DNA of 64,000 nt from Andalucia godoyi And28. Taxonomy: Eukaryota > Protista > Jakobida. Positions within the stretch are counted from its first letter, which is position 1, and the number at the start of each line of letters is the position of its first letter. The translations under genes and the position numbers were made by a program. Under the pieces are notes generated by a model. It had not been told where the DNA came from. It did not search any database and saw nothing but the letters and a program-made list of their open reading frames with translations. The DNA is taken from positions 76,892-140,891 of the forward strand of contig VRVR01000037.1 in NCBI GenBank assembly GCA_009859145.1, in the 5' to 3' direction. Below are positions 1 to 64,000 of the stretch, one piece after another.

Positions 1-2
1 GC

Positions 3-3000
3 AAAGGGCTGTCCTTTTCCAAATCCGAGATCAAACTTTATGTTAACGGTCGGATGGAGGAGCGATTTCCTTTGAAGTTTCCGAAAGTTTCAAGAGAGTT
101 TTCGCAATGTCGCATTGCCTGCAATTCATTGGTGGATTCCATGAAGTTGTACAGGGAAAATCCTCTATGGGGACAAATGGGAAATATTTACTTGTTTGAT
201 GATGTGATTTCCAGTGGCCAAGTTTCTGTGATGTATGAGCTGGGACCGAATGTTTTGACAACATTTCACCCTGCTGAGATCCCCATGGTTACGGACACTG
301 AGCAGAAACAATCTGTGACGTTTGATGGAAGCTTGTCTTCGAAGTTGTATCTTAGTTACAATGCGAAAGCTTGTGAGCAATGGAAGTATGCGTTTGATTG
401 TTCGGGAAAGCCCGACAAGAATGATGCGCGTATCCGAAGGGGGACTCAGCGATGCGTAACGCATAGCGTGAGAGATCTGATCGGATGTTTGGGTGGCATT
501 CAGGTGTTGCTACCTTTCTTTTTATTCTTGAATACGCATCATATTGATCGAGGAACGGAAGGGCTAATCGTATCACGCTTGTTGTCGCTTGTCATTGAAT
601 TGGTTCGGGACCATCGCGACAATCAGGAAGATCTTGAGCGATGCCATGGATTGGCTGTAATTGGGTACCTGCTGAAGAAAACGAATCCTGTCCATTTGAC
701 AATTGATATTCTTCGGCGACTGAAAGATGCCATTACCTGCTTCGAGCGCAACGATTCGCTTTATCGACGAGCGGTTTTATGCTTCTTCTTCGACACTGAT
801 ATCTGGACCCGGGCGTCTGGCGAGATTCAGAGACAGTGGTTGGAAACGTGCTTTGAATATGTTGCAAAGGATGCTTCCGATACGAGTTTCACGGGCCATT
901 TCTTACGCCGAGATTTTGGAGTTCAAGGATACCTGGACTTGATTCGAAACCATTACACTTCCGATCGGATTCTACCGGTTGTTCCGAAGAGCATGGAGCT
1001 TGGAGATGGGTTTGCGATGAGCCCAGCTCCTGTGAGTCGAACGTCTTCCACGGGCTCCGTTGCTTTTGCCTCCGTCCGATCAACGTTGCTGAACACTCGA
1101 GACATCGGTGGTCTTCGGAAGCTCGTGGTGGAAACTGTGAAGACTCTCGTTTCAGGCAGCCCGAATTCGAAAGAAGTACAGTCTTTAGTGCGATTTTTGT
1201 CCGTTTCCAAAGACCCGTCTGCTATTCAGGATGTCCTTGGTTTATTCCTTGATTTTGCCTTTCTAAACAGTCAATTTGCTTTAATGGCGCTGGCGGAAGC
1301 AAATGCAATAGACCTGCTGACATACTTGCTCGCTTCCGAGAACGCGCGAGTTCGTGTGCTGGCCTTGAAGGCGCTTTCACGGTTGTGGGAGAAGTATCCA
1401 GCGTGTGTTGCGGACCCGTTAGGGTTGTCCACGGTAATTCAAAACCTAACTCTTTACCCTCTCGAGAAGGACGGCATGCACATCCTGTTTGCTATTCTCA
1501 TCTCCGAGGTGGCACTGATGACCGAAGAAGTGGATTTCAACAAAGCGCAGTGCCGCATTATTCATCCGTCAATCCTCATTATTTTGTTCCGCTCTGCTTT
1601 CAACGCCTCCCCCAGCCTACGGATTCTCGTGATGCGCAACCTGTTGGAACTGTTTCGCCCTTCTCTTTCGCATCGAGCTCAGAATATTTCGTGTTTCGGC
1701 GATGTGCTGAATTGGCAGTGGTACATTTTCCGACTGTTGATTCGGCAAAAAGCAGAAGCGAGTGCTGATCTCTATGTGCAGCTCGAAGTGTTGATCATTG
1801 ATTTGTTCAAAGTTGTCTTCACGGAAGCACTGCTTTCGAAGAAGCATGGGTGGCGAGTTGTCGAGGATTCTATTTTGCTGTTTCATCGAGTGTTAATCGC
1901 CAATGTCCGCAAAGAAGAGTACTATGTTCTTTCCGAGTCGAATGTCCCCGATGTTGCACCGCCGCTTGTAGACCATATCGTCTTTCAACGGAGCTTGATT
2001 TCCCATATTCTGCACCATTTCAGTTATTGCCTTAAGGATGGCACGCTTCCGTCGGTGATGAAGCTCAATGATGGCATCGCACTCGAGAACATCGCCCATT
2101 TCGTTATTCTCGTGGAGGACTTTTTGTTTTACACATGTCCAGACTTGGAACTTAACTACTTCGAAGAAAAGGATCACAAATACAGCTCTGCCTTGACGGG
2201 CAGGGAATTGGAAGGTTTTCGGCACCATGTGGTGTTTCCGCATATGCACGTTGGAGACGAAGAGGATTCATTTGCGCACGTGTGGGAGGATATTGATCTT
2301 GCTGAAATTCTGGTTTCCTTGTTGGACGCCTGGCAGTTGCTCACGATTGCTGACTTTGATGCCTTTCATCCATTACGCTCATCTTCAAAGCATGTGCACT
2401 TCCGAAGCGGGGGTACAATTCGTATTGCGTTGCGGCTGATTCGCCAGTCTCTGTTGCGCAACCCAGCTAAAGCAGCGGCAAACGTTCGCCGACTTCAGAC
2501 GATTCTTGAACGAGACGAAGAAGCAGAAAAGGAGAGATTGCGATTTTCAGAACTGTGGACCGTGACTGGAGATGTAGAGGAAAACGATGAATTCCACGTT
2601 CGCTTCATGCATGTACTTGCAATTGCGTACGAGGCATACCGACTGTATGTGGAAAAGAACTTTGTTCCACATGACGCCGAAGTTGCAAACCTCATTTTCT
2701 TCATGTTTCGCAGACGCCCGGACCTTCTCAAGGACCACATTCACAAGAACAATTACTCGATCTACGACGCCTACCCAAGTCTTCGAACTGGGAATGCCTC
2801 TCCGAGCCTGTTGCAGGAGGTTATCTGTGATGAGACTTGGAATCGATATTTTACATCGTATTTGAAAGTATTCAGAAACAATGAGGAGAATCAAGAGACG
2901 ACGTTTATCCCAGGATTGATTGAGCTGCGCGTTAACCGTCTTCGGTACTTGGTTGAGCAGATGGATGGGAGAATCCGAGACTCTGGTGTCACACGTCAAG

Positions 3001-6000
3001 TTCAGGAAGACAGGATCTTGCGACTACGCAAGGAGATCACAGAAGAAACGACCACTCGCTTCAGGATGGTCAAGGAGGAGAAAAAGGCTTTGGAGGTAAC
3101 GTCTGAAAACATTCTGAACCGCATTCTCCGGATCGTCCAAGATGAGCGCGGTGCTTGGTCTCTGGTTTCGTTTGTGCGAAGCCACCAGGATCGCAAAAGC
3201 AAGAAACGACAAGTTTCCCGGATCGCGAAGAACCGGGTTCGTGCTTTACGTGCAACAGAAAGTGCGCCAGTAGATGACCCTTCTGATTCTCCGTCTGTCA
3301 TCGCACCGCCTACTCCAGGCGGTCGGTCTGCTTCTGCCGATTCTGGCTTTGCCGATTCTATTGACGGCGATGTGTCCTCCGATCGACGTCTCGTATCGAA
3401 TGGCGACAGCACATCCGATGACGAAGCGGCCGTCTCCGACGGAGAGGAAGATTCTTTTGTTGTCAAGGAAGCCCCCGAAATGTTCTGGAAGTTGGATAGG
3501 ACGGAGGATTCGCTTGGTGCTCACCGCAGAATCAAGAGAAATTACGAAGGCCATCGTCATACAGGGGCTTCGAATAATCGCGATCGGCGATCCAACAAAC
3601 TAGAAAATGTGGAATCGGCACAGGAAGCGGTGGCAAAGTCCTTGCAGTCTCTGCTGTCTACCTCTACGGCCATTCCATCGTCCGCTGCTGAAGAGGAAGA
3701 CAACGCCATTGTCGACCTCGAAAGCGAGCTTGCCTCGATGACGAACTCCGAGACGACGTCGGACAGTTCTGTCGCAACCTCTGCCACAGCTACCGCGGGG
3801 GCATCGTCTTTAGCGACGAATCCTTTTGAATTGACAGCTGGATTGCCAACGTTTTCCGAAGAGAAGCATGTGTTCTCCTGCGAATCGCAGATGGTTTGGC
3901 CGATGTACACCATTGCAGGATCTCTGGAGATCACGACCCTCGGACTCTACTTCCGCCCGTCGGATGACGAGAAAATCCCGGAGATCATTTCGAAGCGACC
4001 TCCGAAAATCAGATTTTGGCCGAAAGAGGATATCATCGACATCCGATTGCGTCGGTTCAAGCTGGTCAAGTCTGGTTTGGAAATTCATTTTGCAGATCGG
4101 AAATCCGTGTTCTTGAATTTCCCAGAGGGAAAAGCAAAGGTAAGAAATCGAGTTATTTCGAAGATTCTGTCCGTGAGACCGCCGCGCTTAAGGCAGTCGT
4201 TTGCATTGAGTCCGGAAGAAGAGCTGAAGCGCTCCAACATTACAGAACTCTGGAGAAGACGGCAGCTCTCGAATTTTGAGTACTTGATGAGATTGAACGA
4301 TCTTGCAGGACGATCATACAATGACCTGTCGCAGTATCCGGTCTTTCCCTGGATTCTTGCGGACTATGCTTCGGAAGTTCTGGACTTGACTAACCCAAAG
4401 TCGTTCCGCGATCTTTCCAAACCAATGGGTGCGCAGAATCCAGATCTGCTGGAAGTCGTGCTAGAGCGGTACCACGGCATGCAGGGTGACAGCAGTATTC
4501 CTGCCTTCCATTACGGTTCGCACTATTCGTCTGCCGGGGTTGTCCTGTACTACATGATTCGACTGGAACCGTTTACGTCGTACCACATTTTGCTCCAAGC
4601 TGGCAAGTTCGACCATGCAGATCGGCTGTTCTTTGACATTTCCAACACGTACAACAATATTCTGACGAATATGTCGGACGTGAAGGAATTGATTCCGGAG
4701 TTTTTCTATCTTCCGCATATGTTCCGTAACCTTAACAACTTGGACATGGGGACCCGTCAAACAGGCTTAAAGCTTGGTGATGTGATTTTGCCAAAATGGG
4801 CGAAGGGTTCCTCGGAGGAATTTGTTCGACTGCATCGTGAGGCGCTGGAAAGTGACTACGTCAGTGAGCGTCTGAATGACTGGATAGATTTGATTTTCGG
4901 CTGGAGGCAGCGTGGGCAGGCAGCTGTGGATGCGCACAATCTGTTCTACTATTTGACGTATGAAGGCGCTGTCGATCTGGAGACCATAGAAGATCCGATA
5001 GTTCGAGCGTCCATGGAAGCGCAGATTGAAAACTTTGGCCAAACTCCTTCTCAGCTGTTCAAGAAGCCACATCTGAAGCGCATCAAAGCGGACCCGTATA
5101 ATGGCCATTTTCTCTCACGACCGTCTGCGATGAAAGCGTACTTTGAATTGACGAAGGCCTCTTCTACTGCCATTGTGTTTCTCCAAATGCGCGGAGATCG
5201 GGTGTTCTCTGCTTGTGCAGCAGGTACATTTGGAATTCATCGAATCGCATTGTCGAACTTAAGCTCCAGTGCAGCAGCTATGGAAGGACCGATCGTTTCA
5301 CCGGGCGGCGTGCAACTGCCGTCTGATAAATCGGGAGAGCAGTCCAAGGCCAGTGGTGTGGCATCTCTTCCGTTTGTTTTCTACGTCGATCCTTCAATGC
5401 CAACTCGGAAACGTATGGCAACCGCATCGCACGCGCTGACAAAACCCGCATCCTCATCCTATTCGATCGGTGTTATTGGCGGGAAGGAAGTATCTTTCTC
5501 TGCTGGTCATTGGGATGGGTCGTTCAAGTGCGCGGTTGTGGTATCCGGACAGCTTGTTCAGAGTATGTGGCGCCACAGAGATCTTGTGACGTGCCTTTCA
5601 GTGTCCCGGGATTCGCGCACGCTCGTTACTGGTTCCAGGGACACGACTGTCATGGTTTGGGACATCTTTCCCACTGCAACTTCTTCGAATTCCACCTCTT
5701 CCTCTTCTCAATCGTTGTCCAATGCTTCGATTGCCGCGAATTCAGGAATGGCGACTCCTGCTGCGTCAACTTCAACAATGGGCGCAGTCTCTCTCGCCGG
5801 CGTCACGTCACAGTCTCTTATCGCTTCTTCGTACAATCACTCCAAGCATACATATGGGTACGGTGTTTCTTCTCTACCCATTTCGCAGTTTCCACGACAT
5901 GTTCTGTTTGGACATGACATGGAAGTAACCTGTGTGGCCGTGAACGAGGAATTGGATTTGGTGGTGTCTGGCTCGGAAGACGGGTCTTTAATGCTGCATT

Positions 6001-6422
6001 CCCTTATCAAAGGTCGGTACATACGGTCTTTGTACCATCCAAATCGATGCGCTGTGGACCTCCTGGCAGTTTCCAGAAACGGCGACATTGTGTTTTATTC
6101 AAAATTGGATTTCTGCATGTTTGCGTACTCGATCAATGGCCAGTTACTGAAGGCCGAGGATGCTGGAGAATGCTTGCATGCCATTGTTCTTTCTGATGAT
6201 GGACGATATGTTCTCACGGGAGGCATTTCCAAGGTTCTGACGATTCGTCGTTTGCACAATCTCGAGGTCGTTTACCGGTTTCCGTCAATTGACAAGGTCA
6301 TTACCAGTCTGGAGGTCTCGGCGGACCAAAGGTATGTTTTCATCGGTACCAGTGAGGGGTCCATCATAGTCTATTCGGTCAACTTGAGTGCGCTGCGAGA
6401 TGCTCCTGCCATCGACGTTTAA
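3..6422 (+). CDS. BEACH-domain protein (neurobeachin/LRBA/NBEAL-like; ConA-like, DUF4704-type region, PH, BEACH, WD40), 5'-truncated by the window edge
   Basis: The frame is open from position 3 (KGLSFSKSEIKLYVNGRMEE..., ConA-like strand), so the ATG at 54 is probably internal. BEACH motifs: WRRRQLSNFEYLMRLNDLAGRSYNDLSQYPVFPW, HYGSHYSS, FDHADRLF, DVKELIPEFFY, ENFGQTPSQLF. C-terminal WD40 repeats (LVTGSRDTTVMVWD, VVSGSEDGSLMLH). Stop TAA at 6420-6422. Confidence 0.95.
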   Translation, partial: KGLSFSKSEIKLYVNGRMEERFPLKFPKVSREFSQCRIACNSLVDSMKLYRENPLWGQMGNIYLFDDVISSGQVSVMYELGPNVLTTFHPAEIPMVTDTEQKQSVTFDGSLSSKLYLSYNAKACEQWKYAFDCSGKPDKNDARIRRGTQRCVTHSVRDLIGCLGGIQVLLPFFLFLNTHHIDRGTEGLIVSRLLSLVIELVRDHRDNQEDLERCHGLAVIGYLLKKTNPVHLTIDILRRLKDAITCFERNDSLYRRAVLCFFFDTDIWTRASGEIQRQWLETCFEYVAKDASDTSFTGHFLRRDFGVQGYLDLIRNHYTSDRILPVVPKSMELGDGFAMSPAPVSRTSSTGSVAFASVRSTLLNTRDIGGLRKLVVETVKTLVSGSPNSKEVQSLVRFLSVSKDPSAIQDVLGLFLDFAFLNSQFALMALAEANAIDLLTYLLASENARVRVLALKALSRLWEKYPACVADPLGLSTVIQNLTLYPLEKDGMHILFAILISEVALMTEEVDFNKAQCRIIHPSILIILFRSAFNASPSLRILVMRNLLELFRPSLSHRAQNISCFGDVLNWQWYIFRLLIRQKAEASADLYVQLEVLIIDLFKVVFTEALLSKKHGWRVVEDSILLFHRVLIANVRKEEYYVLSESNVPDVAPPLVDHIVFQRSLISHILHHFSYCLKDGTLPSVMKLNDGIALENIAHFVILVEDFLFYTCPDLELNYFEEKDHKYSSALTGRELEGFRHHVVFPHMHVGDEEDSFAHVWEDIDLAEILVSLLDAWQLLTIADFDAFHPLRSSSKHVHFRSGGTIRIALRLIRQSLLRNPAKAAANVRRLQTILERDEEAEKERLRFSELWTVTGDVEENDEFHVRFMHVLAIAYEAYRLYVEKNFVPHDAEVANLIFFMFRRRPDLLKDHIHKNNYSIYDAYPSLRTGNASPSLLQEVICDETWNRYFTSYLKVFRNNEENQETTFIPGLIELRVNRLRYLVEQMDGRIRDSGVTRQVQEDRILRLRKEITEETTTRFRMVKEEKKALEVTSENILNRILRIVQDERGAWSLVSFVRSHQDRKSKKRQVSRIAKNRVRALRATESAPVDDPSDSPSVIAPPTPGGRSASADSGFADSIDGDVSSDRRLVSNGDSTSDDEAAVSDGEEDSFVVKEAPEMFWKLDRTEDSLGAHRRIKRNYEGHRHTGASNNRDRRSNKLENVESAQEAVAKSLQSLLSTSTAIPSSAAEEEDNAIVDLESELASMTNSETTSDSSVATSATATAGASSLATNPFELTAGLPTFSEEKHVFSCESQMVWPMYTIAGSLEITTLGLYFRPSDDEKIPEIISKRPPKIRFWPKEDIIDIRLRRFKLVKSGLEIHFADRKSVFLNFPEGKAKVRNRVISKILSVRPPRLRQSFALSPEEELKRSNITELWRRRQLSNFEYLMRLNDLAGRSYNDLSQYPVFPWILADYASEVLDLTNPKSFRDLSKPMGAQNPDLLEVVLERYHGMQGDSSIPAFHYGSHYSSAGVVLYYMIRLEPFTSYHILLQAGKFDHADRLFFDISNTYNNILTNMSDVKELIPEFFYLPHMFRNLNNLDMGTRQTGLKLGDVILPKWAKGSSEEFVRLHREALESDYVSERLNDWIDLIFGWRQRGQAAVDAHNLFYYLTYEGAVDLETIEDPIVRASMEAQIENFGQTPSQLFKKPHLKRIKADPYNGHFLSRPSAMKAYFELTKASSTAIVFLQMRGDRVFSACAAGTFGIHRIALSNLSSSAAAMEGPIVSPGGVQLPSDKSGEQSKASGVASLPFVFYVDPSMPTRKRMATASHALTKPASSSYSIGVIGGKEVSFSAGHWDGSFKCAVVVSGQLVQSMWRHRDLVTCLSVSRDSRTLVTGSRDTTVMVWDIFPTATSSNSTSSSSQSLSNASIAANSGMATPAASTSTMGAVSLAGVTSQSLIASSYNHSKHTYGYGVSSLPISQFPRHVLFGHDMEVTCVAVNEELDLVVSGSEDGSLMLHSLIKGRYIRSLYHPNRCAVDLLAVSRNGDIVFYSKLDFCMFAYSINGQLLKAEDAGECLHAIVLSDDGRYVLTGGISKVLTIRRLHNLEVVYRFPSIDKVITSLEVSADQRYVFIGTSEGSIIVYSVNLSALRDAPAIDV

Positions 6423-6541
6423 CTGTTGTTACGTGATAGTAAAAGAGCTTTATCTAAAAGAAGGCATTATTATTATTATTATTATTATTATTGGTGCATA
6501 GCTGACACGAGTTGTCAAAACAAACCGTGCTTTTTTGCCGT

Positions 6542-9500
6542 CTAGAACCAAGCTTGATAGGTCGGATTCATGTTTGCCAAGTTCGAGACATTTCTCGCGG
6601 CCTGGATAAGTCGATAAACACGATCGTTGACGATTTTTGCAGACTCGACAGCTTCTAATGCGGTGAGAGGAGCCACTTCCGCACATCGATTCATGATCAC
6701 GTTCACATTCTTATTCGCTCTTTCACGAAATTCGGTTTCATTCGCAGGCAAATGCTTGCCACCGAAAAACGCACCATTCGACGGACCAACAGGATTCGCG
6801 AACGCCAGTACGTAATCGTAGGTTTGTTCCAAAGTCAACACAGAAGACAAGACAGGACCGGAGGAGGCAGACGGAAGCGCAGGCCCCGGCGTGCCGGTCG
6901 TCGTTGGACCGGGCGGCGGGCCACTTTGGGAATGCTGAGACGCATTCGATGGAGTGAGTGAACCCGATTGCGGGATGCCCCCCGCGGTAGGAGTAGAGCC
7001 CGGTGCTTGAGGCAGATTGCCAAATGTCGGTTTGACATCTGCGGATGCTGCACTGGGAGTACCCGCAGAAGCCTGCGGCATCGAACCAAGATTCGCATTC
7101 ACAGAAGCAGATGCAGAAGGCATTGGCATCGGAGGAACTTGCGAAGGAAGCAGTGCACCGCCTGGAGAAGCCAATGGGCCACAAGACGGTGATGATGACA
7201 CAGATGGCGAGAATACCGACTGAACGTAGCCTGCTGGAAGAGGTTGCGAAGAATGACGAAGAAACATCCAATGTGTAACTTCATCTCGAACATACAGTCG
7301 GATCACGTTCTCCAACAATGACCGATTCTTGTTCAGCGACGCAGCAGCGGCTGACATGCATCCCAAGTACAGTCCCTCGATGCCAAAAATCGACAGAAGA
7401 TTCTCAATCTCGGGTGTCAAACGGAAAGGAACGCGCTCATACGGGTCAATGGCACACGTATCTGCGTGGAATTGCGGGTGGTACATCCACTGACCAAGTT
7501 GCCCGGTTGCCAGAGAAACGGAAATTTTGTCTGGAGTCCTGCGCTCAATGCCTAGAATATATTCGAGCAAAGAATACACTGCCAATTGAGTGGTAAGTTG
7601 TCGTCGGAAAGCATAAAACGATGAGAACGATTCAAACCGCTGCAACAAGGCATTCTTCAAGAAAAACGGTCCGTCAAGACTTGACGACGAAGACTTGACG
7701 CTCAGCTGTGTAAGAGAGGCCTGACGATCCAAAAGCGTTGCAAACGCTGCCACTGGGTCATGTCTGCATGATTCATAAGCTCGCCAAAACGCGTCGTAGT
7801 GCCAGTCAATCGGCACGGCAGCCTTCATCGCATGCGAATGCTGGATCTGCTCGAAGGAGACCCACGATGAAGACGTCGCGTGTTGTGACAAGGATGACTG
7901 GAAAGCTATGGGCGGTGGCAACCGTAAGGCTGTATGCGGCTGCATTGCATTTTGAAGCGCGGCGCCGGCCGATTGTCGAGCGACGGCTGTGGACGAATAA
8001 GATAAACCCGAAACGGCGCCCGCATGAGAAGAAGTGGAGGAAAAGAAGACAGATGCAATGGACGGTGCAGTCTGTGTTTGCTGCGCATTCTGAGAATTGG
8101 ATCCTGATGATTGCGACGGCTGACTGGACTGCGATTGCAACTGTTGCAACTGTTGCTGACTAGGGAAAAAGGCATCATACATCGAAAATGGCTTCTGCTC
8201 GCGGTGGAACGCACCATCAAGACCCTCCGGTTCTGAAACGAACCGAATTCGCTGAGACAACGGAACAGAAACCTGCAAGTGCAAACCAGCTCCGCGGCGG
8301 CGCACATCACGTGACCGTTCAAGAATCCGGTTGATCTGTGCCAAAACGTGAACAATACGGTCATGCGAGCGCATAGTGACCAGCGTCTCAGAAGACATGC
8401 AAGATACCACAACAAACGGATACAGCCTACCCGACTGCGCACGCGCAACAATGCGACGGCAGCGAACTCCAGCTCTTTGAACAGACCGAGCTTCCGAGAG
8501 GAAGCCGTCCAATCTATCATGCTTGTCCACAGACGGCTCTCGCAAAGGCTCTGAAATGGAGGTTGAGAGATACTGTCCCGGAATTTCGGTTTCGGACGCC
8601 ACATGCTCTGCGAGATACCGCGACAGTGTGTCCAAAGGCTGCACATCCGTCAAGGGAGCAATGCGTGACCCAAGCATTACCAGCCAATTCTTTAGCTCTG
8701 AACGAAGCTCGCCAACCGTCAGTTGTTTCAAAACATACATGAAATTGGGTCCACCATTGCTCGACGGAGGAGTCGGAGACGCGCCCAACTGAACAGAAGT
8801 CACATGTCCAGGAACCGCAATTTCGTTGAAAAACTCTTTCCGGAATCGCTGACTGTTTTCCCTGAAAAACGAGGAAGAGCGAATGACTTCGCCCTCGAGG
8901 GGGAAATACAGTGTTAGAATGCCGAGCATTTCATTCTTGATGGACGGAGGAACAGGTTGTGACGGATGCGCCCCTGCACACCAGCGGGCAACATACCCTA
9001 AGGCACGGGCGAGTTCTTCTTCTGTTTCAGGCTTCAACCGCGAACCAACTTCCTTCAGGATCGTTTCGATCTCGTGCAAAAAGGGGGTCGCCGAAGCAAG
9101 AAGCTGCTGCATGACTTCGTCGGAGTACTTGCGGATCGATTGCAATGGCAACGGATCAAAGCGGGTGGTTGAGGCGGGAGGCGACGACAAAGACGGAATC
9201 GGTCCCGGAGGAGGACCGCTGTTGGCAGTCGATTGCGCAGCAGGTGCATTTGGCGTCCCGACGTTCGACACGGCGGCGGTGACAGAGGGCGTCGATGGAG
9301 GCGGGGCAGTCGTCCCCACATTAGGAACAGACCCCTGAAGCAACAGTGGAGCACCACTGCCTGACAGTCCAGTGGTCGATGCTGACATCGTGGCAGACGT
9401 AGGGACCACCGCGGAAACGGATCCAACATTCTGCGGAATGGCAGGTGCTGAAACACTCTGTCCTGAACCAGGACGACGCAACGGATCCGCGGACACCTGC

Positions 9501-12500
9501 CCTGGGACATTCACAGGACCTGAGCGAGGTGATGGTGGAATGGACGTCGGCGGCTGCTGGGACTGAGGGGGCGGTGTTGCAGCACGGACGCTAGAAACCT
9601 GCGACGTCGCCGCAGTCGCTGCGGGACCGCCAGCTGTCGACGGAGGACCACTCTGGGAAGCACCAGGAGGAGCACCAGGAGGAACAACGGAACCACCGAC
9701 ACGTTGTTTGACGAGATAGTAGAAGGATCGCAGCTCGTAGTAGATGGCTTGGGGATAGGCACGAGTCAGCAACAGAACAATAGGTTTGACCAACGTAGCC
9801 TCTGGTCGCGCTAGTCCAGCGATAAGATTCTGCATGAGTGGTAACCACAACCATGTGGGCATTCCAGTGATGCATGCCTCAAACGCTTTTGCAATATTGC
9901 CAGATCGGTCTTCGGTCTGCAACAAACAAAGAACGCGAGCCAGATACAAGCGCGCCACCGGTTCCGATGCTGTCAAGGATGCAGGCGAGATATGATAGTA
10001 GTGGGGAGCGAGATACGTGGTTGCGACAGCAGACGATGCCTGCTGGGAAGACACCGGTGCTGCTGGCTGGCCGGGACCTGCTGATGCTGCTGTTTGACCT
10101 GGTGCTCCCGATGGAGCTGTAGTTCCTGCCTGGCCATTCGCGGAAACTGAAGGGTTTGGAACAGCGGTACCAATAGGTGGTGGATGCATAGACCCAGAGG
10201 CCGAGTACCGGATGGCTTGCATGTACGACTGCACGGCAAACTCGGCCCAGAATGTATCCTTCTCCGACCGAGTGAGCATCGAATCACAGAATTTGCCCCA
10301 GGCCAACCACGTTCTTGGTGCCAAGGGAAAGGCAGAACACGCAGCAGCAAACTCTGCATACGCTGTATCGTTCTGCTGGAGACGTTGGTATAACTGTGCT
10401 CGGAGACGCAAGATGTCTGCTCTCTGTTGGTTCACGAGACGCTCGAGAACTTCTTGCTTTAGGACTTCGAGAGCACCAGGCCACTGCGCTTCATGTTGAA
10501 ATGCGCATTTCGCAGATTCGTACACATAAACGAAATGCTCATCTCTGTACGTATCTCGATTTCGCATTTCCTTCAACGACGCGAGACACAAATCCGAACA
10601 TCTCTGTTTCCGTGCGATATGCGCAAACTTGAACACCGTCCAGGATATTTCGGATTGTGCGAGCAACGCAGGACTCGGTTGCTGAGCAGCCTCCGGTCCC
10701 GACGTTGCAGACGGAGGGTTGCCGTACAGCGACAAGATATGCTGTAAAAAGTGTCGTCGCCATGTAGAAATATCATTCCACAAAGACAAATCCTCCCACT
10801 CTCCTGGGAGACGATCTCGCCACAGTTGCAACAATGTGCTGATGTCTCGGGGTTGGATAACTTGCGCCGCGGGAGGAGCGCCTTGGCCTGCCGCAAATGA
10901 TGCTGCGCGTAGTTTATCCAGATCCGTGAGCATACGGGTAGATTCCATCATTTCTTGAAGTTGCTGGAAATTATGAAGCATCAGAAAATGCGAAGGAGTG
11001 CGAAATTCCGGCAGGGCAGCCCATCTCTGAACCGCAAGAGTAACTGCCTGTTGTGCATGCAACTCCGCCTCGCGTAATCGATTCTCAATCAAAGAACTCG
11101 TGATTTGGAACATCTTCAGAAGATGCACGTCATGGATGGATGGCTTTTCGTCGAGGCATCCCTTCACTTGCTTCCATTGTCCTCGCATCCACAAACATTC
11201 TAAGCGCAAAGCCGCAAAACCGCTTTCCTCGGCAAACCGCTTCAAATCCTCCCATTGCTGCAACTTCCGAGCAATCGCGAGGAATTTATCCTCATGCACT
11301 GAACGCTCGGCAGCTTGGAATTCTTCTGTAATAGGTGTGTCGATCATCAAGGCCATGGAATCACGCAGCAATGCTTGCGCTAAGGGCCATTCGCCGTGCT
11401 GCTCCAACGACACAATGAGTTTGAGTGCATCCGAGAATGGAACCGCGCGATGCAGACCGGACAGCACATCCTCTTCGCCCAATAACTTGTAGAGTTCGGC
11501 CAAAGCTTCGTACGACAGCTCAGCGACATGCGCATGGACAGTAGGGATGGAAGACCGCGCGATGTGCAACAGCGAAGCCGACGAAGGCCCAGAAATCTGA
11601 GAACTTGCTGCTGCTGCTGCTGCTGCGGCGGCGGCGGCGGCGGCAGCAGCACTCGAGTGCGAAACCTGAGAGGCAGTGGGCGCCGTAGATGTGGATGCCG
11701 CCATCATGGAAGACGCGCCGGCGGCAGCAATGGCCAGATTGTTGGCACGGACATAAAGATAATGCGACAGCAGCCGCTCAAGCCCTGGAATTGCCAAATG
11801 CCAGGCGTTGAACGTCTTTCCAATAAACTTCATGACGTCGGGAGACACGGCGACGGGAGGACTGCAGGCGAGCGTCCCTTCTAGCAAACAACGAACCACA
11901 TTATACGGCTTCAGGTACTGGCGTTTCTGATAGTCTCGAGTGAGAAGCAGCAATAATGGCCTCGTCATGGCCGCTCGTTCTTCCGGAAGCAGTGTGGACC
12001 AAATGCGCGGAAACAGATGAACCCACAAATCTTGCGCAAGAGACGGAACAGCATCAATGCAGAGGCGGACTGCTTCCAAGGTCGTACCCGCTGAACATCT
12101 TGAAGTTGTGGCACGATGTAGAAAAGATGATATCGACGATCGCATTTCTGCAGAGATATGAAGATCATCGCTCGTTTCAATGTCCATAGACGAAACGGTC
12201 TCGTTTGTCGATTCAGGAGCTGCAACAGACGACAAGCAGAATTTGGGGAGCAGTCGATCGTGTGCAGTTTGGAGACAGGAATCGGCGGACATCGGGGCCT
12301 CAATTCCAATCATCAAGAAAAACGCCAGAGCAAACTGAATCCAAAACACGTCAGAAACTGCTTCCCAGTTGTCAGATTGCGTGACATACAACAGCCATGA
12401 ATAAATATCCCGAGAAAACGATTCTCTGACCTTTCGTTCATCCACGGAAGAAGCGGGGGGACCGAACACCATGGACACGATCCAAGAGGCGAACTGGCGA

Positions 12501-15500
12501 CGTTTAGAAATGTCGGGACATTTCAAACCAACGGGCCAGAAGGTATGAATGCGTGCGATGAATCGCCAATGCGCAATCTGAACTTCCCGGGAGGATCCTG
12601 CTGGAGGACCCGACGTTAGCACGGTCAGCAATATGTCGTATATCTCCGGTTTCAACGACTCCTTGTTAATCGAAGAAGACGCCTCCAGCACACACAGCTC
12701 CTTGATCAACGAAACACGATCCTCTTCGGGGCACAACTTGTCTCCATCGAAACTGGTCACGAGTTCTCGAACGAACGGAAGAAGAATGTGAAGCAGCGAC
12801 GTTTCATAGTGATGGGCATGCAGCAAGTCCCGAATGAATTTGCGAATCTCATGTCCAAACCAAAGTCCGTACTTTCCAAGCAACGTCAGCAATGTTTTCA
12901 TAGCTTCCAACATTGGCATGAACGGGAATGACTGGGCTGAGGAGTACGCAGAAGCATCAACAGCAGGTCTCCGTCCAGAATTCGCAGTTGATCCCTGCTC
13001 CGACGACTGCGAATGAGTCGATACGTTCAATGCAGCCTGGTAGGCAGCCAGGGGTATTGCAGAGTTCTTTTCTTGACCTTGTTGCACTGCAGCAAGGAGA
13101 GGTGCTGCAGCTTCCGTGGCCGACATGAGTTGGCGCTCGAATTTGAAAATGATCTTGATGATGTGGGGTACCAAAAATTTGTGAACAAACCCCACGCATT
13201 TCTCCGAAAGCAATATAATCAATTGCGCAGAGCCTTCCAAAGGAAGGAAGGAGCACTGCGACGGAATTGATTCGGACATTACAAACTCGTACATCGACCG
13301 AATCATATTTGGGAATCGTCGCAGGAAACTTAAAATTCCTGTTTCCGCAATTTGGATCTCCTCCCAAGAGGCAGTGGTACACATTGGAAACTTTTCGATC
13401 AGGGTGCGAATGAACCGCAAAATAGATTCCGTGGCAGCTGGATGAGGAAATACAAAGAGCAGTGCAGAACAACACGAAGACAACTCTTGCAGCGAGCTAT
13501 TCTCAAATATCTGTGGCTGTTTTTGAACAAGACAATGGAGCAAATCAAAAGCCGAACGAATGTACCAAGGATCTGGAACAAGAGAAAACGGTGAGGCATT
13601 GGACGGCTGAGCTTGCGTGGCAGATGACGACGTGGTTGCGGCAGTGGGTCCATCTGCGGCATTTTTCGGGACAAGTTGCAAAAATGAAAGCAGCGGCCCC
13701 ATAGTTCCGCTGGTATGGAGGAGGGAAGTTGTCGAATGCAAAGCAGAACTGGCAACACGAACCGCAAATTCAAACTTCACATTAACGACTTCAGCCCACA
13801 AGTCAAGCGCAACCGAGAACAGGTCCACAGATTTTCGTGCAACTTGACCAATATGGTCTGCACGGCGATGATCCATTTGCGAAGGGGGAACAGACAACCG
13901 CACAAGCAAATGCACCAACATTTCTGCATGACCTTGAGAAAGGCAGAATTCAATATCATCCGATAACGCACCGGGCTGCTCTTTAGTAGCACTCTCGCCT
14001 TCATCAACGTCCATAGGTGTTGCTCCTTGACTTTCGGACTGCTGCCGCGGAGACCCCGATGTTGGAGGAGACAGCAACTCCAATCCTTGAGGTTCGGCTC
14101 TCACGGCAGTGCCTGCTCGTGCAGACTTGATATGAACACGACGTCGTTCCCAATTAACAAGCAACTCCGTCAGCTCGAATAACAATCTCCTGTTGTCTGT
14201 TTGTTGACTCTGCTGCGCATTCAACTTCGAGATGCTCTTCATAATTTGGACAACGAAATGGCGTCTGTACGGGAAGAACAAGTCGGGATGTCGAACCATG
14301 AGCTGCAACACGTGCATCAGCGACGGAAATACATGCCCCTCGTCGTTCATTACACGCTTCGTGAGACGCACCCAGGAAGGCAGACTCTCTGAGTTCGGCT
14401 GGATAGTCACTTGAATTGGCTGCTTCAGACGCAGGGGAAGCGCGTCCGCAAGAACATCCAGCGCCAGCTTAACCATCGGCCTGCCATCAGAATGGTGTGA
14501 CTTGAGGAGATTCGCGTAGACAGTCAAGACAAACTTCTCCGGAGCATCAAATCGACTCAAGAAATAACTGCACAACAAGTACGCTAAGTGCTTCGTAGAC
14601 GAATCAACACAGCGCAGACAATGCCAAGCGAACTTTGCAAATGCAGATCTCCTGTCCAAAATGTCCTTTGAAAAGTGTCGAACAAACAGAATTGCAAGAT
14701 GCAACACTTCAGATAGGTCGTGCTCATTGAACCTGCTCAGCGGCTCGGCTCCCTCTTGATCAATCAGTAATTCCACAAACCGGTGGATGACCTCGGAAGA
14801 GACGGCTCCGCTTTTGGAGCGCACAACAGAAGTCGCCATGAGAGGATACAGCAGATTCTTCATCGCCAACGCCTTCCAGGAATGAGAATAGTTTCCGCGC
14901 AGGACTCTATCAATAACATCGCACGCGTACGAAGTCACTTCGACAGGCGATAACGTCGATGGCAGCCAATCCCAAAAGAAATAGTGACATTCTGTCAGAT
15001 CAATGACACCAGTCTTTTCTGAAAACGCATCCAACAGTAGGAAGACAATATCACGGTCTCGTGAGATTTTGAAGAGGTGAAGCAGACAAACAGCAAGTCG
15101 ACCCTTCAAGTCTCCAACATCCAAACCTGGAGGCACAGAAGATAAAGAAAACACTTCCTGCCAAAGGCGAAACAGCATTTCACGGATGGACAGAACGTCT
15201 TCGGAAGATGCATGCGATAGGTGCTTGAGGAACTTCGACACCACAAACACGGCACGCCATCGCACTTCAGCAGCCGCGGTGGCATCAGGACTCAGACCTT
15301 CAAAACTGAGTAGTCGCTGCACTATCTTGGCTGGCGTGAGATTAAACAGCGCAAACAAAGAGTCGCCATTGGGAGGTTCTAACATATACAAGAACAGTCT
15401 GAAATACTGAGGATTTGACAGGTGCGCGGAGAAAATATCAAGGGTCTGGGCAGGATACTTTCGCAAGAACTTCACCAACGGAGGCCGGAATGCACTGTAG

Positions 15501-18500
15501 CTTGGTCCGGCTTTATCAAACCACGCCCTTTCCAGGTCGAACACGACCTTTATCAAACTGTCAGTCAACTTTGCAGCTTCATGTGGAAGAAGTGAGAAGA
15601 GTAGGATGATTTTGGAGATGGCGGTGATTGCGATGTCGGACGTTGGCCAAGACGCACGATTTTCCAGGATTTCTCTTGTGTCCTGGAACTTCTTCAGGTT
15701 CTCCAGCATCTGTTCCCCTAATTTGACATTAAAAAATGTAGTACACAACTCAAAAAGGTGATACAGCATGTCAAGCACTGAGAGAGAGAGAGATCGATAA
15801 TCAGACATGGGTTTCAGCATCGGTCTAAGACACGTTTGCAACAAATCTTTCGGTAATCGCCCTTGTCGCAACAAAGTATTCAATCCGGATTTCACAACAT
15901 TGACGATTTCCGTGTTCGGAGACTTCAGATACTTGAAAAACAAATCAATAATCTTCGTTCTCAACTCTCCATACGAATCTTTTCGGAATTCGACTGCCGC
16001 TAGAAATTCGCGGAGAAGTTTCAGTCCTGCAATGCGATATGCCAGAACCACGCGAGTGTCCGCTTCTCGAATGTAGGACGATGACTCTTCTTTTCCAGAA
16101 CAAAGGGACAATGCAGATTGAATGATGTTCACAATCTCGGCATTGGCAGGAAGTATCGGTGGCGACAGAGACAAGAAGAATGCAAGAGCATCCAAAAATC
16201 CTGTCTGGACCACCACACTCATCTGCCGGAATCGCTTATACGAAAGAAATCTGCCCAAGATTTCTCGGAACCCTTCCAGAAGTTGGGAAATATGCTTTCC
16301 AGTAACAGATACAATAAGATTCAAGGCATCCTGGCAAGCATTTCGGACAGGCGACCAGTGACCACTCAAATCATAATAGAGAATGAGAAGAATGAACTGC
16401 AAAGGACAAGGACGCTCGATCATACTCATGTCCTTGTCAGCCTGGAGCGAAATACGGATAGTTCGAAACAGCAGACGTCGTGCATCCTGAAGAATCAACA
16501 ATGCGTTCTGGCTGGCGGAAACCTTGACAATGAAAATGCAGCACTTCATAACATCAAGTACGTGCTGGCGGATCCAAAACCGCGAACACTCTGCCAAACA
16601 AAAATCAATGGCGTGCAACAAGCCAGGACGCTGCCACAAGCCTCCAAAGACGTGGTGGGACGAACGCGAAAACACATGAGTCCAAAATAGACTCGTGATC
16701 AGCTTCGATTTCCCGTCGTGCAGACAAAATTCGGACAGTTTCTTGACAAACATCTGCAATACTAACGAGCTGACTTTGGACAGGTTCACACTCTCGACTA
16801 CGTAAGCATCGACAACCGCGTCCAAGAACAAATCAGCAATAAGTCCGTGGGATTTGATTCTCATTTGCTGCTCCACAAAAAGCATCGCCATGAAGGAGGT
16901 AAGCTGCTCCATTAAGGCTTTTGCACGTGAAACGATCTCATCACGCTGGAAATCGCACATGCAGGCAAGCAAGGAATGGACACAGTTCTTGAACGCTTGC
17001 TGATACGTTTCGAGTTCGTCTGCTTGGATGCGGAATCCGCTGCCTTTGTATGGATTGAAATCCTCTGGAATAGACTTGCTACGGGACTCGACACTTCGTC
17101 TCACGTGAACAAAGCCACCGAGACTGAAGGACGAGGAAGATGGGATGCGATCTTGCGGGTCAAAAAACGACATCAGGACTGAAGAAACGAAATCAAACAG
17201 AAGGCATTTGCTAGCAAACTTGTCGTCATTCGCACGGTCATTCAAATCAACCAACAACCGAAACGACGCAAGAAGAAACTGATCAAGGCCGATATCGACG
17301 TCACATTCATCCGAGTCTTTCTTTTGTTTCTTGGAAAGGGGTGGACCAAGCGCCGAGTCACGACCATTTAGTCTGAATTGAGCAATTATGCTGGAGATGT
17401 GTTTTGAGGACAGCTCGGCAGGAGGGGGCAGTTTCAAAAACCGTCGATTTCGAGCACCCAGCTTTCCTAGAATACGAAGCACAACTGCTCCGAAGCCACC
17501 AGAAACGGGGCGGAGATGTCGAGAGAGCGCCGTAAAAAGATCGTCGTAGACCGGTATAATGATTGGCTCAATGCCATCCGGTTTCAATCCGTCGACCCAC
17601 ATGTCGAGAGCACGCAAGCCGAGATTGCACAGCAGTTCGGAATTGGATCGCAATGCAATAATGACAGGTTTCATCAGCAGAGAAAGGTACGGCAGCAAGG
17701 ACTGCAACTTCGCGGGAATTGTGAGACAAACCTCAACAATCAGCTCCGCATTGGAAGGATGATGATGATTATTCAGCATGGACGTCAGCGTCCTCAAAAT
17801 CTCCGGGATGAGATTAAGAAACAGCGGGTACAAATTTTCCACCTTGCCAACCACCACAAAACGAAACAGACCGCGAAGTATGTACAAGAATACGTCCGAC
17901 GATGGTTTTTCCTGAGCATGAAGAAGACAGGAATTGACAATCTGCTTGATGTAAGGCTCGACAATCTGCTCAATTCCCGGAACGTGCGAGATGGTTGAAA
18001 ACACGAGCTTGAAAAGGCGTACTATCAAGGCAGTTTCGTCTCCTCCAGAACTCAGTTTCGGAAGTCGTTCCACAAGAAAGCTGAGGAAAACATCGCAAGC
18101 AGCTTTTCCAACCGAAGGATTGGGCAACAGAAATGCAGGACACAAAAGAAAGAGTCCTGGACTGGACAGAAGCATGTTGTACAAAACCGAAATTTCCGCA
18201 CGGAAAATCTCCTTGAATCCATTTTGGTCCATGGAAGCAAATAACGCGCAGAAGTTCTCCATGATCTCGCGATCCTCCGTGGAAGGTTGATCGTTGCCGC
18301 TTGCGGTGGAAACATACGCCAACACTTCTAAACCCCTACGCAGCAACTGGCGCAGCAGTCGAATCTCATCCGGCGAAAATGCTCCTGACGAAGGAGGCCC
18401 CGATCGTCCTTGAGGAGCTTTGGCCATTGAAGAAATTCCACTCAGGACATTCTTCAGGCCCAAAATGAGGGTTTTGACGAGTGTACGAATGTCCTTTTGC

Positions 18501-20170
18501 AGATCGAGAAAGTCCACGCCAGAACGACAACCAAGAGCATTGAGCGGATGGACGGACAATACGGAACACTCGCCACTTTGCGGAACTTCCGCTTCCGCCG
18601 GATTCGATTTTGAACTCGCTCCGGTGGACGTGGACGTGGATGACGCCGCGGAAGACGAGGGCCCCTCCACGTTTGTTGAGGATGACAGTGTTGGCAACGA
18701 ACCAGACATTCCAGCAGACGACAATGCCGCTGATGAAGAAACGGAACCTCCCCCAGGGGATGCAAGAGAAGACGCAGCGCTTTTTCGCAGCATGAATAAC
18801 AGCGACCGAAACTTGTTGACAAACGCAGTGCAGATTTTGTTCATGATCGTTTGGCCGTATGCACGCTTCTCAGGTGAACACTTGTCATCGGCGGAGACGT
18901 GTTTGAAAACGATCTCAAAGAGATGCACCAGTAACTTGATGGACATGCCTTGCATCGACACACCGAGCTGAAGGTCAAACAAGTTTCGAATGAAGAAGTC
19001 TGTCGTTTTTTGGATCTGCGAAAAGGTCATATGATGACGAACATTGTGGATAAACTCGGCAAGGGTTGAGTAGGCCAACGGTCGAAGAGTTTCGAGACCT
19101 GCTCGTGAATTTCCAAGTAACGCCCTGTCGTTCAGCAGCACGTCGAGATGCTGCACGAACTGATCTCGCATGTCTGTCTCGAGAATATGACGCAAGATGA
19201 CTATTAGCTCCCTACGGATCGACACTGCATCATCCGGACACCGGACGAACAAATCTGTAACAACCGTTCCGATTACTTCACGGATATGAGACAGCTTGTC
19301 TGGCTTGACTCTCAAGAAATAGGTCAGAAACGATGCGGTCTTGATCTGCGCTGCCATGTAATCGGAATATGGTTCTCGCGAGGAGAGGTCCGCTGTATTT
19401 GGCACGCGTCTTTCCAGCAACATTTCTCGCATGAGCGACAGCAATTCATTGTAGAACTCCGGGTCGAAGGAATTTGGATAGGACTGCAGACAAATCACAA
19501 TCACCAGAGGACACTCAATCATGATTTTGAAGGATTTTGATGCGGGCGCAACGACTTTCCCGCAGGCTGTCGGCGCAATTGTCGAATTCAGATTGCTTTC
19601 CACTTGCTCACTCTTGACAAGCACGACTCTGTGATGCGATGCTTCTGATGCATGTTGCTGGACATACTGTGCGATAACGCTTGGATCCGGCGCAGGCCCG
19701 AGAGCAGTAGAGATCATTTCCTTGAACGAGCTGTACAGGCCTTTCACAAACGCGACGAACGGTCGCACAAATTCTGGTAAATCAGGGCGAAATACCTTGT
19801 GGAAATCCATAATGATCTTGAGGGCCATTGCCGCCACATCTTCATTGTCCCTCTCCAACACATCAATGGACATTTGCATGATTCGCTTTGAATATGGTCG
19901 CAGCGCATCCACAGGAGGAAACTTGAGCAGAATGTCAAGTACCATCCAGCGCACTCTGTGCCATTCGTTTGCAGTGAACTGTGGCGGGACCGTTCGAAGC
20001 ACATTTTCAAACGAGGGAACCACAACTTCAAGAAATGGAGTGTATTCTGCAGAATGCACGATCGACTCTACATTGTTTCGAATGCGAAACAAGTGCTGAA
20101 ATGAAATCTCGGCATTTTCCAGCGTTGCAAGCTGCATCAAATGTTGTGCATGCAGCTTTATCTCTTCCAT
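6542..20170 (-). CDS. TRRAP: TRRAP/Tra1 PIKK-family pseudokinase (SAGA/NuA4 scaffold), ~4542 aa, apparently intronless
   Basis: Likely start ATG at 20170 (MEEIKLHAQHL); the ORF-track extension to 20416 translates poly-T/A sequence. Tra1 HEAT N-terminus (EENxxxxLKII equivalent DNEDVAAMALKIIMDFHK, RPLAYSTLAEFIHNVR, LRILGKLGARNRRFL), FAT region, kinase-like domain without catalytic residues (ILGIERRTPDKI, VPFRLTP), FATC end LANMNPTYQAWF. Confidence 0.96.
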   Translation of the reverse strand: MEEIKLHAQHLMQLATLENAEISFQHLFRIRNNVESIVHSAEYTPFLEVVVPSFENVLRTVPPQFTANEWHRVRWMVLDILLKFPPVDALRPYSKRIMQMSIDVLERDNEDVAAMALKIIMDFHKVFRPDLPEFVRPFVAFVKGLYSSFKEMISTALGPAPDPSVIAQYVQQHASEASHHRVVLVKSEQVESNLNSTIAPTACGKVVAPASKSFKIMIECPLVIVICLQSYPNSFDPEFYNELLSLMREMLLERRVPNTADLSSREPYSDYMAAQIKTASFLTYFLRVKPDKLSHIREVIGTVVTDLFVRCPDDAVSIRRELIVILRHILETDMRDQFVQHLDVLLNDRALLGNSRAGLETLRPLAYSTLAEFIHNVRHHMTFSQIQKTTDFFIRNLFDLQLGVSMQGMSIKLLVHLFEIVFKHVSADDKCSPEKRAYGQTIMNKICTAFVNKFRSLLFMLRKSAASSLASPGGGSVSSSAALSSAGMSGSLPTLSSSTNVEGPSSSAASSTSTSTGASSKSNPAEAEVPQSGECSVLSVHPLNALGCRSGVDFLDLQKDIRTLVKTLILGLKNVLSGISSMAKAPQGRSGPPSSGAFSPDEIRLLRQLLRRGLEVLAYVSTASGNDQPSTEDREIMENFCALFASMDQNGFKEIFRAEISVLYNMLLSSPGLFLLCPAFLLPNPSVGKAACDVFLSFLVERLPKLSSGGDETALIVRLFKLVFSTISHVPGIEQIVEPYIKQIVNSCLLHAQEKPSSDVFLYILRGLFRFVVVGKVENLYPLFLNLIPEILRTLTSMLNNHHHPSNAELIVEVCLTIPAKLQSLLPYLSLLMKPVIIALRSNSELLCNLGLRALDMWVDGLKPDGIEPIIIPVYDDLFTALSRHLRPVSGGFGAVVLRILGKLGARNRRFLKLPPPAELSSKHISSIIAQFRLNGRDSALGPPLSKKQKKDSDECDVDIGLDQFLLASFRLLVDLNDRANDDKFASKCLLFDFVSSVLMSFFDPQDRIPSSSSFSLGGFVHVRRSVESRSKSIPEDFNPYKGSGFRIQADELETYQQAFKNCVHSLLACMCDFQRDEIVSRAKALMEQLTSFMAMLFVEQQMRIKSHGLIADLFLDAVVDAYVVESVNLSKVSSLVLQMFVKKLSEFCLHDGKSKLITSLFWTHVFSRSSHHVFGGLWQRPGLLHAIDFCLAECSRFWIRQHVLDVMKCCIFIVKVSASQNALLILQDARRLLFRTIRISLQADKDMSMIERPCPLQFILLILYYDLSGHWSPVRNACQDALNLIVSVTGKHISQLLEGFREILGRFLSYKRFRQMSVVVQTGFLDALAFFLSLSPPILPANAEIVNIIQSALSLCSGKEESSSYIREADTRVVLAYRIAGLKLLREFLAAVEFRKDSYGELRTKIIDLFFKYLKSPNTEIVNVVKSGLNTLLRQGRLPKDLLQTCLRPMLKPMSDYRSLSLSVLDMLYHLFELCTTFFNVKLGEQMLENLKKFQDTREILENRASWPTSDIAITAISKIILLFSLLPHEAAKLTDSLIKVVFDLERAWFDKAGPSYSAFRPPLVKFLRKYPAQTLDIFSAHLSNPQYFRLFLYMLEPPNGDSLFALFNLTPAKIVQRLLSFEGLSPDATAAAEVRWRAVFVVSKFLKHLSHASSEDVLSIREMLFRLWQEVFSLSSVPPGLDVGDLKGRLAVCLLHLFKISRDRDIVFLLLDAFSEKTGVIDLTECHYFFWDWLPSTLSPVEVTSYACDVIDRVLRGNYSHSWKALAMKNLLYPLMATSVVRSKSGAVSSEVIHRFVELLIDQEGAEPLSRFNEHDLSEVLHLAILFVRHFSKDILDRRSAFAKFAWHCLRCVDSSTKHLAYLLCSYFLSRFDAPEKFVLTVYANLLKSHHSDGRPMVKLALDVLADALPLRLKQPIQVTIQPNSESLPSWVRLTKRVMNDEGHVFPSLMHVLQLMVRHPDLFFPYRRHFVVQIMKSISKLNAQQSQQTDNRRLLFELTELLVNWERRRVHIKSARAGTAVRAEPQGLELLSPPTSGSPRQQSESQGATPMDVDEGESATKEQPGALSDDIEFCLSQGHAEMLVHLLVRLSVPPSQMDHRRADHIGQVARKSVDLFSVALDLWAEVVNVKFEFAVRVASSALHSTTSLLHTSGTMGPLLSFLQLVPKNAADGPTAATTSSSATQAQPSNASPFSLVPDPWYIRSAFDLLHCLVQKQPQIFENSSLQELSSCCSALLFVFPHPAATESILRFIRTLIEKFPMCTTASWEEIQIAETGILSFLRRFPNMIRSMYEFVMSESIPSQCSFLPLEGSAQLIILLSEKCVGFVHKFLVPHIIKIIFKFERQLMSATEAAAPLLAAVQQGQEKNSAIPLAAYQAALNVSTHSQSSEQGSTANSGRRPAVDASAYSSAQSFPFMPMLEAMKTLLTLLGKYGLWFGHEIRKFIRDLLHAHHYETSLLHILLPFVRELVTSFDGDKLCPEEDRVSLIKELCVLEASSSINKESLKPEIYDILLTVLTSGPPAGSSREVQIAHWRFIARIHTFWPVGLKCPDISKRRQFASWIVSMVFGPPASSVDERKVRESFSRDIYSWLLYVTQSDNWEAVSDVFWIQFALAFFLMIGIEAPMSADSCLQTAHDRLLPKFCLSSVAAPESTNETVSSMDIETSDDLHISAEMRSSISSFLHRATTSRCSAGTTLEAVRLCIDAVPSLAQDLWVHLFPRIWSTLLPEERAAMTRPLLLLLTRDYQKRQYLKPYNVVRCLLEGTLACSPPVAVSPDVMKFIGKTFNAWHLAIPGLERLLSHYLYVRANNLAIAAAGASSMMAASTSTAPTASQVSHSSAAAAAAAAAAAAAAASSQISGPSSASLLHIARSSIPTVHAHVAELSYEALAELYKLLGEEDVLSGLHRAVPFSDALKLIVSLEQHGEWPLAQALLRDSMALMIDTPITEEFQAAERSVHEDKFLAIARKLQQWEDLKRFAEESGFAALRLECLWMRGQWKQVKGCLDEKPSIHDVHLLKMFQITSSLIENRLREAELHAQQAVTLAVQRWAALPEFRTPSHFLMLHNFQQLQEMMESTRMLTDLDKLRAASFAAGQGAPPAAQVIQPRDISTLLQLWRDRLPGEWEDLSLWNDISTWRRHFLQHILSLYGNPPSATSGPEAAQQPSPALLAQSEISWTVFKFAHIARKQRCSDLCLASLKEMRNRDTYRDEHFVYVYESAKCAFQHEAQWPGALEVLKQEVLERLVNQQRADILRLRAQLYQRLQQNDTAYAEFAAACSAFPLAPRTWLAWGKFCDSMLTRSEKDTFWAEFAVQSYMQAIRYSASGSMHPPPIGTAVPNPSVSANGQAGTTAPSGAPGQTAASAGPGQPAAPVSSQQASSAVATTYLAPHYYHISPASLTASEPVARLYLARVLCLLQTEDRSGNIAKAFEACITGMPTWLWLPLMQNLIAGLARPEATLVKPIVLLLTRAYPQAIYYELRSFYYLVKQRVGGSVVPPGAPPGASQSGPPSTAGGPAATAATSQVSSVRAATPPPQSQQPPTSIPPSPRSGPVNVPGQVSADPLRRPGSGQSVSAPAIPQNVGSVSAVVPTSATMSASTTGLSGSGAPLLLQGSVPNVGTTAPPPSTPSVTAAVSNVGTPNAPAAQSTANSGPPPGPIPSLSSPPASTTRFDPLPLQSIRKYSDEVMQQLLASATPFLHEIETILKEVGSRLKPETEEELARALGYVARWCAGAHPSQPVPPSIKNEMLGILTLYFPLEGEVIRSSSFFRENSQRFRKEFFNEIAVPGHVTSVQLGASPTPPSSNGGPNFMYVLKQLTVGELRSELKNWLVMLGSRIAPLTDVQPLDTLSRYLAEHVASETEIPGQYLSTSISEPLREPSVDKHDRLDGFLSEARSVQRAGVRCRRIVARAQSGRLYPFVVVSCMSSETLVTMRSHDRIVHVLAQINRILERSRDVRRRGAGLHLQVSVPLSQRIRFVSEPEGLDGAFHREQKPFSMYDAFFPSQQQLQQLQSQSSQPSQSSGSNSQNAQQTQTAPSIASVFFSSTSSHAGAVSGLSYSSTAVARQSAGAALQNAMQPHTALRLPPPIAFQSSLSQHATSSSWVSFEQIQHSHAMKAAVPIDWHYDAFWRAYESCRHDPVAAFATLLDRQASLTQLSVKSSSSSLDGPFFLKNALLQRFESFSSFYAFRRQLTTQLAVYSLLEYILGIERRTPDKISVSLATGQLGQWMYHPQFHADTCAIDPYERVPFRLTPEIENLLSIFGIEGLYLGCMSAAAASLNKNRSLLENVIRLYVRDEVTHWMFLRHSSQPLPAGYVQSVFSPSVSSSPSCGPLASPGGALLPSQVPPMPMPSASASVNANLGSMPQASAGTPSAASADVKPTFGNLPQAPGSTPTAGGIPQSGSLTPSNASQHSQSGPPPGPTTTGTPGPALPSASSGPVLSSVLTLEQTYDYVLAFANPVGPSNGAFFGGKHLPANETEFRERANKNVNVIMNRCAEVAPLTALEAVESAKIVNDRVYRLIQAARNVSNLANMNPTYQAWF

Positions 20171-20767
20171 TCTCGTCCAGTCTGTATCGATCCTCAAACT
20201 AGACTCTTTCTCTCCTCTCACGACAAGAAGAAAATCAAAAATGGTGATTGTTTTTTGTTTTTGTTTTTTGTTTTTTTTCTCTTTGAATAAACAAGCAAGG
20301 CTTCTTTTGCAAGTGGAATGTTCGAAAGTTAAGGATGAAGAACAAGAAAAAGACGCGCCTTCGCAAAGCACGCCTGGCGCTCCCTGCTGCATGGCGAAAA
20401 ATACGCACACCCACAAGCAGGAAATTGCTGCCTCCTGGCTCTGCTACAGCCAGTACTTTTCCCCTACTGAGAATTTCCGGATTAGTCAATCCTCAATTGT
20501 GCGAACAAACGCGCGCGGCAGGCAAGGGAGACGGAGAGATTTTATGAGCAATTGAAAAGATCAACAGAAAGAGTTTTCATTCTTCTCGCAAGCGGCACAC
20601 ACAGACACACACAACGTACACAAGCACAAACACAAACACATACACATATTCAGTAAACAAGGGAAAGGCAAACGAGAACACGAAAGAAGAGACTGAAAGG
20701 GGATTTCCTTTCTTCCAGACATTCCTTCATTCATTCATTTAATTCTCGGTTGCGTCTGTGTTTTCTC

Positions 20768-21569
20768 TTAGCAGCAGCCCTTCTTCTTTGGTTTTTGTTG
20801 TGGATTCTGGATGGAGATAATTCCAGTTTGCGATGGACCTTTTCCTGGGCCACCTTCCTTGGGCAGCTTGTTTGCGATTGCAATGAAGAGTTCAGACACA
20901 TTCAGTGCGGTCTTTGCAGACGTTTCCAAAAACAAGATCCCGTTCGACTCTGCATACCCCTGTGCTTCCTTCGTGTCGACTCTTCTCTTATCATCCATGT
21001 CTGCCTTGTTTCCAGCCAATGCAATCACAATATTCGGGTTACCCTGTCTCTGGAGTTCCTTGACCCACGACCGCGCCCGCACAAACGACTCTGCATTCGT
21101 AATATCATACACAACAATCGCCGCAGAGGCCCCGCGATAGTACATGGGAGCCAGCGAATGGTATCGTTCTTGTCCCGCTATTCCATACCAACGAAAAACA
21201 CCCAGACGTCAATGATGTCGCCGACGACGATGACGATGATGATGATGATGATGAGTACATATGCTCGGAGGATCATTATAAAAACTAAAAACCAAAACTA
21301 ACCTATCGAAAAAAGAACTAGAAAAAAGAACACACGCGGGCCCATAAAGATCAGGCTAAAAGTGACATACCAGTATCCCAAATTTCAAACTTGACGGTAA
21401 ACTCGGGAAGAGGAACAGTCTGCGTAAGGAACGCCGCACCGATTGTGGACTCTTGATACTCAAAGAACTGGCCTCTGACAAACCGCAGCACAAGCGACGA
21501 CTTTCCAACTGCAGACTCCCCAAGCAGCACAAGCTTGTATGTGTACGTTTTCGCCGAAGAATTATGCAT
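20768..21569 (-). CDS. RAB5: Rab5 small GTPase, 2 exons (21569-21371, 21177-20768), 202 aa
   Basis: [40 protein letters not shown] in exon 1. Splicing GTATGT...TAG (intron 21370-21178, 193 nt) restores [24 protein letters not shown] and ETSAK motifs; C-terminal GCC prenylation site. Confidence 0.97.
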
Positions 21570-22462
21570 ATTCTATTCTCTCGCTGTCTTTCTCACTCTC
21601 ACTCTCTCACTCTCTCGTTTTCTCTGTGATATGATAAATGGATGGTTTGACTGATGGACTGAAAGAATGAATGAGTGTGAGAATGGATGAATGACTATTT
21701 TCTTGTTTGTTTTCCTTTTCCTTTTTTTCTTTGTTTTCCGTTCTTATCCAAAATAAAATTCACGCAATCTCTTTTCGTTATTTGGGGTGATTTGTACAGG
21801 AAAAAGAGATTCAAGAAAGAAAAAGGAAAATATACAACACGGAAATAGTTCGAGAAGGGAAGAAGAAGAACAAGAAGAACAAGAAGAAAGAAGAAAGAAG
21901 AGAGATGCCGACGAAGACGAAGGTGGACAAGGTGCCGTATTTGCGAGAGAAGGAGGGGGACGGAGGAAAATGGCAAACACAAAAGAAAAGTTTCTTACGG
22001 GGAGAGGGAAAAGGGACAGAATACAAAATGCCACACTGACTCTCTTTCTTTGTTTTGTTTTCTGTTTCTGACTGGGTTCAAGTGATGCTAGCAGGGGAGC
22101 AGTTCGAGTGTCAGCAAACGTTCTCGAGATGTGTCAGAGTCTAACCACCAACTTGTCAGAGAATGCGTTTGAAGTTTGAATTGCAGTTTCTCTCAGTTGG
22201 CAGTTTTTCCGTTTCCTTTGGAACGCCTCTCTCACTCTCTCTGTCTTCTTCTTTTGTCTCTCTTCTCTCTTTTTATTTTTCCCTTCCTCTTTCATCCTTC
22301 TGTCCTTTTCTTCTTTCTTCTTTCTTTTTCCTTTCCTTTTTCTTTTTCCCTTTTCTTCTCTCTTGTCTTGCTTTCCTTTTTCCTCGCTGAGCGCCTCTTT
22401 CTTCTTCCCTCTCCCTTTCTCTGTTTTCTCTCTTTCTCTCTCTGTTCTGAAACACAGAAGTC

Positions 22463-23218
22463 ATGTTTAAGAACACTTTTCAATCAGGGTTTCTTTCGAT
22501 TCTGTACAGCATTGGGTATGCTTTTCTTCTTCTTCTTCTTCTTCTTCTTCCTCCCCTTCCTCCTCCTCGCTGTCTTTTTTCTTCTTCTTTTTTCCTGTTT
22601 CCTGTTTCTTGTTTCTTGTTTCTTGTTTCTTGTTTTTTGTTTTTGTGCTGCGGAGTCTTGATGGCTTACTTGTGTTTGTTTTTGGTTAATTCGAATAGGA
22701 GCAAACCACTTCAAATCTGGGATAAAAAGGTGCGAAATGGGCACATTAAGCGAATTACAGATCCGGACATTCAGTCGTCGGTGATTGAGATTGCGGGTAC
22801 GAATGTGTCGACAAACTACGTGACATGTCCTGCGGATCCGAAGCAGACGTTGGGGATTAAGCTACCTTTTCTTGTTATGATCATCAAGAATTTGAAAAAG
22901 TACTTCACGTTTGAGGTGCAGGTCCTCGACGACAAGAACGTCCGCCGCAGATTCCGAGCTTCCAACTATCAGTCAACGACTCGTGTGAAGCCGTTTATCT
23001 GTACGATGCCGATGAGACTGGACGAAGGGTGGAACCAGATCCAGTTCAATCTTTCGGACTTCACACGCAGAGCGTATGGAACAAACTACATTGAGACTCT
23101 GAGAGTCCAGATCCATGCAAACTGCCGCATCCGAAGAATCTACTTTTCAGACCGTCTCTATTCGGAAGAGGAATTGCCCCCAGAGTTTAAGCTTTTCTTG
23201 CCCATCCAGAAACAGTAA
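22463..23218 (+). CDS. CFAP20: Cilia- and flagella-associated protein 20 (BUG22), 2 exons (22463-22515, 22699-23218), 190 aa
   Basis: [18 protein letters not shown] joins [21 protein letters not shown] after removing the GTATGC...TAG intron 22516-22698 (183 nt). The rest is near-identical to the canonical family sequence ([42 protein letters not shown]). Confidence 0.97.
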
Positions 23219-23428
23219 GTGGTATAATCATTATTGCAAATTCTGCGTTTCTTCCTTTTTTTTCCCCCTCTTCCTTGCTTGCTTCATGCAGCTATCCATT
23301 CCCTTTCCTTTCTCTGCTGCTCCACCTCCCATCACCGGTTTTGTTGTTATATCATTACATTCAGAATACCTCCCTTCTCTTTTGTTTTCCCCCGCCCCAC
23401 CCCCCCCCTTTTGCATTCTTATTGTCCA

Positions 23429-23459
<31 letters not shown>

Positions 23460-23730
23460 GTCTGTCTGTCTGTCTGTCTGTGTTTTGTTGTCTATGCGGC
23501 TGTTGCGCTGCGCTGTTTCATAAACCGAGTAAAAACGTACCCTTGCGATATCGATTGTTTTATGTTTTAATGATTTCATGTTTTTAATTATCAAAAAGAG
23601 AGGAGTCTATGCTTCAACCAAAAAATGGATTTAAAATGATATATATATATATATAAGACGACTGAGAATGGCCCAAAAATAAATACAGCGCACGGTACGC
23701 ACAACAGCAACGGAAGCGTCTCGGATCTCC

Positions 23731-25134
23731 TTATATGATGAGCCGTTCCCATTCGGGGTGATGAACCACGGCTGGAGCTGACCCCGCATTGAGTTTTTCG
23801 GCAGCCAAGCGCTTGTAGGACCCCTTGAAGAACATGACGAGCACGGAAGCAACCACCAGCAAAGCCACCATCAGCCACAGCGATCCCACGGGGCTTCCAT
23901 CCTCTTGATCTTGCATGACAGATGCAATTGCGAGCAGTACGGCGCCAACGATCTGGCCGGCAATCGAAAGCAGTCCGCAGGGAATGCCCTCACCAACAGG
24001 ATATACAACCTCGACGGATGCTTCCATGGTGACCGGCAGCAAACACATTCCTGCTGCGCCGATAATCACCATGAGTGCAATCAAAAGTGGGAATCCGTCG
24101 GTCGCGTGCGTAAACATCTTTCCGAGATTCGGCAGAAATGCTGAAAATGCCGCAAAAGCGATCAAAACGGTCAGAAACCCGGTCTTGATGATGGTTGCAT
24201 AGCACCTGTACTTGTCCACAAGGGGGCCCACAGCACCCGCACACGCGATTCCAGAGACAATCAGCGATGCACCAAGAATCCCTGTCTGGTCTTCGGAAAA
24301 CCCATACGGCGAAACCCACTGATCGAGAAGCGAGGTGACCGCGTTGAAGACTCCCAGTGCAGTCCCAAAGGAACAAAGCAAAATCAAAAACGGCTTGTTT
24401 GTCAAGACTGCTTTCACCTGGCCAGAGAACTCTTGCTTGATTGCCGCAAGCGACGCGGCGTGAAGCCCTTGTTCACCTTCGTTCTCGCGCACTCTCCACA
24501 AGAACGCCACTGCAAGCCCAAGCAACACACAAAACACTGCTTGTGCAAACAGAAACACCCCCACATCCGACTCTGATGTCACGACGCTCGATGTGATTCC
24601 GAACGCAAAAGCCACTCCTAGGACATTCGAGAGCGCCCCGATTGTCGTCGCCAGCGTTCGTTCGGACGGCAAAAACCAATCCCCTGCAAGCTTGGAGGGA
24701 GAAGGCAGGATAAACGCCTGTGCCGCAGCACACAGAGTCTGTCCGCAAAGCACCACATAAAACGACGTTTCCGAGTCATAGTACGTAGCGGTTCCTACAG
24801 CGGTTGTGGAGCTACCGGAAGGTCCGTGAACGATCGCACGCAGCGTCCCCACGTACCGGATCACCGCACCAAGCACCTGCAGGATCGTCGCAATGTACAC
24901 TGCCTTTCGCAATCCATGGGAACGTGTATCCAGCACCCATGACGCAACAGGCGTAAACGGAACCGCCACCACCATAAACACAATCGACAGCAGATTCAGC
25001 TGCCACGATTGAATCGAAAAGTAACTGCATGACGTCTCCGATACGACAGACAGACATATCCATATAAACGCATTGGCAAATGATGTCAAAGAAAACAACA
25101 ACAGGTGAATCCACTTCTGCACTGCCGACCGCAT
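23731..25134 (-). CDS. Major facilitator superfamily transporter, FLVCR/SLC49-like
   Basis: About 12 hydrophobic segments. The first TM WIHLLLFSLTSFANAFIWI, GQTLCAAAQAFILPSPSKLAGDWF..ERTLATTIG and EASVEVVYPVGEG match FLVCR-type motifs. Start uncertain (ATG 25134 or 25251). Confidence 0.85.
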   Translation of the reverse strand: MRSAVQKWIHLLLFSLTSFANAFIWICLSVVSETSCSYFSIQSWQLNLLSIVFMVVAVPFTPVASWVLDTRSHGLRKAVYIATILQVLGAVIRYVGTLRAIVHGPSGSSTTAVGTATYYDSETSFYVVLCGQTLCAAAQAFILPSPSKLAGDWFLPSERTLATTIGALSNVLGVAFAFGITSSVVTSESDVGVFLFAQAVFCVLLGLAVAFLWRVRENEGEQGLHAASLAAIKQEFSGQVKAVLTNKPFLILLCSFGTALGVFNAVTSLLDQWVSPYGFSEDQTGILGASLIVSGIACAGAVGPLVDKYRCYATIIKTGFLTVLIAFAAFSAFLPNLGKMFTHATDGFPLLIALMVIIGAAGMCLLPVTMEASVEVVYPVGEGIPCGLLSIAGQIVGAVLLAIASVMQDQEDGSPVGSLWLMVALLVVASVLVMFFKGSYKRLAAEKLNAGSAPAVVHHPEWERLII

Positions 25135-25168
25135 CGTGTTCTTTTCTTCCCCCTCGTCTTCCAAAGAA

Positions 25169-25216
25169 GCAAAAGAAAGCCAGCAAAAGAAAGCCAGCAA
25201 AAGAAAGCCAGCAAAA
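25169..25216. repeat. Tandem repeat, 14-bp unit GCAAAAGAAAGCCA x3.4, between the divergent MFS and DHFR-TS genes
   Basis: Perfect copies at 25169, 25183 and 25197, plus a partial copy at 25211-25216. Confidence 0.9.
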
Positions 25217-25434
25217 AACCTGGATCTGAAATGATTGAATATGCGCGACATTTGACGACTCACAAACGTCGTCGGGGAATTGCATTAAGGAGCGGGGAAT
25301 TTCAAACGAGGCTTTTCCTTGCACCAATTCAGAATTTCAAAGTTGGGTTTCGTACTGAAGACGAGAGTCCACCGAGTAGAGAGACTAGAGAGTACTGGAC
25401 GGCGTTACTATCCTTTTGTTGCGATTATTTATTT

Positions 25435-27207
25435 ATGACTGGTGCTACGTGGGAAATGGCGGGGTATGTGAGTGCGATTGTGGCGTGCACTCCGGATGGT
25501 GGAATTGGGTTCCAGAACAAGCTTCCGTTTGCAATTCCTGCAGACTTGTCCCATTTTCGGAAGCTAACCAGTACGCTCCACGACGTCGAGCCCGTGCGAT
25601 ACTGCCGTTGCAGTTGCGGTACGGCTGGCGATGGTACGATTGGGGGCTCGCCTGCAATGCAGCGTGGGTTTCCAAACGTGCTCATCATGGGTCGAAAGAC
25701 GTTCCAGTCCATCAATCGAGTGCTGCCAAACAGAATATCGATCGTCGTGTCCGCCAATCCCGAGGAAGCCGCGAAAATTGCGAGTGCGTTTGCAGAATGT
25801 CGCATTCTTCATAAGGTGGAGGTTTCAACAGCAAGCGACACCGACATCTTGGACCTTGGCGGCGAGTTTGACTATGCGAACAGAAATGAAGCGACTGGAA
25901 AGCATTGCCTGTTTGTTGCTCCGAGCCCGATCGCAGCTCTTCAGCTTGCAAAGTCGTTCGGAAACACTCAAGATAAGGGACCTGTGGTGGGAGTGGGGAC
26001 GGAAGTTGGGAAGGACAAGGAGTGCTCGCCTCCAAAGTACAGAATCTGGATCTGTGGCGGTGCGTCCATCTACGAATCGTTGCTGCCTTACTGTTCTCGA
26101 GTGTACCAGACGCTCGTTCTCTTGGCTCCTTCTATTTGTCCATGCGACGCCTTTCTGCATACGCGCTTTCCAAACGACGTTTTTGCAGAGTGTTCTCCGC
26201 TGCACCCGTCGTGCGCGGATTTCGGAAAGTGGCTTTTTCACGATGGCATTCCGTACCGATTTTACCTGTTTCAGCGAACTGCAGGGATGCAAGAACAGCA
26301 TCCAGAGAGCTTGCAGTATCTGTCCGTTGCGCGCCAGATTCTAGAACATGGTACGGTTCGAACGGATCGGACGGGTGTCGGGACAATCCAGATGTTTGGA
26401 ACTTCCGTGGAGTTCAATCTGTCGAAAGACGGGTTTCCGCTGCTGACCACGAAACGAGTGTATTGGAAAGGTGTCGTTCGAGAGCTCCTGTGGTTCATTT
26501 CCGGTTGCACCGATGCAAAGGTTCTAACGGCTCAGAACGTTCACATCTGGGACGGTAATGGATCCCGAGCGTTTTTGGACAAGCTAGGGCTGAAGCATCG
26601 ACGGGAAGGTGATTTGGGACCCGTCTACGGATTTCAGTGGCGACACTTTGGAGCAGCGTACACTTCATGCGACGATTCGTACAACGGGAAAAACAATCCG
26701 AGTCGGACGAATACCGAGAACGTGTACAAAGGAATAGATCAGCTTGGAGAAGCACTTGCAATGATGAGAAGCGATCCTAATTCACGAAGAAATCTCGTTT
26801 CGGCGTGGAACCCTGCGCAGCTGAAAGAAATGGCGCTTCCTCCTTGCCACGTCCTCTTTCAGTTTAATGTTGATGGCGAGTATGTGGATCTGCAGATGTA
26901 CCAACGATCTGCAGACTGGTTTCTCGGAGTCCCCTTCAACATTGCCTCGTATGCGCTTCTGCTGGTGTTCGCAGCACATCTGACGCAGAAGAAACCCCGG
27001 AAGCTGCGGCTGGTGTTTGGAGACTCGCACATTTACCGCAACCACGTTGACCAAGTTCGGGAGCAACTCTCACGAGATCCTAGAGCGTTTCCGACTGTTA
27101 CAATCAAGAATCGTGGACAGACTACTTGGGAAGACTTTCTTGAAAACGATGTCCTCCTCGAAGGATACTGTCCTCACCCACCAATCAAGGGCGAAATGGC
27201 TGTCTGA
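25435..27207 (+). CDS. DHFR-TS: Bifunctional dihydrofolate reductase-thymidylate synthase
   Basis: DHFR motifs: VSAIVACTPDGGIGFQNKLPF..DLSHFRKLT, LIMGRKTFQSI, LPNR, ICGGASIY. TS motifs: DRTGVGT, ELLWFISG, LGPVYGFQWRHFGA, MALPPCH, YQRSADWFLGVPFNIASY, GDSHIYRNH. Start ATG 25435 or 25456; the ORF-track extension to 25105 overlaps the MFS gene and is probably non-coding. Confidence 0.96.
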   Translation: MTGATWEMAGYVSAIVACTPDGGIGFQNKLPFAIPADLSHFRKLTSTLHDVEPVRYCRCSCGTAGDGTIGGSPAMQRGFPNVLIMGRKTFQSINRVLPNRISIVVSANPEEAAKIASAFAECRILHKVEVSTASDTDILDLGGEFDYANRNEATGKHCLFVAPSPIAALQLAKSFGNTQDKGPVVGVGTEVGKDKECSPPKYRIWICGGASIYESLLPYCSRVYQTLVLLAPSICPCDAFLHTRFPNDVFAECSPLHPSCADFGKWLFHDGIPYRFYLFQRTAGMQEQHPESLQYLSVARQILEHGTVRTDRTGVGTIQMFGTSVEFNLSKDGFPLLTTKRVYWKGVVRELLWFISGCTDAKVLTAQNVHIWDGNGSRAFLDKLGLKHRREGDLGPVYGFQWRHFGAAYTSCDDSYNGKNNPSRTNTENVYKGIDQLGEALAMMRSDPNSRRNLVSAWNPAQLKEMALPPCHVLFQFNVDGEYVDLQMYQRSADWFLGVPFNIASYALLLVFAAHLTQKKPRKLRLVFGDSHIYRNHVDQVREQLSRDPRAFPTVTIKNRGQTTWEDFLENDVLLEGYCPHPPIKGEMAV

Positions 27208-27593
27208 ACTTTCCATATTTTATTTTATTTTTAACAATTACTATTTGATATTCATTTTTTACTTGTAATCAATTATATATTTTTTAGTAATTAAGAAAGA
27301 GAAGTTTTCTGAATCTGTATTGTGGCTATCCTGTTTGTGTGCAGAATGAAGCGCGCACCGTTGTTCATGCCGTACTGCGTCTGATTTATGTCCCCCTGCC
27401 CCCGAGACTCGCAGTTCTCAACGCGCGCGCATACACAGCGCACCTTGCGTACGTCGGTCTGCTCACACCAGCTCCACCAGAGAATTCCCGGAGCACCTGT
27501 AGGAGGAACTGCAAACAAAAAAAAGAGAAAGGAGAGGTTCACAACAGATGAAGAGCGAGTAGGAGACGAAGAAGAAAGAAAGAAAGAAGTAGA

Positions 27594-28412
27594 ATGGAAA
27601 CAGATGCAGACCGATGCAGAAATGAGCTGTTGACAGTTCGTCAGAACGATATGCTTAGTCAGGCGGATGCCGAGGCGTTCGCACGGGGAATATATGGCAG
27701 TGTCGATGCATTCTCACTGTTTGGAATTCCGTGTTCCGAGTTCAGCAAGCATGGAATATCGGTTCCGGGACGCACACTGATTGAGAGCACGACAGATGTG
27801 CTCGCGAGTGCGTCTGCGCAGTACGTCTATTCCGTTTTTGGAAATGGGCAGCTCGGGACTGTTGCGGGAATTATCGACCCTTTTCTGGGGTCCGGAAATA
27901 TTCTCTTGCACTTAGTCCGTGAATTCTCCACAACGTTGGCACCCGGTACGCTTGCTCTTGGTATTGAACTCGACAAGAATGTTGCGGAATTCGCATCGTC
28001 CAGTTTTGTGAAGCTTGGGTTTTCCAATGTTGCGCGGATTGTACCTGGCGATTATCGACACGTTCTGAAGTCACATGTGGACGATCTTGCAAGGGCGACG
28101 GCAGCCCAAGCGAAAAAGGTCGAGAATCCAATCTGCATTGTCTTCCTTGCCCCGCCATGGGCAAGTGGGTTCTCCTTTGAGTGTGGACTGGATCTGCGAC
28201 GAACGGAGCCCTCGTCGTTCGACACGATTCGCATCTGCAATGAAATGTTTGCGAATACTGGTATAACCCCGTTCTATGTGCTGCAAATCCACGAACGCAT
28301 GAACGAGGAATCTGTGCTGGAGCTTGGACGGCGACACTCCATTCTCGGAAGACATGTCATGAACCTCAGTCCAGCAGGAACCAACGTCGGATGCCTTGTC
28401 GTCTCGAAGTAG
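27594..28412 (+). CDS. Class I SAM-dependent methyltransferase (DPFxGSGN / FLAPPW type; Tgs1-like fold, bacterial-like uncharacterised family)
   Basis: Motif I IIDPFLGSGN, acidic motif II GIELD, and the post-motif IV VFLAPPW. Intronless 272-aa ORF with an ATG start. Confidence 0.8.
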   Translation: METDADRCRNELLTVRQNDMLSQADAEAFARGIYGSVDAFSLFGIPCSEFSKHGISVPGRTLIESTTDVLASASAQYVYSVFGNGQLGTVAGIIDPFLGSGNILLHLVREFSTTLAPGTLALGIELDKNVAEFASSSFVKLGFSNVARIVPGDYRHVLKSHVDDLARATAAQAKKVENPICIVFLAPPWASGFSFECGLDLRRTEPSSFDTIRICNEMFANTGITPFYVLQIHERMNEESVLELGRRHSILGRHVMNLSPAGTNVGCLVVSK

Positions 28413-28608
28413 CAATATCTCGTCGTGAAATTTGCACGCTTTCATCTACTATTAAGGTTTATCATCTTCACTACTTTCATTTCGTGGTTGGTGTTGTTGC
28501 TGCTGTTGCTGCTGCTGCTGCTGCTGGGACTACTTCACTCATTCCGCTGCGCATTCTTGTACTTTGATACTTCGATTCATAAACATGAGCAGCAAACATC
28601 ACCGAGAT

Positions 28609-29110
28609 TTAAGAACTCGCCTTTTGCTGCTTCTTTGCAAAGAAATCGAGTTTGCGGACAAGATTGGCAACAGTATGCTGTCTCTGTCGAGCGTCCATCG
28701 ACGGGTTTCGTGCCACAAACGTCGAGAATTGCTGAAGAGGCCCAAACGACCAGTGGTCCTCCTTGACGTTTCCGAGAATTGCCGAGAAATCTGCAGATGC
28801 AGTCATATCCGACTGCGACAGTTGCCGCTCAAACGCAAACCGAAGCGCGTCTTCCGCCATGGGAATCGACTCTAAACGCACAATCTGCTTTGTAGAGGAC
28901 GCACCATTCATGTTAGACGAAGGCGACCGTCGTCGTGACAAGCGGATGTTGGCGGGGTTCGCCGGCGGCTGTTCCTTCGACACATACCCCTCGTTCCGAT
29001 TCTCTTTACTCGGAGACGGTGCTCTTCGATTATTTCTATTCGCGCGCGATCTTGGATTGCGGTCCGCCGGAGCCGGAGATGGAGGTGACGACGACGACGA
29101 CGACGACGAC

Positions 29111-29142
<32 letters not shown>

Positions 29143-29532
29143 CGAGTCGACTCGGTCTTCAGGGTTCGTGCGTTGTGGGAAGCGTCTCGTGCTATAGCGA
29201 GGGTTCGCGACCTCCGATCGGTTTTCGTCGGACGTGAATTTCCGAGGCGTAAAGTTTTCCGATTTTTGAAATTCGGAACCGCTGTTTGTGCGGTTTGCGC
29301 GCAACCATGTCGCCGCTGCGCCAGCACCTCGTCCTGCAGCCCCTCCGGCTGCTGACGGAGCAGTGTTCGTGAATTCGCGAGAAATCCGTCGGCCGCTCTC
29401 AACGCTAGGATTACTCGGGTTACTCGGGTTGGACGTCGAAAACGATCGTGAAAACCCAAACACCCTGGGGCGAACACACGGTTCAAAAAGCACCTGTGAC
29501 ACAAGCGTCCGAGTCCCAAATCGTGAAAACAT
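28609..29532 (-). CDS. Probable mitochondrially targeted protein of uncertain function (weak mitoribosomal mS31/mS46-like C-terminus)
   Basis: First ATG at 29532. Arg/Ser-rich, acid-poor presequence-like N-terminus (MFSRFGTRTLVSQVLF...SRSFSTS), poly-Ser linker, and a compact helical C-terminus (GPLQQFSTFVARNPSMDARQRQH). Confidence 0.6.
29087..29142. repeat. (GAC)n/(GAT)n trinucleotide microsatellite encoding poly-Ser on the minus strand
   Basis: Direct reading of gacgacgac...gatgatgat inside the 28609-29532 CDS. Confidence 0.85.
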
Positions 29533-29857
29533 GACAGACCTCAAAAGACAACAACGAGAATCAATTGCAGGAATGAAACCGCAATAGAGATGGAAATAGA
29601 GACAGAACCAAAAAGAGTTTTTTTAATATTTTGAAAATAATAATAATTATTATTATTATTATAATATGAATAAATAAATAAACGGAGCAAAGCAAGACTT
29701 AATAAATAGGTGGGAAAGCAGCAAAGCAGAATGGAAAAGACTCGGAAGGCGAATTGGTGCAGAAAACAAAAAAGCGCCCCAAAAGCCAAAACTGAAAGAC
29801 GAACTGGGGAAAAGCTGATTCTCTATTGTTGATTTGAATTTATTACAGCAGGAGAAC

Positions 29858-32800
29858 CTACGAGACTTGTTTGTTGGAGGATGCTTTTTTGTTTTGTGCA
29901 CTTGCGATGTGCGCCTTTCGAATGTTTTCGACGGCTTTTGCACAAGCTTCTTGGAGAGCTTCTTCGTCGACCTGAATGAGATCGACGAGCATGGAAACTG
30001 CATTCGCGTCTCGAAGCGCTCTTGCGTTGTCCTCGTCTTCGGAAAGCTGGCGCATTGCAAGTGCGGCATGGCGATGGACTCTGTGCATCTTGGAGACGAC
30101 TTCTTTCAAGAGGCCGTACGAAACCCAGGACTCGGGGACATGGGCCATGTCTGGAAGCGCAGAGTATGGGAATCGGAGAAACTCGACGAGCGGAATGACG
30201 GCATTCAGCGAGCCAAGTTGGCGACGATTCGACTCGGACGACGCTGCAACGGACACTGCAAATGACACGTTTTCAAGAAGCATTGCAAGGTCCTTCAGCT
30301 GTGCACTCATCCATCGATCGACATTTGGAACAGTCTGTGGATGTGTGGGTTGTTGCTGCTGAAGCTTTGCCTTTTCTTTTTCTTTTTCTTTTTCCTTTTC
30401 CTTTTGGGCATCCTTTTGGGCATCCTTTTGAGAGTCCTTTGAAGTGTCCTTGTCCTGAGAAATCTTGGCCGATTTGGACCCCTTGTTGGATTCAGAGTCG
30501 TCGTCATCGGCATCAATGGCTGCTGGCTGAATCTCGCCGAGGGAAAGCGCTTTCAGAAAAGGTGCAAAGGGAGGCCGTTTGGAAAAGGTCTCCTTGCATG
30601 CCATCGCCGCACACTGAACCATTACCGCAACTGCTTCCAAACACCCTTCCTCAACAAGAACCGACAAGTTTTCGACATTGCAGCACATTTGGCCAACTGC
30701 TGCACATGACGCTGCTTGGACGGCGACCCATTCGGACGACCAGTCCACGTCGCCTTCCCAAATCTGCTGCCATCGCTGGAACACCGGCGACGAGACTGCG
30801 TCCGAATTGAACCGATTCGACGACTGGCGCTGGAGCGAGTTGCCCAATCGGGCTTGAGTGAGCGGGGACGATCGAAGTACACGAGAGTTTGGAAGTTTTT
30901 CGTGCTGTCCTGAACTCTGGGACGAAATGTCCCACGAAGCCTCCGGGTTGCGCAGCAGACGAACAAGAACAGAAAGACCGTTCACAAAGGTTCGCCCAAT
31001 CGCTCCGGCAGCATCTGGAGTTCGTACGCAGCGTGCAACCGCAAACGCAGCTTGAGACCGCACTGCAAGATCTTCGTGGCGCAGCAAGGACCACAAAAGG
31101 CGCAATCCGTCTTCTTCATCAATCGTCTTTCGGTTTGTTTCATCCTCTGCAAGTTCTCCAATCGACTCGCAAACAGACGCCAAAAGCCCGCGGTTTGTGG
31201 AATGAAGAAGCCGAACAATTGTCGTGATACCGCCAGCGGAACGAATGGCTGTTCGAGCAGTGTCGTTCTTTGCACAGTTTGCGACGGCAATCGCAATATT
31301 GGACTGGACTGCTTCTCGTGGAGAGCCAAGCAGCGAAATGATCTGGCCCATGGCACCGCACTCAATCAGATCTGGAACAGCCTTGTGCCACTTTGACAAC
31401 TCTCGAATTGCAGACGTCGCAGCAACAAGACCAGCTTCGTACACTTCGTCTGGATCATCTTGACGCTTGTTCAGCAGCGACGCAATTGGCGGAATGCCCT
31501 TGTGAGAACGGACTATTTCGCGAGTGGTATCGTGGAATGCGCCATATGAAATACACGTCGAAATGTACGACTTGCACCGAGTCGAATTTGCAACACTGAC
31601 AATCATGTCCACAGCACGCGAAATGCCTCGGTGCTCAACAAAGATGGGGCGAACGTGGACGAGCTTGAGACATTCGGCCAAACAGCCGGCCGCATGCTCC
31701 ACCGCCTGCTCGCGATAAGTCTGGAACTGCACTGCAGCCGCATCGTCACCCTCCGGAACCTTGAGTCCCTTTTTCCACGCACCCTCAATCATGACAGGGA
31801 TGCCTTGTGCAACACGGATTGCCTCTCTGTTGTGATCAGAACGGCATGCAATTCGATGCAACGCAAAACACGCAGAGCGAATAATGCTCAGATTCAACAG
31901 CGCTACGTACGAAGAATTGCTTGCGTTCTTCCGGGACGGCGAAGAAACCCCGCCCGTTCCATCAGCTGCTTCGAGAAATACGGAACTCGGCGAAATGGGA
32001 ACCTGGATCAGTTGGACAAGCTTCTTGATGCCACCGGCGCGACGAATGCGACCAGCTGTGATTCCAAACGTTGCACAGTTTCCAAGAGTCTCGGCAGCAA
32101 AGGCACGGACTTCGGGAGGAGCCTTTGAATCGCTCGAGATCAAGCTCACAAGCGTTTCAATACCGTCCTGTTCAACAATTTCAAACTGCACAAGCGGATG
32201 CTTTGAGACTGCGCACAGTACTTCTGCACATCCTTGAGCAAGCTTCGGCTCGCCAGATCCAACAAGACCGAGCAATGGATCAATGCCGCCAACGTCCTTG
32301 AGCGCCTTTTGATAAGAACGCGCAGACAAATCGTACTCCCGCAGTGTTGACAGCGCAATGATTGTTGCGCTCATGTTTCCTCCCTTTAAGAACTTCACAA
32401 GCTTGTTGATTTGCGCAATGTCCGGGCAAACCTCGGCTGCTCGTGATGATTCCTCTCGATGGACTTGGGCAATCGACACCTCATCCTCGAACACTTCCTC
32501 CTTGCCTTCCAACATGTTCTTCTTGAGCTTCCTCGCCGACTTTGCGGGAGATCCGCCAGCATTCGGAGATCCTAAGGCCATCTTGTCCTCGTCTTCCTTC
32601 TTCTTTTTGTTTGAGCCGCTCGGAGACTTCATCGAGTCGCGCATGGAACGGAAGGAGCTGCCCGAGCTTCTGGGCGAGGAAGAAGCTGCAGGGCTGTACG
32701 GATCATCATCTCGGTCGCGCACTGCAGTAATTTGACGATTCGACGGACGCGATCCGCCTCCTTGAATAGGTACAAACTGCGATCCACTGCTGTTGTTGCT

Positions 32801-34240
32801 TCCTGTGGGAGAAGGCGGACCACCGCTGCCATCCATGGAGGAGATGGAGTCCGACGAACCTGTCCGAGAATGAACAGAAATCGACCGATTCCGAGCGCCT
32901 GGGCCGTTCGATCCCGGGCCTTCGCGCACGGAATACGACCTGCCACGTCTTCCTGTGGCACCCATCGGCTTCTGTACCAATGGCGGTGCCGCAGCTGCAA
33001 ACGCATCTTCCCGCATAAACGTAGGTGTATTGTTTCCTGCCCCCGGGCTAGACCGCAACGACGAAGGGGACGATGTCATCGGCCGATCAAAAAAGATGAA
33101 ATCCTGTTGGTCAATGGTCTTTGCAAAGTGCGGCGACACGCCCTTGAGCAGCGTGTCCAAGCTTCCAAAACGAGCGGACTGAGGTTCATAATCCATTTTG
33201 TCGACGCCATCCTCGCCGGTGACAAATCCCCGAGCGACATAGAACCCAGTTGTGGATGCCACAACAAACAGCGTATCCTTGTCCCACGTCTTTGCATACA
33301 TATAGCCAAGATCTCCTTTCAATTCTCTCCATGGGGGCGCACGCGCACCGGACGCGTACACAATATCCGATTCCCAGTCCAACGCCTTGATCGCAAATCG
33401 GTTGTCGTCTTCGGAGCAAAATGACTTTAGCAAGATAACCTGCCTTTCCGCAGCCTGCATGCTCAGCACTGTCGACTCCTCCAGCGCACTAATCTCATCC
33501 ATGGACGATCTTCTTTGCACTCCCCCATGTCCACTGCCGGAGCCGCTGTGCGCGTGAGCATCCGGTTCAGCAAAGAGCTGACGATCGATTTCTGACAATG
33601 CAAGCAGAATCTGGAGTCGGTCCGAAGCAACTTTCCGTTTGGACTCATCCGATCCGCTGTCGTTGATTTGCTGGAGCGCATTCTGAAGCACCTCTGCAGG
33701 TTGTGAGCCCTTAACGCCGCCAATTCGTGCAGAAAACGCGCGATTTGATTGCAGTAACGACCGAAACTCCGCATGTGCACGATGTGCCTCTGGACCACCT
33801 GCAAATCGAATGTGTCGAATCAGGAAATCAAGGTTTCCAATTCGGCACGAAGCCGCATGCAGCCCACTTGCCGCGTCCGGGTTGCGCAGCTCGTACGAAT
33901 AGCGGAAAAAGTCCGTTTTCTCCTCTTGAAACTCGCCGGAAGCTGACGCGCCATTACGAGGAGACTGCGGCTTTTCCGTCGATGCGACATACGCGATCTG
34001 CTTGTTGCTCTCATAAGAGATTCGTGATGAGAAAGTCGAAGTGAGATCAGAGACCCGGAACGATGAATCAAACTGCAAAGGAAGATAAAAAGGTGTCTGA
34101 AGCAGGATCAGCGCATTCTGCTTGTTTCGCAAATCCACAAGCTTTCGAAGAAAAGACGAAATACACTCGTCGTTTTGAAGCGTGTGCTCAACAGTTGCTT
34201 TCGAAGTCCACGAAAGCCTCGCATTCAGATACGACGACAT
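29858..34240 (-). CDS. ARMC4: Outer dynein arm docking complex subunit 2 (ARMC4), armadillo-repeat protein, 1460 aa
   Basis: [18 protein letters not shown] parallels human [39 protein letters not shown] parallels [33 protein letters not shown] and multiple ARM repeats follow. Confidence 0.9.
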   Translation of the reverse strand: [1460 protein letters not shown]

Positions 34241-34735
34241 TTTCTCTTCTTTCTTTTCTTTTATCTTTTCCCCTCCTCTCCGCTGTTTCCCCTGGCTACT
34301 CTGCTACACAAAGAAAGGGGCGAAAGAAAAGAAATGAACAATGCGAGATTACAGAGAAGAGGAAAAAGAAATACGAAAAATGGCAAAAACAAAAACAATG
34401 ACAGAAACAGTTATTATAAAGTCTAAGAAACGGAAACTGCAAGGATGGGAAACTGCCAACGACAACATTGAGGACTGATCGAGACTTTTGAGAGAGTGAG
34501 GAGAGCCGGGGGAGCAAGGCATGATGCTTCAATTGATGCTTCTGTAGTTCAGAGGGGGAATTGGAGAAGACCCTATTCGGAAGCATTCCTCTCAAACCGG
34601 TTTTTTTCTTCTCCCGTTCTTATCTTTTTGTTATTTCGTCTTCTTTGGATGTTTATGTTTTGATCGTTTTGTTTTGGGTTTTCTTCTTCCGGGTTCCGAG
34701 ACGCACATCAGACAGGAAGGAGGGGGAATACGAAA

Positions 34736-36991
34736 ATGTCAAAGTATCAAAAAATCAAGGGTCGGTTGACGCCGCAAGAATTCAAGCAGTATGTCGTCGA
34801 TTGTCTACAGCGGCTGGATGATCACGATACAAGTCAGGTCGCGCAAAAGCAGCTGCATGACATTGCAGATCATTTGGAACTTGACACGCTTCCATTGTTT
34901 GTGGAGACTCTCACTGCGTATCCAGCTGGTTCTTCCTCGCTCTCCTCTAAATCGGCAAATCTTCCCATGTCTTCTTCGTCGAGCAGCAGTTACAGTAACA
35001 GTAGTAGTATTGGTGGTGGTGGTGGCAATTTCAGCAACAACAGCAACAACAACAACAACAACAGCTCGTTCAGCAACTCTTTGTATGCTGCAGATCGATC
35101 ACAGCCGCAAATGCAAAGCGTGACTTCCGGTGCAGTGTCTGGACTTGCATCAACTCTGTCGTTTGGTCAATCGGACTTCAAAACGGTTTCTGCTCGAGCG
35201 CAGACCCTGCGGATTCTCGGTCTGCTGTGCTCACTGTACAGATTCGACATGTCTGCGCATGTTTCGCGGATGCAGATGTATGTCGTTCGCAGGTTCCGTG
35301 ACTCTGAAAAGGAGGTTCAGGATGCATGCGCAACTGTGTTTGGTCATATCGTCAAGTATGTCTTGTCGGAAGACGAACCAATCACACAGCTCGTGAAGCC
35401 ATTGTTTGCGATGCTGAACGAGAAAAACAGGGAAGCACAAGTCACTGCTTCGCTGTCTCTGGTTCGCGTTTTGGAAAATTGCTCGAGGTCACGACTTTAC
35501 TCGGCTTCCGGAATGAGTCCCGCAGCTTCTCTGATGAACTCCTCTACGTCTTCGCAGTTGTCTGCGTCGAATGAAGTTGTCAAGATGGGCCAGGCGCTTC
35601 TGCGGTTCTACTCTAATCCGCTTTGCTTGGCGAAACCAAACATTTTGGACATTGTGTCATCGCTTATCAAGTGCGAAGGGCCGTCCACAGCAGCCGCGCA
35701 GGTTGTTTTCCAGTCGAATATCTGGAATGCGGTCACAACGCAGGCAATTAAGGACCAGAAAGACTGGTTTCATCGCCGAGCCGCGGCCCAATTTTTGCAC
35801 ACCGTGATTTCAGCGGCCACGGATATCGCAGTTTCAAGCGAAAATCCTGCCGATTTTGTGCAGCTTGCAACCCAGAAAAAGGACGAAATGCGTGCCGTCT
35901 TGGAAGATGCACGGTTCGACAAGATTAAACCGGTTCGCGAAATTGCGCAGCAGGCTTTCGAAATGCTGCAAGGGATCCCAGACCCGATTCTGCGGTCTCA
36001 TTTGTGGTCCACTGTCTCAGACTCGGATTGCAAGGACGGGGGTGCGACTGAGGCGCTGACGCGATCGCTCAACAAGAGCATGATCAAGACCATCAAGGCG
36101 TCTCCTGCAAAGCAGGCCTTCAAAACTCGATCGTTTCAAGCTACTGCTGGAATGGGTTCTTTTTCTGACAATCAAGGCCCTGGCGGGTATGATGAGCAGA
36201 GCGGCCCGGATGCCACTGCATTCGACATGGCACAGGCACAACAAGCACAAACGAAAGCCTCCCCGAGCTCGTTGTCGTCTGTGAATGTTGTGTCTGAGCT
36301 GGAAAAGATAGCACGACAGCAAGAAGCACTGGTCCAGCTTCTCGAGTCTCTGTCCGTCACGACAAAGAATGCCTTTCGTGGATTCGAAGACAGGCTGCAA
36401 AGACTCGAAGGGCGCGTCGAGCAGATGTCGCAATCGCAGACTGAATGTGCCGCGGGCAGCCCCGGAAATCCTGACGAGGACCAGGTGGTCACCGGGTCTC
36501 GCTCACTATCTTTCCACGCCAAAGCAGCAACAACATCTGGAACATCTGCAGCTGCAGCAGGTAACAGCAAGAACATCGTTGAAGACCAGGGCGGTGCCTG
36601 GAGAAAATCACAGGCGCTGTGGACTCAAGGGCAGTATTCGGAAGCGTATCGGGTTCTTTTGGACGGCGACGACCCGCTGCAGCTTGTTCGCATGATGGGC
36701 CGAACCGGTCCCGTTCTCGATGTTCTGGATGCATATGTGCGCACCGACCTTGTGGAGCGGTGGGTCGACTTTCTCGAACGCGGCGTGTTCCTTGACAACA
36801 TTCTTGCGTGGATCCACCAGTCGCTGCAGCTCGAGGATGGACAGATGATCGCTGGGCTCCCGCTCGATCTCTCCAGCCGACTCTCGGAAGCTCTTCGATC
36901 TGTCAGTGCGCACGCTTCACCACACGGAATCAAGGCCGCAACGCTTCTCATGTCTCTTAACAACATTCTCAATGCCAACGCAGACTACTAG
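34736..36991 (+). CDS. TORTIFOLIA1/SPIRAL2-like microtubule-associated HEAT/TOG protein
   Basis: The N-terminus LQRLDDHDTSQVAQKQL resembles TOR1 LxKLxDRDT. Also ARFDKIKPVRE, a short coiled coil (AFRGFEDRLQRLEGRVEQM), and the C-terminal LVRMMGRTGPVLDVL typical of the SPR2 family. Confidence 0.8.
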   Translation: MSKYQKIKGRLTPQEFKQYVVDCLQRLDDHDTSQVAQKQLHDIADHLELDTLPLFVETLTAYPAGSSSLSSKSANLPMSSSSSSSYSNSSSIGGGGGNFSNNSNNNNNNSSFSNSLYAADRSQPQMQSVTSGAVSGLASTLSFGQSDFKTVSARAQTLRILGLLCSLYRFDMSAHVSRMQMYVVRRFRDSEKEVQDACATVFGHIVKYVLSEDEPITQLVKPLFAMLNEKNREAQVTASLSLVRVLENCSRSRLYSASGMSPAASLMNSSTSSQLSASNEVVKMGQALLRFYSNPLCLAKPNILDIVSSLIKCEGPSTAAAQVVFQSNIWNAVTTQAIKDQKDWFHRRAAAQFLHTVISAATDIAVSSENPADFVQLATQKKDEMRAVLEDARFDKIKPVREIAQQAFEMLQGIPDPILRSHLWSTVSDSDCKDGGATEALTRSLNKSMIKTIKASPAKQAFKTRSFQATAGMGSFSDNQGPGGYDEQSGPDATAFDMAQAQQAQTKASPSSLSSVNVVSELEKIARQQEALVQLLESLSVTTKNAFRGFEDRLQRLEGRVEQMSQSQTECAAGSPGNPDEDQVVTGSRSLSFHAKAATTSGTSAAAAGNSKNIVEDQGGAWRKSQALWTQGQYSEAYRVLLDGDDPLQLVRMMGRTGPVLDVLDAYVRTDLVERWVDFLERGVFLDNILAWIHQSLQLEDGQMIAGLPLDLSSRLSEALRSVSAHASPHGIKAATLLMSLNNILNANADY

Positions 36992-37252
36992 GCAGGAGGC
37001 TTTGGATCGATTTGTGCTGTGTCTATCGTCTTCTGCAAACCTTCCGACTGGATTGGTTGTAGCACCAGTACCCCGTAACCCGGTGTAGCTGTTATTCTTC
37101 GTTGCTGTCGTTGGAATTTTATCCTGCTTTCTTCACTCTGTAAAACATATTTATGTGTATATCTTCTTCCTGTTTGTCTGTCTGTTCATTCATCCATTCA
37201 TCCATTCATTCGTTATTTCCGGATTCCGTACGTCAATTATTATTGTTTTTGT

Positions 37253-37758
37253 TTAATGACCCATGACGCGTGACTTTTCGGCATTGTAGGTTCCTTTGCG
37301 CGCGTATCGCAGACCGCAATACTTGCAAACTGCAACAACTCCGTCCGTCAGCTTGATGAATTCGACTGGATGTCCCATCTCTGGCCGAGGGCCTCCATCG
37401 CATCGAGCAACCGCAGCATCTACTTCCTGAACTGGAACCTCTTTGATAAACTCTTGCGCCGGTTTATATGCCTGCACGAACAATTCAAATAGAAAAGGGG
37501 AGGAGGGGAAGTAAATGGAAATCGTGTGAGAGTGCCAGAATTCACAAGCATTTTTAAAACGAGACGCACGCATCGCCGTGTAACGATACTTTGATCCAAG
37601 TTGGACGAATTTGAAAAAGAAGGAAAGAAGCATACTTCGACACCAGCAGAGTCGGCTGGCCGAGGGAGCGAGCTGAATGGACGGAAGAGCGGAGTGCACA
37701 GCGATGTTCTTGAGCACGGCAAGACGCGCAACGAAGAGGCTGCAATCCTGCGGAACAT
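37253..37758 (-). CDS. NDUFS6: NADH dehydrogenase complex I 13-kDa subunit (zf-CHCC), 2 exons (37758-37636, 37471-37253), ~113 aa
   Basis: Presequence-like exon 1 (MFRRIAASSLRVL...). Intron GTATGC...CAG at 37635-37472 (164 nt, phase 0). Exon 2 reads FIKEVP...ARCDGGPRPEMGHPVEFIKL...CKYCGLRY. Confidence 0.9.
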
Positions 37759-38148
37759 GTTCTCTCAGGCCAAAACGGAAAGAAAAAATGCAACAATAAA
37801 CCACAAAAAAAGGAAGACAGCAGCAGGATTGCAGAGGAAAGCGTGATAAAGCGCTTCCTTGTTAGACTGAGATTCCAAAGAAAACGAACAGACTGTATAA
37901 GTATGCGGATTGTGAACTGCGCAGTTGGAATAGGAAGGGAAATAGGGGGAAATAGGGACTGACCAATGACAAATGTTTTTGGTGTTTGAAGGGGGGGGAA
38001 AGAGGGAAAAACCGGAGACTGACAGGCCTCAATGCATCAAATAGAGCAGGAAGAAACACCCACAAGTGCAAAATGGGTCGCGGAAGACCTGTCCGAAGCA
38101 TAAAAGACGAGTTCCCTCCTCACACTCCTCCTCTTTTTTTCATTTCTT

Positions 38149-38385
38149 TAGACGATCTGCTCCGCAGGATTATTTCTGCAGTAGATTTTCACCTTTTCTG
38201 TATTTTCCAATACAGACAAGCTACACGCCCCAGAGGAGGAGGTACTGTCTCTCATCCTGAGCGTGAACGGGCTGCTGGGCTCTGTGCTTCGTTTGATACG
38301 CTGCACGGCCCTCGCGGTGAGATGATCGCAGCTGGCCTTTTCGCAAGGATTGGCCGAGCAGGGATGGGGAGACGTTCTGATGGGT
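38149..38385 (+). ncRNA. U3: U3 small nucleolar RNA
   Basis: Ordered U3 boxes: GAC box at 38151, box A AGGATTATTTCT 38166-38177, box C' GAGGAGGA 38233-38240, box B CCTGAGCGTGAA around 38256-38267, box C AGATGATCG 38320-38328, box D CTGA 38377-38380. Terminal stems CCC/GGG and GTCTCTCATCC/GGATGGGGAGAC, two internal hairpins, and a T-run downstream. Ends approximate. Confidence 0.85.
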
Positions 38386-38590
38386 CTTTTCCAAACACAC
38401 ACCTTTTTTTTTAAACAACTCCCCCTTTTAAAAAACCACCACACACCATACGTCTTTAAAAACATACGCAGACCACAAGAGCGAAATTGCAGCGTTTCGT
38501 GTTTTCCTTCATCCTGCTTATCCACTGTACAAGGGGTTTCGGGGATGCTTTTTGTCCGGACCGCTCGCCAAAACATGATTCATTAGTGGT

Positions 38591-39111
38591 CATCGGCTAC
38601 GCTGTCACCGAAGAACAGATCCAAGTCACGTGCTGTTTTGTTTTTATTAATTGGGACGAGCACCACCTCTTCAATGCAGACTGCTGGTCATCAAAGGGTC
38701 ATCGCAACCAACATATTTCCCAATTGATTCAACATTCAATAAATGAACGTTTGGAGGAAACAGAATGTGGTCGGTGGGTGATGCACATTGCGCCTGACCA
38801 CGCTGTTGCCATTGCTCCTTCTTGTCCTCTCTGACTTGAAAGCGCATTCCGAACGAAAATCGACCACATCTCCGTGATATAATGATCATCCCCGCTTGCT
38901 CAGCAAGTTGCGACGAGAGGGGATCAACGGGTTCCTTTGTTCTCGCTATCCTCGAGCATGGTCAGTTTGCGTTTGTTGGGAAAGATCCCTCTTTGGAGCC
39001 AAGAGATGTTTTGTCTTTGTCTTTGATAAAAGGTGATTGAGGGGGATTCGATTATTAAAAAGCCAAAACAAACAGAAAATGATAGAAAAGAAAGGTAGCC
39101 TTGACTACGGT
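38591..39111 (-). repeat. Dispersed degenerate repeat, copy A (longer copy; possible decayed EEP-fold ORF)
   Basis: The reverse complement aligns by hand with 61444-61763: about 14 differences over the 129-nt core 38647-38775, and a second block at 38959-39111. Confidence 0.85.
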
Positions 39112-39427
39112 CGTCCTGTTTGATATTCAACGTGGGAAACTCCGAGTTGTCAGCAGCAGTGTGGGGATTTCCCCAATGAGAGAATCCAAAAGGCAAAAGA
39201 AAATCCCCTTTTTAATCGATATTTTTTTCTCTGGAAACTCTCTAAAGTAACCCTTTCTATTCGATTGCGTTTTGCTTGCTTTGTTTGCTTTTTCAAACTG
39301 TATTTTTGCTGATTCGATTCGCACGTTTCCCGATCATTAAGGTGTGTGTGGGGATTGTTATTGGTTGCTGTTGTTGTTTTGTTTTTAATCTGAGTATTGG
39401 TTATATAAAGTGGGAAAAGTGAATTGG

Positions 39428-41233
39428 ATGGAGAGCACGCCTCCAGCTCGAAAACGAGCAAAGAGAACTTCCCGGACTGAGGCGTTTGCTTCTCTGATTC
39501 ATTCGTTCCGGGTCTCGGACGATGACCCTCAGTCTGCACAATCGTCCTCCTCCTCCATTCCTCCTCATTCTGCGGCAATCGGCTACCCTCCCCTGTTCCT
39601 CCACCAACAATCTTCTTCTTCAAATCCACAAAATATCCCGTTTCCACATCTTTTCCATCCTCCGCTTCCCCCTTCTTCGTCGTCGTCTTCATCGTCATTA
39701 TCGGCTCCTCCTTCTTCCTCGGCTCCGTCGTCGTCGTCCTCGTTTTCGCTTCCATTCCACACAAGCAGTAATGGTTGTAGTAATTCTCAATTTCCATTGC
39801 TTCCGTTGCTGTCTTCGCTGTTTCATGTTAATAACCACCACCATAATAACAACAGCAGCAATAACGGCAGCAGCAGCAGCGGTGGTGGTGGTGGTGCGCT
39901 TGGCATCGGAACGGCGGACCTAGAAGCGGCCTTGTCTCGGAAGCAGCAGCTCCAGCAACCGCGACCGTTTGACGGACCGAGTGTATCGGCAACGTCGACT
40001 ATGGATATGTCAATGGATGACAGTACGTATCGCCAGCAACTTCATGCAATCTACTCGTCGCTCTTCAGTTCCGAGTCTGCACAACTGGGTAGTGCGATCA
40101 ATCACCACCAGCAGATGATCCACAGCAATGTTGCGGATGATGATAATGTTGATAGTGGTGGTGATGTCGTGGTTGATGATGCTGATCATCATTGTGGTAA
40201 TCACAATCACAATTACGATTGTATTGCGAATGGCAGGGGAAATACTGCTGGTTTCAATGGCCGAACTGCAAGTGTGAATGCAGCAACTCATGTAAATGTG
40301 AGTGCGAATGCGAATGCAGACGTGTTTAACCAACCGTTGCCTATAGTGTCTGTGCCGAATCCGTTGGAGAAGCCGACTCTGATGCTGAAGGCGGTCATTA
40401 GTCCCAATGAATTGTGCGATTCGGCGATCACGCTCGAGGATGATGACGGCTGCAACGCATCGAGTTTTTCAAAGCGGAACACTGATGCTCTTCTGGAACA
40501 AAAAACATACAATCACAGCATCCGTAACGGAAACACTAATTACGGCAACAATGGCAACAATGGCAATGATGGCAATGATGAGAAAAGTGGTCAGTTTCAA
40601 ATGTCAATTTCCGTCGATGGACACTATTGGTCCACGGTGCTCGACGAACCTCCGTCCAAGTTGCATTTGGAGGAACGGTCCTGTTCATCCGTGCCACAGT
40701 TCGCCCCCGCAAAGGATGCCGCAATGCAGGACTCGGAATGCGACATGTGTGCTGGGCGGGTCAATGGAACTGCAGGTAGTACTTGTGGTAATCATCATGG
40801 TAGCAGTAATGGCTTGAGTGCTGCTGGCAGTGCAGGGGAGGTGAAGATGGAAAGTGTGGCTGCGTCATCTCTTATTGACCAGTCTGTGTTTGCAGCTGTG
40901 TTTTCCGTGCTGCAGACTCCAGCTGCGATTGTGCGAATCGACGAACGGGTTGTGGCTGTGAATTCGGCATTTACTGCTGCGTTTGGATGGACAAACGAGG
41001 ATATCACACGAAACGTCATATCGTTTCGTGAGTTGCTGACTGATGATGATTACCCCGTGGCCATCGACTGCCGCCTGCGACTGCTCAATACGGACTGCGA
41101 TTGCGTGATTCAGTCTCACAAGGTTGCCCGAGCTCATTACGGCAGTTCGTCCGTCACGGGAAGCAACAACTGCGGGCGACATCGAAATGCCTCGAGCGCG
41201 CCGCTTTCCTCGTCCTGTGCTAGCTCGGGTTCG

Positions 41234-41274
<41 letters not shown>

Positions 41275-42046
41275 ATCATCCAGCTCTGCGTCCGTGTACT
41301 CCCATTTGGTGGGAATTGGGAATGTAGAGTATGTTCCGTCTCGATGCTCATCGACGATCGTGAGGCAGCCAAGCTCCCGCGATCCCGTGGCATACGTGTT
41401 TGAAGCGACTCCATGGGCAATGCTGGACCAAAGTCGAGTTTCCACCAATTTCCTGGAGAATATGCGGGTTGTCAACGCAGACGGTGTGACCGTTGTCAAA
41501 CCGCCCCCGCAATGCTGGATCCGAAGCAGGTTGCTGCAGTTCATCCGGTCGTCCCATCAGTCCATGCCCGAGCCTGTGATGCTTCTGAATCTTACCGATC
41601 CAATCGAGGCAAAGGTTTTGTGGGCTTCCGACGGCTGCATTCGTCTTATGGATCAAAAGGATCTGGTTGGACTTTCGCTGGGCGCCATTCGAGGGATTGG
41701 AAATTCAAATCTTTGCGGAATTTTAAAGGATCTTGCGCACTCTGCCCCAGAGAGATTTCGGGTAAAGTCGGAACTTCTTTATCCCCACAACTCGGTGACC
41801 TCTGTGCTGTGGAAAAGAGGACCAAGGAACGGAGGCTCAGAAGCTCTTGGACCCGCGCCTCACCAAATGCGTATTTATGTACAGGGTGCCAAGCTGTATG
41901 TCCGCGGAAGTGTCGACGGGCTTGGTTCTCCGCCGTCCGGAGACTCTGTCCGTGTGCTGTACTTGCTCTTTCTCGAGTGCCTAACTCCTTCCAAAGAGCG
42001 TCTCATGGAAATCCCACGACTTATGCAGGAAACAACGCCTTATTAG
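39428..42046 (+). CDS. Two-PAS-domain protein with a low-complexity N-terminus and an NLS-like motif
   Basis: First ATG at 39428; RKRAKR near the N-terminus. PAS-like 1 is LQTPAAIVRIDERVVAVNSAFTAAFGWTNEDI, with PAC-like CSSTIVRQPSSRDPVAYV. PAS-like 2 is MPEPVMLLNLTDPIEAKVLWASDGCIRLM...DLVG. Confidence 0.7.
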
Positions 42047-42501
42047 TTTTTTAATGATGTTTTCACCTATGTCGTTCTTCTCCGTTGTCGTCATGTGCGC
42101 GATTATTTTGGTGCTGTCTTTTTAATATTATTATTATTATTTTTAATTATGTCTTTTTGATTAGGTTTGTGTGAAATGTAAAGTATGCTAAATTGCAGAC
42201 TACTCTGATCACTCTGATCACGCAAAACACAACAAAAAGAAGAAAAGAAAAAGAATCTTGGTTGATGTGGACGAAAAGCACGGATCCTGAAAGTGGGATC
42301 GTTATCACTTATCACCTACTGAACGATATGTTGAGAGTGATAAAGTCTCACAGAGGAAGCAAAGAGAAAAGCCCACAATCGAGACTGATTGCTTGTGATT
42401 TTCTTTTTCTTTTCTTTTCCTCCTGCTCCTCCCTTCGCTCACGACTGCGCAACATCTTCGTCATCCGTTTTTCCGTTGTGTTGTGCGGATTTTGAAGGAA
42501 G

Positions 42502-44040
42502 ATGACTGAGACAAAAGTGCTGAGAACAGACTGGGATGCTAATATGCATGCAGAAGCAGAAGCCACCACGGTAGGCTTGCTGGGCACAGTTTGTGGCTTC
42601 ATGATCTTCCTACTGAGTCTGCTGATGATGAAACGGTCTGTCTACCACTTCTGGAACACTACAAAGTCTCTGAATGAAGCAGCACTGGATCACGCAGGCA
42701 AGGAAGGAGCAACATGGAACCCATCGTGGCGGCAAAGATTTTGGCAAACGAGCGGAACCTATCGCATCCTGTACTCTGTCGTTGTTCTCACGTGTTTAAT
42801 CTGGACGACTGAGCAGTATGCAGTGTCGATGACCACGCTTGAATCGTACAGGAACGGTCCGCAAAAGGAGGCCGAGTACAACTACACTGTGCTTCCGAGC
42901 TGCGCCCAACTCGGCGGAGGGGCTATCGACACGCGGGCCTATCTGTGGTGTCCATACGGCTACACAGACTCGTGTCCACGGGGCTGTCAGTATTTCATCG
43001 GTCTAACGTTTCTTCACATCTTCTTCATGGCTTTGTTCTTCACAGTGGTTTACGGTATGTATTTCCATCTTCGCTCGGGGCCGTATTTCTGGAAGCGCCG
43101 CCTGGTCAGCGGTCTCTTTACATGTCCCATCACAGCACTCTTGGCAACCCGACTGTGCCCAACGTGCAAGACCCGGGTGTCGTACGCCTCGCTTCACGGC
43201 GTAGTGAAGAAACCGCTTCTGCAAGATATCTACGATCTCGAACCAAGCTTCCACAAGGATTCCACGTGGGTCTCCATCGCTCGCATCCATCTCAACCGAG
43301 ACGTTCCACTCCCAGCACCGTCTTCATCAGAGCAGATGACGCTGGATCGGTCGACAGACACCGCCGCCAACGGCATAACATCCAGGCTTTCGTCAGCAGA
43401 CTGTGAATCGCTGCAGACGATCCTCGAAACGCGGTTCGTGCTGTTTGAGCCTCAGTTCTGGATTTCGTCTTCGAGAGATGTGCGAAAAGGCGGAGCTCGA
43501 CTGCCGCTGTTTCCCAGAGACAAGGATGTCCCTCCTGAAAGCCCGATTTCTTCCGCTTCTGAAAGCGGCAGCAGCAGCGATGATATCGACAACGAGGCGG
43601 ACGACAGCGATGCATCGGATCGGCGGGAAAGGAAGCAACATGCAGACCATCGAGCGGCAATGGAATCGGAAGAGGAGAATCAGCAGCACGACTTTGTTTC
43701 ATTCAAAGATCGTATCCGCGCGAGCTGTGCGGGATGTCGGGCGCTGCATGCGTCTGAAAAGGGCTTGTTTCGGTATCAACCGTGGTTGATGCTCGCGGTC
43801 GGCATTGTGATCTTGGTGATTGGAAGACACTTCATCACCGTGGCCTATATAGGCTGTGTGGTGCTGCTTCCGATCTACACCGTCGAGTTCCACCATCAAA
43901 TGACACGCATTCGAAGACTGGAAATGCTCCATTCAATGTGCAAGACTGTGGAGCAGAGACTTCGCAAGAAACGGATGCTCCAGTCGCAAATGGGAAGGGT
44001 TGTCAACCTCCAGAACCTCAAGATCGACTCCCTCTCCTAG
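42502..44040 (+). CDS. Multi-pass membrane protein of unknown function (~6 TM), 512 aa
   Basis: Long ATG-initiated ORF with six hydrophobic segments, a Cys-rich loop (CAQL...WCPYGYTDSCPRGC) and an acidic cytoplasmic loop. Confidence 0.75.
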   Translation: MTETKVLRTDWDANMHAEAEATTVGLLGTVCGFMIFLLSLLMMKRSVYHFWNTTKSLNEAALDHAGKEGATWNPSWRQRFWQTSGTYRILYSVVVLTCLIWTTEQYAVSMTTLESYRNGPQKEAEYNYTVLPSCAQLGGGAIDTRAYLWCPYGYTDSCPRGCQYFIGLTFLHIFFMALFFTVVYGMYFHLRSGPYFWKRRLVSGLFTCPITALLATRLCPTCKTRVSYASLHGVVKKPLLQDIYDLEPSFHKDSTWVSIARIHLNRDVPLPAPSSSEQMTLDRSTDTAANGITSRLSSADCESLQTILETRFVLFEPQFWISSSRDVRKGGARLPLFPRDKDVPPESPISSASESGSSSDDIDNEADDSDASDRRERKQHADHRAAMESEEENQQHDFVSFKDRIRASCAGCRALHASEKGLFRYQPWLMLAVGIVILVIGRHFITVAYIGCVVLLPIYTVEFHHQMTRIRRLEMLHSMCKTVEQRLRKKRMLQSQMGRVVNLQNLKIDSLS

Positions 44041-44293
44041 CCTCACAGCTCTCTCTCCCACTCGTCTCCTTCGCTCCCTGGAGCCTGGGGCTCCTGCTTT
44101 TTCTCAACAGTCGCCGGCTGTAACGAAAAACAACAAACCGCGATCGTGACGATGCGATTTGACGTCATTGTCTCAAGTCCGTCCACTTACCAGCATCAAG
44201 GTCATGATTCTGATCTCTGACATACCCGATCGGCAAATTGAATTTGAAAACTTTGGTTGTTTGAAAGCGCTCAAAATCTCCAAAAGGCTGTTC

Positions 44294-44371
44294 TTTCAGT
44301 TTCAGTTTCAGTTTCAGTTTCAGTTTCAGTTTTTGTTTTTGTTTTTGTTTTTGTTTTTGTTTTTGTTTTTT
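44294..44371. repeat. Compound hexanucleotide microsatellite (TTTCAG)6 followed by (TTTTTG)n
   Basis: Directly visible about 75-150 nt upstream of the CHCHD2 ATG. Confidence 0.85.
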
Positions 44372-44446
44372 GCTAAAGAAATATCTCCAGTCCGATCAGC
44401 TGATTTCTTCTTCTTTTTTAATAACAAAGGAAACGTTTAGCGCACA

Positions 44447-45334
44447 ATGGGCCAGAAATCGCGATACACTGGATCTTCGCGATCGTCTTCATCTTCTTCT
44501 TCAGCGTCTCATCCGTCTTCTTTGAGCAGCTCTGCTTCGCATCATCGCGCGTCTGTGCCTATGCCAAGTGCTCCTTCAAAGCCTGCGATGGCCCCTGCGA
44601 TGGCCCCGATGCCTTCGAATGCGTCCCGAGCGACTGCATACCAGAATATTTCGTCTTCTTCCAAGACTGCGTCTGCACCGTCCTCTGCATCTTCCGTGTC
44701 TTCTGGATCGCACTCTTCTTACTCCACATCCGCAAATCACGCTTCTGGAGCATCTGGGGCTGCTGCTGCTGCTGCGCCCGCGTCAAACTCAAGGTTCTTT
44801 GGCGCTTCGACCTCGACAGCGAGCAACACCCCGCAGCACCAGCAGCAGCACTACCCGGTTCCGACACAGCATGCTCCGATGGCAAATCCGCAGCAGCCGG
44901 CATTTGTTCCGCAAACTCAGTCGTCCGGAGGCGGAATCGGCTCGTTTGTTGGAAACTTTGCAACGAATGTGGCGACCATGGCTGTTGGGCATGCGGCAGG
45001 ACGCGCGTTGGACCGCGCGATCACCGGCAGCGGATCGTCGAATCAGGCTTCCGAGAATGGTGGTCAGTCCCAGGTCCCGATGCAGGCTCCTGTGAATGGA
45101 TCGTCTGTTGGAAATGCACCGGCGTATGAAATGTCCGGTAGGGGAAGTGCTGGTGGACAGTGGGAATATGGAGTCGACCCATCGCTTGAGAAGACCGCCT
45201 GCGGAGTGCCGTACACGCAGTTCATCCAGTGCATGAGACAGACTTCGGGAGACCGTGGCGCTTGCAAGTGGTATTTGGACATGCTGGATCAGTGCAAGGC
45301 ATCCGGTGGTGCTTCCGAAAAGACTTTCTCCTAA
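44447..45334 (+). CDS. CHCHD2: CHCHD2/CHCHD10/Mix17-like mitochondrial twin CX9C protein
   Basis: Central hydrophobic helix NVATMAVGHAAGRAL and the C-terminal twin CX9C C-GVPYTQFIQ-C ... C-KWYLDMLDQ-C. Confidence 0.88.
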   Translation: MGQKSRYTGSSRSSSSSSSASHPSSLSSSASHHRASVPMPSAPSKPAMAPAMAPMPSNASRATAYQNISSSSKTASAPSSASSVSSGSHSSYSTSANHASGASGAAAAAAPASNSRFFGASTSTASNTPQHQQQHYPVPTQHAPMANPQQPAFVPQTQSSGGGIGSFVGNFATNVATMAVGHAAGRALDRAITGSGSSNQASENGGQSQVPMQAPVNGSSVGNAPAYEMSGRGSAGGQWEYGVDPSLEKTACGVPYTQFIQCMRQTSGDRGACKWYLDMLDQCKASGGASEKTFS

Positions 45335-45895
45335 ATCAGCGATGGGGCACGTTGGCGTATGTGATACTTGTGTTACTTTGCTGCCCTTTTCTCTGCGTGT
45401 TCTATTAGATTTCATAAATTGATTCTCTTTTCTCTTCTTTTATATGTATATTTATTTATTTAATGTATAACCTCGAGCCAAAAACGTCTGGTGGACGACT
45501 GTGAATATCATCGGATAGTACGGCTGGGTTGGCAGCTGTTGAATGAAGGCCGACCGTTTTCTTCTGCAGAGTGCTGCTACCGGTTGCTGTCGTCGTTGTT
45601 GCTGTCGTTGTTGTTGTTGTCGCGGAGGCGTAGGTGTGCAGTCGATGCCCCAATGAGACACTGTCGAATTGTAAAAGTCACTTTACGCCAAGTAATCTGT
45701 CTGAGGCGCAGCATGCAAGCTAAATGTTTGGAGAGGTTTGGGTCGGAGGGTAATACTTGAATTCTTGATCATTTTACTTCCTTATTATTATTATTGCATT
45801 GTATTGCATTGTTTTGTTTTTGTTTTGCTTTGTGTTTGTTATTTGTCTTGTACATTGCCTGCGTGACGGGGCATGAGGGTCGGCAGTAGGCACTA

Positions 45896-47644
45896 CTAGT
45901 TGGCAAGAGAGCGCAGAGTGTTGACGATAAAGACGGTGTGAGTCTCGCCACAGTCGACTTTCGAGGCGCCGTCAATGTGCGAAATAAACTGAGGGGACGA
46001 GTAGAATGCGGTTCGAGGTTCTGAAGAGTCCCCCGGCAACGATCCTTTTGCGACATCAGGAGGATGAATGCCAAGCTGCATGCTATCATTGGCACCCCAT
46101 GCCCAGATCTTCCCGCTATCTGTAGCGATCACGGAATGAAATCCTCCGCAGGCCACACGCCGAGGCTTCGAATCGACCTGTCCCATGAGCTTGGCGACCA
46201 GCCGAGGTATGTTTTCATCGGCTTCTCGGCCGTGGCCGAGGCGTCCAGAAAGTCCGCATCCAAAAGAATACACATCGCCGTTGTTGAGAAGAACAAGGTT
46301 GTGTGACGCTCCACAGCTGACTTCTCGAACTCGATGCTCATGTTCCTTCGTTGCAAGCAACTTTGCAAAAAACTCAATTCGAGAAGGACATATCCTTGGA
46401 TGCAAGTCCCCGTGTCCAAGTCGACCGTTGCGGCCGCAACCCCAGGAGAATACCTGGCCAGCCTCATCGACTGCCAGTGCGTGGAATGGGCCGGCGGCGA
46501 TAAGGTGGATGCGTTTAGCGGTTGGAGGAAATTCAATCTTCTTCGGGGTCTTTTCAAAGGCCATTTCATGCTGCAGTGCAGGAGAGGCCTCACTGACAGG
46601 AAGGGGCAGAGGAACGCCGAGCCAGCCTTCCGGGTTCGACCCCCATCCGAACAGCTCACCCTTGTCTGAAATTCCAAATGAGCGCTTTCCGCTGCACGCG
46701 ATCTTTCGAAACACAACATTTGCTGGGGCAGATACTGGCCCCAAGTTTCGCCGCGATACGTCCATACCGCTGCCAAGCTGTCCCATGGACCCTGTTCCAG
46801 CACCAAAGATCCTTCCCGAAGTCATCAGCACAAGGAAATGTGCATCGCCGCATGCAACTTGGGCAAACTGCTGGCCTGCAGGCAGCAGAAATTTTTCGAC
46901 CAAGTGAAGTGGCCGGCGCGTCGAAGTCCGTTCGATTCCCCATTTACCCCACACAAAAAGATCATTCTTTGCACTGACTGCCACACAGAACCGCTGTCCA
47001 CTGGCGACCGAGTGGCACCCCATCGATTCCAGTTGTCTGAACTCGACAGATTCTCGCGAACAGTCAGTATCTGGTAGTCCAAGCTGCCCCTCCAGACCTC
47101 GCCCATGCACAAACAGTTTCAACGAGTCCATGACGGACGATATGCTCTTGTACAGCTTTGTAAAACTTGGCAGATCGCCACTGCGAATCCTCGATATGAT
47201 CGAAACAAACTCTCGGAAGTCAACAGTGCCGCTCCGGTCTTCGTCTGCCTCGGCCACAAACAACCGAATCTCATGATCCGTGGCGGTGAGACCGAACTTC
47301 TTGCAGAGCATCTTGATTTCGTCCGGCGATATTTCCCCGGAATTGTCATAGTCAAACTGGGAGAACTTGGCGTGCAGAGTCCGGACTTCGGCAACCGGCA
47401 TCTCATACGTTTGCGCGTAGTCCAAAATCATCCTTTCGAGTTTTTCTTCTGGATCGTCCTCCACTGCGACCTGATCTTGCGCCCCGGTCTCTGCTGGAAC
47501 TTCTTCGGCTGATCCTCCTCTGCTTCTGCTCGTCCGCTCATCATTGTCTTCGTCATCCGCTGCACCACCACCATTGTAATTCTCCTCACCATGGCCATGA
47601 TCATCAACATCACTGTTTTTACTGCTCTGAATGCCGTTCTCCAT
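45896..47644 (-). CDS. EF-hand pair fused to an RCC1-like beta-propeller, 582 aa
   Basis: EF-hands DYDNSGEISPDE and DEDRSGTVDFRE, followed by RCC1 repeats (VACGDAHFL, VFSWGCGRNGRLGHG, VSCGASHNL, VACGGFHSV, CGETHT). Confidence 0.9.
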   Translation of the reverse strand: MENGIQSSKNSDVDDHGHGEENYNGGGAADDEDNDERTSRSRGGSAEEVPAETGAQDQVAVEDDPEEKLERMILDYAQTYEMPVAEVRTLHAKFSQFDYDNSGEISPDEIKMLCKKFGLTATDHEIRLFVAEADEDRSGTVDFREFVSIISRIRSGDLPSFTKLYKSISSVMDSLKLFVHGRGLEGQLGLPDTDCSRESVEFRQLESMGCHSVASGQRFCVAVSAKNDLFVWGKWGIERTSTRRPLHLVEKFLLPAGQQFAQVACGDAHFLVLMTSGRIFGAGTGSMGQLGSGMDVSRRNLGPVSAPANVVFRKIACSGKRSFGISDKGELFGWGSNPEGWLGVPLPLPVSEASPALQHEMAFEKTPKKIEFPPTAKRIHLIAAGPFHALAVDEAGQVFSWGCGRNGRLGHGDLHPRICPSRIEFFAKLLATKEHEHRVREVSCGASHNLVLLNNGDVYSFGCGLSGRLGHGREADENIPRLVAKLMGQVDSKPRRVACGGFHSVIATDSGKIWAWGANDSMQLGIHPPDVAKGSLPGDSSEPRTAFYSSPQFISHIDGASKVDCGETHTVFIVNTLRSLAN

Positions 47645-47971
47645 CTTGCATGTTCCTCATTGTATCTCTCCCATATCTCGACTCGTGATGATATATACAC
47701 AGTGCCCCACGACAAGAGCAAAAAAAGGCAGGTTACTTCTTGGGGAAGAAGCTACTCGGCTACAGGAACCGACTTCTGAACCACACTGCGTCCTCCAACT
47801 GTTGTACACAACTCCGTTTCCGTCGTTTCGATCGACGCATGTCGAAACTCGCTCCTTTGACTGCACTTTGCTCATTGCTGCTTGTTCGCCAAAGAGTTAT
47901 TAGGTGTTTTTTTTTTAATGTACTTCTGGTTTTTTCATATTTTCATTTTCAAATAGGTGCATGGCATTGGG

Positions 47972-48667
47972 ATGTTTCGATCTCGAAAGCATGTGACGAC
48001 TGCTTTTTTGCAGACGCTTCCTGAGCTGTCTATGAGCACCGAGTATGTTGCGCAAGTCGTGGAGACTCGTGGGAATTCGATGTTCTATGTGTCGATTGCG
48101 CCGCATCCAGCAAGCATGAGCAGCTGCTCGACTTCCGAAAACATTCAGTTTGCATTGGTGAAACTCCCTAGCAAATTCCACAAGGCCATTTGGATCCGGC
48201 GCGGTTCGTTTGTGATTGTGAACCTTGATGTGTCGATGGCGATTGAAAAAGGAAGTGCCGCCGCCGCCACCACCAATGCAAATGCAAATGCAAACTCGAA
48301 CGCGATCAGCAGCAGTAAGCATAATAGCGGTCCTAGTAATGGTATTGTGTGGGGCGAAATTGTACATATTGTCGACCAGAAGGGAATTCGGCATTTGAAG
48401 GAGCTGGGACAGTGGACGTTTTCAGAAACCGCAGTTCCAGAAGTTGTTGGTGATCCGGACGAGAACGAGCCAAGCAGCGCAAGTGTGGCAGGTGACTTTC
48501 TCTCTCATGAAGGAGAAGATGGTGAGGACGAGGGTGAGGACGATGATAATGGCGACTGCGAAGGAAAGCAGGAGGAGGTCTTTGTGAATCGGAACAGAAG
48601 AAGGTTTGTGGTATATGCTTCGGATTCCGAAGCGTCAGACAATGAAGACACTGAGTTTCATTCCTAG
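47972..48667 (+). CDS. EIF1AD: eIF1A-domain (S1/OB-fold) RNA-binding protein
   Basis: ATG at 47972 (MFRSRKHV). VAQVVETRGNSMFYV, LVKLPSKFHKAIWIRRGSFVIV, GEIVHIV, and an acidic tail ending NRNRRRF...SDSE. Confidence 0.85.
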   Translation: MFRSRKHVTTAFLQTLPELSMSTEYVAQVVETRGNSMFYVSIAPHPASMSSCSTSENIQFALVKLPSKFHKAIWIRRGSFVIVNLDVSMAIEKGSAAAATTNANANANSNAISSSKHNSGPSNGIVWGEIVHIVDQKGIRHLKELGQWTFSETAVPEVVGDPDENEPSSASVAGDFLSHEGEDGEDEGEDDDNGDCEGKQEEVFVNRNRRRFVVYASDSEASDNEDTEFHS

Positions 48668-49164
48668 AGAATCCCCCTTTGGAAAAGAAGAAAAAGAAAA
48701 GAAAATGTCATAATGTACATTGCGCCCGAGTACGCCATCGGCACCGAGCATTTTTTGGAAGCGCCTGCTATTTATTAGTACTAAATGTTATCACTGTGAT
48801 TTGCAGCATTATCTTCGATGCATGTTTTTTAAATTTCTTGGTTGATCGGTTGGTTGGTTGGCAGGGCTGTGGCATTGGCAACTTGGCAGGCATTGCAGAC
48901 CAGTCGGTAAATGCTATATCCGGCACTGTGCGTTGCAAATATCATTCGTAGGAGCAAAAGGGACACGATAGGAAATTTTCGTAGTGCCGCTTTTTCAACG
49001 GCCGATCGCTTTGTCTGGCTTTTTCTTCTTTTATTTTTGCGAACTGCCACGCTTGGTTGTGGGGTTTTTATGCCAATTTTTTGTTTTTGAATTTGGAAGC
49101 AGCAGTGGTTTAGTCTGTTCTGCATTCGCAAAGAAAGAGGGCTCTTGTTTTGTTGGTTTGGGGC

Positions 49165-50127
49165 ATGATCCGGAAGAAGCTGCATCCTTCTCCACAGAAA
49201 GAAAGGGATACTGTCTGGTGGCAAACATGGGCTGGTCCGCACGTGTTTCACAAGCCAGCAAAGGTAGACTTTACAAGCACAAAGTACGAGAAAAGCGAGG
49301 CGCCTCCGGAGTATTCACTGCGACAGCAGTACCAAGAACGAGCCAGTCAAGCGAGAAACTCGACTGGTGATGGGGAATTCATCAGAAGCATGGAGGAGTC
49401 CACGATGCGACACTGCAATCATCTGCAGCAGCAGCACTCCATGAGAAGAACAACATCCTCCTTTTCTTCTGCTTCGAACAGTTCCGGAAATGTCGGTTCT
49501 CCGAGCAGTTTCCAGTCTCCTTCGCCCGCTCGAAACTCTCTCCAGGAATCAATATTGATGTCGAGGTCCGCAAGTGGACGGCGGTCACAATCGTCGTTGG
49601 ACATGAACCATCCTGAGCAGAGGTCGTGGGGGACGTTTTCGTCCAATGACCGTTCGGCAGAATGGGTTTCGAGATTCACGGATGCAGAACCTGCAATTTC
49701 TGCGATTCCAGATAACATCATGGCATTCGGACACGCGTCTCTTGTCACTCGAATGGATCCGCTGCTCAAGTCGAGCCCTGCGTCATTGCATACCGCAAGG
49801 GCAGTGGAGAACAGAAGTAGAAAGCACTTTGGAGGCAGCGAGATGACGGGAAACTTGTCAACAACTTGGGCCACAGCAGACGTGTACGCGCAGACGACAA
49901 CCCAGTCTTTTCCGTCAAGCCGATTGGACGACTTCCGAAAGTCACAGACCATTGAACGATCCTTTGCAAAGGCTGAGCCGAGTCGTATCAAGGACATTGG
50001 AACACATCCCGATGTTCCGATGCGAGAGAGATCCGATCCCTCAAGATCCGCTGCAAAACTGTTGACAAAATCCATCCGAACCATACATGATAAGGACGTG
50101 CTTTTCGGTGCAAACTTTGCACAGTAG
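49165..50127 (+). CDS. Hypothetical Ser-rich protein (~320 aa)
   Basis: Long ORF with first ATG at 49165, flanked by AT-rich intergenic DNA; no family recognised. Confidence 0.6.
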   Translation: MIRKKLHPSPQKERDTVWWQTWAGPHVFHKPAKVDFTSTKYEKSEAPPEYSLRQQYQERASQARNSTGDGEFIRSMEESTMRHCNHLQQQHSMRRTTSSFSSASNSSGNVGSPSSFQSPSPARNSLQESILMSRSASGRRSQSSLDMNHPEQRSWGTFSSNDRSAEWVSRFTDAEPAISAIPDNIMAFGHASLVTRMDPLLKSSPASLHTARAVENRSRKHFGGSEMTGNLSTTWATADVYAQTTTQSFPSSRLDDFRKSQTIERSFAKAEPSRIKDIGTHPDVPMRERSDPSRSAAKLLTKSIRTIHDKDVLFGANFAQ

Positions 50128-50227
50128 CATCTGTTTTATGTCTTCTTTTTTTATATTAAGTATTGTTTGAAAAATTATATTGCTGCTGAGAAACGCATCA
50201 TCCGAGTCTCGTTTCTATTCTTCTTTT

Positions 50228-50273
<46 letters not shown>

Positions 50274-50542
50274 GTGTGCATTTCTTTTTCTTTTTCTATC
50301 GGGAAAGGACTACTCGGCACTTTGCAGAACCAGCTGCATACACACTTCCCGCTTGTGCGTGCAGATTGGGGGATGATTCCAGCTGTGGGTATTTTTGGAA
50401 CGAGGAGACACAGCGATGTGGTTAAAAGCATTCTTCCTTTTCTTTTTCTGTTTTGGTTTTTTTATTTTATTTTTAAATTTGATTCGCGATTCCCAGTTTT
50501 TTTTCTGGACACTTTAGAATTCAACAGAAGGAGTGGGGGGAA

Positions 50543-51346
50543 ATGGCTGGTCTTAGCGCAGCGGAAAAGGAACTGTATCTTCGCGACGGATTTATTGCAT
50601 GCCGCAATCTGATTTCGGCAGAAGAGATTGCGGAAGTAATGAAAGCCTGTGAGGTTTTGGCAAACAAGCGTCCTGCCCCAGGCTGCGATCAAGAGATGAT
50701 GTATTACGAAGACTCGATGCAGAATCCGTCCCAGCGCATCCTCTCAAGAATCGAAAAGTTTGTCGAAACCAATGCGGTTCTTGCCAAGATTGCATCTGAT
50801 GAACGCATTTTAAGCCGAGTTGCCGACTGTCTGTCTCTTGGGCGTGAGTATCCTTCGGCGAATGGCTCCTCGAATTCAACGCCTATTCTTTTCAAAGAAA
50901 AGATTAATTTCAAGCTAGCGAATGGCGGGCGCGGATTCGAAGCTCACCAGGATATCCAACCTGGTTGGGACGACTATGCACCGTACTTTGTGTCCGTGCT
51001 CGTGACCATTGATCCGTCGACTCTGGAGAACGGGTGCTTGGAGCTCGCAGGCGGACACCACAAAAGAGGTCTTCTTGGAGAAAAGTGGAAGCCACTTACC
51101 GAGGACCAGCTCAAGGGCGTGGAGTTTGTCAAGTTCCCGACTCAGCCGGGCGATGTCGTGTTCTTTGATTGCTACGTGCCGCATCAATCGGGCCCGAACA
51201 TGAGTGCACACATTCGTAGAAATATGTATCTTACGTACAACCATCCGCACGACGGAAATCATCGGATCCAGTACTATGCCGACAAGAGAAAGGCTTTTCC
51301 TCCTGACAACGAGCGCAACGGAAAGCAGTATGCATACAAGGTGTAA
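50543..51346 (+). CDS. Fe(II)/2-oxoglutarate dioxygenase, PhyH family, PhnY (2-aminoethylphosphonate dioxygenase)-like
   Basis: LFKEKINFK..GG.GF.AHQD (HxD), ENGCL, PGDVVFFDCYVPHQSGPN..RRNMYLTYN (distal His and 2OG-binding Arg), and the C-terminal YYADKRKAFPPDNER typical of PhnY-like proteins. Confidence 0.85.
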   Translation: MAGLSAAEKELYLRDGFIACRNLISAEEIAEVMKACEVLANKRPAPGCDQEMMYYEDSMQNPSQRILSRIEKFVETNAVLAKIASDERILSRVADCLSLGREYPSANGSSNSTPILFKEKINFKLANGGRGFEAHQDIQPGWDDYAPYFVSVLVTIDPSTLENGCLELAGGHHKRGLLGEKWKPLTEDQLKGVEFVKFPTQPGDVVFFDCYVPHQSGPNMSAHIRRNMYLTYNHPHDGNHRIQYYADKRKAFPPDNERNGKQYAYKV

Positions 51347-51552
51347 TATTTGTTTGCGCCAATAAATGCAGGAGCCCGTCCCACTGCCTTTTCTTTCTCC
51401 GTTTTCTTTTCTTTCTTTTTTCTTTTTTTTCTTTTGTGGTTTTTGAATTGCATATCGAAATAGTACTGGTAAGCGCACCGCTCAAGCCTGGGAACCATCG
51501 CTTGCTCGTCCAAACCAGAAACGAGCAAACCCCGTACACGCACAGCCTACAT

Positions 51553-51688
51553 TGTAAACTAATCATGCATGATCACTGCTAACCATGCATGATCAGTCTT
51601 GAATCCAAATTGAATTCACACTCAATTCGGAAGCGCGTAGGCCCCAACACGCCTCACGGCGTTCTTCAGATAGATGTTCCGCGCTCCG
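51553..51688 (-). ncRNA. Candidate omega-RNA (Fanzor guide scaffold) overlapping the 3' end of the remnant ORF
   Basis: Minus-strand stems: GGAGCGCG (51687-51680) with CGCGCUUCC (51637-51629), enclosing ACGCC-GUGA-GGCGU (51662-51649, GNRA loop); CCGAAUUGAG-ugugaa-UUCAAUUUGG (51630-51605); and a 13-16 bp stem CUGAUCAUGCAUG/CAUGCAUGAUUAG (51596-51559). The first two long stems compete for 51630-51629. G-U wobbles become mismatches on the plus strand. Confidence 0.65.
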
Positions 51689-51900
51689 TTCCCAATCTCG
51701 ATTCATCGGTGAGCCACTTTCTCAGCGCGACACGTTGTTCCTGAGAAGGGTGCATTTTGATTCTGACGGCCCTAGCAGCAGGCGTAGTGACACGTGGTCT
51801 CTTAGGAGGTCTGCGGGACCTAGGAGGCCCTGTATCGAGCGGCGTAGGCGCAGGCGAATGCGTCATCCCAGCGCACTCACGCCCATATTTGAATTATAAA
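51553..51900 (-). mobile_element. Internally deleted Fanzor/TnpB (Fanzor2/IS607-TnpB-like) remnant; ends approximate
   Basis: ATG 51866 leads to RAVRIKMHPSQEQRVALRKWL (51773-51711), an OrfB/TnpB N-terminal HTH motif. It is immediately followed by M-N-R-D-W-(+1 G at 51691)-N-G-A-R-N-I-Y-L-K-N (51706-51661), the RuvC-III DRDxNGARNI motif, then TGA at 51624-51622. More than 1 kb of the nuclease (WED/RuvC-I/II/Zn finger) is missing. Confidence 0.8.
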
Positions 51901-52268
51901 AGTGGACCCAAAAAACCAAACCAACGAATGATAGAATAGATGGCTATGGATGCTGCCTTAAAGAGTATTGAAAATGCAGAGCCTGTGTCGCAAGCTGAAT
52001 TTTGGCCGAGCGTGTGTAAGCACGAATTCCTTGTGAACCAAACGTGCTAGTGTCGGCCAGTATTGACCGTGTCTGTTTCGTCATTTATTCAACGGCTGAC
52101 ACCGACTTCTATATGGGCGATCGTGCCTTGGTATCTATTCTGCACCCGTTGCTGAATTTTTTCTCTTTCCCAATTAATTACACTCTTTTCACCTGTCACA
52201 TTATTTTTACGTTAATTTAATTTTTTTTTAATAAACACGAGAATCCGGGGAGAAATCAAAAGCAGATC

Positions 52269-53909
52269 ATGTCGTTGGCTGCAACCACAACTTCTGGATC
52301 TCATGGCCGTGTTTTGCGGAAGCGGTCTTCGGGTCCAGCAGACTCTTTAGCAGATCGTTTGGACAAGATGTTGCAGCCGAATGTTGGCGGTGGAGGATCT
52401 GTTTCGCCGGCTTCCCCAAACTCTGTTTCTCCCTTTTCCTCCCCTCAAGCAGGAGCCTCGAAACAGTCTCCAATCCGCCCGAACACCTCCTCCAAGTCCC
52501 CTCGGCCTGGAACGACAACCTCTGTGTGTGGCGGTGGCAATGTCCTCGGAACTGGAATGGGCAGTGAGTACTATGAAGAAAAGTACCGGAATTTGAGCTC
52601 TGAGAATGAATCGCTCAAGAATGAACTTGCTCGAACCCAAGAAGCATTGCAGCTGCGCCAGACAACGTATGCGCGGAAAGAGACTCGAATGGCGAAAGAA
52701 ATTGCAACGCTAAAGGAGCAGTTGGATGCTTTGGTGTTGTCACGGACGGATACTGCGGACCAGATGCGTGTTCTTCGCGATATGAACGCGACGATCCAGG
52801 TGGGAATCGACTCGATGCAGGACAAAACTCAGTCTGCGTTGCAGGCGCATGAAGATGAGCTTAAACGGTCGTTCCGTGCGCAGCTGCATGAAGTGGAGAA
52901 GCAGCTTAGCGAAGAACGACAGAGGCACATGGACGGTGCTGCACAGTATCTGGAGCAAATAGCACAACTTAAAGGCGAACTTGCATGGATGAAAGAAGAA
53001 GCAACTCGGCTCGATGCTGGAAACCAAAAGTACAGACAAGAATCGCAGCATTTAAGAGTCCAGTATCGGGCGCAGGAAGACGACCGAACGACGCTCATCA
53101 AGCAGATTGCAGTCGTCAAGATGGAAAATGCACGGCTTCGGGATGAACTTGCAAAGTCGGTTCTCCTTTCTGCGTCCGCGGCCGACGGTGCGGCAAACAA
53201 TAACAATAGCAGTAACATTGGCTTGGGAGGGAGCGGGAAATCCGTGTATAATGGTAATGGTGGTGCCGGTGCCGATAATGTATCTGTGGTATCAAAGTCG
53301 CATGATGCAACCTCGTTTATTTCTCCGTTTGCAATTTCGACGCCAAGAGGCTCAACGATGCTTGCGTCGACTGGAATGGCCGAGACTGTGGTTGAACAGG
53401 CACAGCTTGCCGATATGCACAAGCGATATGAAGACACAGTGAAGCGTATGCGACGTCTTTTGGAAACTGAGCGTGCGCATCTCCGGCAGGTTCGATCGGC
53501 ACATGTTGCACTGCTGGCAGAGCGCACTGAATTGGAAGGGTTTTTGCGACAATGCATCGAGGATGTTCGTGGCGAGCTTGCACAGGCACTTAAGAACACA
53601 AGTCAAGACGGATCGCACTCGCCAACAATTCCGCCTATTACTAAACCAGCAGATCGACAAAAGGTTGTTGAAACCCTTCTTGCGAAAGAACGGGTTTTGG
53701 CGCTGCTTTATGACAAGAGTTTCCCGACGAAGAAGCAGGTTGTTACCAGACTGCCCGCAATGGTCTCGTCGCAGGAATGGAGCCACGATACAAGAGCGAC
53801 AAACACGATCGACGACATGAGCATGCGAGGCGGAAAATTGCCCGTGGAAGAAGCGGTTCTTGCCAGACTAAAGGCGTTTGTCGAGGAAGAGGAAGAAGAC
53901 CAAGACTAA
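52269..53909 (+). CDS. Coiled-coil protein, 546 aa, possibly a basal body/ciliary family (BBOF1/CCDC176-like C-terminal motif)
   Basis: Long heptad-rich helices; the C-terminal RTELEGFLRQCIEDVRGEL...ERVLALLYDKSFP resembles motifs of ciliary coiled-coil proteins (family tentative). Confidence 0.75.
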   Translation: MSLAATTTSGSHGRVLRKRSSGPADSLADRLDKMLQPNVGGGGSVSPASPNSVSPFSSPQAGASKQSPIRPNTSSKSPRPGTTTSVCGGGNVLGTGMGSEYYEEKYRNLSSENESLKNELARTQEALQLRQTTYARKETRMAKEIATLKEQLDALVLSRTDTADQMRVLRDMNATIQVGIDSMQDKTQSALQAHEDELKRSFRAQLHEVEKQLSEERQRHMDGAAQYLEQIAQLKGELAWMKEEATRLDAGNQKYRQESQHLRVQYRAQEDDRTTLIKQIAVVKMENARLRDELAKSVLLSASAADGAANNNNSSNIGLGGSGKSVYNGNGGAGADNVSVVSKSHDATSFISPFAISTPRGSTMLASTGMAETVVEQAQLADMHKRYEDTVKRMRRLLETERAHLRQVRSAHVALLAERTELEGFLRQCIEDVRGELAQALKNTSQDGSHSPTIPPITKPADRQKVVETLLAKERVLALLYDKSFPTKKQVVTRLPAMVSSQEWSHDTRATNTIDDMSMRGGKLPVEEAVLARLKAFVEEEEEDQD

Positions 53910-54302
53910 GAGGAAAGATTTTGTTTTTGTTATTAGGACTCTGGAAAGATTAATGGCTGCATATTGTGTTTTACTGTGCTGTATTGTATTGTATTGTATC
54001 ATATCATTATCATTATCATTATTATTTTTTAATTGCCTTCGGTGTTTTGGAACCATTTTGGAGGCACCGTCTGCTGTAAAAAGAGCTGACCGTTAAAAAA
54101 AGATGCTTCGTATTGGAGAAAAAACGCCGTCCGAAAAGAAAGGGCTCACCAAAACAAAAAACCAAAAAGGTGGTTCGCTTAATTTCAAAACTGATTCACA
54201 GGCATTTTTGCACATCCTTCATACTTTTGTCGTTTAATTTGTTTGTTGTTCCCTTTCGAAATCAAAAACAAAAAAACAAAAAAAAAGCGCGGCTGAAGGA
54301 AC

Positions 54303-55361
54303 ATGGAGACGGAACGTATGGAAGGATACACTGTTCTTCAGGCACTGGGAAAAGGGACCTTCGGAACAGTGTACAAAGTCCAGCGGGTTGCAGATGGACG
54401 AGTGTTTGCAGCAAAAGCCGTTGCATATGGATCGATGTCAGACAAGGAAAAGCAGATGCTGGTGAGTGAGGTGAACATCCTTCGAGAATTTCGACATCCC
54501 AACATTGTGCGGTATTACGACCGCATTATCGATCGTGAGCGAAAGATAATCTATATTGTGATGGAGTTTTGCGAGAACGGCGACTTGGGTGCATACATCA
54601 AAAAGACCAAGAAAGAAGGCGGCTACATTGCTGAAGAGGTGATCTGGAGAGTCTTTTCACAGATTCTTCTTGCGCTGAAGGAATGCCACGGAAAAGAGGA
54701 CTCGAATGTCATTCTGCACCGCGATTTGAAGCCTGCCAACATCTTTTTGGACGGGCAGAGAAATGTGAAGCTTGGGGATTTTGGCCTTGCTCGCATTCTC
54801 AGCAAGTCTTCGATGTATGCACACACAAATGTAGGAACTCCTTATTATATGAGTCCCGAACAAGTGAATGACAGAGCCTACAACGAAAAGAGTGACATCT
54901 GGTCTCTTGGTTGCCTCATCTACGAGATTGCCGTACTTGCGCCGCCTTTTGAGGCATCGAATCAGATTGCACTAGCAATGAGAATCCGTGCTGGCACATT
55001 CCGCGATCTCCCCAGCACGCGATACTCTGCAGAACTCAACAAGGTGGTTCGATCTATGCTTCAGGTCGAGCAGCACAAGCGGCCCGTTGTCGACGACTTG
55101 TTGCAGAATGCACAAATCCAGCTGTATCTCCGAGAAAGAAAAATCAGTGACCGCTTCCTCGCACTCAAGAAGAAGGAGGAAGAGCTGGATGCACGAGAAC
55201 AAAGTCTAAATAGCAGAGAACAGGAAATTGCCAAACGCGAAAAGGTTCTCGGAATTGTCTCTGCTCCTTTGGCGCCACGTGATACAAACATCCCAGTCAC
55301 GGCGTCTTTTGACAAGCTTAACATCGACGCTGGGAAGGAAAACGCAGTTCTCTCCATGTGA
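54303..55361 (+). CDS. NEK2: NIMA-related Ser/Thr kinase (NEK2-like), 352 aa
   Basis: LGKGTFGTV, LVSEVNILREFRHPNIVRYYDRIID, ILHRDLKPANIFLD, KLGDFGLAR, VGTPYYMSPEQ, and a C-terminal coiled coil. Confidence 0.92.
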   Translation: METERMEGYTVLQALGKGTFGTVYKVQRVADGRVFAAKAVAYGSMSDKEKQMLVSEVNILREFRHPNIVRYYDRIIDRERKIIYIVMEFCENGDLGAYIKKTKKEGGYIAEEVIWRVFSQILLALKECHGKEDSNVILHRDLKPANIFLDGQRNVKLGDFGLARILSKSSMYAHTNVGTPYYMSPEQVNDRAYNEKSDIWSLGCLIYEIAVLAPPFEASNQIALAMRIRAGTFRDLPSTRYSAELNKVVRSMLQVEQHKRPVVDDLLQNAQIQLYLRERKISDRFLALKKKEEELDAREQSLNSREQEIAKREKVLGIVSAPLAPRDTNIPVTASFDKLNIDAGKENAVLSM

Positions 55362-55643
55362 CGGAAACCCTCCGATGAAGAACCGTAAGAAGAAACACTG
55401 ACCACTTCCTATCATCTTCCTCGTCCCACATCGGGGAAGAAGAAGAAGAAAAGTACATATTAAACAATTCTTGTCTGCATGAATCTGCGAAGTCTTGGGC
55501 GATTTGTTTGTTATCTTCTTCTATAAGATATTCTTCACACACAAAGAAAGAGAGAAAGGGAAGAAAGTACTGATTTAATGATTGCCTTCTGCACGATGCC
55601 AGGCCAAAAACAAAAAACAAAAACATAAATTAAGGGTGTAACG

Positions 55644-56597
55644 TTATGTTTTTTTGAATGGACTGCGGATTTGCGGAGAGCACGGGGCGCATCGTTCAAG
55701 CACTGGTATAATGTTGGCCAGTGACGGTACCCCTCGTGGAAACTCTGTTCCACCCGAATGCTCGTGAATAAATGTTTCTGAAAACTTTTCGAGCGCTGCA
55801 AATGAGGTGTCCGTGCACTCAAGGGTCCCCGAGACGCACAGCAGTGCCGAAACGAGGCCGACGACCGAACCGAGATCCTTCCAGCTGCGCCGTGGACCAC
55901 CGGGAACCGATTGGATCGTGTCGCTCAGCGAACTGGAACCTGAAAAGAGTCTGAGCAGGTCTAGAATCTCGGCCCACAGCCAAACAGGCTCACGCTGCAT
56001 GTGAACTCGGGCGAAAGCACCTCGCATAATGACGGAGACAGGAGGGAAATAAATACGCGCTTTTGTAAACCGATTCACATGGGCAAATGATCGGTTCAGA
56101 AATCGATAACAAGGAAGAAACCGGTAATAAGCGACAAGAAGCAGGTCAAGCCGCGTAGACCCAGGAGCCAGTTCGGCGAGGTCTGGGATTCTGAAATACG
56201 TCACGATGATACTCGGCATAAAGTCATCCAACAACTTCAACGCAAGCGCATCCATAAACGAACCGGAATCACAGCCTTGGGCTAAGTGCGCATAGTCGAA
56301 CACAAGATTGTACACCATGCGCACTGACTCGGCAACGGAAGATTTGACAGCCCAGTGTTCCACTTCATGGCGAGATATTCTTGCTCTTGTAACTTCCAAC
56401 AGATACACCATAAACTGGTTCACTGCGTTTCGTGCGTCCTCTGCAGATTCAACGACTCCAATCGCAGGAACTTCCCGCACAAACTCGCCTTCTTCTGTCC
56501 GCAAAAGTGGAGGTGGGATCGACGAGTGCTCGCTGCAGTCCACTGAATCCGATTCTTCTGGAGAATCCATATCCGCATCTTCTCGACTTCGTTTCAT
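55644..56597 (-). CDS. Hypothetical protein with a single cullin-repeat-like segment (CACUL1-like)
   Basis: First ATG at 56597. VRMVYNLVFDYA and LLVAYYRFLPCYRFLNRSFAHVNRF resemble cullin repeat-1 helices (YxxVYNxC; L..F.YLNR). No cullin-homology or neddylation domain. Confidence 0.6.
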   Translation of the reverse strand: MKRSREDADMDSPEESDSVDCSEHSSIPPPLLRTEEGEFVREVPAIGVVESAEDARNAVNQFMVYLLEVTRARISRHEVEHWAVKSSVAESVRMVYNLVFDYAHLAQGCDSGSFMDALALKLLDDFMPSIIVTYFRIPDLAELAPGSTRLDLLLVAYYRFLPCYRFLNRSFAHVNRFTKARIYFPPVSVIMRGAFARVHMQREPVWLWAEILDLLRLFSGSSSLSDTIQSVPGGPRRSWKDLGSVVGLVSALLCVSGTLECTDTSFAALEKFSETFIHEHSGGTEFPRGVPSLANIIPVLERCAPCSPQIRSPFKKT

Positions 56598-57041
56598 CAC
56601 TCGTTCTTTATGCCTTCGTGTTCTTTTCTCTTTCCGTTTCTTTGTGTTTTCTCCCGGCCCCTAAGCAGCATGTCAGTGACGCAGTGTGCCACTCGCAAAA
56701 CACTCAACACGAACACGAACAACAGACACACATACGCATACGCATACGCGCCCACACGAACCCACAAGCACGCACCCTTTCCCAGGCGCAGACCGTGGTA
56801 AACTGCGGACTCCCTGCCGGACTTTCCTGTGCCGGATTTATCGATTATGGAAACACGCATCAAAAGGCTCAAAAAAAGCATGTAAAAAACGAGCGAAGAT
56901 ATGGCACATTTTTGACGAATTTCTCCTTCTTTTTACTTTGTTAAAAAAAATTGTCTCTGGGTGTCGTCGACTTCTCCTTCTTGTTCGCTTGAGAAAGTTG
57001 TTGCCTATCCAGATAAGAAACGTGTGCGGATTGAAACAGAG

Positions 57042-58757
57042 ATGAGGTGTCACTACGAAGTCCTTGGCGTTGCGCGCGATGCAGATGACGATGATTTGAA
57101 AAGGGCGTATCGGAAGCTTGCACTGCAATGGCATCCAGACAAACATGCAGGGACTCCTGAATCGGTGCGTGAAGCAGAGGGTCGGTTCAAAGAAATCCAA
57201 GCAGCGTATGAAGTTCTGCGAGATGCGAACGAAAGAAGATGGTATGATGCACACCGCGAAAGCATTTTGCGAGGAAAGGCGGCTCGGCACGGAGGTGGTG
57301 GCGATGATGATGATGACGATTATGAAGAAGATCCATTCATTGACCTTTGGCCGTTCTTCTCAACGTCGTGTTTCAAGGACGACAAGGACTTTGTCCGAGT
57401 GTACGACGAAGTGTTTTCAAAAATTAGTGACGCTGAAGAAAAGAAGCATTCGCCGTTCTTCGGAGACGAAGCGCGGCTCGGTGAATTTTACGAGAAATGG
57501 ACGAATTTCGTGTCTTCCCGATCGTTTGCATGGGCGGAAAAGTACAATTTGAACGAAGCTCCGAATAGAATGTATCGGCGCGCAATGGAAAAGGAAAACA
57601 AGAAAGCGAGGGATGCTGCGCGAAAGGAATTCCAGGAACGTGTGCGGCAATTGGCAACGTTTGTGAAGAAGCTCGATAAGCGCTGGGCCAGGTTCCAAGA
57701 AGCGCTGCGCAAAAAGGAAGCAGAGAAAAAGGAACAGGAAAAGAAGAATGCAGAAGATGTCAAGATTCGCAGAAGAAAGGTCTTTCAGGAATATGTTGTG
57801 GCAGAAGATGTCGAGGAGCACATGCAGGAAGCGGAACGGCAATCCGAGATCCTCGATGAGTATTTCGAGAATCTGTCTGTGAAGGGGAAGGGCAAGAACA
57901 GCAAGAAACGACAAGCAAAGAACCCCAAGAAAATGCAGTATGTAGAAGAGGAAGAGGCAGACGCGGAGGAGCAGGAGCTTGATACTGAGCAGCAGCAAGA
58001 ACCGGCGGAACCGGATTGCTCAATAGATGCGAAAGCTGATGACGGTGAGCAAGAGGAAGAGGAAGAGGAAGAGGAAGAGGAGGTACTGAGTCTTGACTTG
58101 TCGAATTTTCGAAAGCCTCGAAATGGTGCGTTTGATGCTTCGTCGGGAATCTCCAGCAACGCTGCGAAGAGCCCAGATGCAGTATTGGAGAAGCACAGTG
58201 CAAAGACTGCGCACAGAGGAGATGCTGACGATGGCGGTGGCGACGACGATGTCGGCGATGGCGATGGTGATGGTGATGGTGATCAGCCGCCTGATGATAC
58301 CGGCGACGATGATACCCTTGGAGCTTCGGGGTCGAGGAAAAAGTCTGTTGTCTTTTGTGATGTATGCAAAAAGAAGTTCTTGACGGACAAGGAATTCGAG
58401 GGTCATACAAAGACAAAGAAGCACTTGCATAATGCGAAGAAGTCCGCGGCTTCGTCTGCCAAGGTAGATGCTTCAGCAGCCGCACCTGCAGCCAAAGAGA
58501 GGAAGCAGCCCGTCCCAAAAAAAACTGTTATTCCGGCACCAGATTCTGCCGAAGAGTCATCAGAAGAAGAGGTAGTGGTAGTGGAGTCGCAATCTTCAAT
58601 GGGAAGGAAAGCGAGAAGGAAAGAAAAGGACACGTCCGTGAAGTGCAATCGATGCGGAGAGCAATTTGAATCAAAAAACAAACTCTTTCAACATATTGAA
58701 GAAACAGGTCATGCCCTTCACGTGGAACCGGCTCAGTCAGGAAAGCGAAAGAAGTAA
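57042..58757 (+). CDS. DNAJC21: DnaJ/Jjj1 co-chaperone with two C2H2 zinc fingers
   Basis: ATG 57042: [10 protein letters not shown]...[58 protein letters not shown]. Zinc fingers CDVC...H...H and CNRC...H...H. Confidence 0.93.
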
Positions 58758-59060
58758 ACAGTATCATGCCTGGCACGCAAGTTTAATGCACCACCATACT
58801 GGTGTCTACCATTCCCCTCGATGAAGACTATAGGTAACTCGGCTCTCAGAGCTCCCAAATTTCTACGCACACTCTGGCAATGGCTGTAGTGGACGAGCTG
58901 GCCGCCGCACCTCGGTTGTCGAAATTCTCGTCGTTTTCTTTTGTTGTCATTCCCTGCGTTGTGCTTGTTGTTGTCGCTGCTACTACTACTACCACGACTA
59001 CTACTACCACTACTACTACCACTATTATTCAGAGAATACAGCATATCAAAAGGATAGGGA

Positions 59061-59240
59061 ATGACGTTGAATGTTGTTCAAAAGATTGAATGGTCTTTGG
59101 CGGTTGACCGCTGTTCATGGACGTTTGTAGTTGGAGACGATGCCTCACAGAGAATATCGTTTGTCACTGACAAGCAAGAGCTGGAAATGCTCTATCATGC
59201 TCTTGAGAAGATTCAAGAACAAGTCGATTCTCTTTCATAA
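59061..59240 (+). CDS. Small COMM-domain ORF (COMMD10-like C-terminus), 59 aa; an upstream exon is possible
   Basis: MTLNVVQKIEWSLAVD...ISFVTDKQELEMLYHALEKIQEQVDSLS* matches the COMM pattern W-x-L...F-x-x-x-E-L..LY..LE.IQ.Q.DSL. It is below the ORF-track size cutoff and is preceded by an AG (TAG 59055-59057). Confidence 0.55.
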   Translation: MTLNVVQKIEWSLAVDRCSWTFVVGDDASQRISFVTDKQELEMLYHALEKIQEQVDSLS

Positions 59241-59465
59241 GATATCCCCACTGCCATGCTCTGCTGTGGTGTCCCATTCGACTTCCAAAATTTGCGCCTT
59301 TGCAATGCTTCCCATCTTGTTGGTTTTTCCGGTTTTTTTTAATTAATTTTTTTTGGTTTTTTTAAAATAATGATGATTAAAATTAAAATAATTCATAATA
59401 AGTCAGTAATAAATTAAGATAATTTCTCGTGATCAACCTGTCGCTGTTGATTGAAGTTACTTGAT

Positions 59466-61229
59466 CTAAGCAGGGACGCAGGGGCATAGACGAGCGGTGT
59501 CTGCATGCCTGCCATCGCAAGTGGAGACCATTTCGGTAACGAGGCACCAGCCATTGTACTTGTTGGAAACGGACGGCACATAGTTTGGAATATCCGGGCC
59601 CCATTCCTTGCTGCATCCCTTCTCACACGGGAAATACTTTTTCAGTTCGCTGCAGTAATTCAAGAATTCCAGTTCAGAGTCTGCGCATGCCAGGCTTTGC
59701 TTTTTGCAGACAAGATCGCAAGATTCCCCCATCGCGCCAATACGGAGTTTGGAATCCTTGCGCGGAGATATTCGGAATGGAGATCCGTCAGGAAACAAAT
59801 CACAGCGCTTTTGGTCCACAAGCAGCACGGTTGAACCGGGAGAAGCTTTGGGTCGCAAAGGAATCATGCTGTGGAAATGCGAGCGCGCATAGTCATAAAT
59901 ATTGTATCTGTGTTGCAAGATGGAATACGACTGCCGAGTGTACAGCTCGACCTTGACAGAAGCATCGTTTTCAAGGCCACGTTCCAAGAGAGCTTTCGAT
60001 TCCTCGAGATATGTCTCATAGTGCAAATAATCTAGATCCCCAAAATCGGCAAATTCCTTGGAATCGTAGAAAGCGACTCGAGACAAGAACTTGCGGTACT
60101 CTGCTGAACTGACATGGGCACCCTCTTCCCCAATATTAAAGTTACGGGAGACTTCAGGGATGATGCACGATCTGCCTTGATGTTGTGCATCCGCCCGCAT
60201 CCAGTGATCCCAATGATTTCGAGGCCATTTTGAAGTTAATTCTGCCCACAAGTTCCTGTGCAACATCCAGCCAAGACCCGGGAAGAAGTCGGTTCGCATA
60301 AGACGATCGGATCGCAAATCAAAGACATCGCCAAATCCATTATCATTCCACGACGAAACACACCATGCCCTCTCTTCTTCGTCAAGAAGAAATGGAGCCG
60401 CGATGTCAAACAAATGCAAAACGTCGTGTGACAGAACTAGATCGTCCTCCACCATAATCGCATAATCGTAGCGATCATCCAATTCAGGATCGAAGAAGCT
60501 ACTGTCCAAGATCCGTTTGTAATGAGCTGCGAGGAATTCCGTCCCAGATGATGCCCATGCCGGTCTGTCTGTGTGCTGAACGTGCGATACATCAAGACCC
60601 AGTCCCCGCTGGGAAGCCACGAATTCTCGCGCAAACCTGCCCACACTCGCATCTGTCCCGTCTTGTGAGATGACGATGGAAAAATCCTCTATTCCAGGGA
60701 TAGAAATGAGAGCATTCAGCGTTTTCTCCAAATAGGGAACCCGGTTGTAGCACAGGACAATGATCACCGTATTTTGGCCAATGTTCGCATAATACGATCC
60801 AGAACTGCTTTTGGTATTCCTCTTCCTTGGAGATTTCTTATTCTGTGGATGTACGCGCTTTTCCGCACTGTTCGACAATGGATCATTCCTTTGCTGAGAC
60901 TCTGAATACGCAGCGAGAACCTTGTCAGACGCTTCCAGGGTCGCTTGCACAGAAGACAGTGTCTCTCTGACCGATTGCATAAATACATCAAGTCTGTTCA
61001 GCAAAGTATTCAGTGAAGCTATGTTCTGCGGGTTGGTTTGGCCCTTTTTTGGTCGGAAGACAGTCTTCTTCGTGGCCATCGAAGACGCATCATGAGCCGG
61101 CTCTAGAAAAATGGACAGTGCATCATGCTGAACAATCCAAAGAGCAAGAAGAGCGTATACAACTATAACAGCCAATAGCCAGGAGGGAAGGCGTCTATTC
61201 GACCTTGGAACTCTTGGAGCCGGTTCCAT
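59466..61229 (-). CDS. MGAT1: Alpha-1,3-mannosyl-glycoprotein beta-1,2-N-acetylglucosaminyltransferase (GnT-I, GT13) with a Cys-rich C-terminal extension
   Basis: ATG 61229 and a type II TM anchor. CYNRVPYL, ISQDG, AHYK, VEDDL, CVSSWNDNG, RTDFFPGLGWML, WDHWMR, RSCIIPEVSRNFNIG. Confidence 0.88.
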   Translation of the reverse strand: MEPAPRVPRSNRRLPSWLLAVIVVYALLALWIVQHDALSIFLEPAHDASSMATKKTVFRPKKGQTNPQNIASLNTLLNRLDVFMQSVRETLSSVQATLEASDKVLAAYSESQQRNDPLSNSAEKRVHPQNKKSPRKRNTKSSSGSYYANIGQNTVIIVLCYNRVPYLEKTLNALISIPGIEDFSIVISQDGTDASVGRFAREFVASQRGLGLDVSHVQHTDRPAWASSGTEFLAAHYKRILDSSFFDPELDDRYDYAIMVEDDLVLSHDVLHLFDIAAPFLLDEEERAWCVSSWNDNGFGDVFDLRSDRLMRTDFFPGLGWMLHRNLWAELTSKWPRNHWDHWMRADAQHQGRSCIIPEVSRNFNIGEEGAHVSSAEYRKFLSRVAFYDSKEFADFGDLDYLHYETYLEESKALLERGLENDASVKVELYTRQSYSILQHRYNIYDYARSHFHSMIPLRPKASPGSTVLLVDQKRCDLFPDGSPFRISPRKDSKLRIGAMGESCDLVCKKQSLACADSELEFLNYCSELKKYFPCEKGCSKEWGPDIPNYVPSVSNKYNGWCLVTEMVSTCDGRHADTARLCPCVPA

Positions 61230-61443
61230 TGGACGACAATCCGGATTTCTGAAACCCAAAATCAAAGGGAGAAGAAGAGGAAAAAGAAAAAGAAAATACT
61301 CTCAAGTATTTTATCGTTCCACTTGGGTAGACTACAGTACACCACATTTGTGCATCAATGCTGAACATCAAACAAAAAACAACATCAAACCGGAAGTAGA
61401 TATGTTTTTTCGAACCCTTTTTGGGGACGCGATGTGTTTTCCC

Positions 61444-61763
61444 ACCGTAATCCAGTCTAGAAGGGTCCTTATTCTTCTATTGTTCTCTGTTTGCTTTTTT
61501 TATAATCGAACCCTCAAGCAGCACCTTTCATCAAAGGCAAAGCATCTCATGGCTCCAAAGGGGGATCTTCCGACAGGCTCAAACCGACCACATTCTGTTT
61601 CCCCCAACGGTCATTTTTGAGTGTTGAATCGCTTGGGGAATATGCTGGTTGCGATGACCCTTTGATGTCAAGCAATCTGCATTGAAGAGGTGGTGCTCGC
61701 CCCCCAATTAAAGAAGCAAAAAACACGTGGCTTGGCTCTGTCCTCGGTGACAAGCTAGCCGAT
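61444..61763 (+). repeat. Dispersed degenerate repeat, copy B (internally deleted relative to copy A)
   Basis: Aligns with the reverse complement of 38591-39111 but lacks ~191 bp; it keeps one copy of the TGGTC(G/A)GT microhomology. Confidence 0.85.
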
Positions 61764-61787
61764 AATGATCAATAGGTGGCGGTGTTT

Positions 61788-61899
61788 ACTGCATTCCGCT
61801 GTTCCTCACTTGCTGTCGGGCTTGATGCTAGCGAGTCAGTGTCACTGCATCAAGCGGCTGACAGGTGTGAGGACTTGTGACCGGTAAGCGGGCATCAGT
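61788..61899. other. Long imperfect intergenic hairpin (candidate structured RNA)
   Basis: Nested stems: ACTG/CAGT, CCGCT/AGCGG, TCCTCAC/GTGAGGA, CTGTCGG/CTGACAG, GCTTGATGC/GCATCAAGC. Confidence 0.5.
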
Positions 61900-62088
61900 C
61901 TGACACACAAAACACAAAAATCAAAACCCGCCCCCATTGCAATTCACATTCAGCGAAAAAAAAAATTTAACAATAAAGAACGACGTAAAAGAAAACAGGA
62001 AACACTCTCAACTTGTCTCTCGAATCGGCTTTCGTTTTCTCTTCTTGTTTTTACCGCTCTGTTTTTTTCTTGTTTGTCGGCGCTGAAC

Positions 62089-64000
62089 ATGAATCTTGAT
62101 TCTGGATTTGTTCACTCTATATTGGCAGCTCTCCAGCTCGCTGGAACAGGAGGTATGTCGACAACATGTCGCTATTGTTTCTTCCTTTTTTTCCCCCTTC
62201 CCTGTTATACCACCATCATCAACATTGAGTGCTTATGTGTGTGTTTTTGTTTTGCTTTCTAATTCTCAGACAAGGCGGGGGAAGCACAGCTTGTGTCTCA
62301 CTACCAATCATCCTATGAGCATTTCATGGCTTCGTTGGCTGCGATTGCTGCTGAAGAGTCTATCCAGAATGCTGCTGCCCGTCAGTTGGCATCGGTTTAC
62401 CTGAAGAACGCAATTACGTCGAAGAATGCTTTGCTGCACCAGACTCTTGGAGACTCCTGGGCTCGCGTGTCACCGGATTGCAGGAAGTTTGTTCAAGAGG
62501 CTTCATTGCGTTCGCTGATGAGTGCAGACCGCTCTGTTCGTATGGCTGGAGCTCAAGCTATTGACGCACTTGCGCAAGTTGAGCTTCCACGAGGGCTTTG
62601 GCCGACGCTGATGCAAACGCTTCTGCAAGGAGTGGAGTCTGAGCATGCGCCGGTTTCGTTGAAAGAAGCATGTCTTTTTGTTCTTGGATATATCTCCGAA
62701 TCTGTGAAACCGTCGTCTGTTCTTGAACGAGAGTCGTCATCGATTCTCACGGCGCTATGCATCGGCATGGCCTTCACATCAAAGGATGTTGTGGCAACCG
62801 CAGATATCCGAAGGGCGGCGGTGAGTGCTCTAACCAATGCACTGCGATTTGTGCGTCGTCACTTTTCCGATGCAAAGGAAAGAGATTACATCTTCAAGTG
62901 TGCTCTGGACTGCTGCTTGTACAAGCCGTCGTCTGCGCTGAGGAAGGCTTCGTTTGCTTGTTTGGCTGAGATAGTGATGCATTACTATGAGTTTTTGGAG
63001 CCATACTTGTCGCAAATTTGGAATGCGACCATTTCATGCATGACGGAAACAGCACTTGCTCTTCCGGAAGAACAGGAAGTTGCAATGTCTGCTATCGAAG
63101 TGTGGTCGGAAATTGCGGAAACGGAGATTAATTGCATTGATCTTTTGAGACAGAATCCTGGTGTTAGCCCCCATGAGTTGGGCATCGTTTACTTGAAGGT
63201 CTTGGATTTCGCGAAAGCACCGTTGGTGGAAATGCTACTTTCTTGCATGAAGAAACAGAATTCTCATTCCCAAGACTCTGATACGTGGGATGTTGCTACT
63301 GCTGCATCTACTTGCTTGACTCTTGTGGTCTCTGCGATGGGTGACGAGTTGGTTTCGCTTGTGATGCCTTTCGTCGAGGCTAATGTCCAAAACCAGGATT
63401 GGCACTGCCGGGAAGCCGCTGTCATGGCTTTCGGATGCCTTTTGGAAGGCCCTTCTGAAGATCGAATGGAACCGTATGTTAGCAATGCGCTACCATTGCT
63501 GTTGAATCATGTTCGAGATACGTATGCTATTGTCAAGGATTCGTCAGCGTGGTGTGTGTCTCGTATTGCCGAATTGTTCCCAGGTACTATCTTACTTCAG
63601 CCGGAAAATCTTAACAGATCAGTGGAAACTATTATTTATGTGTTGATGCACGATAGCCCGCGTGTCGCCCATCACGCTGCTGCTGCTTTGTCGCACATTC
63701 TGGAATGCATTGCACAAGACTCGGAAAGGTACTCTGCCGCCAAATCTGCGTTTTTGGTTTCTTCGGAATTCATTGCTAGTGCGCTCTTCCAGTCGTTGGA
63801 TCGAGATGATTCTGATGATGATAATTTGGATGTGGAAGTGACCGATTGCCTTCGATTCCTGATACAGGTCAACGAAGCATTTTGCGCACCAATTTACACG
63901 AACATTGTGCAGAGACTTCTTGCAGCTGAGCAAGACTCCAATTTTGAGCGTGCAGGATTACTGATTGGAGTTGCGAGCGAAATTTTGCAGGCCATGCGAC
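62089..64000 (+). CDS. KPNB1: Importin beta-1 (Kap95), exon 1 62089-62152, intron 62153-62269, exon 2 running off the window end
   Basis: Absent from the ORF track because it is open at the edge. Splicing GTATGT...CTAAT..CAG gives an in-frame product with ARQLASVYLKNAITSK, AQVELPRGLWPTL, AMSAIEVWSEIAETE, DWHCREAAVMAFGCLLEGP, VKDSSAWCVSRI. Confidence 0.93.

Follow-up and report, generated by a model that had tools for sequence, protein, structure and literature searches.

A remnant of a Fanzor2 gene, the eukaryotic form of TnpB, lies on the minus strand of Andalucia godoyi scaffold VRVR01000037.1, in an intergenic spacer of the 64-kb window (the whole stretch of DNA that was analysed, 64,000 nucleotides, whose numbering is used throughout). 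The spacer is flanked on one side by a gene for a PhyH-type dioxygenase, which is convergent, and on the other by a gene for a coiled-coil protein. End motifs bracket the coding remnant and delimit a whole, internally deleted Fanzor2 (IS607-like) element of about 553 bp (51543..52095, minus strand), with its left end at 52095 and its right end at about 51543 (+/-2). No empty site or sister copy was seen that would pin either end to the base, and both positions are therefore approximate. The element interrupts no gene. One neighbouring ORF, of 546 aa, is encoded on this same scaffold in the A. godoyi assembly GCA_009859145.1. Once the element is subtracted, about 369 bp of spacer remain (173 + 196 bp), a length close to the usual gene spacing in A. 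godoyi, whose genome has an average intergenic spacing of 217 nt (PMC7050145). This genome is a draft with 150 gaps, and subtelomeric, repeat-rich scaffolds with transposon- and viral-like content were left out of the assembly (PMC7050145). No second copy of the element was found within the 64-kb window and an overlapping 21.6-kb locus of the same genome.

The initial annotation, made from the letters of the window, had described a TnpB/Fanzor2 element of about 350 bp at 51553-51900. That interval takes in the coding remnant and the greater part of the RNA region; about 195 bp of leader and the conserved left end at 52095 fall outside it, and the size proposed was too small.

Coding remnants and the deletion junction

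The beginning of the Fanzor2 gene survives as a residual ORF of 66 amino acids, MTHSPAPTPLDTGPPRSRRPPKRPRVTTPAARAVRIKMHPSQEQRVALRKWLTDESRLGTERGTSI (51666..51866, minus strand), which starts at the original start codon (ATG at 51866-51864) and ends at a TGA past the deletion junction. The N-terminus of this mini-ORF is disordered and basic (NLS-like); the first Fanzor2 motif comes next and is followed by out-of-frame reading across the junction. An exact-protein look-up found no identical gene on record for the mini-ORF, and the outcome was the same for the neighbouring PhyH ORF.

NlovFz2 and 120 relatives from databases (121 Fanzor2 proteins) were combined into a profile HMM, which was run unfiltered on the 2323 six-frame fragments of the window. 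The N-terminal fragment ranked first of the 2323 (E=5.4e-4, window-wide). Its homology to Fanzor2 extends over PKRPRVTTPAARAVRIKMHPSQEQRVALRKWL (51711..51806, minus strand) and profile positions 151-182, where the profile reads kkkkkekapagkakkirlyPtkeqketLkkWf and comparable relatives read, for example, SAAKARKIRVYPSAEQRRVLLKWFGTARWTYN. The N-terminal WED beta-strand/HTH_OrfB-type motif (…IRLYP..EQ…L..W[FLM]G..RW.YN) is present as RAVRIKMHPSQEQRVALRKWL, truncated after W-L with G..RW.YN missing. The C-terminal fragment ranked third of the 2323 (E=0.5, profile positions 523-535), and the fused peptide reached E=7.6e-7 against the Fanzor2 profile when a 1-nt correction was applied. The coding stubs agree motif by motif with the 120 Fanzor2 relatives, and the profile scores indicate that their resemblance to Fanzor2 exceeds chance.

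The C-terminal remnant consists of the RuvC-III motif and tail (51622..51703, minus strand) and matches profile positions 519-534 with an extra G skipped. The codons ATG AAT CGA GAT TGG (MNRDW) occupy 51706-51692, with NRDW at 51703-51692. The extra G is at 51691, and after it NGARNIYLKNAVRRVGAYALPN at 51690-51625 (NGARNIYLKN...) leads to the stop codon TGA at 51624-51622. Skipping the extra G gave an alignment of 10.8 bits, versus 3.8-6.2 bits when it was not skipped. Three reading frames are thus involved, one for the N-terminal part, one for NRDW and one for NGARNI onwards, and the C-terminal remnant is therefore not translated from the mini-ORF. The first Asp of RuvC-III (DRD), which is invariant in the alignment of relatives, is Asn (NRD) in the A. 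godoyi copy. The exact variants DRDWNGARNIYLK and RDWNGARNIYLK of RuvC-III occur in intact relatives, among whose sequences are DRDWNGARNIYLKSFL (L122) and DRDWNAARNIYLKNITLL (L084).

The deletion junction lies at 51704..51711 (minus strand). On the profile, the N-terminal stub stops at position 182 and the C-terminal stub resumes at position 519 of 549, with only a few bases between them in the DNA. The gap amounts to about 336 profile positions (about 1 kb) and takes in the remainder of WED together with REC, RuvC-I, RuvC-II and the zinc finger. Profile positions 183-518, which hold the RuvC-I Asp, the RuvC-II Glu and the CxxC…CxxC zinc finger, have no counterpart at the locus, and the window contains no other Fanzor-like fragment. 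Having lost the WED/REC core, the zinc finger and two of its three RuvC catalytic motifs, the gene can no longer yield a nuclease. The nuclease is dead, and the locus is a gene remnant, not a functional member of the Fanzor2 family. The initial annotation had reported a minus-strand mini-ORF from ATG 51866 with a basic, NLS-like stretch and, after the junction, MNRDW(+1 G)NGARNIYLKN with a stop at 51622. These statements hold at the sequence level. Its assignment of both peptide halves to TnpB/Fanzor is supported by their alignment to the correct ends of the family profile, and its structural proposal, an element of which little but the two ends is left after loss of the catalytic core, is right.

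It is very improbable that the locus holds a full-length Fanzor2 whose internal 1 kb was lost by repeat collapse in the 454/Illumina assembly. The gaps of the draft genome and the setting aside of repeat-rich scaffolds are compatible with such an artefact, but the junction is clean with 0 Ns, and the remnant carries independent defects (the +1 G and NRD for DRD). Moreover, repeat collapse normally breaks contigs instead of producing a precise internal deletion, and no other copy is known that could have caused a collapse.

Generic libraries were nearly blind to the coding stubs, whose short length called for a profile specific to the family. Pfam gave only Cas12f1-like_TNB (E=0.16), over the last 11 profile positions, and searches of NCBIfam, PHROGs and the PDB (phmmer) with the peptides gave no match. 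The fused peptide had no match in a word-indexed protein search and detected no related loci among viral contigs. A phmmer search of the 66-aa ORF against 1.84 billion representatives returned 0 matches, and no related full-length protein was found with the fragment as query.

Left end and leader

The left-end terminal motif, CCGTTGAATAAATGACGAAACAG (52073..52095, minus strand), is common to the NlovFz2 and P0025/L015 elements. The left end reads CCGTTGAAT-AAATGA, of which CCGTTGAATAAATGA occupies 52095-52081, and its first three bases, CCG, are the TAM of NlovFz2 (5'-CCG). The left-end motif is CCGTTGAAGCCAAATGAACAATT in NlovFz2 and CCGTTGAATGGAAATGAACAG in P0025, a multi-copy metagenomic element whose left boundary was set where 10 copies begin to agree. 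The pattern CCGTTGAAN{0,4}AAATGA, which was composed after the A. godoyi sequence had been seen, has a single occurrence in the window (0.04 expected), on this strand and 215-229 nt upstream of the ATG. A left-end nhmmer model of four sequences did not recover the site window-wide, where it remained below significance. The same pattern matched 116 viral loci in IMG/VR, 0 of them with a Fanzor2 gene; these were set aside as chance matches and are uninformative on a giant-virus origin.

The non-coding leader, read directly, runs from the left end to the start codon (51867..52072, minus strand); neither IS607 TnpA nor any other locus is homologous to it. The TATA-like TTTATAA that had been placed about 30 nt before the ATG was found at 51900-51894, 28-34 nt upstream, and is a putative promoter element. 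IS607-like eukaryotic transposons encode a TnpA serine recombinase as well as Fanzor2 (Bao and Jurka 2013, PMC3627910), and a tblastn search with the TnpA of the P0025 element found no remnant of the recombinase in the window. Active NlovFz2 elements also lack TnpA, so the recombinase is not required for this type of Fz2 element.

Omega-RNA scaffold

A 118-nt homologue of the omega-RNA scaffold was located by its fold and by a family descriptor at 51543..51660 (minus strand), overlapping the last 39 nt of the coding remnant including the stop. It has the same position and length as the experimentally mapped 117-nt omega-RNA of NlovFz2. The scaffold has a minimum free energy of -56.3 kcal/mol (z=-8.3), the 7th lowest among 6390 folding windows, and is the sole one of the 15 lowest in energy with a GC content below 0.57. 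The family descriptor was trained on relatives only, with A. godoyi left out, and in this blind scan its top match in the window was exactly 51660-51543 (24.9 bits versus 12.0 for the runner-up), a score that was reached in 2 of 100 simulated windows. The scaffold is collinear with the omega-RNA of the family, with a 5' motif, the mid motif TGCATGGT and a 3' motif.

The 5' motif is GTTGGGGCCTACGCGC in A. godoyi (51633..51648, minus strand); in the family, its GTTGGG and CCC are invariant in 20/20 relatives. The 5' stem, GGG...CCC in the family, is GGG...CGC in A. godoyi, where the invariant C of column 27 is G (51634); two of three pairs are left, around the loop GCCTAC. GTTGGG at 51648 is 27 nt before the stop, and the range among relatives is -81 to +24 nt. 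The descriptor scored this 5' block at 6.2 bits, versus about 21 bits for family members, and an nhmmer model of the block ranked its match at 51649-51637 second in the window (E=4.1).

Folding predicted two hairpins downstream of this motif on the minus strand. SL-a (51604..51631) has a 12-bp stem across the stop codon, and relatives have a hairpin at the same place. SL-b (51556..51599) has a 20-bp stem formed from two TGATCATGCATG-type repeats, where relatives have a long hairpin. The two stems are near perfect and seem too well preserved for an old fossil, which speaks for an element that is young or still in use.

The 3' strand of the pseudoknot, or closing helix, is GTAGGC (51545..51550, minus strand), which pairs with GCCTAC at 51642-51637. 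The TG that follows GTAGGC is taken to close the scaffold and to mark the right end of the element, and an extra base adjoins the 3' end of the A. godoyi scaffold. The pseudoknot helix, GCCUAC with GUAGGC, keeps 6/6 pairs. Among the 20 relatives the helix covaries (columns 19-24 with 195-200), with 28 cells changed on both sides, a result reached by 0 of 500 shuffles; pairing was 93% in register versus 47-59% when slid. The 3' block and helix together scored 18.7 bits with the descriptor, inside the family range of 18-23. The initial annotation had the omega-RNA scaffold as apparently retained, noting that in these systems it overlaps the 3' end of the ORF and runs to the end of the element. 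The 5' motif, the covarying helix and the two-hairpin architecture support this, in a region that reaches from 30 nt upstream of the stop to about 80 nt downstream.

Other searches for the RNA were less productive. A covariance model from an unrefined MAFFT alignment did not recover it, giving only 1.1 bits in a local search; the variable interior of the model was misaligned. An nhmmer model of the 3' block did not recover the site window-wide, and since the left-end model had also recovered nothing, both boundaries rest on patterns, base-pairing and position, not on stand-alone significant scores. The simple rule of GTTGGG plus a 6-nt complement within 60-170 nt matched twice in the window, versus 0.84 matches expected in simulated windows, and is not significant alone. 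Rfam gave no match to an omega-RNA family, only U3 elsewhere in the window. An alternative right end at 51499 (…GAGCAAGCG) was rejected; it has no pairing with the 5' loop, and the family-trained descriptor picked 51543.

The reading that the locus is an ordinary small gene or intergenic sequence with a chance likeness to Fanzor, such as a 66-aa basic nuclear protein beside hairpins of the PhyH 3' UTR, would fit the absence of significant matches in generic libraries and the empty phmmer search of the ORF. Against it stand four independent, collinear features, namely the left end, the N-terminal motif, the RuvC-III motif and the omega-RNA with its pseudoknot, which have the order and spacing of a Fanzor2 element and each of which ranks first or near first window-wide. 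We regard this reading as the least credible of those considered, with almost no probability left to it.

Comparison with known elements

The A. godoyi element shares several features with NlovFz2 of Naegleria lovaniensis (Saito et al. 2023, PMC10432273), whose host is likewise a discoban protist. The left end of NlovFz2 starts CCGTTGAA...AAATGA, with CCG as the TAM, and the element has no TnpA gene inside. The protein has a basic, disordered N-terminus followed by (K/R)IRLYP..EQ...L..W, as in A. godoyi, and the NlovFz2 C-terminus has DRDxNGARNILL. The 117-nt omega-RNA of NlovFz2 starts 12 nt before GTTGGG, forms a GGG/CCC stem whose loop pairs with the terminal ...AAAGGCG, and the A. godoyi scaffold is likewise organized. 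In contrast, NlovFz2 is full length (477-495 aa), multi-copy and biochemically active, whereas the A. godoyi copy is without about 336 residues, is frameshifted and has a shorter leader (229 nt versus roughly 350-460 nt). Its internal hairpins are also unlike those of NlovFz2, and a single base in the invariant stem has been altered.

The metagenomic P0025 element (L002-L011) has the same left-end motif, omega-RNA 5' motif and pseudoknot logic, and the protein termini are closely similar (…ARNILLKNASLFGF against …ARNIYLKNAVRRVG). It differs in its length of about 2.1 kb and in a serine-recombinase ORF upstream of Fz2, whereas A. godoyi has no trace of TnpA. The likeness to the omega-RNA of the mimivirus ApmFz2, known from cryo-EM (PMC11832414), is one of architecture: a pseudoknot ties the 5' region of the scaffold to the nucleotides that immediately precede the guide, and long, dispensable stem-loops lie between the pseudoknot strands. 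However, the ApmFz2 scaffold is about 205 nt long, its TAM is GGG and sequence similarity is undetectable.

Fanzor derivatives that are non-autonomous yet retain the RNA end have been described before, as the ghost Spu-1 elements of Spizellomyces punctatus (Fanzor1; Saito et al. 2023, PMC10432273). These are about 550 nt long, with both ends and an omega-RNA-homologous region and no Fanzor ORF, and, like the A. godoyi element, they are non-autonomous derivatives of a transposon with an RNA-guided nuclease. They differ in being of the Fanzor1 type, with 30-nt inverted repeats, 134 loci and an unrelated interior of about 550 nt. The A. godoyi element, by comparison, is of the Fanzor2/IS607 type, was seen once, and is a simple internal deletion in which both coding stubs are still there. 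In bacteria, non-autonomous IS200/IS605 derivatives (PATEs) and orphan omega-RNA loci are likewise short and keep ends and RNA structure without protein genes. These differ in being prokaryotic, in their HUH TnpA transposase chemistry and in their sequence.

Origin and present state of the element

The locus is very probably a single "ghost" copy of an IS607-like Fanzor2 transposon, with the nuclease core deleted, in the nuclear genome of A. godoyi. It fits the definition of a ghost given by Saito (2023), in that the two ends and the omega-RNA region persist without a nuclease ORF. An internal deletion of about 1 kb would have fused the Fanzor2 gene at codon ~55 to its final ~26 codons. The copy retains the left end with its TAM-like CCG, the leader with the original start codon and NLS, the frameshifted RuvC-III/C-terminal stub and the complete omega-RNA scaffold up to the right end. 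By analogy with TnpB/Fanzor systems, RNA would be transcribed from this region of an intact element and read into the flank, with the guide predicted to start at ~51542 (TGCGTGTACGG...). Such an RNA would direct Fanzor2 to cut CCG-flanked empty sites, by which the element would be copied back.

The frameshift, the Asp-to-Asn change and the changed base in the invariant RNA stem point to a non-autonomous remnant that is probably no longer under selection. We think it unlikely that this copy remains a source of usable guide RNA for a full-length Fanzor2 elsewhere, a role that the initial annotation had suggested it may have. An active non-autonomous element, about equally doubtful, would be transcribed, and a full-length Fanzor2 from another locus, for example one in the unassembled, transposon-rich subtelomeric scaffolds, would take up its omega-RNA; RNA-guided cutting of CCG-flanked empty sites would then keep or spread the element. 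Several observations agree with such activity: only the ORF is gutted, and both ends and the whole RNA scaffold are kept, with near-perfect hairpins (z=-8.3) and an intact pseudoknot (6/6 pairs). There is also a precedent in the ghost Spu-1 elements, and the assembly omits the transposon/viral-like subtelomeric scaffolds (genome paper, PMC7050145). On the other hand, the fragment as query found no full-length relative, a single copy was seen (window and overlapping locus), one base of the invariant GGG/CCC stem is altered, and an extra base lies beside the 3' end. Less likely again is that the ghost serves as a working guide-RNA gene without a nuclease of its own, in which case its omega-RNA would be expressed and loaded by a Fanzor2 elsewhere, perhaps among the unassembled subtelomeric repeats, and the locus retained by RNA-guided homing or host co-option. 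As the remnant that we favour, the element probably plays no active part in the biology of the window.

Implications

The element extends the host range of Fanzor2/IS607-like elements to Jakobida. No report of Fanzor in this deep-branching group was found in the searchable literature or in those parts of the Fanzor survey supplements that were consulted. The ghost copy suggests that a full-length Fanzor2 is present in A. godoyi or was so until recently. The comparison also exposed a covarying pseudoknot across one Fanzor2 clade, from the loop of the 5' GUUGGG hairpin to the last bases of the omega-RNA. Together with the conserved left-end motif, this pseudoknot offers a means of annotating ends, guides and ghost copies in elements of this kind. 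If the locus were a working guide-RNA gene, it would be the first natural trans-acting Fanzor2 guide locus and would imply an active RNA-guided nuclease system in jakobids.

An internally deleted Fanzor2 element

The minus strand holds an internally deleted, non-autonomous Fanzor2 element in which the left end (52095), the leader, the start codon with NLS and first motif, the deletion junction (~51711-51704), the RuvC-III stub with its tail, the omega-RNA and the right end (~51543) follow the order and spacing of intact elements. The initial annotation had proposed a non-autonomous derivative of ~350 bp; the internal deletion and the lack of autonomy stand, but the total size is ~553 bp. Ghost Spu-1 elements of Spizellomyces punctatus (~550 nt, 134 loci; Saito et al., 2023, PMC10432273) likewise keep their ends and an omega-RNA-like region without the ORF.

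The mini-ORF, motifs, extra G, stop codon and TATA-like box described initially were all read in the sequence. A 66-amino-acid ORF starts with the ATG at 51866, with TTTATAA 28-34 nt upstream, and holds PPRSRRPPKRPRV, then RAVRIKMHPSQEQRVALRKWL. A few bases past this motif M-N-R-D-W is encoded in a second frame, followed by one extra G (51691) and by NGARNIYLKNAVRRVGAYALPN in a third frame, which ends at a stop codon at 51624-51622. The 66-amino-acid ORF crosses the junction out of frame and terminates at 51666, and the C-terminal stub is therefore part of no predicted product. This stub bears two marks of decay, the frameshift and an Asn replacing the first Asp of DRD, which is invariant in a 16-sequence alignment.

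Fanzor2 identity of the coding remnants

The sole Pfam hit was a weak one (E = 0.16), of the C-terminal stub to the terminal part of Cas12f1-like_TNB; the peptides matched nothing in NCBIfam, PHROGs or PDB sequences, and large public protein collections queried with the fragment yielded neither a match nor a full-length relative. The reference was the Naegleria lovaniensis Fanzor2 (NlovFz2), protein XP_044554645.1 (Saito et al., 2023, supplementary file 9; PMC10432273). From its 4919 retrieved relatives, 120 were combined with it into a 121-sequence profile, which scored all six-frame fragments of the window with filters off. The N-terminal fragment ranked first of 2323 (E = 5.4e-4, profile positions 151-182) and the C-terminal fragment third (positions 523-535). 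Fused with the extra G skipped, the stubs gave E = 7.6e-7, the second stretch covering positions 519-534, and these scores uphold the assignment of both peptide halves to TnpB/Fanzor2. The stubs plainly resemble relatives when aligned side by side, as with the protein P0020 (SAAKARKIRVYPSAEQRRVLLKWFGTARWTYN … DRDIHAARNILLKNASLFGF). Among metagenomic and giant-virus-bin sequences, intact relatives show the exact variants (DRDWNGARNIYLK at locus L122, DRDWNAARNIYLKN at locus L084), which favors an insertion as the source of the extra G. The remnant lacks profile positions 183-518 (the remainder of WED, REC, RuvC-I, RuvC-II and the zinc finger), in keeping with the proposed deletion of the catalytic core, and the nuclease is certainly not encoded by the element.

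A covarying pseudoknot in related omega-RNAs

In 20 non-redundant relatives CGTTGGG-N6-(N)CCC follows DRDxNGARNI, and the mapped Naegleria omega-RNA starts at this motif. Alignment A2 comprised 20 loci (Nlov, L002, L012, L015, L016, L018, L019, L024, L032, L034, L037, L040, L042, L046, L049, L062, L075, L077, L089, and L095). The six bases of the loop form a helix with the 3'-terminal bases of the scaffold, and this pairing covaries strongly among the 20 relatives (e.g., GCUACA/UGUAGC, GCUUCA/UGAAGC, ACCUAG/CUAGGU, CCUUU/AAAGG, and GUUACA/UGUAAC). When the GGG/CCC stem and the loop-to-3'-end helix were taken jointly, 93% of cells were paired vs. 47-59% with the partner slid, 28 cells were altered on both sides, and the observed value was reached by none of 500 shuffles. 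The covarying helix agrees with the structure of the mimivirus Fanzor2 ApmFz2, in which a pseudoknot joins the 5' part to positions -4 to 0 (PMC11832414). In this one Fanzor2 clade (A2), the loop of an invariant GUUGGG…CCC hairpin is paired to the 5-6 nt immediately preceding the right end, and the pseudoknot carries many compensatory changes.

The omega-RNA 5' motif sits within the C-terminal tail of many relatives, where it reads …LGLTP… or …VGAYPLG… depending on frame. Among the tails compared (proteins P0007-P0043; loci L018, L019, L032, L037, L046, L061, and L089), the recurrent peptides …ETLGLTPS…, …VGAYPLG… and …VGATPLL are different-frame translations of GUUGGG(G/U)C(U/C)UAC(C)CCC, and the constraint that conserves them seems to act on the RNA rather than the protein. 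The Andalucia tail …RRVGAYALPN is a translation of the 5' motif. In one NlovFz2 copy (NW_025407826, 3434-3480; Saito 2023 supplementary file 9) the motif is tandemly duplicated over 25 nt (…ACCTTGTGTGTTGGGTCTTCCCC ACCTTGTGTGCGTTGGGTCC…), which places the annotated omega-RNA start 25 nt from the stop codon vs. 2 nt in another copy.

The omega-RNA scaffold in Andalucia

GTTGGG is found at 51648-51643, and its loop GCCTAC pairs with GTAGGC at 51550-51545 in all six positions. These blocks enclose a 12-bp and a 20-bp hairpin, and a like layout is predicted for loci L089, L077, L034, and L095. The 118-nt segment 51660-51543 has a folding energy of -56.3 kcal/mol (z = -8.3); of 6390 same-length windows only six fold lower, and no other among the 15 lowest has GC below 0.57. 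A descriptor derived solely from the 20 relatives, which combines weight matrices of the 5' block and the 3' block with joint helix pair terms, admits lengths of 60-160 nt and ignores adjacency to the coding stub, placed its top match in the whole window at exactly 51660-51543 (24.9 bits vs. 12.0 for the runner-up). Of 100 simulated windows, two attained this score. A GT insertion and a C-to-G change at an invariant stem position hold the 5' block to a low score (6.2 bits); one extra base adjoins the scaffold 3' end, and the site was missed by a covariance model whose alignment had not been refined. The descriptor rank, complete pseudoknot helix and fold stability bear out the initial annotation's retained scaffold.

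Element ends and genomic setting

The relative P0025 is among those with termini most like the stubs. Ten metagenomic copies of its element are identical within the element and unrelated in their flanks; the shared sequence starts at CCGTTGAATGGAAATGAACAG and stops ~108 nt past the stop codon, at …TTTTTTGTAAGCG. Annotated Naegleria loci have the left-end motif CCGTTGAAGCCAAATGAACAATT, and the 117-nt NlovFz2 omega-RNA ends …AAATAAAGGCG (Saito et al., 2023, PMC10432273). Andalucia has CCGTTGAATAAATGACGAAACAG at 52095-52073 (minus strand), 229 nt upstream of the ATG. The pattern CCGTTGAAN{0,4}AAATGA, composed after the Andalucia sequence was seen, fits Naegleria, P0025 and locus L015 and matches once in 64 kb vs. 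0.04 expected; a four-sequence nhmmer model of the left end fell below significance. The P0025 element carries an IS607-type serine recombinase (TnpA), unlike the Andalucia element; the window holds no TnpA remnant, and Naegleria elements are likewise without TnpA. On JGI metagenome contigs L002-L011 the P0025 element is multi-copy, IS607-like and ~2.1 kb long (e.g., L002:195-2271), with sharp ends (left end CCGTTGAATGG…, right end …TTGTAAGCG) and mostly a terminal A in the 5' flank; its Fanzor2 ORF is immediately preceded by the TnpA frame (…ICYARVSSAHQHADLERQ…), which the recorded gene calls miss.

The nuclear genome of A. godoyi, a jakobid (VRVR00000000), is ~20 Mb, compact and intron-poor; subtelomeric scaffolds with abundant transposon- and viral-like sequence were left out by its authors (PMC7050145). 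The element occupies a 922-bp spacer between a PhyH-family dioxygenase ORF (50543-51346, plus strand; Pfam PF05721, E = 7.6e-24) and a 546-amino-acid coiled-coil ORF (52269-53909, plus strand) encoded on VRVR01000037.1 (GCA_009859145.1). The spacer is long, since sampled spacers average 217 nt (PMC7050145); minus the element it measures ~369 bp. Between the PhyH stop codon and the element lies a long polypyrimidine (plus)/polypurine (minus) tract with TTTTCTTTCT… repeats (51389-51443). Just beyond the predicted right end, at the would-be guide position, is a 12-bp hairpin (GTTTGCTCGTTT…GGACGAGCAAGC; 51500-51531, minus strand), ~155 nt past the stop codon of the convergent PhyH gene, which could be a 3'-end element of the neighboring gene or a piece of the original target; its terminus (…CAAGCG) was weighed as an alternative right end and rejected. 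Elsewhere in the window are a U3 snoRNA gene (38151-38385, plus strand; Rfam RF00012, 70.8 bits, E = 2e-13), the sole Rfam match at the gathering threshold, and an uninterrupted 4624-amino-acid ORF (6542-20416, minus strand) adjoining a 2122-amino-acid ORF (54-6422, plus strand).

State, possible function and novelty

The TAM of NlovFz2, determined experimentally, is CCG. By analogy with TnpB and Fanzor, RNA from 51660 onward would carry the flank past 51543 as guide and could bring a Fanzor2 provided in trans to empty-site copies flanked by CCG. The hairpins are almost perfectly paired and the pseudoknot helix is intact, which suggests an RNA that is young or still under constraint and favors a ghost that is still usable. 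Against such a ghost stand the frameshift, the Asp-to-Asn change and the altered invariant stem base, which, judged from sequence, point to relaxed selection, as well as the failure of the fragment query to find a full-length relative in public protein sets. We consider a usable ghost rather unlikely and the element probably an unselected remnant; an assembly artefact or other explanations take the small remaining share.

Neither the searchable literature nor the available supplementary-table sections from two Fanzor surveys mentioned Fanzor with jakobids or Andalucia. Elements of this kind are already known and the host lineage, the jakobids, is new; within its Fanzor2 clade, the A2 pseudoknot flags the scaffold/guide boundary in unannotated loci.
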